Of a stretch of DNA of 64,000 nucleotides, positions 1-64,000 are shown piece by piece. The stretch is from Candidatus Omnitrophota bacterium (GTDB taxonomy: Bacteria; Omnitrophota; Omnitrophia; Omnitrophales; Aquincolibacteriaceae). Positions within the stretch are counted from its first letter, which is position 1. The number at the start of each line of letters is the position of its first letter. The stretch is taken from assembly GCA_043732705.1 (NCBI GenBank), contig JAYTHE010000025.1:315-64314 (forward strand), given 5' to 3'. The notes under the pieces are model-generated. The model was not told the origin of the DNA and did not search any database. It saw only the letters and a list, made by a program, of their open reading frames with translations. The position numbers were made by a program, and so were the translations under genes.

Positions 1-1238
1 CCTGTGAACAATTCATCTTTTGGATCTTTGCCCGCCAGCTGCGCAAGCTGAGCTTCACTGCGGTGAATGACAGGAATAACGGGCAGGCTAAATTTTTTGG
101 CAAATTCAAAATCCCGCTCATCATGCGCAGGCACAGCCATAATCGCGCCGGTGCCATAACTGGCGAGAACATAATCCGCGATCCAAATCGGAACCGGCTT
201 TTTATTAACCGGGTTGACCGCATAAGCACCCGTAAAAACTCCGGTTTTAGTTTTGGCTAAATCTGTTCTTTCAAGATCGGATTTATGCTGCGCTTGAGTT
301 TGATACTCCGTCACGGCCGATTTTTTAGAACCTGTTGCAATTTTTGAAACAAGCGCATGTTCCGGCGATAAGACTAAATAAGTCGCGCCGAAAAGCGTGT
401 CGGGGCGGGTTGTGTAAACTTTGACAGCCAGATCATTTTGGCTGTCATTCCCGCGAAAGCGAGAATCTAGTCCTGGATCCCCGCCTTCGCGGGGATGACC
501 TTCTCCTTCAATTTGAAAGGTCACCTCAGCGCCGGTTGATTTCCCGATCCAATTACGCTGCATTTCCTTAATGGATTCGGGCCAATCCAACAACTCCAAA
601 TCTTCCAAAAGCCGGTCCGCATAAGCCGTGATTTTCAAAACCCATTGCCGCATCGGCTTGCGAATTACAGGGTGATTACCGCGTTCACTTTTCCCGTCGA
701 TGACTTCTTCATTCGCGAGAACGGTTCCGAGTGCCGGACACCAATTAACAGCAATCGAAGCTTCATAAGCCAAGCCTCTTTCATAAAGTTTCATAAAAAT
801 CCACTGGGTCCATTTGAAATAACCGGGATCTGTCGTATTCACTTCGCGATCCCAGTCATAACTGAAACCGATGCGTTGGATTTGGCGGCGAAAAGTATTA
901 ATATTTTTTTCGGTGGTTGCGCGCGGATGCGTTCCGGTTTCAATTGCGTATTGTTCGGCCGGCAAACCGAATGCGTCCCAACCGATCGGATGCATGACAT
1001 TGAAACCGCGCATACGTTTGTAACGCGCGAGAATATCAGTGGCGGTGTAGCCTTCTAAATGACCGACATGCAAACCCGACCCCGAAGGATAAGGAAACAT
1101 ATCAAGAATATAGTATTTAGGTTTGCTAGCGTTTTCACCGGTGGGATCAGGTGTGCGAAAAGTTTTATTTTTAACCCAATAGTCCTGCCATTTGGGTTCG
1201 ATTTCGGGGAATGGATATTGCTTAAAGCCGGATGCCAT
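1..1238 (-). CDS. leuS: Leucyl-tRNA synthetase, N-terminal part. The gene continues past the window start. ATG at 1236-1238.
   Basis: Manual reverse-strand translation gives [21 protein letters not shown]...[21 protein letters not shown] (HIGH motif), then [21 protein letters not shown] and [16 protein letters not shown] (CP1/editing region). The ORF track misses it because it runs off the window edge. Confidence 0.85.
444..499. repeat. Family-1 GC-rich palindromic element, copy A, lying inside the leuS coding sequence.
   Basis: gtcattcccgcgaaagcgagaatctagtcctggatccccgccttcgcggggatgac. Two hairpins (attcccgc-gaaa-gcgagaat and atccccgc-cttc-gcggggat). Related copies at 21906, 45652 and 47827. 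Read through in-frame as [19 protein letters not shown]. Confidence 0.75.
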
Positions 1239-1245
1239 AAAACTA

Positions 1246-1266
1246 GACCGGAGACCGGAGACCGGA
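1246..1266. repeat. Tandem heptamer (accggag)x3 immediately upstream of the leuS start codon.
   Basis: accggagaccggagaccggag. On the coding strand this reads GGTCTCC x3 about 10 nt before the ATG. Confidence 0.6.
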
Positions 1267-1365
1267 GACTATAGACTGAAGACAAAAAACCATAAATTAC
1301 TTTTTGTTTAAGCTGCGAAAAATTTTGCGCAAATCACTTCAACACCCATAATTTCAAATGATTTT

Positions 1366-1476
1366 TATCAAAAGGTGTTAGATGCTAGGCGAAAATGAGC
1401 GCCCGCGGAGGCGTAGTGGAAACCTACGCCGCACAAGGAAGCGAAATTTTCAACGACGCAGATGACGCCTTTTCAT
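1366..1476. repeat. Family-2 element of about 113 nt, copy 1. Candidate MITE or structured RNA.
   Basis: Core cgcccgcggaggcgtagtggaaacctacgccgcacaaggaag with flanking ttcaaaaag / ctttttca near-inverted termini. Shares this with copies at 1674, 17458 and 54187. Directly abuts the tRNA-Leu 3' end. Confidence 0.7.
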
Positions 1477-1488
1477 AAAAATCAAGAA

Positions 1489-1573
1489 TGCGAGAGGGGG
1501 GGGTCGAACCCCCACGCCTTTAGAGGGCGCTGGATTTTGAGTCCAGTGCGTCTGCCAGTTCCGCCACTCTCGC
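1489..1573 (-). tRNA. tRNA-Leu, anticodon CAA, type II with a long variable arm.
   Basis: GCGAGAGTGGCGGAACTGGCAGACGCACTGGACTCAAAATCCAGCGCCCTCTAAAGGCGTGGGGGTTCGACCCCCCCCTCTCGCA. Anticodon loop CTCAAAA, T-loop GTTCGACC. No CCA encoded. Confidence 0.85.
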
Positions 1574-1673
1574 AAGAAAAAATATTGTTACGCTACTCTA
1601 TTAAAGAGAGTTGGCGCCCTTCGTTCATGTGCGCTAGTCGCGCCATTCACTGCGGGCCGGCCACTCATTTTTT

Positions 1674-1783
1674 TTCAAAAAGTGCTGGATGCAAGGCGAA
1701 TGCAAACGACCGCGGAGGCGTAGTGAAACCTACGCCGCACAAGGAAGTGCAGTATTCAACGATGCAGACGGCGACTTTTCAAA
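1674..1783. repeat. Family-2 element, copy 2.
   Basis: gaccgcggaggcgtagtgaaacctacgccgcacaaggaag core. Ends 7 nt from the tRNA-Ala CCA end. Confidence 0.7.
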
Positions 1784-1790
1784 AAAAATT

Positions 1791-1866
1791 TGGTGGACCT
1801 GAGGAGAGTTGAACTCCTTACCCTCTGCATGCCATGCAGATGCTCTACCAAATGAGCTACAGGCCC
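1791..1866 (-). tRNA. tRNA-Ala, anticodon GGC.
   Basis: GGGCCTGTAGCTCATTTGGTAGAGCATCTGCATGGCATGCAGAGGGTAAGGAGTTCAACTCTCCTCAGGTCCACCA. G3:U70 alanine identity pair, anticodon loop ATGGCAT, CCA encoded. Confidence 0.9.
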
Positions 1867-2011
1867 AAGAAAGTGAATTGTGAATCGTGATTAGTGATTC
1901 GCATCAACTTTTTCTTATATATCAAACTGCTTTATCCCATTCGCGTGTCGAGTTGACTTTGTCAACTGCACGCCAAAAACAACTGTGCACCTGCTATCGC
2001 AGGATGCGGGC

Positions 2012-2028
2012 AAATGAGCTACAGGCCC
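2012..2028. repeat. 17-nt direct duplicate of the tRNA-Ala 5' end.
   Basis: aaatgagctacaggccc is identical to 1850-1866. Confidence 0.7.
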
Positions 2029-2129
2029 GAAAAATATTTAAAAGATCAGCCGGTGCAAGAGTGCAGCCGGAGACGAGGAGTCTAGTTGAAAAAATGATTT
2101 TTTCAAGAAGAACCCGATTTTCGAAAAGG

Positions 2130-2510
2130 TCACTCTTTAGCGAAAAGAGTATCAGGTTTAATGATGGCCCCTTCCTGATCCCCCGGTACAAAGCCGGTCA
2201 CTAAATCCCAAATACCCGCAGTACCGCGCATCAATGTCCGAACAATTCCATCCGTAAAACCCGCGACTTCGCGAATACCGGGCTGGCTTTTGTCTTCTTT
2301 GTGATACTTCATCACGGTGACCGGAATTTCTAATGGGCAAGTCACTAAGTTTGTAAGCCCACGCCCCCAATCATGCGCCAGATTTTTAAAATAGCCAGGC
2401 TGAGTGCGCGTATTGGTTCCAAACCTCGCATCATACTCTGCCTCCAAGGCAAAAGCCGGGAGTTGGGAGAAAATGAGTCCGATAAAAAACAGAGTTGCAA
2501 CTTTTTTCAT
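2130..2510 (-). CDS. Small secreted hypothetical protein. Likely start is at MKKVATLFF, with a signal peptide.
   Basis: The ORF gives MKKVATLFFIGLIFSQLPAFALEA followed by a soluble roughly 100-aa domain. No confident family call. Confidence 0.5.
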   Translation of the reverse strand: MKKVATLFFIGLIFSQLPAFALEAEYDARFGTNTRTQPGYFKNLAHDWGRGLTNLVTCPLEIPVTVMKYHKEDKSQPGIREVAGFTDGIVRTLMRGTAGIWDLVTGFVPGDQEGAIIKPDTLFAKE

Positions 2511-2722
2511 ATATTTTTCCTCATAATTTTTGACCAGGAATTGTATCAATCTTTAACCAAGACGACTACACCTAGATAAGTTTGAATAACTAAACCTGTT
2601 TTCTTTAAACCGGCCTAAATTCCTTATTAAAGTTTTAAGTGGGTCCGCCGAAACCTGTTATTACCTCGGAACCTTTCGGTTTCAAGTCAATATGCTGAGT
2701 CAAAATCAGCTAAGGAGCGACT

Positions 2723-2914
2723 GTGAAAGCAAATTATCAGTGTCAATCATGCAGCTACTCGGGCGACGAGGCCCATTTTGACACTAAAATTCTTTCTATC
2801 ATGTATCGCCCTAAGCATGACAATGTTCAGGCTTTTAAACAGATCAAATGTCCGCAATGCCATAATCTCGTGACCATTATCTTCGAAACACTTGACGGCA
2901 GCATCGCTAAGTAA
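2723..2914 (+). CDS. Putative small zinc-ribbon protein of 63 aa.
   Basis: Two CxxC pairs (CQSC...CPQC). It sits alone in an intergenic gap and is not well supported. Confidence 0.3.
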   Translation: MKANYQCQSCSYSGDEAHFDTKILSIMYRPKHDNVQAFKQIKCPQCHNLVTIIFETLDGSIAK

Positions 2915-2965
2915 TTTTTTGCTCTGAGCGCTTCGCGCACAACCGCCCAGCATCGCACCCAGCTT

Positions 2966-3748
2966 TTAAAACCTAAATTTTTCTTTTTCGAAAACTTTTC
3001 GCAAAGAATCAAGCTGGTTATAATCCGTCTGATCAATTGAAAGCGGCGTTAAAGCTGCCCAGCCTGAACGCATCAGTTCTTCATCGCTTGTTCCGTCAGG
3101 AGCAAGCAAGTGAATGCCGCCAGCGAGTTGATAGAGGCGGGTTTTACTCTCTTTTTCCAACTGACTAGGCTCAAAATGCAAAAACTCTTCGACGAAGCGC
3201 GAGTAGGCTTGTTTCGCCAATTTAAAACCTTTGATTTCGTTCAACGGAAGCGGTGGCACAGAAACGTTCAACAGTAACGGAACGATCCCTTCCCTTTTCC
3301 CAAAGTAATTCAACAATTTCGCTGTCAATTCCGTAGCAGGCTCGAAATCCTCAAATGTCTTACTGCAAAGCGATACGGCGAGCGACGGAATGCCATTAAT
3401 AACGCCTTCCCGCGCGGCGGCCACGGTTCCTGAATAATAAACGCTAATTCCGGTATTCGCTCCGCGGTTCACACCTGAAACAATCCAATCCGGTTTGAAC
3501 CCCGATTCGGTAACCGCCCATTTCACACAATCCGCAGGTGTTCCTTCAACTTCATAAATGGCTAAATTTTTCTGAATTTTTTCTTCACGCACTAAAATAC
3601 GCTCATGAATCGTCACGGAATGGCTTGTCGCGGAACGTTCCCGATGCGGCCCCGCCACTAGAATTTCATGATCCCGGCTCAGCCGCGCCACCAACTTTGT
3701 AAGTCCGGGCGCAAAAAGCCCATCATCGTTTGTAATGATAATTTTCAC
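2966..3748 (-). CDS. surE: 5'/3'-nucleotidase SurE.
   Basis: MKIIITNDDGLFAPGL...VAGPHRERSATSHSVT, the conserved SurE N-terminal signature. Confidence 0.85.
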   Translation of the reverse strand: MKIIITNDDGLFAPGLTKLVARLSRDHEILVAGPHRERSATSHSVTIHERILVREEKIQKNLAIYEVEGTPADCVKWAVTESGFKPDWIVSGVNRGANTGISVYYSGTVAAAREGVINGIPSLAVSLCSKTFEDFEPATELTAKLLNYFGKREGIVPLLLNVSVPPLPLNEIKGFKLAKQAYSRFVEEFLHFEPSQLEKESKTRLYQLAGGIHLLAPDGTSDEELMRSGWAALTPLSIDQTDYNQLDSLRKVFEKEKFRF

Positions 3749-4509
3749 GATATTTCTCCGAAATGAATAAGACGGATACTATGTTTTTCCAGCAGTTTTT
3801 TCAAGTATGGTAAAGAAAAAAGTGCATGTTCTTTTTCGCGTGGGACCGTCATAGAAGTTAAACCCTGCAACTCTTCATCCCAAATTCCGGGATGGCACAT
3901 CACCTCAGCCCTTCCGGGTAAAAGAGCGGCCAAGTTTTTTTCTAGCTTTTCGGCAGTCCAATAAGCATGCGCGTCCAAGTTGCCTAAAAGGGTCTGCGTT
4001 GTCACGAGTCCGGGATACTTTTTAAAAAAATCGGGCTCACGCATAAGGGCAGATCTTCGTATCGGAAGTTTTCTTTCGCGGGCAACATGCAAGATTGCCT
4101 GAAAAAAAACGGGCTCATCATGCATTTGATGATGTGTGTCCAGGTGTGTCGGCGTCCGTCCAAAATATTTCTCAAAAAGCGCGATTTGCCTGCCGTACTC
4201 CCGGACGAGATCGGAAAGCATCGGAGGCGATTTTAAATAATCTTTTTTCTTTTTAAAAAGCCGCGAATCATCAACCAGCGAAACAATATCACCGGGACTT
4301 GATACCGGAATACCCGATGTGACGTTCAAATGTAATCCTACGCCCAAACCGCTTTTTGCCACGCGTGAAACCATTTCCAAATCAGTCGGACGATTTACCA
4401 TCCAAGTCGTACTGCTGACAATTCCTGTTTCATGACATTCTAAAATAGCCCGAGTAACGCCGTTGGTTAAATTGCAATCATCCGCATTGACGATCAGTTC
4501 ACGCAGCAT
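3745..4509 (-). CDS. YdjC/ChbG-family carbohydrate deacetylase-like protein.
   Basis: MLRELIVNADDCNLTNGVTRAILECHETGIVSSTTWMVN fits the YdjC N-terminal pattern. The ATG at 4509 is preferred over the GTG at 4533. Overlaps surE by 4 nt. Confidence 0.6.
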   Translation of the reverse strand: MLRELIVNADDCNLTNGVTRAILECHETGIVSSTTWMVNRPTDLEMVSRVAKSGLGVGLHLNVTSGIPVSSPGDIVSLVDDSRLFKKKKDYLKSPPMLSDLVREYGRQIALFEKYFGRTPTHLDTHHQMHDEPVFFQAILHVARERKLPIRRSALMREPDFFKKYPGLVTTQTLLGNLDAHAYWTAEKLEKNLAALLPGRAEVMCHPGIWDEELQGLTSMTVPREKEHALFSLPYLKKLLEKHSIRLIHFGEIS

Positions 4510-4948
4510 TTTTTGCACCGGACGCCATCCCACGGGGAGGTGTTAGCTTTCTAACGCTTCCCCGTGGGACGGTGTCCGTTAAAGCAACCCAGGCGATTGC
4601 TTGTTTGCGTTCATGCGCGAGCGAAAGCAATAATGTTTGATTTCGTTTGATCCCTAATTCGCGGTTCAAATTTGGAGATAAAAGCAAGCAAGGCTTTCCG
4701 CTGCTCTTTTTTTTAATTTGAATTTGAAGCATTCGCTTGGCCCATTGCTTTGCGGGAATTCGAAAAAGGGCAAGACAAGCCTGCTTTGCGGCAATACGCG
4801 CGGCAGCCGGTTCGGCAAAATGGCGTTTTGATTTACAGTAACGAATTTCACCGGCGTTTAAAAAACGGGCAAGAAAATCGGGATGGGTTTCGGTCTTCTT
4901 TTTAACGGTAGAAACTGAAATTTGTACAATTTTCTGGCGCAAAATCAC
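4499..4948 (-). CDS. acpS: Holo-ACP synthase (4'-phosphopantetheinyl transferase), a divergent member. Possible GTG start.
   Basis: IVQISVSTVKKK...AARIAAKQACLALF...SLAHERKQAIAWVALTD aligns with the AcpS layout (EAxxKA and SLSHE-like motifs). The start codon is uncertain. Confidence 0.5.
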   Translation of the reverse strand: MILRQKIVQISVSTVKKKTETHPDFLARFLNAGEIRYCKSKRHFAEPAAARIAAKQACLALFRIPAKQWAKRMLQIQIKKKSSGKPCLLLSPNLNRELGIKRNQTLLLSLAHERKQAIAWVALTDTVPRGSVRKLTPPRGMASGAKNAA

Positions 4949-4958
4949 AAAGCAAGTT

Positions 4959-5270
4959 TTAAAGCGGGCTCAAATAACCACGCGTCAGCCAATACACTAA
5001 CCCTGCCGCGATCAAAATACCAATGATATAGAAATTATTAAATTTCCAAAAATCTCGCAACCGGCCCCAAACCGTATTTTGTTTGACGGGATTTTCACGG
5101 TTGGCAAAAACAGTTTCTTTGAGATGCAGAACGTCTTCTTTGCGAAAACGCAAATATTGTCCGCTAATTTTATAGGCCTGGAGCTTCCCGTTTTTGACGA
5201 ACGCATCCAAATCTTCGGAACTGATGCGTAAAAACTGGCGTGTCTCCTCAGGAGAAAGAAGGTTGTTCAT
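4959..5270 (-). CDS. Membrane-anchored protein with an N-terminal excisionase-family HTH.
   Basis: LLSPEETRQFLRISSEDLDAFVKNGKLQAYKISGQYLRFRKEDVLHL is HTH_17-like. C-terminal TM segment FYIIGILIAAGLVYWL. The start (5270 or 5306) is uncertain. Confidence 0.55.
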   Translation of the reverse strand: MNNLLSPEETRQFLRISSEDLDAFVKNGKLQAYKISGQYLRFRKEDVLHLKETVFANRENPVKQNTVWGRLRDFWKFNNFYIIGILIAAGLVYWLTRGYLSPL

Positions 5271-5334
5271 ACTTTTATACTTTTGTTCTGCACCGAAAAG
5301 CAACAACGCTTGCGATCAACCTGTAACTCCAAAA

Positions 5335-5847
5335 TTAAGCTTTTTGCTTTTGAAGCCAGCCATCTACTGCTGTTTTGGAAAAAACTGTGTTACCATTTTC
5401 GCGGCGCACAGGAATTTGATTGTTCTTAACAAGATCTTCCACAACGCGCGATTCAAGATCAAGATATTGTGCAACATCCCGTAAAGTCAGAGAAACATCT
5501 TGTCCTGAAATTGCGGAGGCTTTCATGGTCACATGTCCCTCAATCACGGCGCCTTCCCCGACCGAAAGACGCGGGGTCACAATGTCGCCTTCAATGGAAG
5601 CGGGAGAAACAACAGAGAGACTTTGCAAAGCGGTTATATTTCCGACAACCTTTCCGGCAATAATAATATTATCACCATGAATACTGGCGCGAACCTTCGC
5701 GTTTTCACCGATAGTCAGTGTGCCGCGAGTATCAAGTTTACCTTCAAAAGTACCATTGATGCGTAAATTGACAGGATCTTTAAATGTGATCGTGCCTTGC
5801 ATGCTTGCGTCGACATCGAGAATTTTTTCTTCGATTTTTTTTGCCAT
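5335..5847 (-). CDS. Bactofilin-family protein fused to a C-terminal excisionase-type HTH.
   Basis: Bactofilin beta-helical repeats (GTFEGKLDTRGTLTIGENAKVRASIHGDNIIIAGKVVGNI...). C-terminus LTLRDVAQYLDLESRVVEDLVKNNQIPVRRENGNTVFSKTAVDGWL is HTH_17-like. Confidence 0.7.
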   Translation of the reverse strand: MAKKIEEKILDVDASMQGTITFKDPVNLRINGTFEGKLDTRGTLTIGENAKVRASIHGDNIIIAGKVVGNITALQSLSVVSPASIEGDIVTPRLSVGEGAVIEGHVTMKASAISGQDVSLTLRDVAQYLDLESRVVEDLVKNNQIPVRRENGNTVFSKTAVDGWLQKQKA

Positions 5848-5922
5848 GAATTTTTTCCCCTCACTTTAAGAAACCCTGCGAATCCGTCCCTACTAATGGA
5901 TAGCGGATTATACTCGGGGACC

Positions 5923-6609
5923 ATGACCTCGGACAAGAAATGCTTGAATCTTTTTCCGACCCTCGCTATGCTTCCCACCATGATTGAGATATTGAAAGAA
6001 TTTTTCTCGCAGCTTCACCACCTCCCCGAGCTGATCCGTTGGGGCGGATATACCGTCTTATTCGTGATCATCTTCGCGGAAACAGGCCTTCTAGCGGGCT
6101 TTTTCCTGCCCGGCGACTCATTGCTCGTAACCGCCGGACTTGTTTGCGCCTTGGACGGGCAAATGAAAATCGAAATTCTCTTGGCATTGCTATCCGCAGC
6201 GGCAATTCTTGGCGACAGCACAGGTTACGCGATTGGAAGGTTTCTCGGGCCCCGACTTTTTAGCAAACCCAACTCCTTTTTCTTCCGCAAAAGCCATCTT
6301 GAAAAAACGCATGCTTTTTATGAGAAGCATGGCCCCAAGACAATCATTCTCGCCCGTTTCGTCCCAATTATCCGTACTTTTGCTCCGACAGTAGCGGGTG
6401 TGGGCGGAATGAGCTACGGAAAGTTCCTGACCTATAACGTTTTGGGTGGAATTTTGTGGGTTATCAGCATGACTTCCATCGGTTATTTTCTCGCCCGCAC
6501 CATCCCCGGCATTGAAAAAAAGATCCACTATGTTATTTTGATCGTGATCTTTCTTTCAATCCTCCCGATTGTGAAAGAAGTTTGGTCCGCTCGCAAAAAG
6601 AAAAGTTAG
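5923..6609 (+). CDS. DedA/VTT-family membrane protein.
   Basis: GYTVLFVIIFAETGLLAGFFLPGDSLLVTAGL...ILARFVPIIRTFAPTVAGVGGMSY. The start (5896, 5923 or 5968) is uncertain. The ORF 5' end overlaps the bactofilin gene. Confidence 0.75.
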   Translation: MTSDKKCLNLFPTLAMLPTMIEILKEFFSQLHHLPELIRWGGYTVLFVIIFAETGLLAGFFLPGDSLLVTAGLVCALDGQMKIEILLALLSAAAILGDSTGYAIGRFLGPRLFSKPNSFFFRKSHLEKTHAFYEKHGPKTIILARFVPIIRTFAPTVAGVGGMSYGKFLTYNVLGGILWVISMTSIGYFLARTIPGIEKKIHYVILIVIFLSILPIVKEVWSARKKKS

Positions 6610-6684
6610 TTTTCTTTTCCGCCCAAGTTATTCCCTAAAACTTTATTTAAGAGTAGAATTAAACCTCGTCTAAACGGAGGTCTT

Positions 6685-7239
6685 ATGAATAAAATATTTT
6701 TTTCTTTTCTGCTTTGTTTGATCCTTTTTGTTTCCGGCTGCGCGCACAAAAAAACAATTATTCTTCCGGAGGAAGACGCTGTCTTTAGCTGGGTTCAATC
6801 TACACAACCCGATTCAGCCATGACAGGCAAAGCCACTCTTTGGCGCCTGGACAATGCGGTCAAAATTCGCGTGGTCGTTACCGGCGCAACCCCCGGCTTG
6901 CATGGAATCCATATCCATGAAATCGGTGATTGTAGTGATCATGGCAATGCCGCGGGCAGTCATTTTAACCCCGACAAAGTTCAACATGGCAATGTTATCA
7001 AGGATGGAATGAAACACGCCCATCCGGGTGATCTTGGAAACATTAAAGTGGATTCCACCGGCATGGGCTCAATTGAAGTGATTGTCCCGGGCTTAACTTT
7101 GGATAAAGGCCCTTACGGAATTGCGAATCGCTCGATTGTCATTCATGAAAAGGTGGATGATTTTGGCCAGCCTACCGGTAATGCCGGCGGACGCGTTGCC
7201 TGTGCGGTGATTCCCAATCCCTTAAAGTGTGACTGCTAA
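6685..7239 (+). CDS. sodC: Cu/Zn superoxide dismutase, lipoprotein.
   Basis: Lipobox LFVSGC. GLHGIHIHEIGDC...GNAGGRVACAVI are SodC copper and zinc ligand motifs. Confidence 0.85.
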   Translation: MNKIFFSFLLCLILFVSGCAHKKTIILPEEDAVFSWVQSTQPDSAMTGKATLWRLDNAVKIRVVVTGATPGLHGIHIHEIGDCSDHGNAAGSHFNPDKVQHGNVIKDGMKHAHPGDLGNIKVDSTGMGSIEVIVPGLTLDKGPYGIANRSIVIHEKVDDFGQPTGNAGGRVACAVIPNPLKCDC

Positions 7240-7249
7240 CTTTTAGAGG

Positions 7250-8227
7250 CTATTCAAAAGTAGCGGCGGCCTTTCGCAGTCGATCCATGATCGCAAGCCC
7301 TACCCCGCTCTCCGGCACAGGCTCAGAAAAAATAATTTTCGCTTTACTTTTGTCCAACCGATGCAGCGCTGAAAAAAAATTCGTGGCGGCCTCTTTCAAA
7401 TCTCCTTTTTCGGACAAGACTTCAACCGCTATTGCTGCAATCGGCGGTTGCGCCTTCAATGCAGAGCCTGAAAATAATAGTAGTCCAGCTTCCGACAGTT
7501 CCGGATGGCGCCGCATTTCTTCGATCGATAATATTCTTAATGGCTTGCGCGGTGAATAATGTTGTTTTAACTGTCCCGGAGACATGAGCTTTGCGTCGGA
7601 AGTTTGTTTTTCAACCGGGCCGATAATTTTTTCAAGGTCGTCCACAGAAATTCCGCCCGGTCGTAAAAGCTTTGGTTTATTACCTGAAAGATCAATAATG
7701 GTCGACTCCACTCCCGTCAAACAAGGGCCGCCATCCAAAATAAAATCGATTTTTTCGCCTAGCTGCTCGGAAACATGCTGTGCTGTCGTCGGGCTCAAGT
7801 AGCCAAAAGGATTCGCGCTGGGCGCAGCAATCGGAGTTTTCGCCGCACGAATCAAATCGAGCGCCGCATGATGGTTTGGCATTCTGACCGCGATTGTTTC
7901 TAACCCTGAAACAACAAGATCCGGAATACCCGGCTTTTTCTTTAAAACCAAAGTCAAAGGTCCCGGCCAAAAAGCGCGCGCTAAATCCCGGGCAGCTTGA
8001 GTGACATGCGCAAGCTTTTCAAGTTCATCATCATCGGCGATATGCACAATCAGCGGATCAAAATGCGGGCGGTTTTTAATTTCAAAAATTTTGGCTACAG
8101 CAATATCATTGAATGCATCGGCACCCAAACCATAAACTGTTTCTGTCGGAAATGCCACAACACCGCCATCGCGTATGACGGTCGCGGCCATATGAATCGT
8201 TGTCGAATTGATAAAATGAATCGTCAT
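7250..8227 (-). CDS. tsaC: L-threonylcarbamoyladenylate synthase (Sua5/YrdC type) with a Sua5 C-terminal domain.
   Basis: GGVVAFPTETVYGLGADAF...RPHFDPLIVHIAD. The ATG at 8227 is preferred over the upstream TTG. Confidence 0.8.
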   Translation of the reverse strand: MTIHFINSTTIHMAATVIRDGGVVAFPTETVYGLGADAFNDIAVAKIFEIKNRPHFDPLIVHIADDDELEKLAHVTQAARDLARAFWPGPLTLVLKKKPGIPDLVVSGLETIAVRMPNHHAALDLIRAAKTPIAAPSANPFGYLSPTTAQHVSEQLGEKIDFILDGGPCLTGVESTIIDLSGNKPKLLRPGGISVDDLEKIIGPVEKQTSDAKLMSPGQLKQHYSPRKPLRILSIEEMRRHPELSEAGLLLFSGSALKAQPPIAAIAVEVLSEKGDLKEAATNFFSALHRLDKSKAKIIFSEPVPESGVGLAIMDRLRKAAATFE

Positions 8228-8326
8228 CGTGAGACAAATTTTGATGCCAAAGCGGATCGTTAGCAATCAAATTCTTAAATTAAAACAGGGTGTTTACAAT
8301 CAAGCATACTTACTCTATAAATACTC

Positions 8327-9583
8327 ATGCAAAACTCAGGCCGGCGCCATTTCTTGGATGCCTTAAAACTAGTCAATGTCAGGCTTTATATCGGAGCTGT
8401 TGGCTTTTTTACGCTAGCCAGCCGCGCGCTGGCGGTGGTCATTGGCTTTCAAATTTACCAACTGACACACAGCACCCTTGCTATCGGACTTTTAGGGCTT
8501 GTTGAGGCTTTCCCGGTCATTGGATTGGTTCTTTTTGGAGGCTATGCTGCGGACCATTTTGACCGCAAAAAAATACTGCTGCTTACCGGCGCAGTTTCCT
8601 GCGTTTGCGGCCTGGCTTTAGCATTTTTATCTTGGGAAAATCATCACTCTGTTCCCGTTTTTGGTTTATATATTGTTATTTTTTTAGCAGGCATTGCTCG
8701 GGGTTTTGCGGACCCCGCTAGCACAGCTTTTGAAACACAAGTGATTCCCAAGCATTTGACCGTAAGCGGCGGTTCATGGATCGGAAGCACTTGGATTGGC
8801 TGTTCGATTTTAGGTCCGGCGGCAATCGGCTTTATTTTCGCAGCCGGGGGTGCCGTAGCGTCTTACCTTGTGATCGCATGCTGTTTTATCATTTCATGGT
8901 TTTGTACGCTCGCGATCCAACCAATGCCGCAAGCGGTTCAAGAACAAACCGAATCTGTTTTTAAGAGTATCGGAACAGGTTGGAAATTTGTTTTTGGAAA
9001 TCAACCTTTGCTCGGCGCGCTGGCGCTTGATTTATTCGCGGTTCTTTTTGGTGGAGCAATGGCGCTTTTACCCGTATACGCTAATGACATTTTGCATGTC
9101 GGAGTCAAAGGTTTGGGATTATTAAATGCTGCGCCTTCGCTTGGCGCGATTTTAATCACGCTTTTAGCCACTCACAAACCGCCGATTGAAAAAGCCGGCC
9201 GAAATCTACTTCTCACGGTCGCGGGATTCGGCGCGAGTATCCTTGTTTTCGCGTTTTCAAAAAATTTTTGGCTATCCATGGCGGCATTATTTTTTAGCGG
9301 AATTTTTGACGGCATCAGTGTCGTGATCCGGCGCGCCATGATTCGCCTCTTGTCTCCCGAACATCTCCGCGGCCGTGTTGCGGCGGCAAGCTGGATTTTT
9401 ATCTGCTCATCCAATGAATTGGGTGCTTTTGAAAGCGGTATGCTAGCAAGCTTAATTGGAACCATTCCCTGTGTCGCGGTCGGAGGAGCGCTGACCTTTG
9501 TCGTGGTAGGATTGATCGCTGTTTCGATGCCAAAATTAAGGCAGCTTCGATTTAACCTTCAAACTTTTGAGCAAGAGACGTAG
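8327..9583 (+). CDS. MFS transporter.
   Basis: 418 aa with about 12 predicted TM helices and MFS-like motifs (GxxADHFDRKK). Confidence 0.7.
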   Translation: MQNSGRRHFLDALKLVNVRLYIGAVGFFTLASRALAVVIGFQIYQLTHSTLAIGLLGLVEAFPVIGLVLFGGYAADHFDRKKILLLTGAVSCVCGLALAFLSWENHHSVPVFGLYIVIFLAGIARGFADPASTAFETQVIPKHLTVSGGSWIGSTWIGCSILGPAAIGFIFAAGGAVASYLVIACCFIISWFCTLAIQPMPQAVQEQTESVFKSIGTGWKFVFGNQPLLGALALDLFAVLFGGAMALLPVYANDILHVGVKGLGLLNAAPSLGAILITLLATHKPPIEKAGRNLLLTVAGFGASILVFAFSKNFWLSMAALFFSGIFDGISVVIRRAMIRLLSPEHLRGRVAAASWIFICSSNELGAFESGMLASLIGTIPCVAVGGALTFVVVGLIAVSMPKLRQLRFNLQTFEQET

Positions 9584-9594
9584 ATAGAATCTCA

Positions 9595-9861
9595 TCATTC
9601 GTAATGAGTCCAAAGACGAATGACTTTAACCACTTTCTCTTTGGTAAGAACCTGATAAACAATACGGTGCTGAATATTAATTCGGCGAGAGTACGTCCCG
9701 GATAAATCACCCACTAATTTCTCGTAAGGCGGAGGATTCTGGAAAGGGTTTTTCTCAAGAATAGAAAGAAGGTCTTCAGCCTTAGATTTTAAACCAGACT
9801 TGGAAAGTTTCTTAGCGTCTTTCTGTGCCTGATTGGTATAAACAACCGTCCACATTACCAA
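9595..9861 (-). CDS. yoeB: YoeB/Txe-family type II toxin.
   Basis: WTVVYTNQAQKDAKKL...GDLSGTYSRRINIQHRIVYQVLTKEKVVKVIRLWTHYE is the YoeB signature. Confidence 0.85.
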   Translation of the reverse strand: MVMWTVVYTNQAQKDAKKLSKSGLKSKAEDLLSILEKNPFQNPPPYEKLVGDLSGTYSRRINIQHRIVYQVLTKEKVVKVIRLWTHYE

Positions 9862-10097
9862 TTAAGCTTTTTGTCGCACTTCTTGATAGGAGTCTTGAGA
9901 CCTTCGCGAATCGATTCCCGCATTCCGGGAATGGACAAAAGGTGAAGCGTTTCTTGAATAGCACTCCAATCCTCTTGCGAAACAAGAACAGCGTCTGCGT
10001 CTTTACCAGTAATTTGTACCGGCGTATGGTTTTTAGCCACACTGCGCAATAAACCATACAAACTTGCCCGAGCTTTACTCACTGTCATTGTTGTCAT
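9855..10097 (-). CDS. yefM: YefM/Phd-family antitoxin.
   Basis: MTTMTVSKARASLYGLL...QITGKDADAVLVSQEDWSAIQETLHLL. Overlaps yoeB by 7 nt. AGAGGTG RBS upstream of the ATG at 10097. Confidence 0.8.
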   Translation of the reverse strand: MTTMTVSKARASLYGLLRSVAKNHTPVQITGKDADAVLVSQEDWSAIQETLHLLSIPGMRESIREGLKTPIKKCDKKLNW

Positions 10098-10102
10098 ATT
10101 GC

Positions 10103-10140
10103 ACCTCTGGCTAAAGCGTACCATTTTACGTACGATCTGT
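10103..10140 (-). promoter_or_regulatory. Candidate yefM-yoeB operator/promoter with a GTAC-N8-GTAC repeat.
   Basis: gcGTACcattttacGTACgatc lies immediately upstream of yefM, resembling YefM operator half-sites. Confidence 0.3.
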
Positions 10141-10458
10141 CAAACTCTCGCTTCTCTCCTAAAACTAGAGATAAGTTCGTTATAAGAATTTTAGATATTT
10201 ACTCTTATTGCAGTTTCAGCAAATTACAACTTGCTGACAAGTCGATTCTCTTGAAGAAATTCTTCGAAACTAAGCGACAGGCAAAATCAGCCCATTCAGA
10301 GATAAATCGAGATATCTGCCTTAAAATCTCCTGACTTATTCATCCCAGTTTCAAACTAAAAATTATTTAAAAAAATTGGAATTTCACGCGATCGCGTAAG
10401 TGTTTGAAACGTGCGGACATGTGCGAGGCAAAAAATTATTTTTGGAATTATTGAAAGG

Positions 10459-10489
10459 ATTTCTATCTCTGACGCGCAGAGATAGAAAT
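10459..10489 (-). terminator. Hairpin terminator candidate downstream of tRNA-Glu.
   Basis: atttctatctctg-acgcg-cagagatagaaat is a perfect 13-bp stem, followed on the minus strand by an A/T-rich tract. Confidence 0.5.
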
Positions 10490-10492
10490 GAA

Positions 10493-10570
10493 TGGCGTCC
10501 CCAAGCGGATTTGAACCGCTGTTACCGAGATGAAAACCCGGTGTCCTAGACCGACCTAGACGATGGGGAC
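10493..10570 (-). tRNA. tRNA-Glu, anticodon TTC.
   Basis: GTCCCCATCGTCTAGGTCGGTCTAGGACACCGGGTTTTCATCTCGGTAACAGCGGTTCAAATCCGCTTGGGGACGCCA. Close to E. coli tRNA-Glu. CCA encoded. Confidence 0.9.
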
Positions 10571-10615
10571 GCGAAAAACCTAATTGTAAATCTCTTACTT
10601 CACTCGGACAACTAT

Positions 10616-10674
10616 GGTGTCCTAGACCGCCGTCACATTGATAACAGCCTGATGGCTGTGGACGATGGCGACGC
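10616..10674 (-). pseudogene. Truncated or rearranged tRNA-Glu 5' fragment (pseudo-tRNA).
   Basis: GCGTCGCCATCGTC...GGTCTAGGACACC matches the tRNA-Glu 5' acceptor and D-arm but carries a 32-nt palindromic insert (ACAGCC-ATCA-GGCTGT) and has no T-arm. Confidence 0.45.
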
Positions 10675-10760
10675 AAAAGAGACCAAATTATACTGAATTT
10701 TTATTGCGCGTCGAGCAAACTTTGTTTGCTGCGCGTAAAAAGAATCGCGAACTCTCTTGG

Positions 10761-10790
10761 CGGTTGCGCTTTGCGCAGAGCCAAAATAAA
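10761..10790. repeat. Direct repeat flanking tRNA-Lys, copy 1.
   Basis: cggttgcgctttgcgcagagccaaaataaa versus cagttgcgctttgcgcagagctaaaataaa at 10914-10944. Confidence 0.7.
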
Positions 10791-10794
10791 ACCG

Positions 10795-10866
10795 TGAGGC
10801 CGGATGGGATCGAACCATCGACACCATCCTTAAAAGGGATGTGCTCTACCAACTGAGCTACGGCCT
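10795..10866 (-). tRNA. tRNA-Lys, anticodon TTT.
   Basis: GAGGCCGTAGCTCAGTTGGTAGAGCACATCCCTTTTAAGGATGGTGTCGATGGTTCGATCCCATCCGGCCTCA. No CCA encoded. Confidence 0.9.
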
Positions 10867-10913
10867 CGAAAAAACTACCGCTAAACAAACCAAAGAAACT
10901 TTAAAAACTTTTC

Positions 10914-10944
10914 CGCAGTTGCGCTTTGCGCAGAGCTAAAATAA
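10914..10944. repeat. Direct repeat flanking tRNA-Lys, copy 2, between frr and tRNA-Lys.
   Basis: See copy 1. Contains a short GCGC-TTT-GCGC hairpin. Confidence 0.7.
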
Positions 10945-10951
10945 ATCAGAA

Positions 10952-11518
10952 CTAGATTTCGTGAAGCTCGACTTCTTTTTGTTTCGATGCTTCATCAATC
11001 TTTGCAGTAAATTCGTCAGTCACTTTTTGAATTTCTTTTTGTACGGTACGAGATTCGTCTTCTGAAATTTCTTTGGATTTTTCACCTTTTTTAATCACTT
11101 CAATCGACTCATGACGCGAAGCGCGGATCGCAACCCGGCCTTCTTCGGCGCCTTTTTTAACCATTTTTGTCAATTCATTGCGGCGTTCATCCGTTAACTG
11201 TGGAACCGTAATGCGGATAATTTTTCCGTCATTCATTGGTGTTAATCCCACTTCGGATTTCAAAATCGCTTTTTCAATTTCAGCCAAGCCGGTCGCGTCC
11301 CACGGTGTAATCGTTAAAGTCTTCGCATCGGCGGTTGAAATCGCAGCCATCTGTTTCATCGGTGTCATCGTCCCGTAATAATCCACCATAATATTATCCA
11401 CAAGCGAAACCGCCGCGCGGCCTGTACGCAAACTTTGAAATTCTTTTTTCGTAGAATCAAAAGTCTTTTCCATTTTTGCGCGCATTTGCTTGACTAAATC
11501 TTTTGAATTGATCGGCAT
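10952..11518 (-). CDS. frr: Ribosome recycling factor.
   Basis: MPINSKDLVKQMRAKMEKTFDSTKKEFQSLRTGRA...RNELTKMVKK is canonical Frr. Confidence 0.9.
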   Translation of the reverse strand: MPINSKDLVKQMRAKMEKTFDSTKKEFQSLRTGRAAVSLVDNIMVDYYGTMTPMKQMAAISTADAKTLTITPWDATGLAEIEKAILKSEVGLTPMNDGKIIRITVPQLTDERRNELTKMVKKGAEEGRVAIRASRHESIEVIKKGEKSKEISEDESRTVQKEIQKVTDEFTAKIDEASKQKEVELHEI

Positions 11519-11527
11519 AAATTTTCC

Positions 11528-12247
<720 letters not shown>

Positions 12248-12307
12248 CTATTGTCTTTGAAACAGATGTCGAGCTGAGGAGCTTAGCTCCTCCGCTGCAT
12301 CAAAATG

Positions 12308-12967
12308 TTAGACCCCGCCGACTTCGAAACGGACAAAACGGCGAATCACGATGTTTTCACCGATGACCGCAATCGTTTCGGAAACATAATCCTGAATCGT
12401 TTGCGAATCATTCTTAATGAACTTCTGGTTCAAAAGGCAAATATCTTCGTACCGCTTCGCAAGCTTGCCTTCCAAAATCTTTTCGCGTACAGGCTCAGGT
12501 TTGTCTTTTACAGAATCAAGAAAAACCGCTTTTTCACGTTCAATCACATCAGCCGGAATTTGATCCGCGCTAACATAAAGCGGGAAAGCGGCAGCGATAT
12601 GCATTGCGATGTTGCGCGCAAACTCTTGGAATCTGTCATTCTTAGCCACGAAATCGGTTTCGCAATTAATTTCAAGCAATACACCCAATTTCCCGCCGGC
12701 GTGAATATAAGAAATAATTTGCCCTTCACGAACTTCGCGTGAAGATTTTTTCTTCGCGGAGTCGAGCCCCTTTTTACGGATAACATCTTTAGCAGCTTCA
12801 AAGTTGCCGTTCGCTTCAACAAGCGCCTTCTTAACGTCCATCATTCCCGCGCCGGTCAATTCACGGAGTTTAACGATATCTTCTTTTGTAAAATTTTCTG
12901 TGTTCACGGTCATAAACCCTCTATCGTTTTCATCGGCGTCGAGCAGAGCCAAGCTCTGCTGCGCCAA
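12308..12967 (-). CDS. tsf: Elongation factor Ts.
   Basis: EDIVKLRELTGAGMMDVKKALVEANGNFEAAKDVIRKKGL. Confidence 0.9.
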   Translation of the reverse strand: MAQQSLALLDADENDRGFMTVNTENFTKEDIVKLRELTGAGMMDVKKALVEANGNFEAAKDVIRKKGLDSAKKKSSREVREGQIISYIHAGGKLGVLLEINCETDFVAKNDRFQEFARNIAMHIAAAFPLYVSADQIPADVIEREKAVFLDSVKDKPEPVREKILEGKLAKRYEDICLLNQKFIKNDSQTIQDYVSETIAVIGENIVIRRFVRFEVGGV

Positions 12968-12977
12968 AAATATTTCG

Positions 12978-13760
12978 TTACTGTTTTGCGGCGGATGAGT
13001 TCAGCGCTTCTTCGGCTGCGGCGTCAATTCCTGCGTCAGCCTCAGGCTTTGCTTCAGCGTTCTGATGCATCCGAAATTCATTGTTACCTTCCAAGGCCAC
13101 GCCCGCGATCGCATCACAAAAAAGCGTAATCGCTTTGATCGCGTCGTCATTGCCTGGAATCGCGATATTCACAAGCTCAGGATCCGCGTTTGTATCCGCG
13201 ATTGCAACGATGGGGATCCCCAATTTTCTTGCTTCCAATACGGCGATCTTTTCTTTTTCAAGATCGATGATAAATAGCGCTCCGGGAAGTTTTTTCATTT
13301 CGCGGATACCGGAAAGATTTTTTACAAGCTTTTCACGTTCTTTGCAAAGCGAAGAAGCTTCTTTCTTGGTGACGTACGCGAATTCGCCATTCTTTTCCAT
13401 CGTATCGATATCTTCAATTTTTTTGATGGATTTACGGACAGTTTCAAAATTGGTCAACATACCACCAAGCCAACGTTCATTTACGAAAGGCATATTGCTG
13501 CCCTGTGCTGCTTTCATCAAAGGGTCTTGCGCTTGTTTTTTTGTTCCGACAAACAAGATCGTCTCGCCCTTCTTCGTGATTTCACGGACAAACTTCAAAG
13601 CTTTGTCGAGAATCTTGGCGGTGATTTCAAGATTAATAATATGAATTCCGTTACGGTCGCCAAAAATGAACGGTTTCATTTTCGGATTCCAACGCTGCGT
13701 TTGATGCCCAAAATGTGCACCGGAATCTAAAAGCTGTTTAATGGTAACTTTCTCTGACAC
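12978..13760 (-). CDS. rpsB: 30S ribosomal protein S2.
   Basis: VTIKQLLDSGAHFGHQTQRWNPKMKPFIFGDRNGIHIINLE. Confidence 0.9.
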   Translation of the reverse strand: MSEKVTIKQLLDSGAHFGHQTQRWNPKMKPFIFGDRNGIHIINLEITAKILDKALKFVREITKKGETILFVGTKKQAQDPLMKAAQGSNMPFVNERWLGGMLTNFETVRKSIKKIEDIDTMEKNGEFAYVTKKEASSLCKEREKLVKNLSGIREMKKLPGALFIIDLEKEKIAVLEARKLGIPIVAIADTNADPELVNIAIPGNDDAIKAITLFCDAIAGVALEGNNEFRMHQNAEAKPEADAGIDAAAEEALNSSAAKQ

Positions 13761-14173
13761 TGGATTTCCCCTTTTTTCTTTTTTATTTTGCCTCTGAGCT
13801 TTTGCTCAACCGGCAGTTACAAATATGCTCGTATGCGTTTTCTCGCCGGTTGCGCCATGGGCGCAGAGGCTATAAAAAAAGAAAACCTCCGTCGCATTGA
13901 GAGCTTGCTCTAAGATTTTTCGCCCTCGCGAAAAATTAAAACAACTCCGGCTTCGGAGGATCCGCCTAACACCAAACTCGGAAACCCTTGCATCAAGAGC
14001 GCAATATGCATGTTCAGTTAAAGCACCGAACTCTCTTTTTACATGGATGACGGTAAGCCTATTGCTTACCGCAATGGTTGCGAATACACAAACTTGCGAA
14101 CAGGTGGAGCATTATAGCTAAAACTCTCCCTAGGGCAAGTGAAAACTGGGGGTATTTTCTCTCTACAAACAGG

Positions 14174-15061
14174 CTAAGAAACCCGAAAAAGGCCCAAATT
14201 CTGATAGATTTCAGCGGTGGCGCGCGATTTATTAAGCGTATAGAAGTGAATACCGGCAATACCATGCTTAATGAGCTCTTCGCATTGCCGGGAAGCATAG
14301 TCCACCCCAAACTTGGTAATGGATTCATTATCATCGCCATACTTTTCAATAGCAGAAAGCATCGCTTGCGGAATAGCCGCTCCGCACATCTGGGAAAAAC
14401 GCGCGATTTGTTTGCCGTTGGTGACGGGCATAATTCCCGCAACGATCGGCACGCGAATTCCCCGCTTACGGCATGCTTCTTCAAACCGGAAAAAATCCCC
14501 ATTATTAAAAAAAAGCTGCGTAATCACGGAGTCCGCGCCTTCTTTAACTTTGGAAAAAAGATGATCCCAATCAGACTCCAGCGTTTTGGATTCCGGATGT
14601 CCTTCGGGGTAGCCCGCAACAGCGATGGAAAACCAATCCCTGAAATCGGGATGCGATCGAATATACCCGACAAGTTCCGCCGCATAACGGAAACCTCCCG
14701 CAACGGGCTTAAATTCGGTTTCACCTTTCGGCGGATCGCCGCGTAAAGCCACTAAATTTTGAATCCCTTTGGACTTAAGCTCTCGCAGCACCGCTTCGAT
14801 TTCTACGCGTGTGTTTCCGACACAGGTTAAATGCGACGCGACTTCTAAACCCAATTTCGTTTTGATATGTTCGGCAATTCGAATCGAAGTCGAGCTGGTC
14901 GACCCCATCGCGCCATACGTGACGGAAACAAAAGTCGGTTTCAAGCTTTTCAGCTCAGCAACCGCGGAATAAAGCTGCTCTTCCGCTTCTGGCGTTTTGG
15001 GCGGAAAAAACTCAAACGAGAAGGACTGTTTTTTATTTGAAAATATTTCTGTCAGTTTCAT
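14174..15061 (-). CDS. metF: 5,10-methylenetetrahydrofolate reductase.
   Basis: MKLTEIFSNKKQSFSFEFFPPKT...FVSVTYGAMGST...LRGDPPKG. ATG at 15059-15061. The longer ORF-track start is an upstream extension. Confidence 0.85.
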   Translation of the reverse strand: MKLTEIFSNKKQSFSFEFFPPKTPEAEEQLYSAVAELKSLKPTFVSVTYGAMGSTSSTSIRIAEHIKTKLGLEVASHLTCVGNTRVEIEAVLRELKSKGIQNLVALRGDPPKGETEFKPVAGGFRYAAELVGYIRSHPDFRDWFSIAVAGYPEGHPESKTLESDWDHLFSKVKEGADSVITQLFFNNGDFFRFEEACRKRGIRVPIVAGIMPVTNGKQIARFSQMCGAAIPQAMLSAIEKYGDDNESITKFGVDYASRQCEELIKHGIAGIHFYTLNKSRATAEIYQNLGLFRVS

Positions 15062-15065
15062 ATTT

Positions 15066-15329
15066 TTAATGATGGATAAAAATCCGGGCTCCAAAAAGAA
15101 ACAATACAATCAATAAACCGACCGCGGTTGCCGCGGCCCATAAACGGCTCGGCATCCCCACAGGCTCACCACAATAAGCGCAAAACGAACTTGCCGCAAG
15201 AATTTGCTTTTGACAGCTGCGGCAGCGTATGACCCCTTCGCGCTTTTCTTGTTCTTCCCATTTCTTCGCGAGACTGGCCGGAACTTCTTCTTCCTTCGGC
15301 GGCAAGAATTCATTTTCGTCTTCAAACAT
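15066..15329 (-). CDS. Zinc-ribbon membrane protein, hypothetical.
   Basis: CRSCQKQILAASSFCAYCGEPV followed by a TM segment AAATAVGLLIVLFLFGA. Confidence 0.45.
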   Translation of the reverse strand: MFEDENEFLPPKEEEVPASLAKKWEEQEKREGVIRCRSCQKQILAASSFCAYCGEPVGMPSRLWAAATAVGLLIVLFLFGARIFIHH

Positions 15330-15339
15330 TCTTTATCTC

Positions 15340-16095
15340 CTAACCAACGATCCTCGCAACCTTAAGAAAGTTCAGCAGCACTTTGCGGCAATAATAATGC
15401 AGTTCCTTTTCAGCACGAAACCAATCTTTAAGCAATTTGTCCGCGTCCTCATGCACCAAATCTTCATCGCTGTTCAGCCAATCGGCAAGCAGTCGGGTGG
15501 TCATTTCTAAATGGCCTTGAAAACCATAAGCCTTATGACTTACCTTAACAATTTGGTTATGACACCATTTTCCTTTTGCCATAAGCTTCATGGAATCGGT
15601 CAACTCGACGGTTTCTCCATGAAGCTGAAAAATCGGAAATCTCTTTTGGAAACGCTGAAAAAGCGGGTCATTGCGTCCGTCTTCCGTAAGATCACAAGTA
15701 AAAGGCGCGCGGCCGTTCATCTTCAATCCCACTTCTTTTACGGGGCTTTTAACCACTTTCCCGCCAGCGGCTTTCACCAGAATTTGCAAACCTAAACAGA
15801 TTCCCAGATACGGGACATTCTTTTCAAGCATCACGCGCGACCAACGCACAGTATCAAGCATCGAATCCGTTTGGTCATTTGCGCTCATCGGTCCTCCGAG
15901 CACAATCACTGCATCTTGAAGGCCCACTTCGGGCAGGACATCACCGCGCTGAAGGCTGCAAATTTGATATTTTATTTTCCAATGCTTTAACAATTCCGCC
16001 AAATATCCGGGGCCTTCCGTGGTGGTATTCTTAATAAACCAAATCGTGCTGTCCGGCGAGATAATGGGATTAACTTTTTGAAGTACCACGCTCAA
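15340..16095 (-). CDS. Class I glutamine amidotransferase-like protein.
   Basis: VIVLGGPMSAND...PYLGICLGLQILVKAAGG matches the GATase1 catalytic Cys context. Confidence 0.65.
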   Translation of the reverse strand: MSVVLQKVNPIISPDSTIWFIKNTTTEGPGYLAELLKHWKIKYQICSLQRGDVLPEVGLQDAVIVLGGPMSANDQTDSMLDTVRWSRVMLEKNVPYLGICLGLQILVKAAGGKVVKSPVKEVGLKMNGRAPFTCDLTEDGRNDPLFQRFQKRFPIFQLHGETVELTDSMKLMAKGKWCHNQIVKVSHKAYGFQGHLEMTTRLLADWLNSDEDLVHEDADKLLKDWFRAEKELHYYCRKVLLNFLKVARIVG

Positions 16096-16129
16096 ACCTT
16101 ACGATTGAAATATTTCAAAATGAGGAAGG

Positions 16130-17434
16130 TCATTTCATTTTTGCCGGCTCGGAAGAAACAATCCGGGGCTCGGGAAGCGGCACAATAAATTTCGTTCCCC
16201 GGCTCTCTAGATGGCCGAGTTTACCGATAATTTCTTTGGCAAAATTCCACGCAAAAATCAAAACATAGTCGGCAGGGCTTGCCTCAAGCCGCGTACTTGG
16301 AACAATCGGGATACCGCTGGTTGCGCTATCAGGCGCAGAAGCAAAATAAGTTGGTACAAGACGCCCCTGCTTAAGAGGATTATCGTCCACGATACTTTCG
16401 ATTTCTTTGGCCGTCAATCCGCAAAAATTAATAATGGTTGTCGCTTTGGCGGGCGCGCCATAACCGCAAATCGTTTTACCTTCCGCGCGGATTTTACCGA
16501 TCAATGAATTAAGCGTTTGCTTAAAATCCATCACGCGCGCGGCAAATTTTTCATAAACCGCATTTTCCAAACATCCCTTGCTCTTTTCAAGAGCAAGCAA
16601 TTCTCCTACAACCGGCCGAATCACAAAGGAGCTTTTTTGTTTGGATATAAAAACGCGCAAGGAGCCGCCATGCGAACTGACTTTTTGAATATCAAAGATA
16701 TGCGCCCCATATCTCTGCATTAAAAAACTGAGTGACGTGATTCCGATATAAGAGACATGCTCATGATAAATCATGTCAAAAAGCATTTCATCGAGCATCG
16801 TCACGAGATAAGGAAATTCAATCACAAAAAAACCTTCATCATCGAGCAGATTAAAAACATTTTTGCAGACGGATTGGATGTCATCGATATGCGCGAAAAC
16901 ATTATTAGCGCTGATCGCATGCGCTTTGCCGTACTTTTGAATAATTTCCTTAACGCAAACTTCATCAAAATAACGGTTCAATGTCGGGCGTCCTTCGGCA
17001 TTAGCTTGTTTTGCTAAATTATCCGCCGGGTCAACGCCCACCGCCTTCATACCTTCGTTCATGTAGCAGGCAACTAAAAGGCCGTCGTTACTGCCGATAT
17101 CCACCGCCACGGGATTTTTAACATGCGCCAGCTTGCTTTTGACCGTACGCGCGTACTCCGCGAAATGCTCACGGAAAGTTTTGGTGGTGGAACTGACATA
17201 GAGATAATCTTTAAACATCAAATCGGCCGGAACCGCGTGCGCAAGTTGAACTAAATGGCAATGTTGGCATTTCACGAGTTGAAGCGGACAGGTAAAAAGA
17301 GGTTTATTTAAATCTTCGGGGCGCGGCAGTGAATTCGCAAGCGGATGCTTTTCGCCCAAATCCAAAAATGGTTTCCCGAGCGCAGAATCACAATAGCGGC
17401 ATGTTGTTTTTTTATACTGATCTGTCATTTTCAA
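16130..17434 (-). CDS. Sugar C-methyltransferase (NDP-hexose C-methyltransferase type): Zn-binding N-domain, SAM methyltransferase domain and C-terminal domain.
   Basis: CRYCDSALGKPFLDLGEKHPLANS...LFTCPLQLVKCQHCHLVQL is a Zn-finger N-domain. VDIGSNDGLLVACY is a SAM motif. 434 aa. Confidence 0.7.
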   Translation of the reverse strand: MKMTDQYKKTTCRYCDSALGKPFLDLGEKHPLANSLPRPEDLNKPLFTCPLQLVKCQHCHLVQLAHAVPADLMFKDYLYVSSTTKTFREHFAEYARTVKSKLAHVKNPVAVDIGSNDGLLVACYMNEGMKAVGVDPADNLAKQANAEGRPTLNRYFDEVCVKEIIQKYGKAHAISANNVFAHIDDIQSVCKNVFNLLDDEGFFVIEFPYLVTMLDEMLFDMIYHEHVSYIGITSLSFLMQRYGAHIFDIQKVSSHGGSLRVFISKQKSSFVIRPVVGELLALEKSKGCLENAVYEKFAARVMDFKQTLNSLIGKIRAEGKTICGYGAPAKATTIINFCGLTAKEIESIVDDNPLKQGRLVPTYFASAPDSATSGIPIVPSTRLEASPADYVLIFAWNFAKEIIGKLGHLESRGTKFIVPLPEPRIVSSEPAKMK

Positions 17435-17457
17435 CTTATCTTTATATTTTGTTTAAC

Positions 17458-17570
17458 CGTTCAAAAAGGGTTAGATGCGAGGCGCAAGCAAACGCCCGCG
17501 GAGGCGTAGAAGAACCTACGCCGCACAAGGAAGAGTAGCCTGCAACGAAGCAGATGACCTTTTTCAACGG
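17458..17570. repeat. Family-2 element, copy 3, between the C-methyltransferase and SDR genes.
   Basis: ccgttcaaaaagggttagatgcgaggcgcaagcaaacgcccgcggaggcgtagaagaacctacgccgcacaaggaag...gcagatgacctttttcaacgg. Confidence 0.7.
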
Positions 17571-18302
17571 TTAACTATTTGGTGGAACAATAATTTGGGT
17601 AATTTTTCCGTGCCTAATCACAATATGACTCGCCGTCAAAACCGGAATTTCTTCGTTCAAGATCTGCAGCATTTTACCGGCGACAAAGGCCGCTGTTTGC
17701 TGGCGCGCGGCATCCGCTTTGCCGAATAAATCAGAACGCATTTTGGTATTCATGCCTCCCGGACAAATAGTGACCACTTTGAGCCACTCAAGATTTTCTT
17801 TCGCGAGCGCTTCGGTCATCGCCAAAACTCCGAACTTGCTCGCGGAATAGCCCGCAATGCGCGGTACGGCGCGCACACCAGCCATGGACGAAACATTCAT
17901 CACAAGCGGTTGTTTGCTTTTTTTCAAAAATGGAAATGCCGCGCGGCACATCAAAAACACTGAAAATAAATTCCCGCGTAAATGCGCTTCGAATTCTTCG
18001 GGGGCCGTATCTTCAATCCGCTCCAGTTTACCGCCGTAAGCGGCGCTGTTCACGAGCAAATCAATTTTTGGCGTGCTTTTTTTTATCTCATGAAAGAGGC
18101 CTGCGACGGAATTAACGGAAGAAACATTAGCCTCGATCAACCGGAAATTTTTGGAAGGAATTTTTTTTCTGGCGGCGGACCAATGCTCGCTCGTACGGCT
18201 AACTCCAAAAACCTGCCAGCCGCTTTCAATCAAACGTTTGGAAAGCTCAAGCCCAAGTCCCCGTGAAGCTCCGGTAATCAGCGCAAACTTGCCGCTTGCC
18301 AT
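17571..18302 (-). CDS. SDR-family oxidoreductase.
   Basis: ALITGASRGLGLELSKRL...NSAAYGG...YSASKFGVLAMTEAL matches the TGxxxGxG and YxxxK SDR motifs. Confidence 0.8.
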   Translation of the reverse strand: MASGKFALITGASRGLGLELSKRLIESGWQVFGVSRTSEHWSAARKKIPSKNFRLIEANVSSVNSVAGLFHEIKKSTPKIDLLVNSAAYGGKLERIEDTAPEEFEAHLRGNLFSVFLMCRAAFPFLKKSKQPLVMNVSSMAGVRAVPRIAGYSASKFGVLAMTEALAKENLEWLKVVTICPGGMNTKMRSDLFGKADAARQQTAAFVAGKMLQILNEEIPVLTASHIVIRHGKITQIIVPPNS

Positions 18303-18722
18303 TTACTTCGCTTGCTTCAGCTTTTGATTAAGGTATCCGCCCTGAATCACCGGATAAGCAATGGTATCGCTCTCGTATTTACCTTCTTCACGCATGCGTG
18401 TCGTGATCGCGAGAAAAACGGAATCTTCGGTAAATTTTTGCGCATGCGCAACAAGCGGCGGGGTTTTGACGATATCACCCGGCTTCACATGGATAATTAG
18501 CATCTCTTCAGGCTTATCCAAAGGATGCGAATAGCTGTCATAAGCTCCGCTGACCAAATAGATATATTGCAAATCTTCTTTGTGATAATGATTCGCACGC
18601 ACGGAACCTTTTTTGGAAGTTATCAAAGCAATATGACGCGACTCGCCTTCGAAAACATTATAAATATCACCGCGGTCATCATGAAAAGCTGAGCCAATAT
18701 GTTTAACAGTTTCCAATTCCAT
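18303..18722 (-). CDS. Cupin-fold protein, likely an FdtA/WxcM-like sugar 3,4-ketoisomerase.
   Basis: 139 aa. RANHYHKEDLQYIYLVSGAY...HVKPGDIV are cupin motifs. Sits in a sugar-modification context. Confidence 0.5.
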   Translation of the reverse strand: MELETVKHIGSAFHDDRGDIYNVFEGESRHIALITSKKGSVRANHYHKEDLQYIYLVSGAYDSYSHPLDKPEEMLIIHVKPGDIVKTPPLVAHAQKFTEDSVFLAITTRMREEGKYESDTIAYPVIQGGYLNQKLKQAK

Positions 18723-18765
18723 TTTTACTCCTGTTTTGAGTCGTGTGTCGTGAGTCTTGAGAAAA

Positions 18766-19119
18766 TCACAATTTTTTGACCAATGTTTGAATCATTTTGC
18801 ACAAATATTCGATTTCAGTCATAACAAGCTGATAATCAGAGACATTTAAATAGTTTTGCCGCTTACATATTTCAATTTGCGTTTCAACTTCACCGCTTGA
18901 GCCAAGTGCGATGCTCAGAAAATTCCTGTACTCTTTCCTATGCTTGCGTCTAAAACCTTCGGCTATATTACTTGGAATTGAAACTGCGGCACGACGTAAC
19001 TGCGATATTAAATTAAAATTTTCATGTGAAGGAAATTTTTCTGTGACTTTATAAATAAGATCAACTACGTCCATTGCCTTTTGCCAAATCCGTAAATCGC
19101 GAAACGATTGAATGCTCAA
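18766..19119 (-). CDS. Four-helix-bundle protein (TIGR02436, 23S rRNA intervening-sequence protein family).
   Basis: FRDLRIWQKAMDVVDLIYKVTEKFP...QLRRAAVSIPSNIAEGF. Confidence 0.75.
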   Translation of the reverse strand: MSIQSFRDLRIWQKAMDVVDLIYKVTEKFPSHENFNLISQLRRAAVSIPSNIAEGFRRKHRKEYRNFLSIALGSSGEVETQIEICKRQNYLNVSDYQLVMTEIEYLCKMIQTLVKKL

Positions 19120-19136
19120 GACTCATCCCTCCCGAC

Positions 19137-20198
19137 TCACGACTTCTCTTGAAACCAGGTGATCGTGCGCTTCAATCCCGTATCAAGATCATATTTAGGT
19201 TTAAAGCCGGTGATTTTTGTAATTTTTGAAATATCCGGACAGCGGCGCTTCGGATCGCTGTTTGCATACACTTCATGCGGCGGATCGATGTTGACGATGT
19301 CCACCTTAAACGGCATGTTCTGCACAACCTTCTTAGCGAGTTCTTTAACCGAAATTTCAGGATCGGGATTACCGATATTAAAAGGTTCGCCGTTTTCTTC
19401 ACAAAAGAGCACCCGGAAAATACCTTCAATTTGATCGTTGATATAACAGAAAGAGCGGGTATTGCGGCCCTCACCATGAATCGGCAGCGGCTCCTTGCGT
19501 AAAGCATGCTCAATAAAGTTCGGCAGCACGCGGTAATCATCGGGACGAATACCGGGACCGTAAACGTTGAAAGGCCGCACCATTTTGGCCGGAACACCGT
19601 AAACTTTCCAATAAGCTTCGCACATGGTTTCACCGAAGCGCTTCGATTCATCGTAACAAGCGCGGGCGCCTAAAACCGAGACATTACCGCGATAACCTTC
19701 TGCGGTCGGAACATGTTTGGGATCGGGATCGCCATAAACTTCGCTGGAACTCATAAAAACAAAGCTCTTCACCTCTTTCGCACGCGCGAGATCAAGCATC
19801 TGGCGTGTGCCGACAGTGCCGACATCCATGGTTTCAATCGGAAACTTGGTGTAATAGGCGGGCGATGCAATGCCTGCGGCATGAATAATATAGTCAATTT
19901 TTTCATCCGTCTTAAAAGGCTCAATGACGTTATGCTTAATAAATTTGATATTTTGGTCGGAAATAATTTCCTGCTCATAACCGGTAATAAAGTTGTCGAG
20001 TAAAATAGCTTTAAGGGGTTCGGTTAAAACGCGTTCGTTCAGATGCTTGAGGAGCAGAACCACATACTTCCCGAGAAAACCACCCGCGCCCGTCAGCAGA
20101 AAAGTCTTACCGGAAAAAAACTTGTGGTGATCTTTTAAAGATTTGGCGAGCAGCTCAATATCTTCCTGAATGATTTTGGACTTAATCGATCGCTTCAT
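19137..20198 (-). CDS. NAD-dependent epimerase/dehydratase, UDP-glucuronate decarboxylase (UXS)-like.
   Basis: FLLTGAGGFLGKYVV...YDESKRFGETMCEAY. Rossmann GxxGxxG motif and YxxxK catalytic dyad. Confidence 0.7.
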   Translation of the reverse strand: MKRSIKSKIIQEDIELLAKSLKDHHKFFSGKTFLLTGAGGFLGKYVVLLLKHLNERVLTEPLKAILLDNFITGYEQEIISDQNIKFIKHNVIEPFKTDEKIDYIIHAAGIASPAYYTKFPIETMDVGTVGTRQMLDLARAKEVKSFVFMSSSEVYGDPDPKHVPTAEGYRGNVSVLGARACYDESKRFGETMCEAYWKVYGVPAKMVRPFNVYGPGIRPDDYRVLPNFIEHALRKEPLPIHGEGRNTRSFCYINDQIEGIFRVLFCEENGEPFNIGNPDPEISVKELAKKVVQNMPFKVDIVNIDPPHEVYANSDPKRRCPDISKITKITGFKPKYDLDTGLKRTITWFQEKS

Positions 20199-20340
20199 GG
20201 AACCCCTTTTAATAAGACCTTGGAAGGACGCATTATATCGATACCTATCTCGGAACGCAATCCTAGGGTTTCCTACTCACTCTTAATTATTCTTGGAAGC
20301 TCTAATTTTCATAAAACAGAAACTGAGGTTTTATTTTTAC

Positions 20341-20526
20341 AGTATCCCTCGCTGACGCGAGTTTTGAGCGAAGCATCAACTGTTTGAGCGTCAGTGAGGG
20401 ATACTCGGCCCGTCCGGCTGCGGAGGACAGAAGGCATGCGCCGATTGAGCTAAGTCTCATCCGATTTGTTTCTGAGATGAGACACAGCGCTGAGCCTTAT
20501 TTTAAAATGTCGCACCCCGACATTTT
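20341..20526 (+). promoter_or_regulatory. Hairpin-rich leader/intergenic region: three strong stem-loops plus a possible TTGACA -35 at 20549.
   Basis: H1 gtatccctcgctgacgc...gcgtcagtgagggatac (16 bp, one mismatch). H2 gtctcatc-N14-gatgagac. H3 aaaatgtcg-caccc-cgacatttt. Then ccTTGACAgg-N17-taaaaa-N6-ATG. Confidence 0.4.
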
Positions 20527-20583
20527 AACCTTGCCGAAGCACTAGTCCTTGACAGGGTGAAAGACGTCGTCTAAAAAGAACCC

Positions 20584-21843
20584 ATGCAATTCTTAAAAAA
20601 TCCCGCGAATTTAAAGAAAGCCGCCCTTTTCGCCTTGGCGGTGTTTCTCCTGATTCTGGGCGTTGTCACCGTTTTTCGCGCGGCTTTGTTTGCCGTTTCA
20701 CGAACGGACCTTACTGTTTATCTTCGTGCAAGCGAAGCTGTTTATACGGGCGCGGGCATTTACGATGTGCCCAATGCCCGGCAATGGCATTATGTTTATC
20801 TTCCTTTGCTTGCGCTTCTGCTCACTCCCCTGACAGTTTTACCGCTTTGGCTGAGCGCCGCAATTTGGTATTTAACCTCCGTCGCCGCATTCATCGGAAC
20901 TTTCCTGGGCTTGCAAAGTTTGTTTCCCAAACAACCTAAGTACTTCTGGATTATTTTATGCGCTTTTATCTTGGCCCTTCCACCGATACTCAACACCCTC
21001 ACACGCGGACAACTCGGCGGAATCAGTCTTTATCTGACCTTGCTTGTTTTCTTGCTCGATTATCGCGGCAAAAAATTTTGGGCGGGATTCGTGCTTGGGT
21101 TTGCCATTATTCTCAAAATGAGCCCGCTGTTAATTCTACCGTTTTATTTCCTTTTGCACCGGAACTGGCGCGCGCTGTGGGGCTGCTTTTGGGGCGGTTT
21201 GGTTTTCGGAATTCTCTTTCCTTCGGTTATTTTAACTCCCCAGCGCAACTGGGAATTTTTACTGCATTATTTCAAAATTTTATCCGAAGGCTCAAGTGAT
21301 CTCGGCTGGAAACATTATTTATGGCATGAACTTTTTACGCCTTTTGCGGAAGATAATCAGTCTTTTTACGCGGTCATCACCCGTCTTGTTTGGAAAAACC
21401 AGGAAAATATCGCAAATCATTCCAATACTTTGATTCGCGGCCTCAACCTCGGTTTGTTATTGGCTCTTCTGGGACTCGTAACTTGGGCTGTCACCCGCGG
21501 AAAAAATTTCGCAACTTTTCAGTTTTCGGCTTTTAAAGGCAAGGCTTGGACTCATGTCAGCAAGTTCACGGAATTCAGTTTACTATCCATGGTCATGCTT
21601 TTTGCTTCACCTGTTACTCAGCCCCACCATTACACACCACTCGTATTGCTCGGCACCGCTGCTTTTTTAAATATGGAAACTCATCCGTCACTCAAAAAAA
21701 TGCTTTGGAGTTGCATGATTATTTGTTTGATTTGTTTCGCGTTGGGAATGCTACTCGAGCCGCTGGGGGTCCTAGGTTTTCCGCTTTGGGGCAGTCTTCT
21801 GCTTTGGCTTGCGGTCCTCGGCACACGCTTCAAAACTGCCTGA
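20584..21843 (+). CDS. Polytopic membrane protein, GT87/DUF2029-like GT-C glycosyltransferase.
   Basis: 419 aa with more than 10 TM helices. N-terminal loop YTGAGIYDVPNARQWHYVYLPLLALLL is typical of the DUF2029 family. Confidence 0.55.
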   Translation: MQFLKNPANLKKAALFALAVFLLILGVVTVFRAALFAVSRTDLTVYLRASEAVYTGAGIYDVPNARQWHYVYLPLLALLLTPLTVLPLWLSAAIWYLTSVAAFIGTFLGLQSLFPKQPKYFWIILCAFILALPPILNTLTRGQLGGISLYLTLLVFLLDYRGKKFWAGFVLGFAIILKMSPLLILPFYFLLHRNWRALWGCFWGGLVFGILFPSVILTPQRNWEFLLHYFKILSEGSSDLGWKHYLWHELFTPFAEDNQSFYAVITRLVWKNQENIANHSNTLIRGLNLGLLLALLGLVTWAVTRGKNFATFQFSAFKGKAWTHVSKFTEFSLLSMVMLFASPVTQPHHYTPLVLLGTAAFLNMETHPSLKKMLWSCMIICLICFALGMLLEPLGVLGFPLWGSLLLWLAVLGTRFKTA

Positions 21844-21905
21844 CTTCTAAACTCTTTTGTGCAATGTCATTGCGAGCCGTAAGGCGAAGCAATCTGACGC
21901 TTTTT

Positions 21906-21963
21906 GTCATTCCCGCGAAGGCGGGAATCTAGGCTGGATCCCCCCGATCAAGTCGGGGATGAC
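21906..21963. repeat. Family-1 palindromic element, copy B, between convergent genes.
   Basis: gtcattcccgcgaaggcgggaatctaggctggatccccccgatcaagtcggggatgac. First hairpin is a perfect 8-bp stem. Confidence 0.75.
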
Positions 21964-22027
21964 ACTTCGTGTCAGATCGCCGCGTCGCCCAAAAAGGGCT
22001 CCTCGCGATGACGAAAATTTTAGGACG

Positions 22028-25000
22028 CTATGCGGAAAACGCGATCACTAATTCCGCCATCAATTGCTGCGCGAACTCTGCCATCACTCTAAATTCTTTT
22101 TCTCCGAAAAACTCTTCACGCGACTTAATTTTATCTTCGGGAACTAAAAGCGCTAATGTCGGCAGCCCGGCATTTTTTGTGCTGTAAGCCGCGCGAATAA
22201 TTTTTTTATTTCCGGGCAATTTATTCAAAAACTCGGAGTAGCCGGCAATGCGGTCATGCTGCCCAAAAAAGATAACGCGTTTGTAATTTCCGCGCAAACC
22301 ACTAAAAAAATCAACCCTGTTTTCGTCCGTAAATTGCCTTTTCAATAAGTCGAAACGTTTTTGAGCTTGGGCGCTCAAAATTTTCGTTCGATTTACGCGC
22401 AAATTAATTTTGGAATTAAGCCCAAGCAATGCCACGTACTCATTAAATTGAGCTTCCGTCATTGCTCCGAGCGTTTCATCGTCTAAAATCAAAAGTGCGG
22501 AATCACTGATTTGGGTTTGTTTGAATAAACTTAAAATCATTGCGGCATGATCTTCGGACGTGAGTGGCGCGGATGTATCGCGTAACTCCGACCTTGCGAT
22601 GCCAGACTTCTCTTGATGATTTTTATAGCGCTTGGAAAACACTTCAAAAGCCCCTGCCATTCCGCGTAAACGGAACATCTCCTTGACTTGCGCCATCACG
22701 GCTTCGCGCCGTTCCGGCGGAACCATACCCAGAACAAAATCCACCGTTTCAAAATCAAATATTTCTTCTTTTGGCGGCAATGCTTCGACTGTTACTGGGT
22801 GATTACGCGAAACCATAATCAATTTATTTGATTCCTGCGATGGGAATGTAATTGTCTTTTCAAGACCCGGGCCGTTATTAATCCTGCCGCCCTTTTGGGA
22901 TACCCAAACGGCAAACATACTGGTGTCTGATATTTCCGAACTTTGAAAAACGATTTTTTCCAATTGTGGCGCTTGTTCTAAAATTGTTAGAATATTGGCG
23001 GTCTCTACCTGCCGATTGATAATCATTTCTTTCAGATTTCTGGCGGCGCTCAAATCAAACGGTATTTCATCCCATCTGCTGCCTTCGCGAATGACAAAGC
23101 GCTCCATATTTTGAGCACCATTGATCAATTTTTGAATTGCCGAAAAATCACTGCTGTCACTCCTTGCTACATAATCAAACTCTAATTCAAAATTTCTGAC
23201 TTGCGCCATATGCGGTTCAAATTCCGCTAAAAATGCGTGATCCAAATCAGCCCAATTATCAATTCTCAGGGCTAAGCTTTGTAATTCTCGGCCGCTTTTA
23301 CCCAATTGCGGCAAAATAAATTGCGCTGAACCCTGATCGACGTCTAATTTTTCTAAAAGCGGCAAATCCACAGGATTGCGTAGCACTCTAGAACTAGAGG
23401 GTTTATCTATAACTAATTCGGTTAGAGTATTCGCAAACTCATGAATCCACATCCGGCCAAAAACATTTGTTTTCTCTGTCGTCCTTATAATCAATCGTTT
23501 AATGGGAAATCGTAAATTTTGAATGAGTTTTTCAACCACATCGGTAAAATTTCCGCCTAAATTGGTCTTATCAAATCCCAATGAATGAATCTTACGGCCT
23601 CTTACCGCATCAAATACTCCACGCAAAAATTTTGCATCGTATGATTGTTCGCCGAAATAAAGCGAATCAAGATTGGGCATAACATCTATAATTTTTTTAA
23701 TTTTATCGATTGTTTTCTGAGTTGTCTCGGTCATGTCTAGCTTAATGGCGCGCAACTGAGAATTTTTTATAGCATCTAACAGAAAAGAAACTGCTTTCGG
23801 ATTTTCTTGGGCGGAATAATCAAAATGATCCTCCAAAACCAGCCCCTCTACCATTGGAAATTGTCTTTTTAAGTCTGGAAGAAACTTAGAGGCAAGATAC
23901 ATCTGCCAAATTGTTAAAAAAACTTTTCCGTCTTCAGCTTTAAATAAAGCTACACCGCTAAGCTGCATTTTTGCTAGTTTTTCGTTGTACTCAGCCGCGA
24001 TTTCTTTGGCGGATTTTTCGGATACCGAAGCTGAAGATGCGACCGACGGCGGTGAAGCCGGTTTAGTTTCGGAAAATACTATTGTAACTTCATGCAATCC
24101 AAAGGCATTCGCAACGAGATCAATGAGTATTTTAAACTGTCTGCCATGAGAAAGAAGAGACTGTTTGAGTTGCTGTGCATCGGAGATATCATTAACTTTG
24201 AATGCGATTTTTTTCAAACCGGGTAAATAGTCATTGATATCGTCAATACGCTCAATTCCAATACGGTTGTCGATCGTAAGTTCTTTGAGCTGCCGGAGTT
24301 TATGCAGACCCAAAGATTCAATATCCGCTAAGCTATCGAGATGAATATCGACCAAGGTTATTTTTTCAGCGTTTGGCACGCTCTTAATGTTGAATCGAAA
24401 ACCTTCAAGATCATCGGGGCGTGTCTGAACCGTGAGTTCCTGGATACCCCCAAAATAAGCGTTCAAAGTTCTCAATAAACCCCGGGCATTGGCATTCGAC
24501 GACACAAACGATAATTCTAGTTTCTTCAAGCTTGGCGTAATCGATTCAAAAAATTTCTCCGTATTGTCTACCACCGTATCGCCTGCGGCGGCGTTTAGAA
24601 AACTGCTGGATAGCGAAAGAGTTTGGATGGGGCGGCCCTTGATTGCATTCAAAACAATTTGCACAAATGCAGGGCTGTAGTCTGCTCCTCCAAAATAAAG
24701 CGCCTTTGTTTGGGACAGCTTTTCTAAGACCGTAATTAAATAATCGCGTCCAATCGTATCACTTTCATAAGCACGGCCCGTAAAATCACTGTCTTCTAAA
24801 TAAATTGCATCAAAATCTTGACGCAAACCCAAGATAAGAGTTCCTGCTGAAAAATCCAGATTGTCATCAAAGACAATACCGTCAATCTTTGGAAACTCTT
24901 TAAGAAAATCCAGATTGTATCGTTGACTATGCACATATAACGCTTGTTGAGCTTTTAAAAATACTCGGCCGTCATGCGCCCAAAAAATAAAATGGTCGGC

Positions 25001-28000
25001 GGAAGAATCGGGCGATTTTGTCTTAATTGTCTTGAGCTGTGCATTGTATACCGCCGCGCGATCTTCGGCAGATAATGCGGACGTCGAATCTGAGGTCGAC
25101 GCCGATGTCGGTGCGGGCTTCGGCAGCTCCGAAGGTGCTGCTTCCCTCATGGCTTTTACATTTACGGTGATTTCATAAAGGTTGCCCTTAATTACAGCTG
25201 CGTTCCAAGCATTATTAATTTCTCCAAATTTTGCGGTGATCGCGTTTTGATCGAATCGATCGTGAATCGTTTTTGCAAATTGAAGCGCATCTAAGTCAGG
25301 CAATCGCTCGATTACTTTTACGGCAAGGTCAATATCGATTTCATCGGCAATGACAAGGTCAATATCGACTTCCTCGGCAATGACAAGCTCCCGCAGTTTT
25401 GGCGTCGCGGTAGCATTCAACATATTTTTCTCCATAAATATTCCAAGATTGTGCGCGCTCACCGTCAAGCTTTCAACTTGCACAAGGTTAGTTCCGATAG
25501 GCTTCAGCAACTCTGTATGAGCTGTCATAGATAGCGTCCTCAACTGGCCGCTAAACATATTGATAAACTGAGACTCAACCTTCATCGTCCCGCTAATGAT
25601 CAAATGCTCAAGGGGCCAGCGGGAATAGGCTATTTTTTCTAAAAAAGCACGGCTATAAGCGTCACGCCACTCATATAACTCAAGTGTCGTGATACGACTC
25701 GCGTTAAAATGAGGAATAATTTCAGATAAATCCCCGTCACCACCCACATCTTTATGGAAATAAACGGAATTTAATTGTTTAAGGTGATCAATGACCCATA
25801 CTAGTTTTTTCTTTGCGTCCGGGATGGAATCGTACTGCTCCTCTTCTTGAATTTCAATCGCCGTAAAATCAGATTTTACTTGGAGTATTTTTTGAACCTC
25901 ATCCAATCCAGAGGCACGATCAATAAAAATACCTTCCACATCTTCAAATTTATTTAAAAAATCGTAGGAAGCAACACGAGTGACCCCGCTCCCAACTTGC
26001 AAAAATACTTTGTCGTCGCGACTCATAAAAAAACTTTGCCCTGTCTCAACACCCTCCGTATTTAATAGCTTCAAGCGCTCATTGTATGCCGCCGCACGGG
26101 CTCGCGCATCCATTTGCGGCGCGGCGGCAGATTCAGAGGAAGCTCCCTCAGTTTTTCGAATCCAATACCTAACGCCAACAAGTTCGCTTTTTTTATCTTC
26201 CAGAAACACAGTCAAATCATTGGGTTGCTGGGCTGCACCCTCCGCTCTTTCAACAAAGTGCCGCTGTATCATCGAGTCATCCAGCAAACCATGGTCAATA
26301 AAAAGCATTCGCAAATGGGGTAATTGTGCGAGCGCATCAGGAACTTTGGTTAAGTCAAATCCAAACGCCAGCTGGATGCCACTTAAATTGAGACTTTTTA
26401 AATTTTTAAAACGCGCCAATAAAAACGTCATGTCGTCGGTATTAGAAAAACCTAAACCTTGCAAATTGAGGTCAATTATTTTTTCGGAATGCGGTATCGT
26501 TTCCAGGATATGACCGGCACCCATTTGACTATTTTCAAAAGACCAATGCGTCACATGCGGCGATCCAAACCTGCTGAGCTCTATATTCTCTTTGCTTTTT
26601 ACTTTTCTAAAGGAAACGCGAATCTCACCCTCCGGAAGCTTTTCAGCAGTGATGTCTCCGCTAATGTAATCCCCTGAACCTTTATATGAATCAATTTCTC
26701 TTTTAATTCTTGCTAACGCCTGGTTAACGTCTTCTTTTTGTGGGGTTGCTGGAATTCGATGCGCGGCTTCCGCCTCCGCATCAAGCTCAAGATAAACCTG
26801 CAGATCAGGACGCGATTTGAGTTTCATAAGAACGTCCGAATCAGCTCCATCAAAACGGACGCGAAAAACTTGAGCCGTATCTGTCTTATCAGCTCGTTCC
26901 AATTGCTCTTTAATTTCTTGTCTAGGGCCGAAAAGCTCCTTCAAATGAGAAAAACCACCAAGCGCAAGCGATAAATTACTCGTGACTTGCGGAGAATGAC
27001 TAATGGAAATATTTTCAAGTCCAGGGTTTCGTAAAGTTAAAAGCGCAACATCTTCAGCAATAACTGTTTTCTCATACACCTCGGCAATATCACATCCTTC
27101 AAAGTAACGAATAAATGACCAGTCCGTGACTCCGTCAGCCCCGAGATTGATTCTCAGCCACCCGTCTTCTTCATTTGCATCAAAAAGATTCTTTGGCATG
27201 AAGTCGGGCGCGGAAACAAACGCCGGTAAAATATTTTTCATTCGGCCTGCTGCGATTTCAGATTTTATTTTAGCGATAATTTGCAAGTTGCGTTCAAGGC
27301 GTTTCGCCGGAGTTAATTGATAAACCTCTTCAATCGGCTTGCCATCAAGCCAAGACACCGCCGCTGGAAGATGCGGGGCTTGGGCTCCGGCCAAGTTGTC
27401 CTTCAGCGGCGGCTTTTGCGCATTGCCGCCAAATGTAAAAAGCTTGCTGCCTGTGGAGCCTTGCGTGAAATTAATTCTTATAAATTTCTCTTCTCCCGCG
27501 CCTTCCTTGTAAGGCTTAATGTGGCCCAAATAATCCCGTTCTTCGCCCGGCAAACTTAATGACCGAAGCGGATTTTGAATAAAGGCTGCCAGGTAATTTA
27601 TCGCGACCGGCGGGAAATAATTATTGTTCGACACTCCCTGAATTTTAAGCGACTCCGTATATTTTAAATTCGCGAGCCAGCTCCATTCATGCGCTGGAAA
27701 AGCCTGATTAACCGCGTAAGTTATATTTGCAAGCTGCGGATTATTTTGAACAAAAGTCTGCATATCACGCGGCGTAATCGACTGGCTCAAAAATATTATT
27801 TGGCCAATCCCGCGCAATTGCATTAGCAGCTGCAGCTGTTCATCAGATAGTGCCTGCGATATTGCAAGTGCAAAACCAGCACGATCAACATGCTTGCCGC
27901 CGGCACCGCCACCGAGAGGAGCGGGTACTATATATTGGCTCATGATAAAAGTTGGCGAACCACCGCTTGGTTCAAGTTTCATTTGATTAATAATTCTTTG

Positions 28001-31000
28001 ATTGTAAGCTTCCAATTCACCGGTATCCATCTTGTAGGCCTGCTCAGGATCAAGCTGAGCAGTTGGCGGAGACGGTTGCTTTTCCTCTTTTGCGCTTTCC
28101 TCATCATCCGTCCGCATCACTTTTTTCACACGCGGATTATTGGCAAGCAAAAACCTCTCGCCCTCGGAACCTTTTTTAAGGGAATCATCCGCGAAAATAG
28201 TTGAAATTCCGCGCAAGAAAGGCAAAGCAGCTTTTTCACGTGGCCCAATACTTGTAATAAAAAGTTTCAACCCCTTCGCACCTGGTCCGTGATCGTTTGT
28301 AAATATTAAGCTCATCTCAGATGCCATCGAAGAAGACATTACGTGCATGTTGTATTGATAGAGCTCTTGCTGACTATAAGCATAAAAATCTTCCGGCTTG
28401 GTAACAGAATCAATTGGCGGTTTAGCGGCCGGTGTTGGAGATTGAGGCGACAAATGTTTCAAAACAAAATGTCCGCCGGAATACGAACCTCTAAAGCCGC
28501 CTTCATTTCTATATTCAAGCTCGAACGCTCCCGGATGTCCTTGCTCAGATTTTTCAGCATACGGCCCCAATTCTGCCACCGTTGGCATCTCAAATAGCGA
28601 TAATCCAGTTAACCGTGGCGATTGAATGAAACGCAAATTACCAAGCGGTACGTCTTGTCCGAACATGACAGTTTGCAGTTCTTTCCATTCGGCCAACCAG
28701 GGCATTTCCGGCCAAGATCTAACGTTCACTGGTCTGGGTACATATTCCAATATTCTCATTCCCGGATTGTTTTTGGCGAAAACCGCTAAACTTTCACTAT
28801 CCTGGGGTGATTCAAAAAGAACGCCATCGATTCCGCGAAACAACGGCATCATTTTTTTAATTTCTGAAGGTGTCGCGTCACGACCCACAGTCAACATGAT
28901 GATTCCATCGCCACCGTAACTGATCAGGAGATGCCCCCCCTGATTATTTCCGGTAAGAATGTTCGCGTTATAGTCAGATCGCTCTACGGTGGAATACTCA
29001 TAATAAGCATTCGGATCAGCAAGCGGCTTTGCAGTATCCAATACCGGTTTCCCATTTTGTTTAGCGGGTTGCTTGGACGCAGCAGATTTAAGTTTGTATC
29101 GCCCGCGAATAGTATCACTAATATACTCAAAACCTTCCCCGTCTCCCGCCGGCTCAATATACTGCGCAACGGTGTCGTTTTGTGGTTCAAGGTTCGAATG
29201 AAATTTTTCAAGCGGCATGTCCTTGATCCAATCGAAAACGTCTTCTAAAATTGCCCCGTACTGAATAAGCCCAAAGTCCGTTACATTGCGAAGCTCTCTG
29301 ACCCATGACAATGTTTGTATGATTTCAAAATCTTTAAAGTTAGTTGCCGTTTTAGGAGCTACATACATAAATGACTCAATGCGCGGATTATTTCGAGCAA
29401 CTTGGGTCATGGTTTCGTGCGGAAGCGCATGCGCGCTAGTATTTTTAATTGACAATAGTTCCAAGCCGCGCAATTGCTTTAAAAGTTCCAATTGTCCGTC
29501 ACTTATCGCTTTGGCGGATTCATGCAAGATAATTGATAAATTGTTTCCGGAAGTTACAAAAACCTGTCGGTCTCTTTCCGATATCACATTGAGTTGGTGG
29601 ATGATCGCCGCGTTATAAGCCGTTATTTCCGCCGCAGACATTTGATAAGCCTTTACAGGATCCGGCGCGGTGAATTGATTAGATGGCTTGGGTGTGGCAG
29701 GTTTGAATTTCTTCCAACCTAATGGACTAGTTTTGCTGTTAACTCCCTTTCCATGAACCATCGCAATATGAATTGAGCCTGGGTCTGCCACATCTGCATT
29801 TTCAAAAAAGAGAGGTTCCACTTCACCCATCTTTTCCAACTGCGTATCCGTAAAAATAAATTGTCGCGCGCCGGCTAATTGCTCCAAAGCCCAGCGCCAT
29901 CTAGAAGGATCCCGTATTTCTGCATCTTGAAAACTGACTGATGCGCGCGCAAAGATTCCACTTACATGAATGTCGCCATAAAAAATATTCATTGCAAGAA
30001 ACTCTTTAACAATCTTTTGAATCGCGGCGGGCGAGCCAGGCTGCGGCGCTTCTAGCTTCGCTTCTTGTGGCGCAATTGCAGGTTTAAGCTTCATCCACTT
30101 GAGAAATGGATCACCCTGACTAAACTCGACAACTAAAACTGCTCCTGGCTCACCTTCGTTCGCAGGCTCGAAATAGTCAAACGCTTCGGATGAGCTATCA
30201 AACGCAAATCGTCTCGCGGCCGGCAACGCCCTCAAAACGAATATCCAATCTTCGGGGTGTCTTATTTTAAAACCCACAAAGTTCACTGTCACAGTCGCGG
30301 GATCAAACATAATCTTTCGATTATCCGCAAAGAAAGCTCTGCCGTTCAATTCTTTCAATTCCCGTTCCGTCAATCTGCGATCTTCTTCCAGCCTCGCATC
30401 TTCCAACGAATGAATTTTATATTTCTCGGTTTTTCCGTCGCTGAATGTGATCAGCACCGCATCTACTGCGTCAGACCTCTGTAAATACGGTAAGCATTCG
30501 CTTTGTGTAAGCGGAACCGTTAATTTTTTTAGACCCATGGACGCAAAAGCCTTTATCGACCCCGCATCTAAACTTAACGACCGTGATTTTTTTTCTAGGC
30601 CAATTTCTTCGACATGTCTCAATTTATCAAACCAAAAGAGATTTTTGGAACCGGGAACGGCCTTAGATACATCATGGAGAATGATTGCAATGCGCGGATT
30701 GTTAACGGCAAACTCATCAAAGCCGGCAACATCACTGCGAACGTTAACCGCATGGACACCACGAAACTCTGCGAGAAGCGCAACCTGTCCCAGTGACAAA
30801 ACCCCCTCAACTTCAAGATAAACTTTACCGCCGACTAGATCAACTTTCACGCGTGTAAAATCACTCTTTCGCTTGCCATTCAAAGCTAAAATTTTATCGC
30901 GAACATCATGGTTCCATTCCATCAAAGCCGTTTTATCCATCGTATACGCCGCTTCCGGATCGGGCGCTTGGGATGGCTCGGACTGTGTTTTTTTTGCGAT

Positions 31001-34000
31001 AATTTTAAACTTGCCTTCTCGATGACCAACGCTGAAAGTAATTTTTATGGCATCGTCGTCATTCGATGGCTGCAGGTCACGCTCATAATCTTTAAATAAG
31101 CCCGGTAACACCAATTGCTTAAGCGGCAGATCCGCTAAACTCGGAAGATAGTCCGCAAAATTATCCGCATCCGGTTGATTCGATCTAATGGTGAGATCCC
31201 TCAAATTTTTAAAGTGGTTAAACAACCCTAAGTCTTGACCAAAACCAATAACAGATAAGAGGCAATCGACTACTATTATGCGAGGATTGTTTTTTGCAAA
31301 TTCAGCCAAAGCGTTTGTTTTATTAAGCTCAATATGAACGCTCATTATGCCGCGAAAATCTTTTAAGAGAGCCGCTTGCTCAGCAGACCAAGAGCCACGA
31401 AGCAAGATGGTTCTCGGCGAACTCGAAAAAAACTCAGGAACCTCCGCACTATTTCCCGTACCGTTCAATTCCAGAATTTTATTTCGCACACCATTGTTCC
31501 AAGCAAGCAATTCCTGCGACGACATTTCATACGCCGCTTCAGGATCAGGCGCTTGGGATGGCTCGGGTGAAGCAGGCGGGCTCGCCGTGTCTGACAGCAC
31601 AACGCTCATGGTTTCATCGCCAACACCAAACGAGACTTCCACGACATTATCAGCTCCCGCCGGCGCCGATTTTAATGCCGGATAATCTTTTTTATTGCCG
31701 GGTAATTCCACTGTTCTGAGCTTAGGCAGCTGCGATAAATATTTTAAATTCGCACCCAAATTAAATAATGCGCGCCCCTTCGACATCCCCAAAATATTGA
31801 GCCGCTCCAAATGTTTGAGCGACGCAAGCCAGGGCCGCGTTAGATTCGCGCTATCGCTCTCATGAAGATGAAAAACCAAATGATATAATCGCGGGTTATT
31901 CGTGACTAAGCTTTCAATACCCTGCATGTCTTTTGCATCCATATGAATTGACTCAATGCCACGGAAGCTCGCAAGGAGTTCGATTTGCGCCAAAGTCGGA
32001 TTACCGTAAACGGATAAAACTAATTTGCCCTCAAAAGATTCAGATAAAGAAGCTCCTGACGTTGTTGCCAAAGCATTCAACCTGTCGATAACGGTTTTGT
32101 TATAGGCGAGGCGGTCAGCAAAACTTAAGTCGTATGCGGCTTCAGGATCGAGCACTTGGGATACATGCGGCTGAGTTTCTTTCGGTGCGGGCTTTGCTTG
32201 TAAATGCGCTAAAACTGCAAAACCCTCGTTCTCTTGTCCCGTAAACTCGCCGGCACGATTACTCATAAAGTGCACAAAATGAAACGCTCCGGGTTCATTT
32301 GCAACTGTTCGTAATAGATAAGGCTTACACTTTTCCTGAACTTCAAAGAGTGACAAACTTTCAAGTTTGCGGGATGAGATGAATTTTAAAACTTCTACCC
32401 CTACATTCGCAAGCGGCGGAAGCGAAAGATGAACGACATTGGTTAAATTCTCAAGCCATTGCCAGCCATCAACATGCGTTGTCGGCGAAAGGTCAGCCGC
32501 ATAATCAAATTGGCGAATTTGAGGGTTGTTTTTGGTCAGTTGATCCAAATCGTAATCCGAAACTTCCGGTGAATTGATGTACACTTCCCCGATTCCCCGA
32601 AGCTGCGGCAGCACATTTCGATCTAACTTAGTTAAGCCCGAACTAATATGCAAAAACAGGTGCCCATCATCCGATAATTTAGTATTAATCTTCGCTTCTG
32701 GAATTCCATTCGCCGCCAAAATTTTCTGGTTGTATCTCCAAAGCTTGATTATGTCGAGGCCATAATAATCATTCGGATCTGCGAGCGGCTTTTGCGGATC
32801 GAGCGGCAGTTGAGCCTTTGGCGCGGCAGCGGTTTCTTTGACACGATGTTTTTCGGGCCACTGATTACCATTGTTAAAAATCTCAAAACCAAATCCTCCG
32901 TCAGTAACCGTTTGAAATACTGCGAGGGCTTGCGCTTGTGACTCGGCGCCTTTTCCATCAGGAGGAAAACGAATGAATAATTTTTCTAATTTACGAAATC
33001 TTTGAATGCTTTGCCAATCTGTAAAATTGGGCGCGTTTTCTATCGATAAAACTTTGAGTTCAGTCGGCAATGCGTTTACAGCCTCATTTGTGATATTCGT
33101 CCGAGACACACTGATTTCATCAGCGCCGGCTGTGGCCTGGGCAATTTGAATCCATTCCTGTTGATTTTCAGGGGACCCCATGAACAGAGAGACGTTGACC
33201 CGCCCGTCCTTGAGAAAAACACTATCTTTAAGGTCTGTTTTTTTCCATGGAAGCACACCGGCATCCATGAGGCTCTGCAATGCTCGCTGAACCTTCTCGA
33301 GTCGGGCTTGAGCGGGTTCGTTCACTGTGGACGGCGCGGCGGCTTTGATGCGGTATTTCCTCATTAACAAACTGCCGTCAAAATCAATTTTAAAACCTTG
33401 CTCATCATCGCGAACGGATTCCAATTCAGCACGGGCTTGCATTGATGCAGGTCCCCCGGCATCAACAAATGCGATATGCAATTCTTCAAGCTGATGGAAT
33501 CTTCGAATAATTTGCCAGTCCGTAAACTGGCGGGTATGATTGAGTATCAAGACCTTAACTCCGGCCGGTAATTCGCTTACGGCTTCGTTCGTGATATCTC
33601 CCGCCGCCGCGTAAATTTCATCCGCTCCTTCAACAGCGCGGACAATTTGAATCCAATGTTGGGGATTCTTTAAAGTCATATTGCTCAAGCTCACTGTTAC
33701 CCTGTCGCCGTCTTTTAACTTAACACCGAAGGGAATAAATTCTTCTGTCCATGGCAATACGCCGTCCGCCATCAGCTTTCTTAAATTGCGCGAAATGGTC
33801 TCTAATCGGGCTTGAGGAGAATTGTCCGCTGCTTGCGAAGTTTTAGGTGAGGCATCGGCCGCAGGCGAAGAGGAGCGATTGACATGCGGATTGTTGCGAT
33901 GAAATTGCGCCATCACATCCGCAGGGGGCAAAGATTGGCCATGGGCTTCAAAAGAACTAACGCCGCGCAGCAACATAAGCGCCGCAGTCTCTTCTGCACT

Positions 34001-37000
34001 TAACGGTTGTCCTATTTCAACGCCCAGAATAGTTCCCTGGTTCTCAGTCACTGCCGAATAGCGATTAATTCTTTGCTGTGAAATTCCCGCTTCCTGCAAA
34101 ATCCGATTATTGTATTCAAACAAAATTGACGCATCGAGTTGGTAATAAAGATTCGGATCCGCGAGCGGATGCGCGGGATCAAGGACAAGCACATTTATGC
34201 GCCATTCTTTAGGTGCCGCGGGTGCGGGCGCAAAATATAAATCAAGTCCAGGCGCGTCCAGAGGAGCATTCACAATCAACACATCTTCTTCCAAATGATC
34301 CAGCTCAACAATCGTTTTGCGTCCGTTAAAAACAGCTAAAATGGAATTTTCCAACTCAAAAATATTTATTTTTTTGACTTGAGAACGGTGCAATCGACTC
34401 GCATCTTGAGAATCAAGCGTAAGCGAAAGATAACTGCGCAAATTAGGAAAATTCGGCAAAGGCATATTTGTCGCTGTGTCTTTAAGCGGCCACCATTCAA
34501 GCACAACCAACTCCGGGTTATTTTGGGCGAGCACTCCCAGCTCGGCTTTTGGCAGACCAAAGTTCGTCGCATCAAATGAATAAAAGTTTTTGATGTGCGG
34601 CATTAATTGGGTCCATTGTTCCGGTGATAGTTTATTGACAAAATAAAAATGCCAAAGCCCGTCTTTTTGATAAACCGTTTCTTCCTGCGCTTCACGTTTA
34701 AAACCTAATTTGGAAAGCTTGTCTTTAAGCACGGTTTTATCGGCAGGCTCTTGTGTTGCTGGATCGGAAGCGGCGTATTGAACCTGATAATAAACATTAT
34801 CCGGTTTGCCTTCGCCGTTTTGAATCGTGACTTTGTAGCCGTGTTCACTCGGCTCCGTGACGCGAAAATGATAATCAAGTTTGTTGCCCGTAATCGGCTG
34901 ATTTCGCGGCGCAATCAAATGGTCAATATCTGTTAACGAGGGCAGCACTTGTTTTGCAAGACTGCCTGCATGGATTCCAGCGGCAGTCAAATCTAAAACA
35001 ATTTCACCTTGATCGATTTTTAGAAAATGTTTTCCCAAAAGTCCGCGCATCTTTGCGTCATCAGACGTTAGCGCGTCAAATTGCTTAATCGCGTTTTGTA
35101 AGCGCTGTTCAATTCCATGCTTCGCGCCGGGGGGAGCTGGAACAGCCTCATCATCAAAAGGCACTTTCTGATTTTTAAAAATTTTTTCTTGCCCGTCAGC
35201 AAAATAAATCAAATCAAATCCATTACCTGAGGGATCCTCCCCCATAGTGGCATCTTCGCTCAAACGATTATTGCCGATTTGGACAACCAATCCTTTGCGG
35301 CCGTTCAGTACGGCTAAATCTGAAACATTGATTGGCAACGCTTTCTTACCTGGAATAATGAAAATTTTTTCAACCGATGGGGGTAAAGTCAATATGTCCG
35401 GCAGTCCATACTCAATAGCATGCTCATAGACAATCTTGCGAAGGCGCGGCATTTTTTGAAGCGCAACAGCAACTTGTTCTGACTTTACAGCGGTAGCGTC
35501 AAAGTGCGCAAGAGTCAGCATTTCCAAACGCTCAAGCGGCAACGCATTAAATTCTGCTGGTGTCAAATGCCGGGCGCTATAACCACGCAAATTAGGAAAT
35601 AATTTACCGAAATCGGGCCAAAATCCTTCTTTCTCTGGAAAAGGCGGTTCAAGAATAAATAAATCTGGATTTTGATCAGCGAGAAAGCTCCACATCTCAA
35701 CCGGGAAATTATCCGCGTTTTCAAATTCGAGAACCGCGACGCCTCGAACGAGCATAATAAGACTGATCCAATCCACAAATTCAAGACGGCCCGGGTATTC
35801 CACGTTAACCCGGCAATAAATAAAGCCATCTTGATAGTTAATAGAAAAATACTCGCCGCCTTTCAACGCTTTGAGATCCGTGTTTAAACTTGCGGCATGT
35901 TCTCGCACAGCCTCGATTTTCGCGTTGTCCGGCTCATAAACAACATTCGAATAATTAACTTCTTTAGTGCCCAACTCACCTTGACTGTAAACCGTCACAA
36001 GATATCCCTTTTCAGAAACCGCGGCCGGCCGGAAACTATAATTTTTCGGAGATGGAGGATAGGGTGCTTGCGACATTGGATCCGAAGGAGACGGAAACCG
36101 GGCATGGCCAATAAACCGCGGAAGAAGTACATGATCAAATCCGTGAATATTTTTCAAAATTTCATTCACGACATCCATACCATGCTTTTCGTACGACGTT
36201 AAATCCAAAACTACTTCATCGTGATCAATGGAAACAATACTCGGGGCAAATGGATACTTTTGTATTGATTCCAAATGCAATAGCTGGTCGATTACAGCTC
36301 TTTGACGCTGCTTGAGGTCTTCGATTGATTTATTTTCAGAAAAATCTGCAAGGAGTTCGTAAACTTGATTGAATTGATTCGTGGCATAAGTTCTAACTCG
36401 GGCGATGTTTTCAGGCAGAAGCGCATCGGATTCGGTCCAATATTCTACAAAGTCGTCTGTGGGGTACTTTGAAAAATCCGTCCCATCTTTTACGATGATG
36501 ATAGTTTTTAACTTTGCTCCTGCCAGCGCAAATGAATTGACAATATATTGTTTAACAGCCCCGCCCCTTTCGTGAATGAATCTTTGAACCAAAAAAGTTA
36601 AACCTATTTGTGAAAAAGGCTTCGCTTTGATTTTATATTTCGGGGACACGCCTTCCACGACGGCGGCTGCGGCAGCTTCCGGCTTCACTTCTTCATCCAT
36701 TTTTTGATGTTGAATCGCGGCATGCACAGCGGCATAGGCGTAACCGGAAAAAAGCAAAGTTTGAATGTCATCCAGAGTTGCCAGCCATGGGCTTTTTAAA
36801 TTAAATTCGCGCGCAAGATTTCGCGCTGTTTCGTCACGGTCAATCAAGGTTGCGTTTTGGCCCGCCATGCCTAAGGCCGCCATCAATTCCTGCAAAGACA
36901 AAATTCGCGGCGAGATTTGCCCAGAATTCATCAAAACCCGGACGGAATAGCCGCGCTCAAACAGAAAACGGAAAAGGTCTGCCTGCAATGCCGTCAATTT

Positions 37001-40000
37001 GCCGCCACCATAAATCACGAGATCACGCGGCAAACGCTTCAGTACCGCGCCCGAAGTTTGGCGCGCTAAATCCCAATTGCCCGTTTTAAGCAAAATTGAT
37101 AAATCCAGTTTATGTCCGCCTGTTCTTCTTCCCGTGTCCATCAGCCAGTTAAAAAAAGCCCGGAATAAATTCTCAAAAATTTCGGGCTCCTGATCGCGAA
37201 GTTTGGCGAGCTGAGGATCTTCAGGCGGTTTTTCAACCGTCGGCGTAATCGATACTGTTTTAAAATTCACAGCTTCCACCCGGACCAGCGCCTCATCGGG
37301 CGGTTTGATGATTTCGCCGCGCGGCCCATCAACATCCCAGGCATTTTTGCCGCCCCGCGCCTCAGGACTGTAGATGTCACCTTGCGGCTCAAATTTTTCA
37401 CCACTGTTTCTTCCGTCCAGGTTCAACAAGGACATGAAGCGACTCAACGCGTCCATTTCGCGCTGCTTCTTCTCGTTCGGCGGCGGTGACTCCGGCTCGG
37501 GCTCTCCTGCTTTTTCGCGCGCTGCCTTTTCCTCTAAAAACTGCTGATACCGGCGTGCCATCTCTTCTAATTTCTTATATCTTTGCCAGACGCGCTCATA
37601 TTTCTTAAGAGCGTTTTGAAACCTTTTATTTAATTTTTCCAGTTTTTGCTGCTCATCGGGATTTTGAAACTCCTGTCTTAAATTTTGCAGCATAACCAGC
37701 ACCGCGCCCGGAAGCCTGCGCGCGGGATTTTTAATTTGATCTTCAATTTCATCCAAACGTTTAAAAGTCACCATCCCCGGTGTTTTGAGCGCCAAAGCCA
37801 AATGCTTTTCGATCAGCGTCATCGCTTCGTCAAAATCCGCTACTTTTTCATTAAAGTTTTTCTGACGTTTAGCGCGTAAACGTTCCTGCGTTTGACGGTC
37901 GGCCTCTGCTTTCGCCTGTGCGTCCATTTCAGCGCGCATAGCAAGTGCCTGGCTGATATCCGGGACGGCTATCTGAGGTGCATTTTTTTCCTTAGGTATA
38001 TCGCCCTCCTGAACTTCGGGAACAGGATGATTTGTATTTTGAACAATGCTTTCAACCCAATCTACAATTTGAGATTGTAAAAATTGGATTTGGAGTTCGC
38101 TTAAAACCAACTCGCCGCCATTGATATCCGGATCTAATTGGGTAGTTAAGCTTTCCCATACATTCGATTGAGGCATTCCGACATATGAATCACCCTTCAA
38201 ATGTTCAAGCAAAGCAGGAAAAGGATTTTCACCCAGCAGCGAGAAAAAGTCGCCGTCACCATTCTGCGCTCCGGTAAGCCCCATTAAAGCGGCCTGAAAT
38301 TTTTCTAAATCCGCGATCGTAACCTGGCCAAACAAATAGGCCATAAGCGAGTAACGGTAAAGTTTGCGCGGTGTCAGCGTATTATTTGCATTTTCAATCC
38401 ACTCAAAAAGTACTGCGACCGCGTCCTGGTTCAAAGCTCCTTCGGGAGTGCGAATGTTTTGAATCACATGCGCCAATTGAATCGCGGAGTTGGGCGGGCG
38501 GCGCGGTTCCCGGCTAAAAATCCGTCCGGCTAAAAATTCAACCCAGGCCAATTGCACATCATCAAACAAATCCGCGGCAAGTCCTTTATTGGCATCCGAC
38601 GACCAGGAGCGTTCATTGAAAAGAGAATCCATGATTTGCATAAATAATTTTTCGGATTGTTCCCCCTGCACACGGAAATATTCACCGCGCGTAAAAGCAT
38701 GCATACCCAAAGTCATACTGATAAAAAACCAGTCCCTTCCTGTCGCAATATCCGCCGTGCTAATTACAAGCGCATTGTCCTTATGCTCAAAATAAGAATG
38801 TTGATTGGTTCGATTGATTTTGACGTGAATTTTATTAATGACAGGCGGACTTAAGACATCCACGATTTTTTGATAAATCGCGACTTGCTTCACCGAAGCT
38901 GTGTCAGGCTGATTTTCGGTAAGCTGCGACACGGCATAAAGCCGCTCAAAATCAGCGGAATGCTCCGCAAGTTGCCAGCGTTCGTATGTCGGCCCATAAA
39001 CAAAACGCGCGGCATCCGCCCAACCAGCTTGCGGATGCTTGACTAAATATTGAATGGCTCGGGTCAGTTCACGAATGGTAGGAATAAACTCTTCGTTTTG
39101 GACTTGAGCGGTAATCCAAGCCTGAAAATGCGCAATGCTGGCCACTCTAGTATCATCTTCCGCCAGCCCTGCGGTTTGCGCCAATTTTGCGGTGATTAAA
39201 AGCAAACTCGGCTCATCATAAGGCCGCGCCATAAACACCGATGAGCGGCTCATCAAAGGCGATGAGACTTTATTGCGGCCTGAAAAATGCGCGCCATTTA
39301 AAGTTCCGATGAAAAGAAAACCCGGATGCGGCTTTTTCCCGCCGGCCAAAATATCATTCAACTTCCCTTCCAGCACGCCCGATTTCAAAAAATTCATTTC
39401 GCGCAAAGCAATGATGGAACCATCCGCTTTCGCAGTTTGAATCGTCGCTTCAAGTTCATCATCACTCATCGAACCGTTCAAATAATGAATGGCCTGGGAA
39501 GCGCTCGAAACCGGGTTGCGTTTTTGCCATTCCGCTAAAAAGTTTTCGAGTACAAAATCTTTGCCCCAACCCGAAGGACCCAGAACAAGCGATGACACCT
39601 TGCCGGGCTCAACAAATTGGCCCTCCGCGCGCGCTTGACGCAAGCGCATCAAATCCCATAAATACGCAAGATAGGAAAGCGTTTGGCCGGTCAACGCTAC
39701 GTCATTCAAAGTCGCATAGTCTGCAAATTGCGCGCGCGTTGCTTCCAGCCGCTTCGCTTCAAGCGCCTTAAAATCAAGCAGCGGCCTTCCCTGTTCGTCA
39801 TTGCCCATTTTTTTCTGAAATATGAACTGTACCGCGCTTTGTTCGACTTCGCTGAAACGGTCGCGGTAAACAAGCCAGATTTGATAAATCAATTCGCTTT
39901 TTTTGTCCTGGTCCGATGCGCTGAGGCCGAATGCTTTGACGCGATTGCTGGCTTCTTGAATTTCGCGGATCGAAAACTCATATTGCGGGCCGATTAATTT

Positions 40001-43000
40001 CGCGATTTCATGCATATTCATCAAAATCGGAATGATTTCTTCGGCATCCTTCACGCCCGCTAAATATCGCTCGGCCTGCGCTTCATAAAAAGCCCGGTCA
40101 AAGTCATCAAAAACAACCGTGACACCTCTTTCCTGCGCGACGCGCAAGACATTGCGGTCTTCCGTTGTTTCATCATTGCCGGTCATCACAATGGGTTTGT
40201 TTTTGCCGGCATTATCTAATAAAAAATAATGAAAATCAGCCGGAGCGGTATTGGCTTCATCCCAAAGCAAAATACCGCGTAGGCTTTTACGCCAATTGCC
40301 CACAAAGCCGCGCGGGCCGGTACCGGTCAATTCACTTTCTTCGACATTAGAACCCGTTGTAAAAGGCCCGAATCTTTCTTCCGCGGAATAGCCAAGCGCT
40401 TGCGCTAAATCGGGCAACAATTTACTTTTGCCCGTACCGGGCGCGCCCTGCAAAAAAACAATCGGAACCGCCTGCGTAATTTTTTTCACCAGTGCCAGAC
40501 GTTCATCGGCTGTTAAATAATCAAGTTCAAGTTCATCGTCGATGAGAGGAACTGTTAGATTGCCAACACCGGCGTGATTTAAAGTGTCTCTTAAAAAACT
40601 TCGAAAACCCGTGCGGTCATTCTTGTATTTTAAAACCACGGCCTCTTTAATGACGGCAAGCGGCTGCTCGGACAAATCTCCTTTCCAAGACTTTTCGGCG
40701 AGCTCATCCCTTAAGGCCTCGAGCGTGTCCCAGCTCAAAGTATTCACCATTTGCCAATAAAATTTATGCCAATCTTCCGCAGACCGAATGTGACTTAGAA
40801 TTTTGTTCAGCCTTCGCCCGGCAATCGCCGAGTTCATGCTTCCGGACACACCACGTTTGGCTTCCTGCGCGCCCAACATGATTTTGGCCTGAACCTGAAT
40901 GTAATTCGCGATGACCGCGTCGCGGCGATAATGCACGCCCCAAGTATGCTGAAAAGCCTCGAAAGGATTTTGTAACTCTTGCAGCAACGCGAAATAAACC
41001 TTTAGCCGCGCATAACTCCAATCAAATTCGCTCGGAAACAGTTCGTTGGTCAAGCCGCGATTTGACGGCAAAGGCAGATTTTTAAAGAGGTCGCGCAATT
41101 GCTTGAGCTGATTCCATTTTTCATTCAGCTTGCCGCTTGCCGCAAGAGTTGGAAATTCTTTTTTTAACTGCTCGAAATAAAGCGCGTCTTGATCTTCAGA
41201 TTTTGCGATGCGCGTGGAATATTCGTAGCGCGACCGGCCTTCATTTAAACCAGTCGCCGTTAAAATCAACTTCCCTTTGAATTCGGAGAGATTCTTTCGT
41301 TCGCCATTCACAATCAAATAAGGCACGTCGGAGAAAAGCGACTCAAGTTCTTTCATCAAACGCGGACTGCGTTCGACGCCCTCAAGAATAACTGTTTCAC
41401 CCGCCTCAAGCGCGGCCAATACTTTTTGTTTCACGTTGCGAATTTCAAAATATTTGTCATGTACGCTCATGAGCTCGCCCGTATCAATCATCGCGCTCGC
41501 GCTTGATCCTAAGCTCATATGTTGGACCGTTACTTTTTGGGCGGGATTTGCGGCACGGATTCTCTCGGTCAGAAAAGGCAAATCATCAGCCTCGAGCAAA
41601 TGCACACTGCCTGCTTCCATCTCCGGTAAATCCGAAGTTGCCTCTTCCGGTTCCGCAACAGCCGCGGGCTTCATCGCAACGAAATGCGAATAAACGAACG
41701 GCACTTCCACTCCCGCGGCAACTTCCACTTGAACGCCTGGCGTATGCATAATCGCGTTCCAAATACCTTCATCTTCGAGATTTTCCGTGATTCTGATTTT
41801 GACATTCTTTTGCGCCAAAATCCCGGGCAAAGGCCGCAAACGGTTTGTGCGGGCATCAATCTCAACTCGTTGAAAGAGAATATCTTTGGTAACTTGATTG
41901 ATCATCCAAACGTCACCTTCCAACGCATGTCCCAAATGAATGGTTTTCGGCTCGGATAAACGTGAATAATCTTTTTGCTGAAAGACAATTTCAAAATCAG
42001 GCGGCACCTGAATCACTTGGCCGTTCACAATCAAGGTGCGGTAAACCAAAATTTGATCGATAAAATAGCGGAAATCCGGGTCGTTGCGCGGCCCCTGAAT
42101 TACAAGCCGTTTCTTGCCGTTCATCGCTTTCACGAGCGGGCCTTCCTGATACTCCCATTCACCCTGACCATTAATGCCGATATGCTCAACTAAAATATCC
42201 TGAAAATCGGACCTCTTCATAAGATCAATCACCGCGTCATTTGGTCCCAACACGGCATCTTCACGAAGCTGATTGTGGTCCTGCATGAGCCGGTCGAACT
42301 CTGAATGAAAAGCTCCCGTATCAAGTCCGGTGCTTTGATCATCCGTTTGCAGCGCGCGCGAATAAACTGTGATCGAAAAATGGTCCGCTTCTTTCGGATG
42401 AATTCCGACAAAGACCTGCAAACGTGGATCCGCGGGCGTGGCCGAGCTTCCTAAAAACGGTTTAGCATCGAAGAGCGCGTTAAACTGCTCCAAGGCCCGC
42501 GCGTCCGCGCCTTCGGTATCAAAAAATAAAATTCCGCCCCCCCTCACTACGCGTTCAATGAGCCCCATTTGTGGGACACGCGTTCCGTCCGGCTGAACCG
42601 TAGCCAAATATTGAACCTCAATCCGGTGACGGTCATCACGGAGACGGACACGCAGATATGGGACATCGCGGTTTTCTTTTGACGACCGCTGCTTGGCGAG
42701 GTTATGCAATTCAAAATCCAGCGCGTCCATCGCTTCGGTTTTGTCAATGACGCGCGGCTCGCCTTCAATATCCCGCATTTCGGAACGCACGGTTTCGACA
42801 TCTACAGAAAGCGATGAATCTTTTTTTGTATAATTCCAAACAATATGACCGCCGCCCTTTGTAATTGAGGCTACAATTGATGAGGTGTAATCACTGTCGA
42901 ATTGCCCACGTAGTTCATGAGTGGACACTTTTATGAATCGTGAAATCATTGCAAAGGCAACTACGGCTGACAACATACTGAAAACGCCGGCCGGGAGAAT

Positions 43001-44695
43001 ATATTCCGCTTCATTCAAAGTGAAAGCGATACTCATGCCCTGCTCAGGAGATTCTGCTTTGATTGGCTTGACAATAATTTGAGTGATGGGAAGCTGAGGA
43101 TTTTTCTTTAGAAGTGCCCTTACTTTATCACCAACGGTTTCAATATCCGTCATAGCTAGCCGCATTTCGGAGCGATTAAAAACCATAGGGGTCAGTCCCA
43201 CTGCGGAGGACAGACCCCCGTCGCGCATTTTGGAGCGCCGCGTTTCGCCGCGCAAGGCCGGCAAAACTTGGGTTAAGAAATCACGAACTTCGTTGCGTGG
43301 AAAATCAAAGATGGGCTCGGGACGCGAACCACTATGCGCAAAACCCAGTGGTTCACCAGGCAGGCGACGCGCGGTCATCAGCGTTTCATAAATTTTTTGA
43401 TGTTTAGGGGAAACATTTTTAATCGAAGGCGTTACGACTGAATAGCTATATCCAAGCCGGCGCAGTAATTCACAAATTCGTTTACGGTGAAAGCCGCCAT
43501 AAACCAATACTTGCGGCGCGGAAGACGGGTTAGATTCTAAGATCCGAGCAAGCTTGGCATCGCGTTTTTCGGCGGTGAGATAAAACTCCATGGCTGGGTC
43601 GATCAGCTTTTCCCAAGCCGCGAGATACACAACCGGCTTTTTTAAAACTGAAGCCGCATCCGCGGCCGCGCGTTGTGAAAAACCGGAAAGAGCAATGCTT
43701 GCCGGTTGAGCCGCAGGCTCAGAGGCAAAAACATAACGGCTCACCCATTCAAACTCTTCGGGCGCAGCTTTGAGCGCGGCGACTTTTTTAATCGATTGCA
43801 ATAATTGGTAATTCGTAAAAATGCGGCGGTCGGTTTCCGAAGCCAGCTGCCGTGCTACAAAGTCACGCTCGCTACTTTTAATTTCCGCAAATAAAACCGC
43901 GGGTTGAATGTTACGTTTTACGTTTGATTGCGGCGACTCAAGCAGGCTTAATAAAGCTGCGAATTGCGGATAGGATTCGAAAGGATTTTTACCCGGAAAT
44001 GCGGCACGCATTTTTTTCGCGAGCCGCAAACAATACTGATCAAACGAAAGTTGTCCATCCTGTGCGCGCTGCCATTCCTTCAGCCACTCGCTCACAGCGC
44101 GCGGATAATTTATATTCATGATCTTTTGATATTCCGCGTCAATTTGCCGCAGCTCATCCTGAATGACCGGTTCTATTTTTTTGCTTTCGCCGTAACGGCG
44201 GATATTTTCATGATGTAATTTAAAATTATCCGCGCCGATTAAATCAAAGGCTTGAGGATTCAATACATGCAAAAATTCGGCGCCGCCCAACCGCAAATGA
44301 TCCATGAGGTAAAATGCGGCTTTCTTTTTCAACTGTTTATCTCTGATGAAGCCAAAGTAATCTTCGGTCGGAACTTGTCCTTCATAACCTTCTTCATAAA
44401 CAGTTTTTACGCCGGACTTGCGAATGAGCTGCGAAATAATTCTAGCGGTATTGAGCTGTGCTTCAAGTGAATCATGCGCGTCTTGAATAAAAATAATCTT
44501 TTTCGCCGCATCCGCTGATTGATACGTCTCTTCCACTCGTCCCCATGGGGCTAAATTAGGCAGTATTGAACCGGAATACAGTCTTGAAGATTGTGAGGGG
44601 AAAGAAGTTGTTGGACAGACCATAAGAAAGACAAGGCCGAGAGCAACCCCTCTTCTTGTAAGCAGACTCCATGACTGATTTTTGTAGGTAAACAT
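22028..44695 (-). CDS. Giant 7,555-aa secreted or membrane-anchored multidomain protein: signal peptide, TraB/TIKI-like domain, multi-AAA_5 (dynein/midasin-like) ATPase core, coiled coil, and a long array of repeated modules.
   Basis: A single uninterrupted 22,668-nt ORF with an ATG at 44693-44695. N-terminus MFTYKNQSWSLLTRRGVALGLVFLMVCPTTSF. Internal motifs are listed in the sub-features below. Confidence 0.8.
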   Translation of the reverse strand: MFTYKNQSWSLLTRRGVALGLVFLMVCPTTSFPSQSSRLYSGSILPNLAPWGRVEETYQSADAAKKIIFIQDAHDSLEAQLNTARIISQLIRKSGVKTVYEEGYEGQVPTEDYFGFIRDKQLKKKAAFYLMDHLRLGGAEFLHVLNPQAFDLIGADNFKLHHENIRRYGESKKIEPVIQDELRQIDAEYQKIMNINYPRAVSEWLKEWQRAQDGQLSFDQYCLRLAKKMRAAFPGKNPFESYPQFAALLSLLESPQSNVKRNIQPAVLFAEIKSSERDFVARQLASETDRRIFTNYQLLQSIKKVAALKAAPEEFEWVSRYVFASEPAAQPASIALSGFSQRAAADAASVLKKPVVYLAAWEKLIDPAMEFYLTAEKRDAKLARILESNPSSAPQVLVYGGFHRKRICELLRRLGYSYSVVTPSIKNVSPKHQKIYETLMTARRLPGEPLGFAHSGSRPEPIFDFPRNEVRDFLTQVLPALRGETRRSKMRDGGLSSAVGLTPMVFNRSEMRLAMTDIETVGDKVRALLKKNPQLPITQIIVKPIKAESPEQGMSIAFTLNEAEYILPAGVFSMLSAVVAFAMISRFIKVSTHELRGQFDSDYTSSIVASITKGGGHIVWNYTKKDSSLSVDVETVRSEMRDIEGEPRVIDKTEAMDALDFELHNLAKQRSSKENRDVPYLRVRLRDDRHRIEVQYLATVQPDGTRVPQMGLIERVVRGGGILFFDTEGADARALEQFNALFDAKPFLGSSATPADPRLQVFVGIHPKEADHFSITVYSRALQTDDQSTGLDTGAFHSEFDRLMQDHNQLREDAVLGPNDAVIDLMKRSDFQDILVEHIGINGQGEWEYQEGPLVKAMNGKKRLVIQGPRNDPDFRYFIDQILVYRTLIVNGQVIQVPPDFEIVFQQKDYSRLSEPKTIHLGHALEGDVWMINQVTKDILFQRVEIDARTNRLRPLPGILAQKNVKIRITENLEDEGIWNAIMHTPGVQVEVAAGVEVPFVYSHFVAMKPAAVAEPEEATSDLPEMEAGSVHLLEADDLPFLTERIRAANPAQKVTVQHMSLGSSASAMIDTGELMSVHDKYFEIRNVKQKVLAALEAGETVILEGVERSPRLMKELESLFSDVPYLIVNGERKNLSEFKGKLILTATGLNEGRSRYEYSTRIAKSEDQDALYFEQLKKEFPTLAASGKLNEKWNQLKQLRDLFKNLPLPSNRGLTNELFPSEFDWSYARLKVYFALLQELQNPFEAFQHTWGVHYRRDAVIANYIQVQAKIMLGAQEAKRGVSGSMNSAIAGRRLNKILSHIRSAEDWHKFYWQMVNTLSWDTLEALRDELAEKSWKGDLSEQPLAVIKEAVVLKYKNDRTGFRSFLRDTLNHAGVGNLTVPLIDDELELDYLTADERLALVKKITQAVPIVFLQGAPGTGKSKLLPDLAQALGYSAEERFGPFTTGSNVEESELTGTGPRGFVGNWRKSLRGILLWDEANTAPADFHYFLLDNAGKNKPIVMTGNDETTEDRNVLRVAQERGVTVVFDDFDRAFYEAQAERYLAGVKDAEEIIPILMNMHEIAKLIGPQYEFSIREIQEASNRVKAFGLSASDQDKKSELIYQIWLVYRDRFSEVEQSAVQFIFQKKMGNDEQGRPLLDFKALEAKRLEATRAQFADYATLNDVALTGQTLSYLAYLWDLMRLRQARAEGQFVEPGKVSSLVLGPSGWGKDFVLENFLAEWQKRNPVSSASQAIHYLNGSMSDDELEATIQTAKADGSIIALREMNFLKSGVLEGKLNDILAGGKKPHPGFLFIGTLNGAHFSGRNKVSSPLMSRSSVFMARPYDEPSLLLITAKLAQTAGLAEDDTRVASIAHFQAWITAQVQNEEFIPTIRELTRAIQYLVKHPQAGWADAARFVYGPTYERWQLAEHSADFERLYAVSQLTENQPDTASVKQVAIYQKIVDVLSPPVINKIHVKINRTNQHSYFEHKDNALVISTADIATGRDWFFISMTLGMHAFTRGEYFRVQGEQSEKLFMQIMDSLFNERSWSSDANKGLAADLFDDVQLAWVEFLAGRIFSREPRRPPNSAIQLAHVIQNIRTPEGALNQDAVAVLFEWIENANNTLTPRKLYRYSLMAYLFGQVTIADLEKFQAALMGLTGAQNGDGDFFSLLGENPFPALLEHLKGDSYVGMPQSNVWESLTTQLDPDINGGELVLSELQIQFLQSQIVDWVESIVQNTNHPVPEVQEGDIPKEKNAPQIAVPDISQALAMRAEMDAQAKAEADRQTQERLRAKRQKNFNEKVADFDEAMTLIEKHLALALKTPGMVTFKRLDEIEDQIKNPARRLPGAVLVMLQNLRQEFQNPDEQQKLEKLNKRFQNALKKYERVWQRYKKLEEMARRYQQFLEEKAAREKAGEPEPESPPPNEKKQREMDALSRFMSLLNLDGRNSGEKFEPQGDIYSPEARGGKNAWDVDGPRGEIIKPPDEALVRVEAVNFKTVSITPTVEKPPEDPQLAKLRDQEPEIFENLFRAFFNWLMDTGRRTGGHKLDLSILLKTGNWDLARQTSGAVLKRLPRDLVIYGGGKLTALQADLFRFLFERGYSVRVLMNSGQISPRILSLQELMAALGMAGQNATLIDRDETARNLAREFNLKSPWLATLDDIQTLLFSGYAYAAVHAAIQHQKMDEEVKPEAAAAAVVEGVSPKYKIKAKPFSQIGLTFLVQRFIHERGGAVKQYIVNSFALAGAKLKTIIIVKDGTDFSKYPTDDFVEYWTESDALLPENIARVRTYATNQFNQVYELLADFSENKSIEDLKQRQRAVIDQLLHLESIQKYPFAPSIVSIDHDEVVLDLTSYEKHGMDVVNEILKNIHGFDHVLLPRFIGHARFPSPSDPMSQAPYPPSPKNYSFRPAAVSEKGYLVTVYSQGELGTKEVNYSNVVYEPDNAKIEAVREHAASLNTDLKALKGGEYFSINYQDGFIYCRVNVEYPGRLEFVDWISLIMLVRGVAVLEFENADNFPVEMWSFLADQNPDLFILEPPFPEKEGFWPDFGKLFPNLRGYSARHLTPAEFNALPLERLEMLTLAHFDATAVKSEQVAVALQKMPRLRKIVYEHAIEYGLPDILTLPPSVEKIFIIPGKKALPINVSDLAVLNGRKGLVVQIGNNRLSEDATMGEDPSGNGFDLIYFADGQEKIFKNQKVPFDDEAVPAPPGAKHGIEQRLQNAIKQFDALTSDDAKMRGLLGKHFLKIDQGEIVLDLTAAGIHAGSLAKQVLPSLTDIDHLIAPRNQPITGNKLDYHFRVTEPSEHGYKVTIQNGEGKPDNVYYQVQYAASDPATQEPADKTVLKDKLSKLGFKREAQEETVYQKDGLWHFYFVNKLSPEQWTQLMPHIKNFYSFDATNFGLPKAELGVLAQNNPELVVLEWWPLKDTATNMPLPNFPNLRSYLSLTLDSQDASRLHRSQVKKINIFELENSILAVFNGRKTIVELDHLEEDVLIVNAPLDAPGLDLYFAPAPAAPKEWRINVLVLDPAHPLADPNLYYQLDASILFEYNNRILQEAGISQQRINRYSAVTENQGTILGVEIGQPLSAEETAALMLLRGVSSFEAHGQSLPPADVMAQFHRNNPHVNRSSSPAADASPKTSQAADNSPQARLETISRNLRKLMADGVLPWTEEFIPFGVKLKDGDRVTVSLSNMTLKNPQHWIQIVRAVEGADEIYAAAGDITNEAVSELPAGVKVLILNHTRQFTDWQIIRRFHQLEELHIAFVDAGGPASMQARAELESVRDDEQGFKIDFDGSLLMRKYRIKAAAPSTVNEPAQARLEKVQRALQSLMDAGVLPWKKTDLKDSVFLKDGRVNVSLFMGSPENQQEWIQIAQATAGADEISVSRTNITNEAVNALPTELKVLSIENAPNFTDWQSIQRFRKLEKLFIRFPPDGKGAESQAQALAVFQTVTDGGFGFEIFNNGNQWPEKHRVKETAAAPKAQLPLDPQKPLADPNDYYGLDIIKLWRYNQKILAANGIPEAKINTKLSDDGHLFLHISSGLTKLDRNVLPQLRGIGEVYINSPEVSDYDLDQLTKNNPQIRQFDYAADLSPTTHVDGWQWLENLTNVVHLSLPPLANVGVEVLKFISSRKLESLSLFEVQEKCKPYLLRTVANEPGAFHFVHFMSNRAGEFTGQENEGFAVLAHLQAKPAPKETQPHVSQVLDPEAAYDLSFADRLAYNKTVIDRLNALATTSGASLSESFEGKLVLSVYGNPTLAQIELLASFRGIESIHMDAKDMQGIESLVTNNPRLYHLVFHLHESDSANLTRPWLASLKHLERLNILGMSKGRALFNLGANLKYLSQLPKLRTVELPGNKKDYPALKSAPAGADNVVEVSFGVGDETMSVVLSDTASPPASPEPSQAPDPEAAYEMSSQELLAWNNGVRNKILELNGTGNSAEVPEFFSSSPRTILLRGSWSAEQAALLKDFRGIMSVHIELNKTNALAEFAKNNPRIIVVDCLLSVIGFGQDLGLFNHFKNLRDLTIRSNQPDADNFADYLPSLADLPLKQLVLPGLFKDYERDLQPSNDDDAIKITFSVGHREGKFKIIAKKTQSEPSQAPDPEAAYTMDKTALMEWNHDVRDKILALNGKRKSDFTRVKVDLVGGKVYLEVEGVLSLGQVALLAEFRGVHAVNVRSDVAGFDEFAVNNPRIAIILHDVSKAVPGSKNLFWFDKLRHVEEIGLEKKSRSLSLDAGSIKAFASMGLKKLTVPLTQSECLPYLQRSDAVDAVLITFSDGKTEKYKIHSLEDARLEEDRRLTERELKELNGRAFFADNRKIMFDPATVTVNFVGFKIRHPEDWIFVLRALPAARRFAFDSSSEAFDYFEPANEGEPGAVLVVEFSQGDPFLKWMKLKPAIAPQEAKLEAPQPGSPAAIQKIVKEFLAMNIFYGDIHVSGIFARASVSFQDAEIRDPSRWRWALEQLAGARQFIFTDTQLEKMGEVEPLFFENADVADPGSIHIAMVHGKGVNSKTSPLGWKKFKPATPKPSNQFTAPDPVKAYQMSAAEITAYNAAIIHQLNVISERDRQVFVTSGNNLSIILHESAKAISDGQLELLKQLRGLELLSIKNTSAHALPHETMTQVARNNPRIESFMYVAPKTATNFKDFEIIQTLSWVRELRNVTDFGLIQYGAILEDVFDWIKDMPLEKFHSNLEPQNDTVAQYIEPAGDGEGFEYISDTIRGRYKLKSAASKQPAKQNGKPVLDTAKPLADPNAYYEYSTVERSDYNANILTGNNQGGHLLISYGGDGIIMLTVGRDATPSEIKKMMPLFRGIDGVLFESPQDSESLAVFAKNNPGMRILEYVPRPVNVRSWPEMPWLAEWKELQTVMFGQDVPLGNLRFIQSPRLTGLSLFEMPTVAELGPYAEKSEQGHPGAFELEYRNEGGFRGSYSGGHFVLKHLSPQSPTPAAKPPIDSVTKPEDFYAYSQQELYQYNMHVMSSSMASEMSLIFTNDHGPGAKGLKLFITSIGPREKAALPFLRGISTIFADDSLKKGSEGERFLLANNPRVKKVMRTDDEESAKEEKQPSPPTAQLDPEQAYKMDTGELEAYNQRIINQMKLEPSGGSPTFIMSQYIVPAPLGGGAGGKHVDRAGFALAISQALSDEQLQLLMQLRGIGQIIFLSQSITPRDMQTFVQNNPQLANITYAVNQAFPAHEWSWLANLKYTESLKIQGVSNNNYFPPVAINYLAAFIQNPLRSLSLPGEERDYLGHIKPYKEGAGEEKFIRINFTQGSTGSKLFTFGGNAQKPPLKDNLAGAQAPHLPAAVSWLDGKPIEEVYQLTPAKRLERNLQIIAKIKSEIAAGRMKNILPAFVSAPDFMPKNLFDANEEDGWLRINLGADGVTDWSFIRYFEGCDIAEVYEKTVIAEDVALLTLRNPGLENISISHSPQVTSNLSLALGGFSHLKELFGPRQEIKEQLERADKTDTAQVFRVRFDGADSDVLMKLKSRPDLQVYLELDAEAEAAHRIPATPQKEDVNQALARIKREIDSYKGSGDYISGDITAEKLPEGEIRVSFRKVKSKENIELSRFGSPHVTHWSFENSQMGAGHILETIPHSEKIIDLNLQGLGFSNTDDMTFLLARFKNLKSLNLSGIQLAFGFDLTKVPDALAQLPHLRMLFIDHGLLDDSMIQRHFVERAEGAAQQPNDLTVFLEDKKSELVGVRYWIRKTEGASSESAAAPQMDARARAAAYNERLKLLNTEGVETGQSFFMSRDDKVFLQVGSGVTRVASYDFLNKFEDVEGIFIDRASGLDEVQKILQVKSDFTAIEIQEEEQYDSIPDAKKKLVWVIDHLKQLNSVYFHKDVGGDGDLSEIIPHFNASRITTLELYEWRDAYSRAFLEKIAYSRWPLEHLIISGTMKVESQFINMFSGQLRTLSMTAHTELLKPIGTNLVQVESLTVSAHNLGIFMEKNMLNATATPKLRELVIAEEVDIDLVIADEIDIDLAVKVIERLPDLDALQFAKTIHDRFDQNAITAKFGEINNAWNAAVIKGNLYEITVNVKAMREAAPSELPKPAPTSASTSDSTSALSAEDRAAVYNAQLKTIKTKSPDSSADHFIFWAHDGRVFLKAQQALYVHSQRYNLDFLKEFPKIDGIVFDDNLDFSAGTLILGLRQDFDAIYLEDSDFTGRAYESDTIGRDYLITVLEKLSQTKALYFGGADYSPAFVQIVLNAIKGRPIQTLSLSSSFLNAAAGDTVVDNTEKFFESITPSLKKLELSFVSSNANARGLLRTLNAYFGGIQELTVQTRPDDLEGFRFNIKSVPNAEKITLVDIHLDSLADIESLGLHKLRQLKELTIDNRIGIERIDDINDYLPGLKKIAFKVNDISDAQQLKQSLLSHGRQFKILIDLVANAFGLHEVTIVFSETKPASPPSVASSASVSEKSAKEIAAEYNEKLAKMQLSGVALFKAEDGKVFLTIWQMYLASKFLPDLKRQFPMVEGLVLEDHFDYSAQENPKAVSFLLDAIKNSQLRAIKLDMTETTQKTIDKIKKIIDVMPNLDSLYFGEQSYDAKFLRGVFDAVRGRKIHSLGFDKTNLGGNFTDVVEKLIQNLRFPIKRLIIRTTEKTNVFGRMWIHEFANTLTELVIDKPSSSRVLRNPVDLPLLEKLDVDQGSAQFILPQLGKSGRELQSLALRIDNWADLDHAFLAEFEPHMAQVRNFELEFDYVARSDSSDFSAIQKLINGAQNMERFVIREGSRWDEIPFDLSAARNLKEMIINRQVETANILTILEQAPQLEKIVFQSSEISDTSMFAVWVSQKGGRINNGPGLEKTITFPSQESNKLIMVSRNHPVTVEALPPKEEIFDFETVDFVLGMVPPERREAVMAQVKEMFRLRGMAGAFEVFSKRYKNHQEKSGIARSELRDTSAPLTSEDHAAMILSLFKQTQISDSALLILDDETLGAMTEAQFNEYVALLGLNSKINLRVNRTKILSAQAQKRFDLLKRQFTDENRVDFFSGLRGNYKRVIFFGQHDRIAGYSEFLNKLPGNKKIIRAAYSTKNAGLPTLALLVPEDKIKSREEFFGEKEFRVMAEFAQQLMAELVIAFSA
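25321..25390 (-). repeat. In-frame 30-nt tandem DNA repeat (about 2.5 copies) within the giant ORF.
   Basis: cggcaatgacaaggtcaatatcgacttcct repeats, encoding ELVIAEEVDIDLVIADEIDIDLAV. Confidence 0.8.
32800..33840 (-). repeat. Two tandem LRR-like protein repeats of about 165 aa in the giant ORF (about 495-nt units).
   Basis: PQARLETISRNLRKLMADGVLPWTEEF...ITNEAVSELPAGVKVLILNHTRQFTDWQIIRRFHQLEELHI versus AQARLEKVQRALQSLMDAGVLPWKKTD...ITNEAVNALPTELKVLSIENAPNFTDWQSIQRFRKLEKLFI. Confidence 0.75.
37400..37950 (-). other. Charged K/E/R-rich predicted coiled-coil linker in the giant protein.
   Basis: AKAEADRQTQERLRAKRQKNF...KLEKLNKRFQNALKKYERVWQRYKKLEEMARRYQQFLEEKAAREKAGEPEPESPPPNEKKQREM. Confidence 0.55.
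38995..43195 (-). other. AAA+ ATPase region of the giant protein with several AAA_5 (MoxR/dynein/midasin-type) modules. Approximate limits.
   Basis: Walker A VFLQGAPGTGKSKLL (DNA 40424-40447). Walker B GILLWDEANTA. Second Walker A LVLGPSGWGKDFV (DNA 39559-39585). AAA_5 sensor-like GFLFIGTLNGAHFSGRNKVSSPLMSRSSVF. Two degenerate modules (GGGILFFDTEGADARALEQFNALFD; GETVILEGVERSPRLMKELESLF). Confidence 0.6.
43375..44518 (-). other. N-terminal domain of the giant protein with tentative TraB/GumN/TIKI-like features. Approximate limits.
   Basis: IIFIQDAHDSLEAQLN...VKTVYEEG and later VLVYGGFHRKRICELLRRLGY resemble the two conserved His-containing boxes of the TraB/TIKI fold. Weak call. Confidence 0.3.
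44597..44695 (-). other. Signal peptide or N-terminal TM anchor of the giant protein.
   Basis: Positively charged n-region (TRRG) followed by a hydrophobic core VALGLVFLMVC. Confidence 0.6.
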
Positions 44696-44897
44696 AAATT
44701 TTCTAAAATAAATTTAACCTCAATCCTTCGTATAAGCAAAATTATGTTATATTTTACTATATAATGCTATATATTAACTTCGCAGAACGTCCTTTATTTT
44801 AACAAAACTTTATAAATATGTTTTTTATGAAATATTGCAAGCTCTCTCTTACACTACTTATCTAAATATTTGTCTGTTATAATGCGCTTCGTTTTTC
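44696..44897. promoter_or_regulatory. AT-rich divergent intergenic region between the giant gene (-) and sdhC (+). Extended -10 for the sdh operon at 44875-44883.
   Basis: tgTtataat (TGn-TATAAT) about 15 nt upstream of the sdhC ATG. About 200 nt of more than 70% AT upstream of the giant gene. Confidence 0.4.
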
Positions 44898-45599
44898 ATG
44901 CTTCTGAATTTTGGAGCTTTTGTGAACCGCGACTGTCCTTCTCAAACATCCATCGGAAAAAAAGTTCTCATGGCGCTAACCGGGCTCATGTTGTCCGGCT
45001 TTATCGTGGGCCATCTTCTCGGCAATCTGACGATTTTCGGCGGCCGGACCATGATTAACTCTTATGCCTATCATCTTGAAGAGCTCAAACCCCTGCTGTG
45101 GATCGCGCGCATTTCACTTTTAGCTTTGATTATCATTCATATTCTTTCCGCGATTTGCGTGACGATTAAAAATAGAGTGGCCCGCCCCATCGGCTACGCC
45201 AAGAAAGAACATCAAAGCACCTCCGTCGGCGCACGCACGATGGCTGTTACAGGGACAGTCATTCTCGCTTTTATTATTTTCCATCTGATGCATTTCACTT
45301 GGCGTATCACTCACCCTGAACTTTCAAACGGTATTGATGTTAATGGACACCGTGATGTTTTCCGTTTAGTTGTTTTAAGTTTTCAGCGCCCCGAACTTGC
45401 TTTTACCTATGTCGCCGCTTTAACGCTGTTGTTTTTACATTTAAGCCACGGGCTTTGGAGTTTATTTCAATCCTTGGGGCTGCTCGGCGAAAGAAGTTTA
45501 CCGGTTGCGAAAAAAATTTCATGTACGATTTCATTTATTCTTTATTTGGCTTATATTTCTATTCCCCTTTCCTGTTATTTTGGATTGGTAAAAATTTAA
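44898..45599 (+). CDS. sdhC: Succinate dehydrogenase/fumarate reductase cytochrome b subunit (single-subunit, five-TM, type-B anchor).
   Basis: Multi-TM with conserved His residues (GHLLGNL, IIHIL, FHLMHF, LHLSHGLWS). First gene of the sdhCAB order. Confidence 0.7.
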   Translation: MLLNFGAFVNRDCPSQTSIGKKVLMALTGLMLSGFIVGHLLGNLTIFGGRTMINSYAYHLEELKPLLWIARISLLALIIIHILSAICVTIKNRVARPIGYAKKEHQSTSVGARTMAVTGTVILAFIIFHLMHFTWRITHPELSNGIDVNGHRDVFRLVVLSFQRPELAFTYVAALTLLFLHLSHGLWSLFQSLGLLGERSLPVAKKISCTISFILYLAYISIPLSCYFGLVKI

Positions 45600-45651
45600 T
45601 GACGACATTTTTTATGGAACAAAGTGAATATAAAAAATCTGTCGGAATTAA

Positions 45652-45727
45652 ATCCCCGCGAAAGCGGGGATCTAGGATTAAAAATTTGAATAATTTAGAA
45701 CTAGATTCCCGCCTGCGCGGGAATGAC
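45652..45727. repeat. Family-1 palindromic element, copy C, ending 5 nt before the sdhA ATG.
   Basis: aatccccgcgaaagcggggatctaggatt-(A/T-rich 21 nt)-ctagattcccgcctgcgcgggaatgac. Confidence 0.75.
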
Positions 45728-45732
45728 AAAAA

Positions 45733-47646
45733 ATGAAAAAAATTAATTCCAATATTCCCGCGGGAGACCTCAAAGACAAATGGCAAAACCGTCTTGCCGA
45801 ATACAAGCTCGTTAATCCCGCGAACAAGCGCAAACATAAAATTATTATTGTCGGAACCGGTTTAGCCGGTGCTTCTGCGGCCGCAACTCTCGCCGAGCTT
45901 GGGTATAACGTCGAATCCTTTTGCTATCAGGACTCGCCCCGCCGCGCGCACAGTATTGCCGCCCAAGGCGGAATTAATGCCGCGAAAAACTATCGTGGCG
46001 ACAATGACAGTGTTTACCGTTTGTTTTATGACACAATCAAAGGCGGCGATTTTCGTGCGCGGGAAGCGAATGTTTACCGTTTGGCGCAAGTCAGCGGCAG
46101 TATTATTGATCAATGCGCGGCACAGGGCGTTCCTTTCGCGCGTGAATACAGCGGCTATCTCGCGAACCGTTCTTTCGGCGGTGCGCAGGTTTCGCGCACT
46201 TTTTACGCTCGCGGACAAACCGGCCAACAGCTTCTTTTAGGCGCTTATCAAGCGCTTGAACGTCAAATTGCCGCAAAAAAAGTGACTATGCATGAACGTA
46301 CCGAAATGCTTGATCTGGTGCTTGTGAACGGCCAGGCCCGCGGAATTATTTCACGCGATATGGTCACGGGCGAAATCACAAAGCATGTTGCGGATTGCGT
46401 CATTCTCGCGACCGGCGGATACAGTAATGTGTTTTATCTTTCGACCAATGCCAAAGGCTGTAATGCATCCGCTATTTACCGCGCCCATAAACGCGGTGCC
46501 TTACTTGCGAATCCCTGCTATACCCAAATTCATCCGACATGCATTCCTGTCAGCGGCGAGTATCAATCCAAATTGACATTGATGTCCGAATCTTTGCGCA
46601 ATGACGGGCGCATTTGGGCGCCAAAAGCTAAAGGCGATAAACGCGCTCCGGCTCAAATTCCTGAAAACGAACGCGATTACTTTCTTGAAAGAAAATATCC
46701 GAGCTACGGCAATCTTGCGCCGCGTGATATCGCTTCCCGTGCCGCGAAAGAAGCTTGTGATGAAGGCCGCGGAGTCGGGCCAACGGGTTTAGGCGTTTAT
46801 CTCGATTTGGCGGATGCAATTAAACGTCTTGGCAAAGAAACAATCAAAGAAAAATACGGCAATCTTTTGGATATGTATAACCGTATTACCGGTGAAGATC
46901 CTTATTCCGAACCGATGCGCATTTACCCCGCCGTGCATTACACCATGGGTGGTTTGTGGGTGGACTATGATTTGATGAGCAATATTCCCGGACTTTTTGT
47001 TGTGGGTGAAGCCAATTTTTCCGATCACGGTGCCAATCGTTTAGGCGCCAGCGCATTGATGCAGGGTTTGGCCGATGGTTATTTTGTCGTTCCCCACTCC
47101 GTGTCGAATTATATCGCAAGCGTGAAACCCGCAAAAGTTACAACAGATGCACCGGAATTCAATACGGTTCAAAAGGAAACTCAAGATAAAATTAAAAAAA
47201 TGCTTTCCGTCAACGGCAGCACAACCGTCGATGAATATCACCGCCGCCTCGGAAAAATTGTTTGGGATAAATGCGGCATGGCCCGCTCCAAAGCCGGCTT
47301 GGAACAAGCGATCAAAGAAATTCAATTGCTGCGTGCCGATTTTTGGAAAAATGTCAAAGTTTTGGGGACTAATGAAGAGCTCAACCAATCGCTCGAAAAA
47401 GCCGGCCGCGTCGCGGACTTTCTCGAATTCGGCGAACTCATGTGCATTGACGCTCTCACCCGCGAAGAATCCTGCGGCGGCCATTTCCGCGTGGAATATC
47501 AGGAAGAAGGCGAAGCAAAACGTAATGATGAAAAATTTACTTATGCCGCGGCGTGGGAATATAAAGGCGAGGGCGTAAAACCCGAATTACACAAAGAAGA
47601 ATTAAAATTCGAATCGATTCATCTTCAAACCAGGTCTTATAAATAG
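45733..47646 (+). CDS. sdhA: Succinate dehydrogenase/fumarate reductase flavoprotein subunit.
   Basis: [22 protein letters not shown] is the FAD-binding motif. [14 protein letters not shown] carries the covalent-FAD His. 637 aa. Confidence 0.9.
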
Positions 47647-47708
47647 CACCCAGGCTCACATCGGATGTGTATAACCCTGTACACATCCGATGTGTACGAG
47701 GTTACACA

Positions 47709-47785
47709 AATGAAGCTCACTTTAAAAGTTTGGCGGCAGAAAAATGAAATAAGTGCACAATTTACGGAACGCAGTGAAAGTAAAT
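47709..47785 (+). pseudogene. Degenerate duplicate of the sdhB 5' end (about 75 nt) upstream of authentic sdhB.
   Basis: atgaagctcactttaaaagtttggcggcag... versus sdhB atgaaattaatactaaaagtatggcggcaa... (MKLTLKVWRQ versus [10 protein letters not shown]). This frame terminates in a TGA overlapping the sdhB ATG. Confidence 0.6.
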
Positions 47786-47826
47786 TGTTTGCACGAATTT
47801 CATCCCAGAAACGCGAAGCGTTATCA

Positions 47827-47864
47827 GGGATCCAGAACTGGATCCCCGCCTGCGCGGGGATGAC
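47827..47864. repeat. Family-1 palindromic element, copy D (half element), 12 nt upstream of the sdhB ATG.
   Basis: gggatccagaactggatccccgcctgcgcggggatgac. Confidence 0.7.
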
Positions 47865-47876
47865 AAGGTTGAAAAT

Positions 47877-48641
47877 ATGAAATTAATACTAAAAGTATGG
47901 CGGCAACCAAACCAAAGCACTAAAGGTAAATTCGAAACTTACCACACCGACGCTGACGAACACATGTCCTTCCTTGAAATGCTGGATGTTGTGAATGAAA
48001 AACTCATTCACGAAGGCAAAGACCCTATCGCGTTTGACCATGATTGCCGCGAAGGTATTTGCGGCGCCTGCTCGATGGTCATTAACGGACTGCCCCACGG
48101 CCCGCAAAAAGCGACAACAACTTGCCAGTTACATATGCGCCACTTTAAAGACGGTGAAATCGTGGTGATTGAGCCCTGGCGCGCGGCAGCCTTCCCTGTT
48201 TTAAAAGACTTAGTCGTCGATCGCGGTTCCTTCGACCGCATCATTCAAGCCGGCGGATATACATCTGCGGCAACCGGCGGTGTTCCGGATGCGAATTCGA
48301 TTTTGATTCCGAAGGAAAGAGCGGATGAAGCCATGGACGCTGCGCAATGTATCGGCTGCGGCGCTTGTGTCGCGGCTTGCCCTAATGCTTCCGCGATGCT
48401 CTTCGTTGCGGCTAAAGTATCCCATCTTGCGAATCTTCCTCAAGGACAAATCGAAGCTAAAACCCGCGTGCAAAATATGGTGAATCGTATGGATGCAGAA
48501 GGTTTTGGAAATTGTACCAATCATGGCGAATGCCAAAGTTCATGCCCGAAGGAAATCTCAATTAAGTTTATCGCCAAGATGAATCGTGAATTTTTAGGCA
48601 GTTTGACCCACGAACAAAAAACCTCCAACGAATCTGCCTAG
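47877..48641 (+). CDS. sdhB: Succinate dehydrogenase/fumarate reductase iron-sulfur subunit.
   Basis: [16 protein letters not shown] (2Fe-2S), [21 protein letters not shown] (4Fe-4S/3Fe-4S) cysteine clusters. Confidence 0.9.
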
Positions 48642-48691
48642 GCCTCGCCACGACTTATTTTTCAGCAGACTCGGCACAGCGCTGAGTATTG

Positions 48692-48717
48692 TTTTAAATG
48701 ACGACTCGTCATTTAAA
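48692..48717. terminator. Bidirectional terminator candidate between convergent sdhB and the CPXCG gene. Also part of the family-3 motif.
   Basis: ttttaaatgacg-act-cgtcatttaaa is a perfect 11-bp inverted repeat, preceded by cacagcgctgag (48676-48687). Confidence 0.5.
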
Positions 48718-48730
48718 TCTTCAAGAAGCG

Positions 48731-48919
48731 CTAGTCGCTAGCCTCAGCTGAAAAGCTGGAAATTTCGTCGTCTTCGAATTCGACGGTGATTTGAATCGGG
48801 CGGCAGCAGGTTTCACAATCTTGAATAAATCTTTGGAAACTTCCGCCTGTAATATCGAGGCGCGCGTTGAGTTCAACGCCGCAATGTGGGCACGAAAAAG
48901 CGTAGTCTGGTTCGACCAT
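48731..48919 (-). CDS. CPXCG-motif cysteine-rich small protein of 62 aa.
   Basis: MVEPDYAFSCPHCGVELNARLDITGGSFQRFIQDCETCCRPIQITVEF. ATG at 48917-48919, abutting the arfB stop. Confidence 0.6.
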   Translation of the reverse strand: MVEPDYAFSCPHCGVELNARLDITGGSFQRFIQDCETCCRPIQITVEFEDDEISSFSAEASD

Positions 48920-48920
48920 G

Positions 48921-49331
48921 TCAGTCTCCGAAGGGTCTAGAACGCATTTTCTTTTTTTGACCCTGATGCTTTTTTGCATCCAGCATCTTATTCTTTGCAC
49001 GTTTAGACCGTTTCTGTTTTTGCTTCTTAATTTTAAAAATACGCTTAGCTTCGGAACTTTGCTCACCAAGAATCTGCGTTTCGATTTTTTGAACGAGCAA
49101 AACACGCGCAAAGTAACGGTTCATCGCCTGTGAGCGTGTTTCCTGGCATTTCACAATCAAGCCTGTTGGATGATATTTAAGCATCACGCAAGTCGAAACT
49201 TTATTCACATGCTGGCCGCCTGCCCCGCCCGAACGTGCGAAGATTTCTTCGATATCATTTTCACGAATACCGAACTTTTCCATCTTTTGCTTAAGCGCAT
49301 CAACCTTGGCTTGGGAAACTAAAAAACTCAT
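48921..49331 (-). CDS. arfB: Alternative ribosome-rescue factor ArfB (peptidyl-tRNA hydrolase, RF-1 domain).
   Basis: GGQ motif in [19 protein letters not shown]. Basic C-terminal tail [16 protein letters not shown]. Confidence 0.85.
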
Positions 49332-49354
49332 GGAGGCATTCTACTTGCACAGCA

Positions 49355-49851
49355 CTAAGGATGAAACCCAATTTTAGGTTTGGGTTTTTCTTCTTGGGCA
49401 ACCATTTTCCGAATCACTTCAAAGACCGCTTGAAATTGCCCGTCGTATTTTCCTTCCATCTCCCTCAATTTTTTCAAAATTACTTCATGGCTGCGAATCA
49501 TCTCCCTTAGCCGGGTAAAAGTCCGCATGATTTGGATATTCACCTGTATCGCCTGTTTGGATCGAAGAACGCTCGAGAGCATGGCAACTCCATTTTCGGT
49601 AAAAACATAGGGCAAATAGCGTCTTCCTCATATTTCAAACTTGAGGTTGCAAATTGCAACCTCAAGTTTTCCATTTCTTTTTCAGTTAACCGAAACATAA
49701 AGTCATCGGGAAAGCGGTCTTTATTACGGCGAACCGCTAAGTTCACATATTTTGTCTCAACGCCATAAAGGGCAGAGAGATCATGATCCAACATAACTTT
49801 CTTGCCTTGTATCAGGTAGATTTTACTCTCGATAATATCCAAGTCTTTCAT
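49355..49851 (-). pseudogene. ORF6N (KilA-N-related) domain gene disrupted by a frameshift near 49615-49640.
   Basis: N-terminal frame IYLIQGKKVMLDHDLSALYGVETKYVNLAVRRNKDRFPDDFMFRLTEKEMENLRLQFATSS. The other frame continues [37 protein letters not shown]. The family consensus runs ...SQFVTSSWGGRRYLPY... across the break. Confidence 0.6.
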
Positions 49852-49934
49852 ATTTAAATTTATTATATATCATATTTTAATGAAATAAAAGCATAATCCC
49901 TGAGGTCACAAATTGCGCCCTCAAGTTAGAATCG

Positions 49935-51794
49935 TTAAGAAAAAAGTTGCCTTAGGGAAGGTTCGGATTGGCTCAGGAAATCTACTTTGCGGGCAACTTC
50001 AGAGTTTTCAATAAGCGGCGGTGCATGATGCGGCTTAAGACGCGCATCCAAGATTACCGGGCCGACACAGCCCCAATGTTTGAATTGCGTGAATTCGCCC
50101 AAACCATAAATATCATGCGAAGGATTAGAACGAGTAAAAGTGGCCCACAGAAAATTATCCGTATTTTTTGCCACAAAATCGGCGTCATCGCAAAGAACAA
50201 TCAGCGGAAATTCTTTTACAGGTTCGTTGTGATCAATCTGCGCAATGACAGCCAAAATTTCATTACGCGCCTTTTCATAACTGTGAAACTTTGTCATTTG
50301 AACCGCTAAAATACCCGGCATCACGAAGCGCATTTCGCCTAAATTAGGATCGGCTGCGGGAGCTTTTTCAGGCAATTTACGAATCAGCTCCCCCGCGGCA
50401 GCAATGACAACTTTAGAACCTTGATTCAGGCCTGTTCCCGAATAATCCAAAGTATCAATCGTCGTCATAGTTTGAAAATGTAAATCTTTGCGCGGATCGA
50501 AACGCTCCAAAATATGTTTAAAAAAAGCGGGAATGTCATGCGTATCTAATTTTAAATCATCTTCACTCGCGGACAGAAAAATAAATTTCGCAAGTGACAG
50601 CGGGCCATATCCCAGAATCGCATTCGCTAATTGCAGCAGCTCCTGTGGCTTGCGCTTTTGATACGGCGCATAGCGCTCACTGCCGATGGCCAATAAAAGC
50701 GGGTGGACGCCGGCGGCATCAACCGCATTCACTTCTTTAACGCCCGGGATCACACTTTGAATCACGGTACCGGCCATATCATGAATTAATTTTCCGAATT
50801 GGGAATCTTCCTGCGGCGGGCGGCCCACCACCGTAAACGGCCAAACCGCGTCTTTGCGGTGATAAACTTTGTGAACTTTCATAAACGGAAAATCATGCTT
50901 CAATGAGTAATATCCCAAATGATCGCCGAATGGCCCTTCGGATTTCAGCGCTTTCGGATCGACTGTACCTGTGATACAAAAATCAGCATCAACTGAAATG
51001 ACAAAACCATCACGGATCGCATAACGAAAACCCCGTCCATTCAATGCACCCGCAAATAAAACTTCGGGAATACCTTCCGGACAATACATCACTGCGGCAA
51101 AAGCATGCGAAGGTGGGCCTCCGACAAAGATGCTTACCTTAAGCGGTTCGCCGCGTTCGAGCGCGGCTTGGTGATGTATGCCAATATCGCGGCGAATTTG
51201 ATAATGCAAACCGATTTCTTTGTTGGGCTCGTATTCGTTACCAGAAAGTTGAATGCGGTACATTCCCAGATTGGAATTCATAATGCCGGGCTTATTTTGA
51301 TTTTCGGTATAGACCTGCGGCAAAAGAATAAATGCCCCACCGTCTTTTTCCCAACAGCGGATTTGAGGCAGTTGATCGATTGTCGTTTCACATTCGAGGC
51401 ATGGCCCGTGCAAAACTTTTTGCGGTAATGCCGAAAGCGCAAAAAGCGGCATATCTAACAAATAGCGAAGAGGGCTTTTAAAGAAGTTTTTGGAATCTGC
51501 TTTCAATTCAAAGGCTTTCTTAACCCGCGTCCAAGTACCGCGAAAAAGAAATTGCGTGCGTTCTTCCGTACCGTAAAGATTCGAAACACATGGAAACGGC
51601 GAACCTTTGACCTTCTCAAACAAAATCGCTGGGCCGCCCAATTGAGCAGTTACATTTTTTCCGCTGCCGCCGGAACGGATACGTCGATGAATTTCCGCCA
51701 TTTCCAAATCCGGATCGACTTCCTGTTTAATCCGGATCAGCTGCCCGTTTTTTTCAAGATCATCCAAACATGCGCGCAGCGAAGAGTAATGCAT
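49935..51794 (-). CDS. UbiD-family decarboxylase with a C-terminal extension.
   Basis: MHYSSLRACLDDLEKNGQLIRIKQEVDPDLEMAEIHRRI...GGPAILFEKVKG is a canonical UbiD N-terminus. 619 aa. Confidence 0.8.
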   Translation of the reverse strand: MHYSSLRACLDDLEKNGQLIRIKQEVDPDLEMAEIHRRIRSGGSGKNVTAQLGGPAILFEKVKGSPFPCVSNLYGTEERTQFLFRGTWTRVKKAFELKADSKNFFKSPLRYLLDMPLFALSALPQKVLHGPCLECETTIDQLPQIRCWEKDGGAFILLPQVYTENQNKPGIMNSNLGMYRIQLSGNEYEPNKEIGLHYQIRRDIGIHHQAALERGEPLKVSIFVGGPPSHAFAAVMYCPEGIPEVLFAGALNGRGFRYAIRDGFVISVDADFCITGTVDPKALKSEGPFGDHLGYYSLKHDFPFMKVHKVYHRKDAVWPFTVVGRPPQEDSQFGKLIHDMAGTVIQSVIPGVKEVNAVDAAGVHPLLLAIGSERYAPYQKRKPQELLQLANAILGYGPLSLAKFIFLSASEDDLKLDTHDIPAFFKHILERFDPRKDLHFQTMTTIDTLDYSGTGLNQGSKVVIAAAGELIRKLPEKAPAADPNLGEMRFVMPGILAVQMTKFHSYEKARNEILAVIAQIDHNEPVKEFPLIVLCDDADFVAKNTDNFLWATFTRSNPSHDIYGLGEFTQFKHWGCVGPVILDARLKPHHAPPLIENSEVARKVDFLSQSEPSLRQLFS

Positions 51795-51797
51795 GTT

Positions 51798-52481
51798 TTA
51801 CTTTTTCTTTTCGATCTCTTTAACTTTCTCGAGGCTGATTCTGCGTAAAGGGCAATATGGCTTGTCCTTCCATTGGTTTTTGAGAAAAGATTTACGGCCG
51901 GAGCCCATGCTGTACATGTTGTAATGTGTGGCGTTTTTCTTGTAATAGTCTTGATGGTATTCTTCCGCGCGCGTCCAATTCTTCAAAGGCTGAACATCCA
52001 CCGTGATGGGCGATTTAAAGATTTTGCTTTCATTTAAAATCTTCTTGGATTCAGCCGCGATCATTTTTTCTTCGTCATTCTGAAAAAAAATCGCGGATAA
52101 ATACTGCGGACCATGATCGGCGAATTGGCCGCCTGCCTGCGTGGGATTGATCGTTGTCCAATAAACATTCAGCAAGTCTTCATACGTCACTTTTGCGGGG
52201 GCATAAATGACTTCAATCGCTTCATAAGCTCCGGTATTACCCTCCGAAACCTGGTCATAGTTCGGATTCGGAACTTTGGAGTTGGCATAACCGGAATCAA
52301 CGCTGATCACGCCCGCAGTTTTTTCAAACGGCGCTTCCATGCACCAGAAACATCCGCCCGCGAAATAAGCTTTTTGAGTATTCGCCACAACCGGCTCCTT
52401 TGTTCTTTTAAAATAAATCTGTGCCGATAGATACCCCGGCAGCAAAACCATCAATCCCAAAATCAGAAATAATTTTTTCAT
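51798..52481 (-). CDS. msrA: Peptide methionine sulfoxide reductase MsrA, secreted form.
   Basis: Signal peptide. GGCFWCMEAPFEK active-site motif. Confidence 0.85.
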   Translation of the reverse strand: MKKLFLILGLMVLLPGYLSAQIYFKRTKEPVVANTQKAYFAGGCFWCMEAPFEKTAGVISVDSGYANSKVPNPNYDQVSEGNTGAYEAIEVIYAPAKVTYEDLLNVYWTTINPTQAGGQFADHGPQYLSAIFFQNDEEKMIAAESKKILNESKIFKSPITVDVQPLKNWTRAEEYHQDYYKKNATHYNMYSMGSGRKSFLKNQWKDKPYCPLRRISLEKVKEIEKKK

Positions 52482-52789
52482 TAATAAGTTTTTCCGTGCA
52501 GTTTCTCACGTGTTTTATTAAACGACATTTTCCATTCAATTTGCTTTTCAAGGTCAATTCCCAATCCGCCGCACATATCAAATAGACGAATGGCAGTATC
52601 AGCTAATTCATCTTCAAACGTATCTTTTTGGCCGGTGCCGAATTTTCCGTGGCGATGCGCTTCAATTGCTTCACCAAGCTCAGATGTGATCAGCATGAGC
52701 ATTTCGCCAACATTGCGGTCTTTTTCCCAAAAGCCCTTGGCTTTGGCATTTCCGTGACATTGATTAATCCATTCAGTAATACTAGGCAT
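52481..52789 (-). CDS. Small MazG-like nucleotide pyrophosphohydrolase.
   Basis: EWINQCHGNAKAKGFWE...MLITSELGEAIEAHRHGK...DELADTAIRLFD. GGAGG RBS before the ATG at 52789. Confidence 0.65.
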   Translation of the reverse strand: MPSITEWINQCHGNAKAKGFWEKDRNVGEMLMLITSELGEAIEAHRHGKFGTGQKDTFEDELADTAIRLFDMCGGLGIDLEKQIEWKMSFNKTREKLHGKTY

Positions 52790-52911
52790 GAAACCTCCAT
52801 AAAAAAAGACCATAGACAATCGACTATGGACTATAAACTTAAAGAAAATAACTAAAGATGTGGCTATAGTCTATGGTCAATTGTCTATAGTCGGCAACAC
52901 GATTATTGCGG

Positions 52912-54150
52912 CTATTCAAGCAGGGAGTAGAAATTGGAGACAGCGGGATCGGCAAAGATCGAGGAAGGCGTCCAACCGGACAAAGTCAGCCCCTGCTTGG
53001 TACGGACGCGGCTCAATGCTACATAAGCCTGTCCGGGCTCCCAAAGCGACCTTAAATCCACATGCGCACGGTCCAGGGTCGCCCCCTGAATTTTATGAAT
53101 CGTGGAGGCATAAGCGAGGTTCACGGGAAAATTCATGGCATGCGCGACTTCATCGCCTTCCGCATTATGAATCGAAAAACCAAAGGTCGTGACTTCGATT
53201 TGTTCGCCGTCGACTTCAACCGCCAAACTCTCTTCCGAAAAATCAACGACTTTGCCGACCGTACCGTTTACAAACCGCTGTTTGGGGTCATTAATGCGAA
53301 ACATTACAAGCGCGCCTTTTTTTAATTCGAGAACTTCTGGAATGGGCGCGTCTTTTTTAATTTGAGTGAGATACGGCTCTGCACCCAAATATTCTGTAGG
53401 AAAGGATTGCGAATCACTCGTGAGGCGTTTGAGGCAAATTAGATTATATTTTTCGGTTTGCTCACGGCGCGGAAAAAGGCGCGGCACACCGTCTTCCACC
53501 TCTTCATCAGAAATAACGAGCGAATCCAGAAAATCTTTGACCTCAAGATCCAATTTTCCAATGCGAATCTTATTCAGCACTTCCAAAAACGAGCTGTCTT
53601 TCGTACGGACTTGATCCTTCAAAACACAAATTTGAAAATCCGAACGCTGCCAGGCGGGAGAATCAAAGCACCAGCGTTTTTCCTGTCCGCGCGAAATCGG
53701 CGGCAGCTGCGCAAAATCCCCTACGGCCACGACACGAATACCGCCCCAGGGCGCGTTATTTTTTCTTACAATGCGCGCGACTTGCTCGGCACAATCAAGC
53801 GCATCGGCGGGAATCATGGAAACTTCGTCGATGACGATACAATCGCACTTTTTGATGCGTTTTTTAACGCGCGCGTTGGACGCGGCTTTTTCTAAAATCG
53901 CGGCCACGGGGCCTTGCATAATTCCGAGGCCAAAAAAACTGTGGAAGGTTCGTCCGCCAATCACAATCGCCGCGGCACCCGTCGAAGCAAGAATATCAAT
54001 CGCTACGGGAGATTCATTGAAAAAACGCCGGATAAGAAAACTTTTTCCCGTACCGGGGCCGCCGGTGAGAAAAACATTGCGTGCGGAATTGAGCAATGAC
54101 TCCCATGCAATTGTTTGCGAGCCAGTTAGCTCAATTTTTTTAGAAGTCAT
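52912..54150 (-). CDS. Pif1/RecD-like SF1 DNA helicase.
   Basis: Walker A FLTGGPGTGKSF. Walker B IVIDEVSMI. VAVGDFAQLPP. C-terminal YASTIHKIQGATLD and ALSRVRT. Confidence 0.8.
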   Translation of the reverse strand: MTSKKIELTGSQTIAWESLLNSARNVFLTGGPGTGKSFLIRRFFNESPVAIDILASTGAAAIVIGGRTFHSFFGLGIMQGPVAAILEKAASNARVKKRIKKCDCIVIDEVSMIPADALDCAEQVARIVRKNNAPWGGIRVVAVGDFAQLPPISRGQEKRWCFDSPAWQRSDFQICVLKDQVRTKDSSFLEVLNKIRIGKLDLEVKDFLDSLVISDEEVEDGVPRLFPRREQTEKYNLICLKRLTSDSQSFPTEYLGAEPYLTQIKKDAPIPEVLELKKGALVMFRINDPKQRFVNGTVGKVVDFSEESLAVEVDGEQIEVTTFGFSIHNAEGDEVAHAMNFPVNLAYASTIHKIQGATLDRAHVDLRSLWEPGQAYVALSRVRTKQGLTLSGWTPSSIFADPAVSNFYSLLE

Positions 54151-54186
54151 GCGATTTTTTTGAGCTCATATACTTTTTCCCATGTT

Positions 54187-54331
54187 CGTTCAAAAAGCTT
54201 TAGATGCAAGGCGCAAACAAGTGCCCGCGGAGGCGTAGTAAAACCTACGCCTCACAAGCTGCAAATCGTTTGGCGATTTGCTAAAGCAAATCACTGGCAG
54301 TTTGCAACGCAGCAGATGAAACTTTTTCAAC
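54187..54331. repeat. Family-2 element, copy 4, with a roughly 35-nt internal insertion carrying a hairpin.
   Basis: cgttcaaaaagctttagatgcaaggcgcaaacaagtgcccgcggaggcgtagtaaaacctacgcctcacaag...gcagatgaaactttttcaacg. Insert gcaaatcg-tttgg-cgatttgc. Confidence 0.65.
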
Positions 54332-54338
54332 GAGCATG

Positions 54339-55724
54339 TTAGTCGGCTTCGTTCATGGAGACAATGCGGAGAAACAAAGAGCCAATGCGGGATTTACCGT
54401 TCAAAGTTAAATCCGACACCACAACTTGATTGATGCGGTTTTTGCTATCATCGGTCATGGAATAACGCTCAGCCCAAGTGCAATGAATCACATAATGTAA
54501 ACCATTGATTTGCCCCAGATAAAGCATGATGTGATGCGGCATGCGGATCAACGTGATGCCTTCGCGTGCAATCGCTAAAGTAGCAATTTTCTGGCCTTCG
54601 GCGGTAAAGGGCTCAAAGCTGTTCAAAAAAGTTCCGATCACACCCTGTTCTTTGGAATTGCGCGGCACTTCAATCCCCATACTCATAAATACGTCGAAAG
54701 TAAAACCGGAGCAATCACGGCCTCCCCAAAAATTTCCCCAGCCATAACGCGCGCCTAGCAACTTAAACGCCTGGCGGATCATATTGCGCTGGGTATAAGG
54801 CAAGCGTCCCTTGGAGACGTCGCTTGATTTACCGATATAAACTTTCTCCAGAGAAACATCGCCGCCCTTACCACGCACCGGCAAAAGTGATTCATAATAA
54901 TTGGCCGTTTCGCCTTGAATCGGAAAATGCGTACCCATGCTTGCTTCCGTGCGTACTTCCGTTAAACCGGGATTCGCAAAAACCGGAATTTCAGAACCGG
55001 TCGCAATTAAATAGTCATGCTTGCGAATAACATAAGACTTCAGCTTTTCCTGTGAATCAAAAACAGCAAGATCACGGGTCTTCACCCAACCGCGCACATA
55101 CGGCGCCTGAACATAAGACCATGCGCCATCTTTCGTCGTGTGATAAATCGCGACAGGCGACCATGTTTTTATTTTGCTGTATTGCACCATATCAAATTCA
55201 ACATCGCCTTTTTCCTCGAGCATGCCGACATCCGTCGGAATCGCGCGTGCGGAAGCGTATTTAACTGCCGCAGCCCAACGCACTTTGATTTTTAAAGGAA
55301 TGCTATCAAGCCGCATATTGGGTTTGATGTCATCTTCAAAAAAACTTTTGGGAATATATTTATCATCTTTGTTAAATAATTTGCGGTTCGCGATGGCCCC
55401 ATATTCACTTTTCGCGAGCGCTTTTACTTCGGAGCCGGACACAGTGTTTTTAATTTTGAAAACATTTATGCGGTCATCCGAAAACCGGACGATTTCATCG
55501 TTGAAGCTTTCAACCTGAGCGTCGGTCTTGATTACTTTATCCGGGGTTTTGAGACGATTGATCCAAAAATCAGCCTTAAACATTTCAGGCGTGTCGCTTG
55601 TCAAAAGCAAAGGTCCTTTCGGAAGCGGCGGCAATGTTTTTTCCAGCTCCTGAGCGCGAACGGGAGAAGTAATTAAAAGAATGGCGATAAATAACGCGGA
55701 AATTTTTCGAATTTTAAAACTCAT
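54339..55724 (-). CDS. Secreted NlpC/P60 (C40) peptidase with N-terminal SH3-like domains.
   Basis: Signal peptide. C-terminus YGWGNFWGGRDCSGFTFDVF...IMLYLGQ...HCTW carries the catalytic Cys/His. Confidence 0.75.
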   Translation of the reverse strand: MSFKIRKISALFIAILLITSPVRAQELEKTLPPLPKGPLLLTSDTPEMFKADFWINRLKTPDKVIKTDAQVESFNDEIVRFSDDRINVFKIKNTVSGSEVKALAKSEYGAIANRKLFNKDDKYIPKSFFEDDIKPNMRLDSIPLKIKVRWAAAVKYASARAIPTDVGMLEEKGDVEFDMVQYSKIKTWSPVAIYHTTKDGAWSYVQAPYVRGWVKTRDLAVFDSQEKLKSYVIRKHDYLIATGSEIPVFANPGLTEVRTEASMGTHFPIQGETANYYESLLPVRGKGGDVSLEKVYIGKSSDVSKGRLPYTQRNMIRQAFKLLGARYGWGNFWGGRDCSGFTFDVFMSMGIEVPRNSKEQGVIGTFLNSFEPFTAEGQKIATLAIAREGITLIRMPHHIMLYLGQINGLHYVIHCTWAERYSMTDDSKNRINQVVVSDLTLNGKSRIGSLFLRIVSMNEAD

Positions 55725-55829
55725 GCTGCTCCTGAAAAAAATGATGAAATACGACTATATAATTACGAACTATTTTATAAATTCTTAACGAAAGATAAGG
55801 ATAGAGTGTACAAACTTCAACCATGCCCG

Positions 55830-56357
55830 TCATCCCTTTTTTAGCAGAGAATCATTGCCCACCCAAGCAGCGTCTTCGACCCGGATCATTGAGCTTAAGA
55901 TCGCCGGGCCCCGGAAAGCCGTGTCGATTTCCAAAGTGCATAAAGTTCCGGTGCCCATGTCCAGGGCAATCGGCACATCCTTGCCCGTCAAAAGGCAGGA
56001 AATACACTCGCTTACAAACGGCTGATGCGTCACGATGAGAATCGACTTGAACTGAGCCCAGGAAGTCAGCAGTTCTTTGCGGAATTTATGGAATAAAGCG
56101 TCGGGAGTGAGATTATCGGTAAGAGCAATCTCCCGTTCAAATTGGAAGACATCTGCGACAATTTGGGCCGATTCCAAAGCACGAGGATAAGAACTAGAGA
56201 GAATACGGTCAAATTCCAGTCCCATTTTCAGATAACCTTTGGCCGCGCTCCGCAGGGTTTCGCGGCCTTCGCGGGTTAAAACCCGCGAACGATCATCATG
56301 ATGATTGTTCGAATGAATCGGTTCAGCCTGAGCATGCCTAAGAAAGTGCAATATCAT
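55830..56357 (-). CDS. sixA: Phosphohistidine phosphatase SixA-like (histidine phosphatase superfamily).
   Basis: MILHFLRHAQAEP is the RHG motif, and IVTHQPF follows. 175 aa. Confidence 0.7.
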   Translation of the reverse strand: MILHFLRHAQAEPIHSNNHHDDRSRVLTREGRETLRSAAKGYLKMGLEFDRILSSSYPRALESAQIVADVFQFEREIALTDNLTPDALFHKFRKELLTSWAQFKSILIVTHQPFVSECISCLLTGKDVPIALDMGTGTLCTLEIDTAFRGPAILSSMIRVEDAAWVGNDSLLKKG

Positions 56358-56367
56358 CTTATGTCCG

Positions 56368-57231
56368 TTATGGAATTAGCTTTTTAAGTTTCCCAAGGGT
56401 TTGTTTGGCCTCGCCCAACCCTGACGAAACGGCTTTTACCGGATTTAAAAGTGACTTTTCGGGGCAAGGCAGCGCCATCAGTTCACAGCGCATTTGCAAA
56501 TCATTACCATGCGGCGAAAGCCAAATCCCAAAAAAAGCCTGTTCAAAATCACGCCCCGAAATCCGGATCATAATGTTATGAGCCTTAATCATGGCAGTTC
56601 CTCTCCCAGGAATGTACGGAAATTCATACCGATCACCCTTTTGAGGTGAATCAAATGCCGCGCTTAATTTTTGAAAATCAGCCTCAACCGTGGGAATGCT
56701 CACATCCGGATTAGCATAAACACTTTCGCGGATCGCATTCACTACTTTTTCTTTAGGAACATCTAAGCGATACTCCAAAATCAAAACTTTTTCCACATCT
56801 GGAATATCCCCTGAAATATCCACACCTTCAGGAACATAAAGCGCAATGGAATAAATAGTCAGCAGCGAAATTGCGCTCATTTCAAATTTACGAATAGTTA
56901 CGCCGCGCAACGTTAAAATTTTTCCGTTCAATTCGATCGCGTGCTCAAACTGCGCGCCAGCTTTTTCTGTAGGTGCTTCCGCGGTGGCATGCGACTTAAT
57001 AAAGAAAATGGCATTCGGATCGACCGCAACGGTTGCGAGCTTGGCAGCAGGATTTGCCTGGGATGAAATTATATCCATTGTTTTGGGAGATGGAACAATG
57101 AGATGAGGATCGTGGGCGGGCGGTACTTGTTCAATTTTCGGAGAGACCTTTTCTTTTTGAGGCCCGCAACCGGTCATGCCCCAAGCACAGGCCATACAGC
57201 CCCAAATAAACATAATCTTCACGTGTTTCAT
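56368..57231 (-). CDS. Lipoprotein with a chalcone-isomerase-like domain.
   Basis: Lipobox GMTGC. YSIALYVPEG...FFGIWLSP is chalcone_isomerase-like. Confidence 0.5.
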   Translation of the reverse strand: MKHVKIMFIWGCMACAWGMTGCGPQKEKVSPKIEQVPPAHDPHLIVPSPKTMDIISSQANPAAKLATVAVDPNAIFFIKSHATAEAPTEKAGAQFEHAIELNGKILTLRGVTIRKFEMSAISLLTIYSIALYVPEGVDISGDIPDVEKVLILEYRLDVPKEKVVNAIRESVYANPDVSIPTVEADFQKLSAAFDSPQKGDRYEFPYIPGRGTAMIKAHNIMIRISGRDFEQAFFGIWLSPHGNDLQMRCELMALPCPEKSLLNPVKAVSSGLGEAKQTLGKLKKLIP

Positions 57232-57734
57232 GCTTGATTCAACCCCAAATATTCCGCGTAGGCCTGCGTAATATCATTGCTTTGTTGAGAACTGATCTGT
57301 TTCCCCGAAAGATTACTCTTTGCATTTCGCCTTTTCCCCTGAGAAGTCTCTTTCCGCGACAAGCCTAAAAAATTTGCTACAGACGTTGATTTTACCTTAA
57401 AAGCGCGTGCACTGTTACAAACATAATTATCATCTGAAACAATCGATGCAAAACGCGGCTGAGTTTGACGCAGATAATCAACGATACGATCATCAGCTTC
57501 CTCGCCTGTCATCGTATAAATGACTTCAAGTCGCCCGACAGATTCATCTGGAGAAAAGACATCGGACTTACCGTCAAAAACTATTGTAATTTTCGCAACA
57601 TCTCCGCGGGTTTGCAATAACGTTTTACAAAAACCGATTAACCCCCGCCGTGCTTCCTCCAAACTGCGAGAAAGCAGCTTTTCAAATGCCGGAGATTTGT
57701 GAATGATGTTATAACCATCTAAAATGTAATGCAT
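57228..57734 (-). CDS. NYN-domain protein (YacP-like).
   Basis: MHYILDGYNIIHKSPAF...TIVFDG...ADDRIVDY. Confidence 0.65.
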   Translation of the reverse strand: MHYILDGYNIIHKSPAFEKLLSRSLEEARRGLIGFCKTLLQTRGDVAKITIVFDGKSDVFSPDESVGRLEVIYTMTGEEADDRIVDYLRQTQPRFASIVSDDNYVCNSARAFKVKSTSVANFLGLSRKETSQGKRRNAKSNLSGKQISSQQSNDITQAYAEYLGLNQA

Positions 57735-57735
57735 G

Positions 57736-58281
57736 TTACATCATCCCCAAATGAAGTTTCGCGGCCTCGGTCATTTTGCCGCGGTCCCAGGCCGGCTCCC
57801 AAACGATTTCAACTTTGGCTTCCGTTACGCCGGGAATGCGTTTTAATTTACTTTCGGCTTCAACTTTTAATACATCGCCCATTCCGCAGCCTGGCGCGGT
57901 CAAAGTCATTTTAACTTCGACTCGGCTTTTTTCATTTTCAAGCGCATAAACTTTGCAGTCATAAACCAAGCCCAGCTCGACAATATTTACCGGAATTTCC
58001 GGGTCAAAAATAGTTTTCAGCCAATCCCAAGCCTGCTCTTCAATCGTTCTTGATTTTCCGTCCACTTCGGTCGGAATCGGCGGTAAAGCTTCTTTTCCGA
58101 GCGCATCCGCATCCTGTCCGGCAATGCGAAGCATTTGCCCGTTTTGCGCGATAATCGTATAACTGCCGCCCAAAGCCTGGGTAATACGTACTTCCATGCC
58201 TTCCGGCAGAGAAACTTCCTCCCCGCTTGGAACCTGTGCCGCAATCACATCACGCGTAAGTTTGATTAATTCATACTTCAT
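57736..58281 (-). CDS. SUF-system Fe-S assembly protein, SufT/DUF59 (MIP18) family.
   Basis: DPEIPVNIVELGLVYD...TAPGCGMG. Adjacent to sufS. Confidence 0.7.
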   Translation of the reverse strand: MKYELIKLTRDVIAAQVPSGEEVSLPEGMEVRITQALGGSYTIIAQNGQMLRIAGQDADALGKEALPPIPTEVDGKSRTIEEQAWDWLKTIFDPEIPVNIVELGLVYDCKVYALENEKSRVEVKMTLTAPGCGMGDVLKVEAESKLKRIPGVTEAKVEIVWEPAWDRGKMTEAAKLHLGMM

Positions 58282-59510
58282 CGGAATAATTCTATAACCT
58301 TGTAAAGCGCATCCACAAAATGATCAATTTCCTGTTTCGTATTATAAAAAGAAAAAGAAGCACGCGCCGTTCCGGCAACGCCCATGATTTCCATGAGAGG
58401 CATGGCGCAATGATGGCCCGTGCGAATCGCGATACCTTCACGGTCTAAAATGGTTCCAATATCCTGCGGATGCGCCTGGCTCAGCGTAAAAGAAATAATT
58501 GCCGAACGTTCCTGCGGTTCACCAATGAACCGTAAACTTAGAATTGCTTTCATTTTTTCGAAAGCGTAGCTCGTGATTTCTTTTTCATAAGCATGAATAT
58601 TTTCAAGCCCTATGCCGGATAAATAATCAAGCGCCGCACCCAGACCAATTACGCCGGCGATATGCGGCGTGCCGGCTTCAAATTTATACGGTAATTGATT
58701 ATAAGTTGTTTTTTCAAACGTCACTTTTTCAATCATGTCACCGCCGCCTTGATATGGCGGCATGGCTTCTAAATATTCTGTTTTGCCGTACAAAACACCG
58801 ATTCCCGTCGGCGATAAAACTTTGTGCCCTGAAAAAACATAAAAATCAGCATCCAACTCGCGTACATCCACTGGCATATGCCCCACGGCCTGGGCGCCAT
58901 CCACTAAAACCAGAATTTCCTTGGCATGCGCGCGCCTGATCATTTCCCGTACGGGATTCACGGTTCCGATTGCATTTGAAATATGGTTGAAAGCAAAAAG
59001 CTTGGTACGGCTTGTTAACAGCTGATCCAATTCCTGTAAATTTAAATCGCCTTTGGCATTCACCGGCAGCACTTTCAAAGTTGCGCCTTTTTCAGCGCAA
59101 ATCATTTGCCATGGCACAATATTGGAATGATGCTCAAGCGCCGTAATCAAAATTTCATCACCCGTTTTCAGATTAGCGCGGCCAAACGTCTGCGCGACAA
59201 GATTAATGGCTTCGGTCGCGCCTCTCGTAAAAATAATTTCCTTTTCAGAAGCGGCATTCAGAAATTTTTTAATTTTAATGCGCGCGTTTTCATAAGCCAT
59301 GGTGGCTTTTTCACTCAAACAAAAAACACCGCGGTGAATATTCGCGTTTTGAGTTTCGTAATACCAGCGTACGGCATCAATGACAGCACGCGGTTTTTGC
59401 GAAGTTGCGGCATTATCAAAGTAAATCAAAGGTTTACCGTGGGCTTTCTCCGCAAGAATCGGAAAATCGCGGCGATAAGTTTCAGGGTTAAACCCCGGGA
59501 TAGTTGTCAT
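58278..59510 (-). CDS. sufS: Cysteine desulfurase SufS.
   Basis: FDNAATSQKP...class-V aminotransferase...SGHKVLSPTGIGVLY (PLP Lys)...RTGHHCA. ATG at 59508-59510. Confidence 0.9.
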   Translation of the reverse strand: MTTIPGFNPETYRRDFPILAEKAHGKPLIYFDNAATSQKPRAVIDAVRWYYETQNANIHRGVFCLSEKATMAYENARIKIKKFLNAASEKEIIFTRGATEAINLVAQTFGRANLKTGDEILITALEHHSNIVPWQMICAEKGATLKVLPVNAKGDLNLQELDQLLTSRTKLFAFNHISNAIGTVNPVREMIRRAHAKEILVLVDGAQAVGHMPVDVRELDADFYVFSGHKVLSPTGIGVLYGKTEYLEAMPPYQGGGDMIEKVTFEKTTYNQLPYKFEAGTPHIAGVIGLGAALDYLSGIGLENIHAYEKEITSYAFEKMKAILSLRFIGEPQERSAIISFTLSQAHPQDIGTILDREGIAIRTGHHCAMPLMEIMGVAGTARASFSFYNTKQEIDHFVDALYKVIELFR

Positions 59511-59514
59511 AGGA

Positions 59515-60834
59515 TCAGCTCCGCGGCTCAGAGCTAGAACTAAACAGCCCAATCAAAGTAATTTTGAGCTGTTCTTGAAAAAAAGAACGCAAAGATCCGC
59601 ATGCAATTGAATCTAAAATTTTTTCCACGAATCCCGCCGCAAGCATTTTTTCGGCATTCGCGCGGCTGATCCCACGCGACCTTAAATAAAACAAACTGTC
59701 TTCATCCAATTGGCCGATGGCCGCGCCATGCGAACACTGCACGTCATCCGCGTCAATTTCAAGCTGGGGCTTGGTATCCGCGCGCGCTTCATCGGAAAGT
59801 AAAAGCGTCTTATGAACCTGGCGCGCGTCGGTTTTTTGAGCTTCGCGGCAAACACGCACCCGTCCGCCAAAAACCGCACGCGACTTACCTGAAAGTAAAT
59901 TCCGGTAGGATTGATCGCTCGCGGCCGCAGGCACAGCATGATTCACCATAACCTGCGTGTCGAGATGGCGCTCGCCTGCTCCAAGGCCGATACCTTTGAG
60001 CGAGCAAACGGCTCCGCTGCCGGCAAATTCAACGTTAATCTCATTTCTCGAAACCTTGGCGCCAGAATCCAAATCAAGACGGTGATAATTAGTTTTTCCT
60101 TCCAATCGAATCTCAGAAGCGGAACGCAGCCAAGTACCCTTGCCCGCCTGCTGAAGACGCAAATGTTCAAGCTGCGCGGACGGCGCCAAGCTGATCTGCA
60201 TCTCCTGATTTAAAAATAAATCCGTATCGCTTAAGTGGTCATGCCACTCCACGATTTTCAACACCGCTTGTTCACCTAAAGAAATCACATGCCGAAGCTG
60301 GGCTGTCCGGTTTGATTCCGTGGAATTCTGCAAAAAATAAATCAAAAGCGGCGCCTCCGGTTTGGCCCCCGGATGAACATGCAGCCAAACCCCGTCTTGA
60401 AAAAGCGCGGCATTCATCGCCGCAAGGCCGGTTAGTTTTTCCGGCGCAATCGCAAGTGCGTTGGGACGATTCGCCGCCAATTCACGCATGCTTGAAAAAT
60501 CAACTGTGTCCGCCAGAGGCTTAATATCCGAAAGCATGGGCATAAACCAGCCGTCGATAAAAACCAGCCGTGCCGAGCTCTTAAAAGATTCGAAACGAAT
60601 ACGCAAATGCTCCAGCGTATGGGCATCTATTTTTGATAAGCCCGAAAAATGAAACTCGCGCGAAGCAATAAATGCAGTTGAGGTATAACGCCAAGCTTCA
60701 TCTTTTTGAGTTGGGAATCCGGATTCCTCAAAATTCTTGAGCGCGTGCAGGCGAATTTCTTTTAAAGAATCCCGTGCCTGAGCTTCCTTCCCTAAGTTCT
60801 CATTCCATGTTTTCTTGTCTGTGCTAGGAATCAT
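59515..60834 (-). CDS. sufD: Fe-S cluster assembly protein SufD.
   Basis: C-terminal beta-helix region (LLLSDEARADTKPQLEIDADDVQCSHGAAIGQLDEDSLFYLRSRGIS). Operon position between sufC and sufS. Confidence 0.8.
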   Translation of the reverse strand: MIPSTDKKTWNENLGKEAQARDSLKEIRLHALKNFEESGFPTQKDEAWRYTSTAFIASREFHFSGLSKIDAHTLEHLRIRFESFKSSARLVFIDGWFMPMLSDIKPLADTVDFSSMRELAANRPNALAIAPEKLTGLAAMNAALFQDGVWLHVHPGAKPEAPLLIYFLQNSTESNRTAQLRHVISLGEQAVLKIVEWHDHLSDTDLFLNQEMQISLAPSAQLEHLRLQQAGKGTWLRSASEIRLEGKTNYHRLDLDSGAKVSRNEINVEFAGSGAVCSLKGIGLGAGERHLDTQVMVNHAVPAAASDQSYRNLLSGKSRAVFGGRVRVCREAQKTDARQVHKTLLLSDEARADTKPQLEIDADDVQCSHGAAIGQLDEDSLFYLRSRGISRANAEKMLAAGFVEKILDSIACGSLRSFFQEQLKITLIGLFSSSSEPRS

Positions 60835-60838
60835 AAAT

Positions 60839-61594
60839 TTAATTTTTGGCTGCAGCCTCGCGGACCCAGTCATAACCTCTTTCTTCCAACTCTAATGCCA
60901 GAGACTTGTCGCCTGATTTCACAATTTTCCCGTCCATCAAGACATGCACAAAGTCAGGCTGAATATAACCGAGCAGCCTTTGATAATGCGTCACCAAAAC
61001 AAAAGCGCGTTCTTTGGATCTTAAGCGGTTCACGCCTTCCGAAATAATTTTCAGCGCATCAATATCAAGTCCTGAGTCTGTCTCATCCAACAGTCCGAGC
61101 TTTGGTTTTAGCATCGCCATTTGTAAAATTTCATTACGCTTCTTTTCACCGCCCGAAAAGCCTTCGTTCACGGGACGGTTTAAAAACCCTGCGTCCATTT
61201 CCACTGCTTTCATTTCTTCACGCGCTTGCTTTAAAAACTCCGCAGCATCTAATTCTTTTCCGCCTTGCGATAAACGCAATTCATTTACCGCTGTGCGCAG
61301 AAAATAGGAGTTGCTCACGCCCGGAACATCGACAGGATATTGAAATGCAAGAAACACGCCCGCACGCGAACGTTCCTCGACACTCATATCAAACAAATTT
61401 TTCCCCAGAAAAACGGCGGTCCCCTGTGTCACGGTATAGGCCGGATGTCCCGCAAGCGCGCGAGCCAGCGTACTTTTTCCGGAACCATTCGGCCCCATAA
61501 TCGCATGCACTTCCCCCGCTTTGACGGAGAGGTTAATCCCTTTCAAGATTTCAATACCATTCACAGACACATGTAAATTTTTAATTTCGAGCAT
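60839..61594 (-). CDS. sufC: Fe-S cluster assembly ATPase SufC.
   Basis: [46 protein letters not shown] signature [11 protein letters not shown]. Confidence 0.9.
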
Positions 61595-61718
61595 AATTTC
61601 CTTTAGGCCAAATCTGAAAGCTTAAAGCTCAAAACCATAACTTAAAACCCTCTAACTGTTCGGACACTTTCAGTTTTGATCTGTAACTTTGAGCTTTTAG
61701 ATTTAACCCTTAACCTTT

Positions 61719-63158
61719 TTATCCCACACTGCCTTCTAAACTGACATTCAATAACTTGGATGCTTCCACGGCGAATTCCATGGGCAATTCCTTAAATACC
61801 TGCTTACAAAAACCATTCACAATCATGGAAACTGCGTTTTCGGCGCCGATGCCGCGCGACCGGCAATAAAAAAGCTGATCTTCACTGATCTTCGATGTAG
61901 TCGCTTCATGTTCCACACGCGCCGTTTTATTTTCAACTTCAATATACGGAAAAGTATTCGCTGAACATTGCGAACCGATTAAAAGCGAGTCGCATTGGGT
62001 GTAATTCCGCGCGCCCTGCGCCTTGGGTAAAATTTTGACCAGCCCGCGGTAGGTGTTTTTTCCGAGGCGCGCTGAAATCCCTTTGGAAATAATCGTGCTC
62101 TTCGTATTTTTTCCGATATGAATCATTTTTGTGCCCGTATCCGCCTGCTGATGATGATTCGTCAGCGCCACGGAATAAAATTCACCGACTGAATGATCAC
62201 CCTGCAAAATCACGCTCGGATATTTCCATGTGATGGCCGATCCGGTTTCAACCTGCGTCCAGGAAATTTTAGAATTTTCGCCCGCGCATTTGCCACGTTT
62301 CGTCACAAAATTATAAATTCCGCCTTTGCCTTCGCGCCCGCCGGTATACCAATTCTGAACCGTAGAATATTTAATTTGCGCGTTTTTGTGGGCAACCAGC
62401 TCAACCACGGCGGCATGCAGCTGATTGCGGTCACGCATCGGGGCCGTGCAACCTTCAAGATAAGAAACATGCGAGTCTTCTTCGGCCACAATCAGTGTTC
62501 TTTCAAACTGCCCTGTTTCAGCGGCATTGATGCGGAAATAAGTCGAAAGCTCCATCGGGCAACGCACACCTTTTGGAATATAAACAAAAGAACCGTCGCT
62601 GAAAACAGCAGCATTTAATGCCGCAAAAAAATTGTCGCTGACCGGCACGACTGACCCGAGATATTTTTTAATCAAATCCGGATGTTCTTTAACAGCTTCC
62701 GAAAAGGAACAAAAAATCACGCCGGCTTTTTTAAGCGAATCTTTGAATGTCGTTGCAACCGAAACACTGTCAAATACGGCATCCACCGCGATACCTGCTA
62801 GACGGCTTTGTTCTTCAAGAGGAATACCCAGCTTTTTATAAGTTTCGAGCAGTTCGGGGTCAACCTCGTCCAAACTTTTGGGGCCGTCTTTGGAAGACTT
62901 TGGCGCAGAATAATAAATGACGTCCTGATAATCAATTTTCGGATAACTGACATTCTGCCAATGCGGCTCTTCCATGCGTAGCCACGTTTGATAAGCTTTG
63001 AGACGCAACTCCAACATCCATGCCGGTTCATTTTTTTTGGCAGAAATCGCGCGAACAACGTCCTCGCTCAAGCCTTTAGGCAAAGCATCTGCGTCAATCT
63101 TGGTTACAAAACCATATTGATAATCTTGATTAATAAAATCTTTGGCAGTTTTCTTCAT
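61719..63158 (-). CDS. sufB: Fe-S cluster assembly protein SufB.
   Basis: DYQYGFVT...conserved SufB C-terminal beta-helix ([10 protein letters not shown]...[21 protein letters not shown]). 479 aa. Confidence 0.9.
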
Positions 63159-63682
63159 AGAGAGATTTTCTCGGTAGATTTAAACTGCGGCTGAGCCTGT
63201 GGCTCAGAGCGATTAAGTTGCAGTGCCGAAGCCGCAGAGCTTGAATGTAACTGCACCTCGAAAGCTTCCAGCTGGTTTTCCGCAATCATCCGCAAAGTCA
63301 CTTTTTCGTAAAGCTGCGCGAGTGTATTTTTTGTTAAATTCCAAACCGGCTTTAAGCCACAAAGTTCATGATGCGTGCAGGTAATGTTCTTACGAACATC
63401 CGGTTCGCAAAAGACATCAAACAAACCGCCTTCCAAAGCGCTGACAATTTCTTTAAGTGTAATTGTTTCGGGCGTACGCGTTAAAGCGTAGCCACCCTGA
63501 GCGCCCTGTCTGGAAGACACAATGCCTGCCGCACGCAAAGACTGTAGAATTTTTTCGATATAGGCGGAGGGATATTGTTCGTCACGCACAATATCCTTGA
63601 CCGTAACCGGGTTCAAAGAACCATGGCGAACCATATATACAAGACAAACCAGACCATATTCTGTTTTAGTGGTAAAGCGCAT
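63155..63682 (-). CDS. Rrf2-family transcriptional regulator (IscR/SufR-like) preceding the SUF operon.
   Basis: [17 protein letters not shown]...[41 protein letters not shown]. Three Cys ([17 protein letters not shown]) for a possible Fe-S cluster. Confidence 0.8.
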
Positions 63683-63779
63683 AAGTTAGATATTCTATCA
63701 TTTTATCTCGGACTAAAATAGTCCGAGATAGGCATAAAAAAACACCGCCCTCTCTTGGAAAGGGCGGTGTTTGAGAAGC

Positions 63780-64000
63780 TTAAACCGCGGCCGGAACTGC
63801 CTTTTTAGCAGCCGGTACCGGCTTTTTAATGAAGTCTTCGGTCATTTGATAAGCTTCATCGTCCGTATACTGAATCGGAGGATGCTTCTTAAAATAAGCC
63901 GAGGGGCCATATAAAATTCCGCCCTCACCGCGCATTAAAGCAACTTTGCAGCAGCGAATCGAATCAATTGCCACGCCCGCAGAATTCGGGGAATCTTCTA
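63780..64000 (-). CDS. C-terminal end of an unidentified gene that starts beyond the window.
   Basis: Open frame reaching the window edge. ...[52 protein letters not shown]. The apparent M in the ORF track is a GTG. Confidence 0.4.

Follow-up and report, generated by a model that had tools for sequence, protein, structure and literature searches.

The 64,000-nucleotide stretch of Omnitrophota DNA analysed here (the window) contains a single, uninterrupted open reading frame of 7,555 amino acids on the minus strand (22028..44695), which holds all the features described below; those of the protein are likewise given on the minus strand. The protein is identical to library protein P0001, which both NCBI and Logan contain, on a single contig of 65,180 bp. 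The region 22900-34200, described in the first-pass annotation as a giant repeat array, corresponds to about aa 3499-7265, in the C-terminal half of the protein. An artefact, in which the open frame is non-coding or chimeric and there is no real gene, would fit a protein that is a singleton cluster at 90% identity and has no homologues over most of its length. However, the frame remains open over 22.7 kb at a GC content of 41-49%, the N-terminal 2,380 residues have strong homologues (best E 6e-191), a confident fold is predicted for the modules, and the N- and C-terminal features of the family are both in frame at the two ends of the ORF, so that an artefact is hardly credible.

The protein starts with a signal-peptide-like segment (44591-44695, aa 1-35), which precedes a conserved N-terminal domain (43256..44563, aa 45-480) with the motifs IQDAHDSLEAQ, YEEGYEG, GGAE, and GGFH. 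The AF2 model of this domain has a pLDDT of 83.7, and its Foldseek matches are weak, to erythromycin-esterase/ChaN-type folds. The domain shares 31-38% identity with over 119 large proteins and with 176 genomic loci, and every named relative found by it is from Candidatus Omnitrophota. Clear AXA-type cleavage sites are present in the N-termini of the relatives. Judged by these shared parts, the protein is a member of a multi-copy family specific to Omnitrophota, the plan of which consists of a Sec-type signal peptide, the conserved N-domain, a variable cargo delimited by RSE[LM]R, and a conserved C-terminal tail. In this protein RSEMR occurs at 43160..43174 (aa 508) and, at the start of the cargo block, at 42773..42787 (aa 637); an RSKMR variant occurs at 43223-43237 (aa 487), and the cargo block ends with RSELR at 22580..22594 (aa 7368), 188 aa from the C-terminus. 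Family-wide, domain boundaries show an enrichment of about 100-fold in the strict RSE[LM]R pentapeptide, which could mark processing sites. The C-terminal domain (22031..22579, aa 7373-7555) ends in ...AELVIAFSA, as is typical of the family, in which a hydrophobic stretch and then [SA]A close the protein. A TM-like hydrophobic segment (42935..43003, aa 565-587; Kyte-Doolittle 19-residue window up to 2.22), missing in many relatives, lies between the N-domain and the cargo.

The cargo block of 6,730 aa opens with a midasin-like multi-AAA+ region (37556..42778, aa 640-2380), with the repeat array distal to it. The AAA+ region is common to the relatives P0151 and P0152, and BLAST aligned aa 640-2382 to P0151 with 27% identity (E 3e-123). 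Clear P-loop modules are found at aa 1391-1900, where Pfam AAA_5 and AAA exceed their cut-offs (at 29 and 22.1 bits, respectively) on the P-loop only, and a profile of aa 1380-1900 (A5) matched midasin in the PDB with E values of 4e-18 to 5e-15. Like the present protein, midasin (Rea1/Mdn1) strings AAA_5-type modules together in a single polypeptide, which continues into a long linker, a helical region that is acidic and charged, and a distal binding part. Unlike midasin, the present protein is bacterial and has a signal peptide and an N-domain specific to its family; Pfam found no MIDAS/VWA domain in it, and its distal part is an array of leucine-rich repeat (LRR) beads.

The first reading of the DNA reported an array of related modules that recur periodically and open with a conserved box, and this is confirmed. 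The box in its strict form, DPxx[AYK]Y-x(8-12)-[YW]N, is present eight times (aa 3513, 3973, 4183, 4384, 4579, 5012, 5227, and 5549) against a mean of 0.0015 in 2,000 shuffles, and NNP[RQGH][ILVM] follows about 85-90 residues downstream of the box in nine modules (expected 0.03). Two degenerate boxes are present at aa 5438 (KPEDFYAY..YN) and aa 5788, and the YN half alone ('AAxYNxxL') is present in three C-terminal modules at aa 6195, 6541, and 6895. Some form of the box is thus carried by 13 units, against the at least 14 counted in the first reading. BLAST of 250-aa fragments yielded 38 internal repeat pairs with E values down to 7e-38, and an iterated self-profile gathered 13 units between aa 2918 and 6372. 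The series as a whole spans about aa 2790-7300, starting upstream of the region first reported (to nt 36328), and consists of at least 15 (about 15-20) modules of 110-410 aa each.

Modules of several types make up the array. Type-A modules (26771..34168, aa 3510-5975), with type-B units interspersed, include seven full modules starting at aa 3970, 4180, 4381, 4576, 5009, 5224, and 5546, two half modules (aa 3510-3625 and aa 5435-5545), and a degenerate module (aa 5785-5975). The typical full module is about 200 aa long and runs from the helix DPxxAY..YN through FRGI, NNPRI, and LRR-like turns to a closing hairpin, with a linker rich in Pro, Ser, and Ala at its end. The gene's closest pair is formed by two neighbouring type-B units of about 165 aa (32816..33814, aa 3628-3790 and 3796-3960), with 47-48% amino acid and 55% DNA identity (E 7e-38). 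They had been described as adjacent, about 45% identical, and LRR-like; adjacency and identity hold, and their LRR-likeness comes down to an in-register hhalign alignment of type B with type A that is non-significant (E 0.064). Two truncated type-B relatives (29672..30313, aa 4795-4893 and 4905-5008) match each other (aa 4800-4886 with 4916-5013, BLAST E 9e-7), and one of them matches a full unit (aa 3662-3753 with 4798-4893, E 1e-4). A unit with more canonical LRRs follows the type-A series (26129..26770, aa 5976-6189), and at about aa 6070-6190 it gave sub-threshold matches to Pfam LRR_4 (17.1 bits; cut-off 27) and LRR_LRWD1. Three type-C modules (22796..26128, aa 6190-6535, 6536-6889, and 6890-7300) of 346-411 aa keep the type-A 'AAxYNxxL' helix and first strands and then add extra LRR-like turns. 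They match one another by BLAST (E 2e-10 and 3e-12) and are tied to type A by hhalign of profiles A1 and A3 (E 3e-4 over 137 columns) and by a match of profile A1 to aa 6190-6356 (iE 6e-4). In addition, two upstream modules of about 400 aa (34169..36328, aa 2790-3190 and 3194-3509), outside the region first reported, lack the box but have the LRR-like core of the array (QNPDL / NNPEL). These match each other (aa 2790-2902 with 3194-3291, BLAST E 5e-7), profile A1 matches aa 3322-3469 (iE 3e-5), and the iterated self-profile also reaches into them.

The AF2 model of the module at aa 4180-4380 (pLDDT 83.8, pTM 0.79; linker pLDDT < 50) has a helix at residues 13-29, then strands 23-30 residues apart with a short helix after each, and a terminal hairpin. 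Foldseek against the PDB gave LRRC8C, Skp2, Mex67, NLRC4, TIR1, and TLRs as top matches, all weak (best E 1.6e-3, TM about 0.3-0.4). All remote matches of profile A1 that were checked are canonical LRR proteins, which align to positions of about 50-160 only and leave the opening box unmatched. Over the modules, no Pfam LRR model reached threshold, the sub-threshold matches being confined to the one place given above, NCBIfam gave no match, and the asparagine ladder typical of LRRs is not apparent. A profile search run exhaustively over 1.84 billion protein cluster representatives found the complete module in P0001 only; 120 family relatives gave no module match at E <= 10, and genome and metagenome scans for the module gave none. 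The first-pass annotation had proposed an undescribed repeat domain. No known model covers the modules and the full module is unique, but the module core is a diverged LRR; the module is therefore a new LRR-derived module rather than a new fold, and the array, though unique in sequence, would be a scaffold of protein-binding repeats of a well-known kind.

Both by profile and by Foldseek, the module comes closest to ribonuclease-inhibitor (RI)/NLR and Skp2/F-box (CC) LRR proteins (Pfam LRR_6, LRR_4, LRR_14), which share strand-helix units of 23-30 residues in a short solenoid. The RI-type 'L..aL..N..L..L.L', seen in match P0002, is mirrored by 'L..f..NNP.L..L.L' in the module. In contrast to these proteins, the module is below every Pfam LRR cut-off, has just 4-5 irregular turns, carries its own conserved capping helix (DPxxAY..YN) and closing hairpin, is separated from the next by a Pro-rich linker instead of joining one long horseshoe, and occurs complete in no other protein. 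Bacterial LRR surface proteins and effectors with N-terminal caps include the internalins and the YopM/IpaH-type proteins, with one LRR domain each. They resemble the module in having a short LRR solenoid, a helical N-terminal cap over the hydrophobic end, and a protein-binding role, and differ in repeat type and in having one LRR domain against about 15-20 in series here; the modules gave no sequence or Pfam match to these families.

The order of a P-loop NTPase followed by LRRs is that of NLRs, and, apart from this protein itself, the module profile has its top match in an animal NACHT-LRR protein. Together with a weak PADLOC match to mad8 (E 1e-3) on the P-loop region, this would suit an NLR/STAND-like immune sensor whose repeats sense phage or foreign proteins and trigger defence. 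Such a sensor is very unlikely: the NACHT match is confined to the P-loop at 18.9 bits (cut-off 26.7), the ATPase region matches midasin-type concatenated AAA modules instead, and PADLOC is blank on the LRR half, with a marginal match elsewhere only. No effector domain was found, the neighbouring genes are housekeeping genes, and the export signal and N-domain of the family are present.

The age of the duplications is read from their divergence. The type-A pairs are 23-35% identical in amino acids and 39-48% in nucleotides, and the longest exact direct repeat in the 22.7-kb coding sequence is 19 nt. By these values the modules are old serial duplicates that present no recombination or assembly hazard. 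The recurring DNA box was recovered 6-13 nt from the positions first given: a 38-nt box at 31529..31566 (the exact copy), which encodes (S/P)EPSQAPDPEAAY on the minus strand, the linker end and opening box of module 4381, and a copy with two mismatches (95%) at 30944..30981, where module 4576 begins. Two weaker copies were found, at 32132-32169 (71%) and 29645-29682 (63%), and 100 shuffles contained none. The 30-nt tandem, first placed at 25321-25390, is found at 25324..25387 (2.1 copies, 94% match); it doubles the decapeptide IAEEVDIDLV / IADEIDIDLA, so that type-C module 1 has 10 aa that its two paralogues lack. From the box, recent intragenic duplication had been proposed, with an array prone to recombinational length variation and assembly error. 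A recently expanding contingency array of this kind, with strain-variable copy number and possible mis-assembly, would be in keeping with the 95% identical box in two adjacent modules, with slightly raised codon identity in the box (11/14 identical codons at identical-aa positions vs 26/59 elsewhere, Fisher p 0.035), and with the tandem. However, over 213 codons the two modules that share the box have only 34% amino acid and 48% DNA identity, no pair in the gene exceeds 55% DNA identity, a 19-nt repeat is too short to recombine efficiently by homology or to make an assembly collapse, and Tandem Repeats Finder reported nothing besides the 30-nt tandem. Dissolved nucleotide tandems are also general in Omnitrophota long genes, according to a 2026 preprint (10.64898/2026.06.07.730766). 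Neither part of the proposal holds, and recent expansion is most improbable; the sole recent events are the 30-nt micro-duplication and possibly a short conversion patch, the 38-nt box.

Giant ORFs above 20 kb (PMC10066038), 'tandem-repeat scaffold' giants (10.64898/2026.06.07.730766), and Archaeovorins and Dockerin-type giants (10.1101/2023.11.21.568195) have been reported from Omnitrophota. Such giants resemble the present protein in their phylum, very long single ORF, N-terminal signal, membrane association, frequent AAA_5, and dissolved nucleotide tandems of repeats. The repeats named there are HEAT, WD40, TPR, NHL, TSP3, lectin, and dockerin, with LRR not among them in the passages covered, and Archaeovorins, at 30,000 aa or more, are far longer than the 7,555 aa here. 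Pfam found no HEAT, C39, S8, or dockerin match in the present protein.

The signal peptide predicts export, which conflicts with an ATPase that needs cytoplasmic ATP. If the whole cargo were exported, the LRR beads could form a long surface fibre by which an ultra-small cell attaches to host or prey. Surface proteins often carry LRR arrays with Pro-rich spacers, and the known LRR adhesins and invasins would be precedents. Such an extracellular adhesin would also agree with the Sec-like N-terminus and the cleavage sites of the relatives, and adhesion or predation has been proposed for giant Omnitrophota ORFs (PMC10066038; 10.1101/2023.11.21.568195). It is nevertheless an unlikely alternative, though one of some weight. 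The AAA+ region at the start of the cargo has intact Walker A and B motifs and there is no ATP outside the cell, the TM-like segment would act as a stop-transfer that separates the exported N-domain from the cargo, cysteine is almost absent from the protein, and neither Pfam nor NCBIfam gave a match to any known domain of the adhesin, dockerin, or lectin kind. Going by its hydropathy, this segment would reconcile the export signal with a cytoplasmic ATPase.

The preferred reading, to which a probability of about 60% is given, is that the giant ORF encodes one membrane-associated protein of an uncultured Omnitrophota bacterium, with the region 22900-34200 as its binding tail. The array would be beads on a string, with at least 15 independently folding modules descended from one diverged LRR unit. 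Each would consist of the capping helix (DPxxAY...YN), a beta-hairpin, 4-5 strand-helix LRR turns with motifs (L..FRGI, f..NNPRI) that resemble ribonuclease-inhibitor/NLR-type LRRs, a closing beta-hairpin, and a flexible linker. Overall, the LRR array is most likely a multivalent binding tail, a protein-binding scaffold whose partners would be many copies or many kinds, and by analogy with midasin, in which an AAA ring and a distal binding domain are coupled, the AAA+ region may be coupled to this tail and may remodel or pull on the bound partners.

The region between window positions 22900 and 34200 lies wholly inside one giant ORF on the minus strand (22028..44695) that encodes a protein of 7,555 aa. 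With residue = (44695-n)/3+1, the region corresponds to about aa 3499-7265. Plus-strand ORFs within it, for example that at 25980-26513, are short and are shadows of the minus-strand giant frame. Rfam and tRNA scans gave no match within the giant gene, and the four tRNAs detected by the tRNA scan, at 1488-1866 and 10493-10867, are far from it. Ordinary chromosomal genes flank the ORF and encode an NAD-dependent epimerase, a GT87 glycosyltransferase, succinate dehydrogenase/fumarate reductase A and B, UbiD, a PIF1-like helicase and an NlpC/P60 hydrolase. The genes for the PIF1-like helicase and for the cell-wall hydrolase with SH3b and NlpC/P60 domains adjoin at 52912-54150 and 54339-55724 on the minus strand, and the remainder of the window is of housekeeping character (SdhAB-like genes, UbiD and sugar-nucleotide enzymes).

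The C-terminal half of the giant protein is a periodic array of related modules, as the first-pass annotation had proposed. BLAST of the intact protein against itself gives the identity match alone, and 250-aa fragments were instead compared with each other, which gave 38 non-trivial internal alignments with E values down to 7e-38. The strict opening box, DPxx[AYK]Y-x(8-12)-[YW]N, occurs eight times (aa 3513, 3973, 4183, 4384, 4579, 5012, 5227, and 5549) against a mean of 0.0015 in 2,000 shuffles. A second motif, NNP[RQGH][ILVM], occurs nine times at a fixed distance downstream of the box (0.03 expected), and [FL]RG[IVL] is present in all modules with a strict box. Degenerate boxes are found at aa 5438 and 5788, and three long C-terminal modules (aa 6195, 6541, and 6895) keep only the 'AAxYNxxL' half. 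The box, in whichever form, is present in 13 units, just short of the 14 or more counted earlier. The array also extends upstream of position 34200, as two units of about 400 aa without the opening box (aa 2790-3509, 34169-36328 on the minus strand). These two units match each other at a BLAST E of 5e-7; they have an LRR-like core (QNPDL/NNPEL) and a different N-terminal sub-domain, and the type-A profile matches the stretch aa 3322-3469 at 3e-5. An iterated self-profile gathered 13 units between aa 2918 and 6372.

The modules fall into several sub-types. Type A comprises seven full, two half and one degenerate module. Type B consists of two 165-aa units (aa 3628-3788 and 3796-3959) with two truncated relatives at aa 4795-5008, and type C of three modules of 346-411 aa each; a further unit at aa 5976-6189 contains more canonical LRRs. 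Alignment of the ten type-A modules with MAFFT (profile A1) revealed a common order, beginning with the box helix, a short strand pair, 'L..FRGI..I' and 'f..NNPRI..I', and ending with 'W(L/F)..LK.L..L.L', 'L..L.L', two closing strands and a Pro/Ser/Ala-rich linker. The module at aa 4180-4380 was modeled using AlphaFold2 with A1 as the alignment (pLDDT 83.8, pTM 0.79). The model predicts a long N-terminal helix (residues 13-29) followed by a hairpin, LRR-type turns and a terminal hairpin; the linker has a pLDDT below 50. Predicted strands at residues 46-51, 70-74, 93-97, 119-123, and 149-152 are each followed by a short helix. They recur every 23-30 residues, a spacing typical of leucine-rich repeats. 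The tandem strand-turn-helix units of about 20-30 residues that characterize the right-handed LRR solenoid are thus present in the predicted structure. The best Foldseek matches of the module are LRR structures, at weak scores (E of at least 1.6e-3, TM 0.3-0.4).

Profile comparisons using hhalign linked A1 to the type-C profile (A3) at E 3e-4 over 137 columns from the opening helix on, whereas the type-B profile (A2) aligned with A1 in register at a non-significant E of 0.064. Neither A2 nor A3 matched any PDB sequence, and A1 gave only non-significant LRR matches there. The LRR-like nature of types A and C is therefore well supported and that of type B unproven. The two units of about 165 aa had been described as about 45% identical and LRR-like; the identity holds (47-48%), and the LRR assignment is the part that is unproven.

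No Pfam or NCBIfam model matched the C-terminal 4,155 aa above threshold, and the curated LRR models, built on the consensus LxxLxLxxN/CxL, did not reach their own thresholds (LRR_4 17.1 bits with a cut-off of 27; LRR_LRWD1 14 bits with a cut-off of 28). Both sub-threshold matches lie at about aa 6070-6190 (LRR_4 at about aa 6097-6138) and none falls on type-A modules. An exhaustive hmmsearch of 1.84 billion cluster representatives with A1 returned one strong match, the giant protein itself, in 13 stretches; its entry, identical to the protein studied here, is a singleton cluster that occurs on one 65,180-bp contig in NCBI and Logan. The search also found 166 other proteins at E 2e-21 to 1e-3, usually in many stretches, and these span only about positions 50-160 of the profile. 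All 10 of those scanned match Pfam LRR models, nine strongly (LRR_4/6/8/14) and one (P0049) by a sub-threshold LRR_14 match only. An animal NACHT-LRR protein ranks first among the non-self matches, ahead of a plant LRR receptor-like protein, and the RI/NLR-type phrase '..IKRNPCLEELHL..' of one non-self match (P0002) corresponds to 'NNPRI..I' of the modules. Since the remote matches of A1 that were scanned are LRR proteins, the module core is, by sequence, a diverged LRR. Pfam and NCBIfam thus offer no well-known domain running throughout the array, whereas A1 does match established LRR proteins over the module core. The proposal of an undescribed repeat domain stands in that the module has no existing model; it falls in that the fold is LRR-derived.

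On profile evidence, the whole capped module is private to this giant protein among the sequences searched. A1 did not match any of the 120 family relatives even at E <= 10, and scans of GTDB genomes and JGI metagenomes with a trio of modules returned pattern matches and no true relatives. Word-indexed protein searches with three modules or with aa 5975-7300 found nothing at E <= 1e-3, a weak negative in that they missed the query's own protein as well; uniqueness rests on the exhaustive profile search and not on these. Word-indexed negatives are unreliable for repeat-rich queries in general, as the protein was present in the collection and was missed for two array pieces.

The first-pass annotation had also considered the array recently duplicated within the gene and prone to recombinational length variation and assembly error. 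Neither view agrees with the divergence of the modules. By protein-guided codon alignment, identity between type-A modules is 23-35% at the protein level and 39-48% at the DNA level; the 165-aa units, which resemble each other more than any other pair in the gene, reach 48% and 55%, respectively. Within the 22.7-kb coding sequence no exact direct repeat exceeds 19 nt, and the one of that length lies inside a 38-nt DNA box. Given the low pair identity and this short longest repeat, the array is old and poor in recombination substrates. The recurring DNA box itself is present, at 31529-31566 and 30944-30981 (two mismatches) with weaker copies at 32132 and 29645, displaced by at most 13 nt from its earlier placement. 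As a sign of recent module duplication the box was rejected, the two modules that share it being only 34% (aa) and 48% (nt) identical overall. Identical residues have identical codons at 11 of 14 positions in the box and at 26 of 59 elsewhere (Fisher p 0.035), an excess that either a short conversion patch or chance combined with codon bias could explain. Only the 30-nt tandem, which was confirmed and is located at 25324-25387 (2.1 copies), is clearly of recent origin, and it inserts ten residues that the two paralogous type-C modules lack. A 2026 preprint (10.64898/2026.06.07.730766) has reported for long Omnitrophota genes in general that nucleotide tandems are dissolved while domain repeats persist.

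The giant protein belongs to a family of large proteins, defined here from the matches to its N-terminal part. A search with aa 1-2700 found at least 145 proteins, and the best 120 were analysed. Almost all of these are 1,500-4,650 aa long, the named ones are from Candidatus Omnitrophota MAGs, and 119 of the 120 align over aa 30-500 at 31-38% identity. The family signature, a signal-like N-terminus followed by a domain of about 430 aa (IQDAHDSLEAQ ... YEEGYEG ... GGFH), is present in the giant protein; in the relatives a classic signal peptide, cleaved at an AXA-type site by its sequence, precedes the domain, and a wide variety of enzyme and repeat domains (Pfam) comes after it. Searching the GTDB species representatives with the N-domain alignment yielded 176 loci, with several in a genome; every named one belongs to Omnitrophota, and identity does not exceed 38%. 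The giant gene is therefore a member of a large paralogous family, and its source genome has no close sequenced relative. The N-domain (aa 45-480, window 43256-44563) contains invariant QDAHDSL, EG.EG, GGAE, and GGFH motifs and has no match in Pfam or among PDB sequences. Its AlphaFold2 model (pLDDT 83.7) gave as top four Foldseek matches the erythromycin-esterase members 3b55, 6xcs (EreC) and 2rad A and B, with ChaN at rank 15 and HopBA1 at rank 20, all of them weak (E 0.04-1.4, TM about 0.15-0.24). The motifs may correspond to the conserved His/Glu of the erythromycin esterase/ChaN/TraB/Tiki alpha/beta fold. The model is only suggestive of kinship with erythromycin esterase/ChaN/HopBA1-type folds, and a role as a hydrolase or protease head would be speculative. 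At the other end, nearly all full-length relatives terminate in a hydrophobic stretch plus [SA]A, here ...AELVIAFSA, which closes a weakly conserved domain of about 190 aa (aa 7373-7555, window 22031-22579, minus strand). This C-terminus may be a sorting or recognition tail.

Between these ends, two relatives (P0151 and P0152) additionally share aa 640-2380 with the giant protein at 27% identity (E 3e-123). This region (window 37556-42778, minus strand), common to these two relatives only, is a midasin-like AAA+ region: a profile of aa 1380-1900 built with both relatives matches PDB midasin at E 4e-18 to 5e-15. Two P-loop modules are clear (aa 1391-1560 and 1700-1890), and candidate further modules upstream (aa 640-1380) were judged by eye only. 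The Pfam AAA_5 match (29 bits) is limited to the P-loop. Unlike midasin, which has a MIDAS (VWA-like) C-terminal domain, the giant protein gave no match to such a domain in a whole-protein Pfam scan. After the AAA+ region comes a stretch rich in Glu, Lys and Arg, probably a coiled coil (aa ~2240-2420, nt 37436-37978). AAA_5 is among the frequent domains of Omnitrophota giants according to West-Roberts et al. (2023, 10.1101/2023.11.21.568195). The Archaeovorins of that study are at least 30,000 aa long, and their described features, which are not a formal definition, are HEAT as the most frequent domain, many TM segments, a C39 or S8 peptidase and SecA-like domains. The giant protein does not fit this description; it has 7,555 aa and one internal TM-like segment, and a Pfam scan detected no HEAT, C39, S8, or SecA domain.

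The single strongly hydrophobic segment (aa 565-587, window 42935-43003) lies between the N-domain and the cargo and is followed by positive residues; many relatives have no equivalent. The signal peptide implies that the N-domain is exported, and the segment could, judging from its composition, be a stop-transfer anchor, with the ATPase and the LRR array remaining cytoplasmic. If the whole protein were exported, a surface adhesin would be the better reading, a role that has been proposed for Omnitrophota giants in the literature (PMC10066038). An NLR-like immune sensor, that is, a STAND-type ATPase joined to an LRR sensor, is unlikely: the NACHT match reaches 18.9 bits (cut-off 26.7) over 23 P-loop residues only and no NACHT or NB-ARC NOD module is present, PADLOC gave no defence family beyond a marginal mad8 match, and the gene context is one of housekeeping. 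The protein carries LRR-type domains on flexible linkers downstream of a midasin-like AAA+ region, within a signal-bearing family. LRR domains bind proteins via their concave strand face. The beads would form a multivalent protein-binding tail, and if the analogy with midasin extends that far, the ATPase may exert a mechanical action on whatever the tail holds. The divergence of the beads suggests different partners or merely relaxed constraint.

The family also shares a pentapeptide, RSE[LM]R. The 120 relatives (337,750 aa) contain 276 copies where shuffling predicts 2.7, an enrichment of about 100-fold, and 112,512 aa of unrelated LRR proteins contain none. Across 80 genomic loci the pentapeptide occurs 82 times within the ORFs, each time on the strand and in the reading frame of the gene. 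Its codons vary freely among synonyms and the sequence on either side shows no conservation; the constraint therefore acts on the protein, and an RNA-level signal was rejected. The sites lie at domain boundaries with a median spacing of 408 aa, directly past the N-domain and typically 170-230 aa from the C-terminus. In the giant protein, RSEMR is found at aa 508 (43160-43174) and aa 637 (42773-42787), RSELR at aa 7368 (22580-22594), 188 aa from the end and directly before the C-terminal domain, and a variant, RSKMR, at aa 487 (43223-43237), all on the minus strand. With the sites at 508, 637, and 7368, the ATPase region and the whole LRR array (aa 642-7367) constitute one motif-free block. No mention of the motif was found in the literature searched. 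Its distribution makes it a candidate processing or boundary signal, offered as a hypothesis and not as a result. A wider reading, to which we give odds of only about one in four, is that the array is cargo of an undescribed polyprotein-like Omnitrophota system with interchangeable cargo domains separated by RSE[LM]R. Such a system would comprise hundreds of paralogous giants with a Sec signal, an Ere/ChaN/Tiki-like N-domain and an [SA]A-ending tail. Processing would take place at RSE[LM]R, with the N-domain itself or a dedicated protease as the possible cutting enzyme, and the cargo (aa 642-7367) would be a single unit for release or display, made up of a midasin-like motor and a lineage-specific LRR-bead binding tail.

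The finding amounts to a capped bead module of LRR origin, carried by a giant protein of Omnitrophota, and the fold of the module is not new. It adds a beads-on-a-string module to the repeat types of these giants, a contribution of modest value, and shows that an array of this kind can be of great age and genetically stable rather than hypervariable. The confidently folding unit of about 200 aa could be expressed to seek the partners of an uncultured, probably host-dependent bacterium. West-Roberts et al. (10.1101/2023.11.21.568195) have noted that missing cleavage-point information blocks the analysis of giants. RSE[LM]R, being strongly enriched, placed at boundaries and conserved at the protein level, provides a concrete hypothesis for the partitioning of Omnitrophota giants that proteomics could test. 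The family-wide motif and the N- and C-terminal domains that frame the cargo are more promising leads than the array itself, and the larger value lies in this family context rather than in the module finding alone.

What the first reader, a model, noticed from the sequence alone, without database searches (positions are those of the whole stretch)
38995..43195. Dynein/midasin-like arrangement of consecutive AAA_5 modules inside the giant protein
Walker A GAPGTGKS (40424-40447) with Walker B LLWDEANTA. A second Walker A GPSGWGKD (39559-39585) is followed by an AAA_5-type sensor/Arg region RNKVSSPLMSRSSVF. At least two upstream modules have lost Walker A but keep the ILxxDExxRAxPxVLxxLxxLF-like segment. 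A mix of active and degenerate AAA modules in one chain is the hallmark of dynein/midasin/Rea1 rings. In bacteria these normally occur as small MoxR proteins, not inside 7.5 k-aa secreted proteins.
Basis: partly seen in the sequence, partly recalled or inferred. Interest (0 to 1): 0.7.

Follow-up and report, generated by a model that had tools for sequence, protein, structure and literature searches.

The report
Bacterial single-chain midasin/dynein-like AAA ring
Inside a 7,555-residue bacterial protein lies a conserved ~1,270-residue cassette of five or six consecutive AAA+ ATPase modules, only the last two still able to bind ATP, whose closest relatives by sequence (midasin) and predicted fold (dynein motor) are ring motors so far described only from eukaryotes.

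Summary
The giant ORF (22028-44695, minus strand) has exactly two Walker A motifs, at aa 1417 and 1706. They sit in the last two modules (M5, M6) of a conserved cassette spanning aa 640-1905. Upstream are three P-loop-less modules (M1, M2, M4) and a small α/β domain (M3).

- **Sequence:** profiles of M1, M2, M4, M5 and M6 each have eukaryotic midasin as top PDB hit (E 7e-21, 3.5e-6, 2e-9, 3e-20, 2e-30). The M1 profile aligns to all six midasin AAA modules.
- **Family:** 566 relatives, mostly 2,000-7,700-aa proteins from Omnitrophota, Elusimicrobiota, Planctomycetia-labelled and gammaproteobacterial MAGs plus a Legionella genome. Module order is fixed.

"Secreted" is not supported; the cassette follows a transmembrane helix and is probably cytoplasmic.

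Most likely function: a membrane-anchored single-chain AAA+ pseudo-hexamer acting as an ATP-driven switch or remodeller. Ring closure and the status of M3 rest on models whose coordinates I could not inspect.

The parts
22028..44695 (-). Giant ORF, 7555 aa, monocistronic. Neighbours are divergent or convergent housekeeping genes.
   Evidence: The identical protein is also found on an independent Logan assembly contig and on an NCBI contig of 65,180 bp.
44600..44650 (-). N-terminal hydrophobic segment (aa 16-32), preceded by K/RR. Signal anchor or signal peptide.
   Evidence: sequence and hydropathy; the role is inferred.
42932..43000 (-). Strongest predicted transmembrane segment (aa 566-588), between the N-terminal 'IQDAH...GGFH' domain and the AAA cassette.
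   Evidence: Kyte-Doolittle mean 2.2 over 19 residues; the topology is inferred.
38981..42778 (-). Conserved AAA cassette, aa 640-1905 (M1-M6 with linker and lids).
   Evidence: family alignment; colinear matches in relatives; AF2 model with pLDDT 80 and pTM 0.79.
42326..42778 (-). M1 (aa 640-790): AAA_5-type module without a P-loop. It keeps a β-hairpin in helix 2, a Walker-B-like strand GGILFFD and the arginine motif VYSRA. R780 lies at window 42356-42358.
   Evidence: M1 profile vs PDB: midasin E 6.9e-21, aligned to all six midasin AAA modules. R780 is Arg in 85/85 aligned relatives. DSSP.
41921..42262 (-). M2 (aa 812-925): truncated degenerate AAA module with no β1/α1. It keeps the hairpin, the β3 strand RLVIQG, α3 and a pre-sensor-1-like hairpin IVNGQVIQV.
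   Evidence: hhalign M2~M4 95%, M1~M2 84%; profile vs PDB: midasin AAA1 E 3.5e-6; DSSP.
41660..41920 (-). M3 (aa 926-1012): small, conserved α/β domain ('WVIN...PGLL...LRLRIT..LPDWVWHRIMH'). Possible sixth, strongly reduced module; not assigned.
   Evidence: conserved in the family. Only weak hhalign similarity to M2 (40%). Not recognised by the M1+M2+M4 signature HMM or by the PDB profile search.
41201..41623 (-). M4 (aa 1025-1165): complete but P-loop-less AAA module, with helix-2 and pre-sensor-1 hairpins and the Walker-B-like strand TVILEG.
   Evidence: hhalign M1~M4 96%, E 3.5e-9; profile vs PDB: midasin E 1.8e-9, dynein E 0.02; DSSP.
40511..41200 (-). All-helical linker (aa 1166-1395) between M4 and M5.
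   Evidence: DSSP of the model, positions 530-735; conserved in the family.
40016..40510 (-). M5 (aa 1396-1560): complete AAA_5 ATPase module.
- Walker A GAPGTGKS: 40424-40447
- Walker B LLWDEAN: 40250-40270
- Sensor-1 N1507: within 40172-40189
- R1514: 40154-40156
   Evidence: Pfam AAA_5; profile vs PDB: midasin 2.6e-20, next McrB 4e-7. K1423, D1479, E1480, N1507 and R1514 are essentially invariant in about 144 relatives.
39629..40015 (-). M5 helical lid (contains the invariant R1577 in FSIRE), followed by two long helices leading into M6.
   Evidence: DSSP H912-991 and H1003-1051; invariant columns.
39191..39628 (-). M6 (aa 1690-1835): AAA_5 module with a non-canonical site.
- Walker A GPSGWGKD: 39557-39580
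- Walker B IIALREMN: 39392-39415
- Sensor-1 N1800
- Arg motif RNKVSSPLMSRSSVF: 39233-39277
   Evidence: Pfam AAA_5 C-terminal half; profile vs PDB: midasin 2e-30. K1712, E1766, N1800 and R1817 are invariant. GK[D]/[non-D]E versus GK[ST]/[D]E covariation.
38981..39190 (-). M6 helical lid (aa 1836-1905), with the conserved 'H.WI....PT.RE' and 'VYGP.Y' motifs.
   Evidence: family alignment. This part was not included in the structure model.

Best explanation
The region encodes a single-chain AAA+ pseudo-hexamer of the midasin/dynein/RNF213 kind. Six consecutive α/β modules sit in one polypeptide. Four are degenerate: M1, M2, M4, and a reduced M3 of uncertain status. They are followed by a helical linker and two nucleotide-binding modules, M5 and M6.

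**Shown:** module homology, midasin as nearest sequence relative, a dynein-like predicted fold, and invariant catalytic residues.

**Inferred mechanism:**
- The protein is anchored in the inner membrane. Its N-terminal domain lies outside, and the cassette and the roughly 5,600-residue tail lie in the cytoplasm.
- M5 (canonical Walker A/B, sensor 1, arginines) hydrolyses ATP.
- M6 binds nucleotide and possibly hydrolyses it, using a carboxylate relocated from Walker B to Walker A.
- M6's site would be completed across the ring closure by the invariant arginine R780 of P-loop-less M1.
- Nucleotide-driven opening and closing of the ring moves the helical linker and the downstream tail. In relatives that tail carries a peptidase-like domain and LRR arrays.
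- The machine therefore acts as a regulated mechanochemical switch or remodeller of bound proteins, as proposed for midasin and RNF213, and not as a processive unfoldase.
For: **Sequence**
- AAA_5 hits in the giant protein and its relatives.
- Midasin is the top PDB hit for the M1, M2, M4, M5 and M6 profiles. The M1 profile aligns once to each of midasin's six modules.
- M1~M4~M2 and M5~M6 by hhalign. A signature HMM built from M1+M2+M4 finds M5 in 85% of relatives at a median of 20 bits, against a shuffled maximum of 2.1.

**Structure**
- AF2 model with pLDDT 80 and pTM 0.79.
- The Foldseek top 50 are all dynein motors, E down to 1.8e-16.
- M1-M4 modelled alone (pTM 0.78) hits CbbQ and NorQ, and aligns to dynein over 397-405 residues.

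**Conservation**
- The order M1→M6 is fixed and there are exactly two Walker A motifs in all 150 relatives examined.
- Catalytic residues and M1 R780 are essentially invariant.
- Reciprocal Walker A/B Asp swap in M6: 111 vs 27 sequences, with 2 exceptions.

**Analogy:** RNF213 has six AAA units with two adjacent competent ones, and is proposed to act as a switch.
Against: - Ring closure, and the placement of M1 R780 next to the M6 site, could not be measured, because the tools return no coordinates or PAE.
- The alignment behind the models has only 21 sequences. AlphaFold2 was trained on dynein structures.
- M3 has no sequence support as an AAA module.
- Modules M1-M4 lack obvious helical lid domains.
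- In this particular protein M5 has lost the pre-sensor-1 hairpin segment present in relatives, M6 has Arg at the Walker B Asp position, and the downstream HExxH motif of the family is lost. This copy may therefore be functionally reduced.
- No vWA/MIDAS partner, microtubule-binding stalk or E3 module is present.
- There is no experimental or expression evidence. The membrane topology is inferred from hydropathy alone.
Confidence: 0.65

Rival explanations
1. Only M5 and M6 are functional AAA modules. They form a conventional ring between chains, for example a trimer of M5-M6 pairs giving a hexamer, as in type II AAA or MoxR oligomers. M1-M4 would be accessory relic domains lying outside any ring.
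For: Only two P-loops exist. M1/M2/M4 show no direct hhalign similarity to M5/M6 (≤4.5%). M1-M4 lack lid domains (DSSP). A gammaproteobacterial MAG locus and several truncated database proteins match only M5-M6.
Against: M1, M2 and M4 profiles hit midasin AAA modules specifically. The whole-cassette model superposes on dynein and midasin rings over 650-860 residues, far more than two modules. M1-M4 alone aligns to dynein over about 400 residues. The M1→M6 order is strictly conserved, and M1 keeps an invariant Arg. Most of the 'M5-M6 only' entries sit at protein N-termini of fragments.
Confidence: 0.15
2. In this particular giant protein the cassette is a catalytically dead structural scaffold, a decaying copy of the family's motor.
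For: The giant protein has lost the family's HExxH motif (TLGMH). Its M5 lacks the pre-sensor-1 hairpin segment. M6 has Arg instead of Ser/Asp before the Walker B Glu. It is only 25-31% identical to mainstream members.
Against: All invariant catalytic residues are retained: K1423, S1424, D1479, E1480, N1507, R1514, R1577, K1712, E1766, N1800, R1817 and R780. The closest relative, P0003 (45% identity), shares the same variant features, which implies a maintained subfamily and not decay. The 22.7-kb ORF is intact in two independent assemblies.
Confidence: 0.1
3. The cassette is a fragment of eukaryotic midasin acquired by horizontal transfer, not a bacterial lineage of its own.
For: Midasin is the best PDB sequence hit for every module, ahead of the bacterial CbbQ, NorQ, McrB and RavA. 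One carrier is Legionella, a genus known (from general knowledge) for eukaryote-like genes.
Against: Identity to midasin is low, and there is no module-by-module correspondence: M1→AAA3/5, M2→AAA1, M4→AAA1, M5→AAA5, M6→AAA3. Four modules lack P-loops, unlike midasin. No MIDAS/vWA domain is present. The family is broad and deep across several bacterial phyla, with 25-45% internal identity.
Confidence: 0.05

Closest known systems
Midasin / Rea1 / Mdn1 (eukaryotic ribosome-assembly AAA+ protein)
   Same: Several AAA_5-type modules sit in one chain. Midasin is the nearest solved relative by sequence for M1, M2, M4, M5 and M6 (E 7e-21 to 2e-30). The signature 'hairpin-G.L..A...G-hhhhD/E...vLe.LN.L' segment is shared, and β-hairpin inserts in helix 2 are present as in all midasin modules. 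The model superposes on the midasin ring over 650-700 residues. Both have a very long tail after the ring.
   Different: Only two modules keep P-loops, and they are the last two. The cassette is much smaller (about 1,270 aa, against about 2,000 for the midasin ring), and M1-M4 have no clear lids. There is no D/E-rich region and no C-terminal MIDAS/vWA domain. The helical linker sits between modules 4 and 5. The protein is bacterial, membrane-anchored and monocistronic. There is no positional orthology of modules.
Dynein heavy-chain motor domain
   Different: Sequence similarity is marginal (E 4e-4 to 0.02). There is no coiled-coil stalk/microtubule-binding domain or buttress, and no N-terminal linker or tail. 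In dynein the degenerate modules are the last two (AAA5-6); here they are the first four.
RNF213 / mysterin (dynein-like AAA core plus E3 module)
   Same: Six AAA units in one polypeptide with only two adjacent units catalytically competent. It is a giant multidomain protein, and the ring is proposed to act as a regulated switch and not as a processive motor.
   Different: RNF213 is eukaryotic, its active units are AAA3-4, and it carries an E3 ligase module. No sequence or fold comparison with RNF213 appeared among the top hits here.
MoxR-class single-module AAA+ ATPases (CbbQ, NorQ, RavA; Pfam AAA_5/AAA_3)
   Different: MoxR proteins are about 270-500-aa single modules that form homohexamers and usually pair with a vWA protein. 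Here the modules are concatenated and mostly degenerate, and no vWA gene or domain lies nearby.

Membership tests
AAA+ ATPase, Pfam AAA_5 (PF07728, 'dynein-related subfamily') | Significant match to the AAA_5 profile. | tested here: met
   Giant protein: 33.9 bits against a cutoff of 22. Relatives' M5: 57-70 bits over the full profile. PF07728 is precomputed for 19 relatives.
AAA+ ATPase, Pfam AAA_5 (PF07728, 'dynein-related subfamily') | Walker A, Walker B, sensor-1 Asn and arginine residues in at least one module. | tested here: met
   M5 is fully canonical and invariant. M6 has K, E, N and R invariant, with a relocated Asp.
Single-chain hexameric AAA+ ring (dynein/midasin/RNF213 architecture) | Six AAA modules concatenated in one polypeptide. 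| tested here: inconclusive
   Five modules are recognisable by sequence (M1, M2, M4, M5, M6). The sixth position (M3) is a conserved small α/β domain with the same β-α-hairpin-β-α-β pattern in DSSP, but it has no significant sequence link.
Single-chain hexameric AAA+ ring (dynein/midasin/RNF213 architecture) | The modules pack into a closed or near-closed ring. | tested here: inconclusive
Midasin (Rea1/Mdn1) | C-terminal MIDAS (vWA) domain and D/E-rich region after a long linker. | tested here: not met
   No vWA or MIDAS Pfam hit anywhere in the 7555 aa at E ≤ 1. Composition is uniform, with no D/E-rich block.
Midasin (Rea1/Mdn1) | P-loops present in the six AAA modules. | tested here: not met
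   There are only two Walker A motifs, both in this protein and in all 150 relatives.
Dynein heavy chain | Coiled-coil stalk with a microtubule-binding domain emerging from AAA4, a buttress from AAA5, and an N-terminal linker. | tested here: not met
   DSSP shows no long antiparallel coiled coil inside the cassette, only a pair of roughly 21-residue helices between the M5 lid and M6. Dynein Pfam families are absent, apart from one sub-threshold D6 hit in P0004 (16.9 bits against a cutoff of 30.5).
MoxR system | Single-module homohexameric ATPase encoded next to, or fused with, a vWA protein. | tested here: not met
   The architecture is multi-module. The neighbours are GT87, sugar epimerases, SdhAB, UbiD, MsrA and a PIF1-like helicase, with no vWA gene.

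The most novel reading that the evidence does not exclude
The concatenated six-module AAA_5 ring is not a eukaryotic invention. This bacterial family (Omnitrophota, Elusimicrobiota, Planctomycetia-labelled MAGs, Legionella) would represent either the prokaryotic stock from which the midasin/dynein ancestor was acquired, or an independent second origin of a single-chain AAA+ ring. It also shows a previously undescribed active-site solution: the Mg-ligand carboxylate moved from Walker B to Walker A, and an arginine finger donated by a P-loop-less module.
Probability: 0.2. Interest if true: 0.9.

Novelty: new variant of a known kind. Interest (0 to 1): 0.72.

Why it matters
Single-polypeptide AAA+ rings (dynein, midasin, RNF213) are treated in the literature I could read as arising early in eukaryotic evolution from single-module MoxR ancestors (PMC3495828).

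A widespread bacterial family with the same concatenated architecture, and with midasin as its nearest sequence relative, would make the origin of these motors directly testable by per-module phylogeny.

It would also offer a much smaller ring (about 140 kDa) for mechanistic and structural work. And it gives a first functional handle on one class of the largely unannotated giant proteins of Omnitrophota and related uncultured bacteria.

Tried and rejected
- **Self-BLAST.** BLASTP of aa 501-2000 against itself found no internal repeats. The repeats only appear at profile level.
- **Single-sequence searches.** The cassette against PDB sequences gave nothing. The word-indexed homolog search gave a single Legionella hit. 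The exhaustive HMMER search was needed to find the family.
- **Pfam on aa 1-1400.** No family at E ≤ 10 apart from noise. No AAA_lid family was found.
- **M3 as an AAA module.** The M1+M2+M4 signature HMM scores M3 no better than shuffled sequence, and the PDB profile match of M2+M3 covers only M2. I therefore do not count M3 as a proven module.
- **'Extra P-loop module' in distant relatives.** This was rejected. The double M5 hits are one module split in two, and each protein has exactly two Walker A motifs.
- **Module-by-module orthology with midasin.** Not found; the best-matching midasin modules are out of order.
- **AFDB fold search.** It could not be run because the library was unavailable.
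- **Source organism.** It could not be named directly. The nearest named SdhA homolog, at 89% identity, is from a Candidatus Omnitrophota MAG.
- **Genome-contig scan.** It missed the source genome because its Walker B (LLWDEANT) falls outside the scan pattern.
- **Literature.** Searches for bacterial midasin-like or dynein-like rings found nothing in the held library. The Omnitrophota giant-gene papers mention neither dynein nor midasin. That library is incomplete, so prior description elsewhere cannot be excluded.
Full report
**Observation**

The window carries one very long minus-strand ORF, 22028-44695, of 7555 aa. The finding's coordinates correspond to aa 501-1901. All four cited motifs are present in frame:

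| Motif | aa | Window |
|---|---|---|
| GAPGTGKS | 1417 | 40424-40447 |
| LLWDEANTA | 1476 | 40244-40270 |
| RNKVSSPLMSRSSVF | 1807 | 39233-39277 |

These are the only two Walker A matches in the protein. Chance alone would give 0.4-0.7 in a protein of this size and composition, so the motifs needed support from context. Pfam gives AAA_5 at 33.9 bits (cutoff 22). The score comes from the first P-loop (aa 1413-1440) and the C-terminal half of the profile at aa 1754-1817. Nothing matched upstream of aa 1400.

**Gene and context**

- The gene stands alone. Its neighbours are divergent or convergent housekeeping genes: a GT87 glycosyltransferase, sugar epimerases and dehydrogenases, SdhA/B, UbiD, MsrA and a PIF1-like helicase. 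There is no vWA gene.
- The identical protein occurs on an NCBI contig of 65,180 bp and on an independent Logan assembly, so the ORF is not an assembly accident.
- The nearest named relative of the window's SdhA (89% identity) is from a Candidatus Omnitrophota MAG.
- Hydropathy shows an N-terminal hydrophobic segment (aa 16-32) preceded by K/RR, and one strong transmembrane segment at aa 566-588. The remaining ~7,000 residues have ordinary soluble composition.
- I infer an N-in, two-pass topology, with the aa 33-565 domain outside and the ATPase cassette and tail in the cytoplasm. "Secreted" is therefore not supported.

**Family**

- A word-indexed search with the cassette found a single weak relative, a 1,999-aa Legionella protein with LRRs and a transglutaminase-like domain.
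- The exhaustive HMMER search found 566 cluster representatives at E ≤ 1e-3, of which 51 were at E ≤ 1e-30. Nearly all are 2,000-7,700-aa proteins matching the cassette colinearly. The closest, P0003, is 45% identical.
- Named or labelled carriers are Omnitrophota, Elusimicrobiota, Planctomycetia-labelled and gammaproteobacterial MAGs. Nineteen relatives carry a precomputed PF07728 hit, and one is named "AAA family ATPase".
- A family alignment defines a conserved unit from aa 640 to about 1905.

**Module anatomy from sequence**

I divided the unit as follows:

| Part | aa |
|---|---|
| M1 | 640-790 |
| M2 | 812-925 |
| M3 | 926-1012 |
| M4 | 1025-1165 |
| Helical linker | 1166-1395 |
| M5 | 1396-1560 |
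| M5 lid and two long helices | 1561-1689 |
| M6 | 1690-1835 |
| M6 lid | 1836-1905 |

- Profile-profile comparison shows M1~M4 (96%, E 3.5e-9), M2~M4 (95%), M1~M2 (84%) and M5~M6 (88%). There is no direct link between the two groups.
- A signature HMM trained only on M1+M2+M4 recognises M5 in 85% of relatives (median 20.3 bits, against a shuffled maximum of 2.1). It does not recognise M3.

Profiles searched against all PDB sequences put midasin first every time:

| Profile | Midasin (Mdn1 / Rea1) | Next best |
|---|---|---|
| M1 | 6.9e-21 / 2.8e-13 | nothing significant |
| M4 | 1.8e-9 | dynein 0.02 |
| M2(+M3) | 3.5e-6, M2 half only | nothing significant |
| M5 | 2.6e-20 | McrB 4e-7 |
| M6 | 2e-30 / 1e-23 | dynein 4e-4 |

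- For M6, no MoxR, CbbQ, NorQ or McrB chain appeared at E ≤ 0.01.
- The M1 profile aligns to six places in midasin, one per AAA module. The alignment runs through the β2/helix-2-hairpin/Walker-B/α3 segment and, in some modules, on to the "sF.sRF" arginine motif.
- The best-matching midasin module is out of order: M1→AAA3/5, M2→AAA1, M4→AAA1, M5→AAA5, M6→AAA3. There is no positional orthology.
- Across the 150 best relatives the order M1→M6 is never permuted, and each protein has exactly two Walker A motifs.

**Structure**

- An AlphaFold2 model of aa 640-1839, built on 21 aligned sequences without templates, has mean pLDDT 80.0 and pTM 0.79.
- Every module is an alternating β/α unit. M1, M2 and M4 show a β-hairpin inside helix 2, and M2 and M4 show a hairpin before the sensor-1 strand. 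These are the inserts typical of the MoxR/midasin clade.
- Foldseek against the PDB returns dynein motor domains as all 50 top hits (E 1.8e-16 to 3e-12, 950-1,600 alignment columns, query TM-score 0.34-0.42).
- The degenerate half is therefore made of AAA+ domains arranged like consecutive ring members.
- I could not obtain coordinates. Ring closure is inferred from these superpositions and the high pTM; it was not measured.

**Active sites**

- In about 144 relatives, M5's K1423, D1479, E1480, N1507 and R1514 are essentially invariant, as are M6's K1712, E1766, N1800 and R1817. The lid arginine R1577 is invariant in the 21-sequence alignment.
- M6 shows a reciprocal pattern. Walker A GK[S/T] goes with Walker B [D]E in 27 sequences. 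GK[D] goes with a non-Asp residue (mostly Ser; Arg in this protein) before the Glu in 111 sequences. There are two exceptions.
- That may be a single historical event, so the Fisher p of 1e-26 overstates independence. It does suggest the Mg-ligand carboxylate was relocated and not lost.
- P-loop-less M1 keeps an arginine (R780, "YSRA/FYSRF") in 85 of 85 aligned relatives. In AAA+ rings the arginine finger of a site comes from the neighbouring module (established knowledge; restated). An invariant Arg in M1 is what one would expect if M1 completes the M6 site across the ring closure. This is inference.

**Mechanism (inferred)**

- The protein is a membrane-anchored, single-chain AAA+ pseudo-hexamer. 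M5 hydrolyses ATP and M6 binds nucleotide and perhaps hydrolyses it.
- Ring opening and closing is transmitted through the helical linker to the long tail.
- Mainstream relatives carry an HExxH-like domain about 100 residues after M6, then coiled coil and many LRR units. Distant relatives carry transglutaminase-like or EDR1/CTR1/ARMC3 peptidase-like domains.
- An AAA ring joined to a peptidase-like domain and a protein-binding LRR array suggests an ATP-driven protein remodelling or processing machine.
- The distribution of two adjacent competent sites and four dead ones parallels RNF213, which is thought to act as a regulated switch.
- The window's protein has lost the HExxH motif (TLGMH) and the pre-sensor-1 segment of M5, so it may be a remodeller without peptidase activity.

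**Comparison and membership**

- It works like, and is built like, the dynein/midasin/RNF213 class, and its modules belong to Pfam AAA_5.
- It is not a midasin: there is no MIDAS/vWA domain and no D/E-rich region, and only two P-loops.
- It is not a dynein: there is no stalk/microtubule-binding domain, buttress or N-terminal linker.
- It is not a MoxR system: it is not a single-module homohexamer, and there is no vWA partner.

**Novelty**

- The literature available to me states that the six-tandem-AAA protein arose early in eukaryotic evolution from MoxR (PMC3495828).
- Papers on Omnitrophota giant genes mention neither dynein nor midasin.
- Searches for bacterial midasin-like or dynein-like rings found nothing.
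- The held library is incomplete and the proteins are in public databases with generic labels. I therefore rate this a new variant of a known kind, not categorically new.

**Limits**

- The alignment behind the models is shallow (21 sequences).
- I had no access to coordinates or PAE.
- M3 remains unassigned.
- Topology rests on hydropathy alone.
- There are no expression or biochemical data.
- The covariation statistic is not corrected for phylogeny.

Noticed in passing
window 43001-44599 (-), aa 33-565 of the giant protein: The N-terminal domain has conserved 'IIFIQDAH...EAQ' and 'VYGGFH' motifs. It is shared with P0003, P0005, P0008, P0011 and other relatives, is flanked by hydrophobic segments and has no Pfam match at E ≤ 10. 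It is probably the extracytoplasmic part of the protein. The two His-containing motifs recall, from memory only, TraB/Tiki-type metal sites.
   Followed up: partly
window 38690-38728 (-), aa ~1990-2002: Relatives have a conserved HExxH-like motif ('HE.sHG...TR', then 'QDLED.R..AF') about 100 residues after the M6 lid. The window's protein has TLGMHA at that position, so the putative metallopeptidase site is lost here.
   Followed up: partly
window 39392-39415 and 39557-39580 (-); relatives P0003-P0151: M6 nucleotide site: Walker A GK[D] pairs with a non-Asp residue before the Walker B Glu in 111 sequences. Canonical GK[S/T] pairs with [D]E in 27. There are only 2 exceptions. This looks like a relocation of the Mg-ligand carboxylate.
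   Followed up: yes
P0004 aa 1-~330 (not in the window): P0004's N-terminal ~330-aa domain ('LWVNLSP.E..RI.P...T.MG..LLAQDY.LKQ') is about 50-64% identical in more than 1,400 other large (1,800-5,000 aa) proteins. Those that carry a name are almost all from Candidatus Omnitrophota. The domain is fused to very different enzyme domains, including UbiB, PGK, PGI, HEAT repeats and response regulators. It may be a phylum-wide N-terminal targeting or anchoring module.
   Followed up: no
P0001 (Legionella sp.), P0075, P0087, P0092 (not in the window): The same AAA cassette occurs with transglutaminase-like or EDR1/CTR1/ARMC3 peptidase-like domains. In a Legionella protein it occurs with LRRs. This echoes the MoxR-transglutaminase peptidase linkage proposed by Zhang & Aravind 2012.
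   Followed up: partly
window 22031-28495 (-), aa ~6070-6800 of the giant protein: Sub-threshold LRR matches (LRR_LRWD1, NXF1 LRR, LRR_EndoS; E 0.02-0.2) suggest degenerate counterparts of the C-terminal LRR arrays seen in relatives. About 5,600 residues after the cassette remain unannotated.
   Followed up: no
window 52912-54150 (-): A 412-aa PIF1-like helicase (PF05970, E 2e-31). Its 90%-identity cluster has 11 members from several assemblies.
   Followed up: no
window 54339-63682 (-): A run of ten same-strand, closely spaced or overlapping ORFs (168-479 aa) that looks like one long operon.
   Followed up: no
window 25980-26513 (+): A 177-aa ORF antisense to the giant gene. It is most likely a chance ORF inside a long coding region.
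   Followed up: no

Follow-up and report, generated by a model that had tools for sequence, protein, structure and literature searches.

Both junctions of the sdhCAB operon in the 64,000-nucleotide stretch analyzed here (the window) carry a palindromic element of a known repeat kind. The best explanation, which we consider somewhat probable, is that composites containing Ssn-related motifs (SRM) were inserted into these junctions, that translational coupling was relayed across them, that they were subsequently retained, and that an sdhB-like fragment next to one of them (R1) arose by recombination. The operon comprises sdhC, encoding a cytochrome b558-family subunit (44898-45599, plus strand; NCBIfam TIGR02046, E 2.6e-49; TAA stop at 45597-45599), sdhA, encoding the flavoprotein subunit (45733-47646, plus strand; NF005749, 1173 bits; stop TAG), and sdhB, encoding the iron-sulfur subunit (47877-48641, plus strand; NF005746, E 9e-129), whose real start is assigned with the help of homologues. 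The initial annotation of this DNA had placed the elements precisely at the two junctions, and the positions are right: copy C (final letters GAC) runs as far as 45727, 5 nt short of the sdhA ATG, and copy D as far as 47864, 12 nt short of the sdhB ATG. This precision is largely trivial, because the junctions that were entered had a spacer of only 0-2 nt.

Its sequence places the repeated unit among the NTS/dRS3-type hairpin repeats, published under the name of SRM. The 28-nt Neisseria NTS consensus is found at five window sites with 1-3 mismatches, as seen when the units, TGTCATTCCCGCG(A/C)A(A/G)GCGGGAATCTAG, are set beside NTS, CGTCATTCCCGCGMAVGCGGGAATCYRG. Its core palindrome, TCCCCGC-N4-GCGGGGA, occurs five times in the window at ≤2 mismatches as compared with 0.21 expected, and the palindromic elements are real, as annotated. 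The SRM pattern HGTCWYN(0-2)YYVSBRHN(0-5)WNVSBRGN(0-2)RNCYNB, based on the definitions in PMC11893778, matches the window at 443, 21905, 21934, 45701, and 47838, five matches against a mean of 0.04 and a maximum of 1 in 50 dinucleotide shuffles of the window. Folded as DNA, the 20-nt cores reach -8.3 to -9.6 kcal/mol (z -3.6 to -5.1), in keeping with inverted repeats of 20-50 nt that can form hairpins as single-stranded DNA. In Neisseria, the SRM is cut in single-stranded DNA by SsnA, a small single-domain GIY-YIG nuclease (Nat Commun 2025, PMC11893778); the ssn gene is of the type cd10448 and is often flanked by the motif (PMC11893778). The phylum Omnitrophota is not mentioned in that study (PMC11893778). 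No ORF with a GIY...YIG motif was present in the 64-kb window, and none of 10 small ORFs of the window matched GIY-YIG in Pfam. Rfam 15 gave only 4 tRNAs in the window and, at the junctions, only sub-threshold matches at chance level. The junction elements represent no new system but a well-documented instance of a repeat type already known.

Two further copies illustrate other settings of the repeat. Copy A (443-500), made of two inverted NTS-like units, lengthens leuS (minus strand) by 57 nt without changing the frame. It adds about 19-21 aa to LeuRS, between the conserved sequences GAEVTF and VYTTRPDT, and is absent from 7 of 8 aligned homologues, the pattern of an in-frame insertion like that of the Rickettsia palindromic elements (RPE). 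The reading of copy A in frame within leuS is an instance of tolerance of translation. Copy B (21905-21964), made of two inverted SRM units, lies inside a mosaic of other hairpin units. It is located between convergent genes, as had been stated (ORFs 20584-21843 on the plus and 22028-44695 on the minus strand), and the role of intrinsic terminator proposed for it was rejected, as no T-run follows the hairpins and there is no terminator-like site in 21700-22150. The doublets A and B have inverted ends, a feature to be compared with MITEs.

Each junction element is a composite of a predicted 60-nt hairpin, H0, and two NTS-like hairpins. RNA folding of the junctions, which had been proposed as a check, gave z scores of -6.8 and -8.2. 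H0 of element C (45594-45653, plus strand), assigned from folds, covariation, and the search model (model R1), is built from three stem segments (6+5+8 bp) and a GGA/GAA internal loop, followed by 2 bp and a triloop; the sdhC stop codon and an old ATG both fall within its left arm. The first NTS-like hairpin of this element (45648-45675, plus strand; ATCCCCGC GAAA GCGGGGAT CTAG) has TTAAAT in place of the usual GTCAT head, and the second NTS/SRM unit (45701-45728, minus strand; TGTCATTCCCGCGCAGGCGGGAATCTAG on that strand) has 1 mismatch to the Neisseria NTS consensus. H0 of element D (47744-47803, plus strand) was assigned in the same way and, in addition, by homology to element C and to the corresponding spacer of the sister genome, L001. 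The first hairpin of element D (47800-47832, plus strand) is a longer variant, CATCCC AGA AACGC GAA GCGTT ATCA GGGATC, the inner stem of which covaries with L001 (AACGC/GCGTT vs AATGC/GCATT), and the NTS/SRM unit (TGTCATCCCCGCGCAGGCGGGGATCCAG on the minus strand) occupies 47838-47865. In L001, the left arm of the homologous H0 begins with the sdhA stop codon TGA, and H0 starts on the upstream stop codon in both element C and this copy of D.

H0 has been seen in four instances, which represent two orthologous pairs. Eight of its 19 stem pairs are invariant, 11 have changed on both sides, and none has changed on one side only; overall, 99% of the cells pair, as compared with 31-50% when the partners are slid. 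All pairs are Watson-Crick with no G-U, a pattern for which a DNA-level palindrome or correction templated by the hairpin would account just as well as selection acting on RNA. The search with model R1 located H0 only at the sdh junctions (window, L094, and L001) in 333 kb, of which the sequence from outside the window is mostly sdh neighborhoods, and H0 is absent from copies A and B. The outer stems of H0 pair with the pre-existing stop-codon region (ATTTAAT/ATTAAAT in C and TGAAAT/ATTTCA in D), and we considered that the right arm of H0 was templated from the target flank. The inner stem of H0, however, is not flank-derived, and with no more than 2 of 7 positions differing between the outer stems, microhomology where the insertion was joined explains them equally well.

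Both spacers are derived insertions, because the genes of relatives abut or overlap: sdhC and sdhA abut (0-2 nt) in six relatives (L001, L103, L104, L105, L004, and L007), and sdhA and sdhB overlap in three (L103, L004, and L007). The initial annotation had called for such a comparison of sdh operons, which identifies the elements as insertions at both junctions. Among the relatives compared, element C was found only in the window and L094, and element D only in the window and L001, whose sdhA-sdhB spacer equals that of the window minus 98 nt (47644-47741). The same junction in L102 contains a different repeat family, and other relatives have other small spacers. The spacers of L090 and L091 (22-23 nt) were considered as deletion scars of element D; their likeness to it is very short. 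Close relatives were collected by exact-protein look-ups, while an SdhB scan of a genome collection saturated on conserved peptides (matches of ≤72% identity), and an SdhC scan of metagenomes found two close loci only, one of which (L094) has element C. Although common to the window and L094, element C is absent from the closer relatives L001 and L103-L105; a single old insertion therefore requires at least two losses, and otherwise independent or lateral gains may explain the distribution.

Repeats can break or mis-join metagenome assemblies, and the related contig L101 ends inside sdhB. Such mis-joins, in assembly or binning, would have produced chimeric spacers. However, independent assemblies of other samples, L094 (from a JGI metagenome) and L001 (an NCBI MAG), have orthologous elements at matching positions, and the flanking genes are intact and collinear with those of all relatives. 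In view of these orthologous copies, we conclude that the elements are not assembly artefacts, an explanation to which we assign almost no probability.

We propose that, in an Omnitrophota-like lineage, two composites were inserted into originally abutting or overlapping sdhCAB junctions, both ending 5-12 nt ahead of the downstream start. As no T-runs follow their hairpins, transcription is expected to continue across the elements; no terminator-like site was detected on the sense strand at the junction hairpins X (see below), H0, H1, and H2. A start codon beside the upstream stop would then open a frame that crosses the element and stops in ATGA on the real start. Given frames that run through the elements to ATGA, ribosomes might melt the hairpins and re-initiate, a process that we call relayed translational coupling. 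The candidate relay ORF of element C (45599-45736, plus strand) extends from an ATG overlapping the sdhC stop (TAATG) to a TGA overlapping the sdhA ATG (ATGA), and the ATGAC found at this old ATG is also found at the sdhA start of L001, an empty-site relative. The candidate relay ORF of element D (47710-47880, plus strand) extends from the ATG of R1 to a TGA overlapping the real sdhB ATG, an overlap that had been correctly described; it is in the same frame as sdhA, and this frame is open from the sdhA stop onward. The two junctions share one anatomy, an old ATG, a frame through the element, and ATGA on the real start, a likeness that the initial annotation had overlooked at the sdhC-sdhA junction. 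The stop/start overlaps (TAATG at 45597-45601, ATGA at 45733-45736, and ATGA at 47877-47880) are of the type expected for coupled cistrons and would fit the translational coupling raised in the initial annotation, and the frames through the elements suggest that this coupling is relayed.

How often such frames would be open by chance was estimated from shuffles: 6.8% for window C, 11% for window D, and 22% for C of L094, with both window junctions jointly at about 0.7%, which is moderately significant. The same frame is open in D of L001 and ends in ATGA, but it lacks a start codon in the vicinity of the sdhA stop. Stop codons are naturally scarce in NTS units. A Shine-Dalgarno survey of this genome was noisy, mechanical ORF starts being unreliable.

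These numbers bear on the possibility that the elements are neutral passengers, selfish hairpin insertions with no present role for which the junctions are the only sites where a gene is not destroyed. The open frames would then be a by-product, as two of the three frames of NTS units are free of stops, and the ATGA ends would be automatic because both real genes start with ATGAAA. The individual shuffle probabilities (6.8-22%) are not extreme, L094 has only one stop in two of three frames, and the open frame of D in L001 lacks a start. Since relatives carry another repeat family (L102) or other small spacers there, the junction might simply be permissive. Against this account stands the preservation of the elements: C is 88% identical between the window and L094 and D 74% identical between the window and L001, whereas four-fold sites are near saturation (38-53% identical between the same genomes) and other non-coding DNA near the operon is unalignable (score 14-18 vs 100-106 for the elements). 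Also against it, the stem changes are all two-sided, and the relay frame is free of stops in the 25-nt AT-rich extra segment of window C, where the two other frames are both interrupted by stops. We therefore regard neutrality as rather improbable, while allowing it some weight. Under relayed coupling with later retention, the elements would have been kept ever since, their pairing preserved by two-sided changes, and would be either under constraint or repeatedly renewed.

Retention could also reflect a sdh-specific regulatory module, in which H0 clamps the upstream stop and the old start and thereby tunes the SdhC/SdhA/SdhB ratio. Variants of this idea could make H0 a protein or small-RNA site or a REP-like ribosome-stalling structure, with the NTS units merely its vehicle. 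H0 does occur only at two sdh junctions in 333 kb and not in copies A and B; it shows strong covariation, a conserved apical motif, and an invariant GGA/GAA internal loop, and it is 92% identical between the window and L094. Moreover, REPs near stop codons have been reported to stall ribosomes (PMC12306157). On the other hand, only the four instances are at hand, most close relatives manage without H0, the lack of G-U pairs is unusual for an RNA-level structure, no Rfam family matches, and the sdh specificity is weakly tested, since the sequence outside the window is mostly sdh neighborhoods. We consider a module of this kind unlikely. Much the same can be said of a version in which the whole composite has been domesticated as an intercistronic module, with H0 clamping the stop and the relay ORF handing ribosomes on from SdhC to SdhA and then to SdhB; this is a speculative proposal drawn from the sequence. 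If it were true, subunit ratios would depend on hairpin stability or on an H0-binding factor, and this would be the first proposed role for NTS/SRM-type repeats at the level of RNA or translation.

We then consider R1 (47698-47745, plus strand), a displaced sdhB start that consists of GAGG, an ATG at 47710, and 12 codons (MKLTLKVWRQKN), the protein sequence of which is identical to the SdhB N-terminus of relatives. It is preceded by hairpin X (47657-47696), a perfect palindrome of 15-17 bp that occurs once in the window and in none of 106 retrieved loci, and that is located in the 98-nt stretch (47644-47741) lacking in L001. The initial annotation had described a degenerate duplicate of the sdhB start of roughly 75 nt and had made this depend on significant similarity between 47709-47785 and the sdhB 5′ end. 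An sdhB-like start is indeed present at 47710, and its similarity to sdhB, significant within 47693-47745, covers about 48 nt (47698-47745, a ribosome-binding site and 12 codons; 2/2000 shuffles); beyond this point, it is not (47746-47800; 211/2000, p about 0.1), and the 75-nt extent was rejected. The 47746-47800 segment instead forms the left part of element D (H0), with homologues in the L001 spacer and in element C. Nor is it supported that R1 is a degenerate copy of the resident gene: it matches its own sdhB at 25/36 positions and five other lineages, L001, L094, and L004 among them, at 29-31/36.

An in-place origin of R1 would require that insertion of element D duplicated the sdhB start, through a long target or a tandem duplication, and that the upstream copy then decayed. 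The two copies are collinear and each has an AAGG/GAGG-GTT ribosome-binding region of its own, and the elements lie between short direct repeats that take in the start codon (AATGACGAC / AATGACAAT around C in L094 and ATGAAATAAG / ATGAAATTAA around D), although these candidate repeats, 9-10 nt long with 1-2 mismatches, contain ATG(A), as any stop/start junction would be expected to. A dead copy, however, should gain mostly non-synonymous changes, whereas R1 differs from the resident gene by 6 synonymous and 2 non-synonymous changes and has 0 non-synonymous differences from L004 and L094. Its greater closeness to the other lineages, the presence of element D without R1 in L001, and the end of the similarity after codon 12 all argue in the same direction, making an in-place duplication a doubtful explanation. 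These 12 codons point to R1 as a recombination remnant, the sdhB start from which it derives having functioned until recently, rather than a decayed duplication. Of the element-associated duplication or recombination that had been suggested, an element-linked event that left a fragment of an sdhB start is supported, and the in-place duplication is doubtful.

R1 and hairpin X would represent an event separate from, and later than, the insertion of the elements. A short A-rich microhomology (AAAAATGAAAT) appears to be the site where R1 was joined to element D, at the left end of the latter, and the most likely source of R1 is recombination with a diverged sdh operon, in which case the donor would have contained hairpin X and then a functional sdhB of the ATGAAGCTCAC type. 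Neither sliding identity nor third codon positions showed a recombination tract in sdhA.

The link between NTS/SRM repeats and a nuclease family dates only from 2025. The locus described here offers dated natural experiments in a distant phylum, with filled and empty sites at two junctions, an in-frame insertion, and an adjoining remnant. It would show an essential, translationally coupled operon absorbing stable hairpins of 130-230 nt at its start codons, and it suggests a testable rule, namely, that only insertions keeping a ribosome relay survive. The associated hairpin H0, with its clean covariation, was previously unnoticed. The flanking direct repeats and the recombination remnant, if true, would be the first clues to the movement or recombination of NTS/SRM repeats outside Neisseria. 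There is also a warning for annotation, as such repeats yield false small ORFs, false 'duplications', and extended proteins.

Among known systems, the NTS/dRS3/SRM repeats are the closest. The sequence is nearly the same, and the repeats share the hairpins, the multicopy state, the frequent inverted pairs, and the clustering with other units, as in copy B; the recombination footprint that adjoins one copy here echoes the proposed link of dRS3/NTS to recombination and transformation. Unlike the known cases, the host is Omnitrophota-like, no ssn gene was seen in the window, copies are located at operon start and stop codons and inside a coding sequence, and the units are combined with H0, a further covarying hairpin that the NTS lacks. 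In Neisseria intergenic mosaic elements (NIMEs), other short repeat units are flanked by dRS3-type palindromes to give mosaic arrays, an arrangement resembled both by the composite of H0 and two units and by the copy B mosaic. By analogy with NIME and Correia elements, the repeats would be co-transcribed with neighboring genes, whereas terminal inverted repeats, TA duplication, promoters, and RNase III sites belong to the Correia elements, which are MITEs.

The REP/BIME elements of enterobacteria and pseudomonads, associated with RAYT, are likewise short GC-rich palindromes, single or in inverted pairs, that occur within operons. REPs act as mRNA stabilizers and affect translation when ≤15 nt from a stop codon (PMC12306157), and the REP-like role first suggested for the junction elements would be a fair analogy. 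Their sequence is different, however; the units described here start with GTCAT and have no GTAG head, one copy (A) is intragenic, and a non-exhaustive look at the window noticed no RAYT (Y1 transposase) gene. RPEs insert in frame into protein genes and are translated (PMC10969869), as is the case for copy A in leuS, but they are about 100-150 bp long and unrelated in sequence; the window has one in-frame case, and the sdh copies are not fused to proteins. Finally, coupling by stop/start overlap (TAATG/ATGA) is what relatives show, in which sdhC, sdhA, and sdhB are coupled by abutting or overlapping codons; here, in contrast, the coupling would be relayed via a spacer ORF of 45-56 codons derived from a mobile repeat.

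The sdh operon of the window comprises sdhC (b558 family; 44898-45599), sdhA (45733-47646) and sdhB (47877-48641), and the genome is Omnitrophota-like, as the best named relatives of its SdhB and SdhA are labelled Candidatus Omnitrophota. The palindrome TCCCCGC-N4-GCGGGGA occurs five times with at most two mismatches, against 0.21 occurrences expected, and the repeat finder grouped four family-1 loci: copy A (443-499, also given to 500), copy B (21905-21964), copy C at the sdhC-sdhA junction (45648-45727) and copy D at the sdhA-sdhB junction (about 47798-47864). The initial annotation correctly placed the end of C 5 nt from the sdhA ATG, the end of D 12 nt from the sdhB ATG and copy B between convergent ORFs; its suggestion that B acts as a terminator failed when the site was checked.

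The unit has the consensus (T)GTCAT-YCCCGC-N4-GCGGGR-ATCYAG. In Neisseria, the NTS (CGTCATTCCCGCGMAVGCGGGAATCYRG) is an oriented extension of the 20-bp dRS3 repeat ATTCCC-N8-GGGAAT (PMC11893778). Using the NTS and SRM definitions of that study, we found five window sites with one to three mismatches to the NTS consensus and five matches to the degenerate Ssn-related motif (SRM), compared with 0.04 in shuffles. These matches and their enrichment place family 1 within a known kind of repeat and, judged by its sequence, hairpin and enrichment, the unit is an NTS/SRM repeat; no Rfam family matched. Such hairpins are cut in single-stranded DNA by SsnA, a 94-aa GIY-YIG nuclease, and accompany ssn genes in several phyla; how they spread is not known (PMC11893778). 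No ssn-like gene was seen within the 64-kb window, a span that says little about the whole genome.

We recovered the sdh operon from 11 related genomes or contigs. sdhC and sdhA abut (TAA-N-ATG or TAATG) in the sister genome L001 and in L103, L104, L105, L004 and L007, and are separated by element C in the window and L094. sdhA and sdhB overlap (TAATG) in L103, L004 and L007, lie 22-23 nt apart in L090 and L091, and are separated by a 43-53-nt spacer with a small hairpin in L092, L094, L104 and L105, by a different repeat family in L102 and by element D in the window and L001. Read against these junctions, elements C and D are insertions. The possibility of an assembly artefact, raised initially, is excluded because orthologous copies occur in independent assemblies. 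In the SdhA tree, the window and L001 are sisters, joined by L103-L105 and then L094; element D fits a single gain in the window/L001 ancestor. Element C, present outside the window only in the more distant L094, needs either several losses or an independent or lateral gain at the same site. The precise placement emphasized in the initial annotation holds as to position but is unremarkable in itself: since the ancestral spacer was 0-2 nt, any viable insertion there must span stop codon to start codon. The small hairpin, TTGGGCTNTAGCCCAR, is conserved (L092 412-454, L094 6320-6372, L104 4918-4960, L105 11918-11960) and may represent an earlier state of the spacer or a further tiny repeat. L001 also carries one canonical NTS-like unit and another GC hairpin (8412-8445) between ubiD and a PMSR gene; in the window the neighbor gene of ubiD begins 3 nt away (51794/51798), with no spacer.

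Alignment of C (window and L094) with D (window and L001) revealed that the elements reach further left than was first seen, each opening with a 60-nt hairpin, H0 (window 45594-45653 and 47744-47803; L094 4287-4346; L001 4868-4927). In H0, stem segments of 6, 5 and 8 bp lead to an internal loop (GGA/GAA), beyond which lie two further pairs and a triloop. H0 sets in at the upstream stop codon, with the sdhC TAA falling within the left arm of C and the sdhA TGA within that of the L001 element D. A covariance model found only those four sites in the 333 kb searched; copies A and B lack H0. Across the four sequences, 99% of cells pair, compared with 31-50% when the partners are slid, and the 19 stem pairs divide into 8 invariant pairs and 11 with two-sided changes, none being one-sided. 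The two apical pairs covary too. In D, the first hairpin also shows two-sided changes in its inner stem (AACGC/GCGTT versus AATGC/GCATT), as does the second unit (CCCGC/GCGGG versus CCTG/CAGG in L001). The H0 pattern contains no G-U pairs, and a DNA-level palindrome or hairpin-templated correction explains the pairing as well as selection on RNA does.

Element C is 88% identical between the window and L094 (H0, 92%), whereas four-fold sites of the flanking genes are 38-43% identical; the corresponding values for element D between the window and L001 are 74% and 41-53%, chance identity at four-fold sites being about 31%. Alignment scores of the elements are 100-106, as against 14-18, the random level, for other non-coding DNA beside the operon. 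Therefore, the elements are either under purifying selection or younger than the divergence of the genomes, which would mean lateral or repeated acquisition.

A 75-nt duplicate of the sdhB start had been described upstream of D. Significant likeness to the real start is confined to 47693-47745 (GAGG, ATG and 12 codons; 2 of 2000 shuffles), so that this part of the claim stands, whereas 47746-47800 is H0 and its similarity to sdhB is not significant (211 of 2000). The 12 codons of this displaced start at 47710, R1, encode MKLTLKVWRQKN, and exactly the same residues form the N-terminus in several relatives. R1 matches the resident sdhB at 25 of 36 positions, with 6 synonymous and 2 non-synonymous codon differences, and matches L004 and L094 at 31 and 29 of 36, with no non-synonymous difference in either. 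A long-dead local duplicate should differ mainly non-synonymously and lie nearest its own gene; the synonymous bias and the greater likeness to other lineages thus disfavor decay of a local copy. The pattern, in a small sample, speaks most for R1 having still served as an sdhB start in the recent past, whether in this lineage or another, a reading whose chances we regard as about evenly balanced.

In L001, D directly follows the sdhA stop (AAG TGA AAT AAG...), and the window has 98 extra nt (TAG, hairpin X, a ribosome-binding site and 35 nt of sdhB) before the same TGAAATAAG. Hairpin X, a perfect 15-17-bp palindrome (47657-47696; -15.9 kcal/mol as DNA) that belongs to the 98 nt missing from L001, has no second copy in the window and occurs in none of the 106 fetched loci. 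The joint between R1 and D (CAGAAAAA|TGAAAT) resembles an sdhA-end/sdhB-start junction (AAATAATGAA) and also codons 10-14 of L094-type sdhB (AAAAAATGCAAAT). The difference would fit an illegitimate joint at microhomology combined with a homologous crossover in sdhA, a gene in which no recombination tract could be detected; it would fit a 98-nt deletion in L001 just as well. Within 47644-47880, the frame of the sdhB-like fragment is that of sdhA, separated solely by the TAG, read-through of which would add 77 residues to SdhA and carry it as far as the sdhB start.

Element C in L094 (AATGACGAC...AATGACAAT) and element D (ATGAAATAAG...ATGAAATTAA; GTGAAATAAG in L001) are flanked by direct repeats containing the start codon. 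These may be target duplications of 9-10 nt by which the start codon was restored downstream of the insert, or microhomologies used in joining; ATG(A) is expected at such stop/start junctions anyway.

No T-run follows the junction hairpins and no promoter-like site was found in the junction spacers, so co-transcription across both junctions would be expected. The sdhC stop is overlapped by an ATG (TAATG) followed by ACGACA, and the ATGAC at this old start is shared with the real sdhA start of L001 (ATGACAACT). The frame from the old ATG traverses the whole element in 45 codons, up to a TGA that overlaps the real sdhA ATG. In L094 the frame is shifted by a length difference of 23 nt but is still open to within 6 nt of the real ATG. 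Across the sdhA-sdhB junction, a frame opens at ATG 47710, preceded by GAGG, traverses D and, as initially annotated, terminates in ATGA on the real sdhB start. The homologous frame in L001 is open and ends in ATGA, with no start codon near the sdhA stop. When the interiors were shuffled, an open frame persisted in 6.8% of trials for window C, 11% for window D and 22% for L094 C, giving a joint probability of about 0.7% for both window junctions. With -8 to -9 kcal/mol as DNA (and more as RNA), the second NTS hairpin reaches to within 5-12 nt of the real starts, where it would hinder independent initiation. We propose that ribosomes translating these relay frames, from old start through element to real start, would melt the hairpins and re-initiate at ATGA; translation would thereby stay coupled, as it does in relatives through direct overlap.

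In leuS (minus strand; frame open over 3-719), copy A inserts 57 nt without disrupting the frame, which shows that NTS-type units can be translated. The insert contributes about 19 residues to a loop, between the conserved GAEVTF and VYTTRPDT, and is missing from seven of eight aligned homologs. A LeuRS fragment from another bacterium (P0242), aligned to window 3-719, has a different insert, HPERSEGSREILRQKTPQDD, at exactly the same loop; because this insert resembles a translated copy of another palindromic repeat family, the loop may be a recurrent landing site. At 21866-22015, four hairpin units belonging to at least three kinds form the mosaic in which copy B lies, for example GTCATTGCGAGCC...GGCGAAGCAATC before it and a GTCATCGCGAGGAGCCC-type unit after it on the other strand. 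A second repeat family of about 100-120 nt (1362-1481, 1669-1787, 17455-17573, 54184-54283; L102 527-670) carries inverted ends around a central hairpin, GGCGTAG...CTACGCC; two of its copies adjoin tRNA genes. Since this family fills the L102 sdhA-sdhB spacer, two repeat families have colonized that junction independently. Where two minus-strand ORFs meet lies an inverted repeat (4519-4578) whose 28-nt arms are 86% complementary and enclose a 4-nt loop. Directly upstream of sdhC is a single minus-strand ORF of 7555 codons with many internally repeated modules (22028-44695); in the seven relatives with this region recovered, its place is taken by a GT87 glycosyltransferase and an epimerase gene.

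Lacking the GTAG head, the family-1 unit does not qualify as a strict REP. Copy A behaves like Rickettsia palindromic elements, for which in-frame coding insertion is known (PMC10969869), and the copy B mosaic is reminiscent of Neisseria mosaic elements. The putative recombination footprint abutting D is in line with the recombination link proposed for Neisseria dRS3/NTS (PMC11893778). Compared with known NTS/SRM repeats, the host is new, as Omnitrophota is unmentioned in PMC11893778, and so is the site of insertion, a coupled respiratory operon entered at its start codons. The composite adds an associated covarying hairpin, H0, and frames that could relay ribosomes, and directly beside it the locus retains what is left of a gene start, either foreign or displaced. 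The value lies mainly in H0 and in the lessons on how NTS/SRM repeats move and are tolerated.
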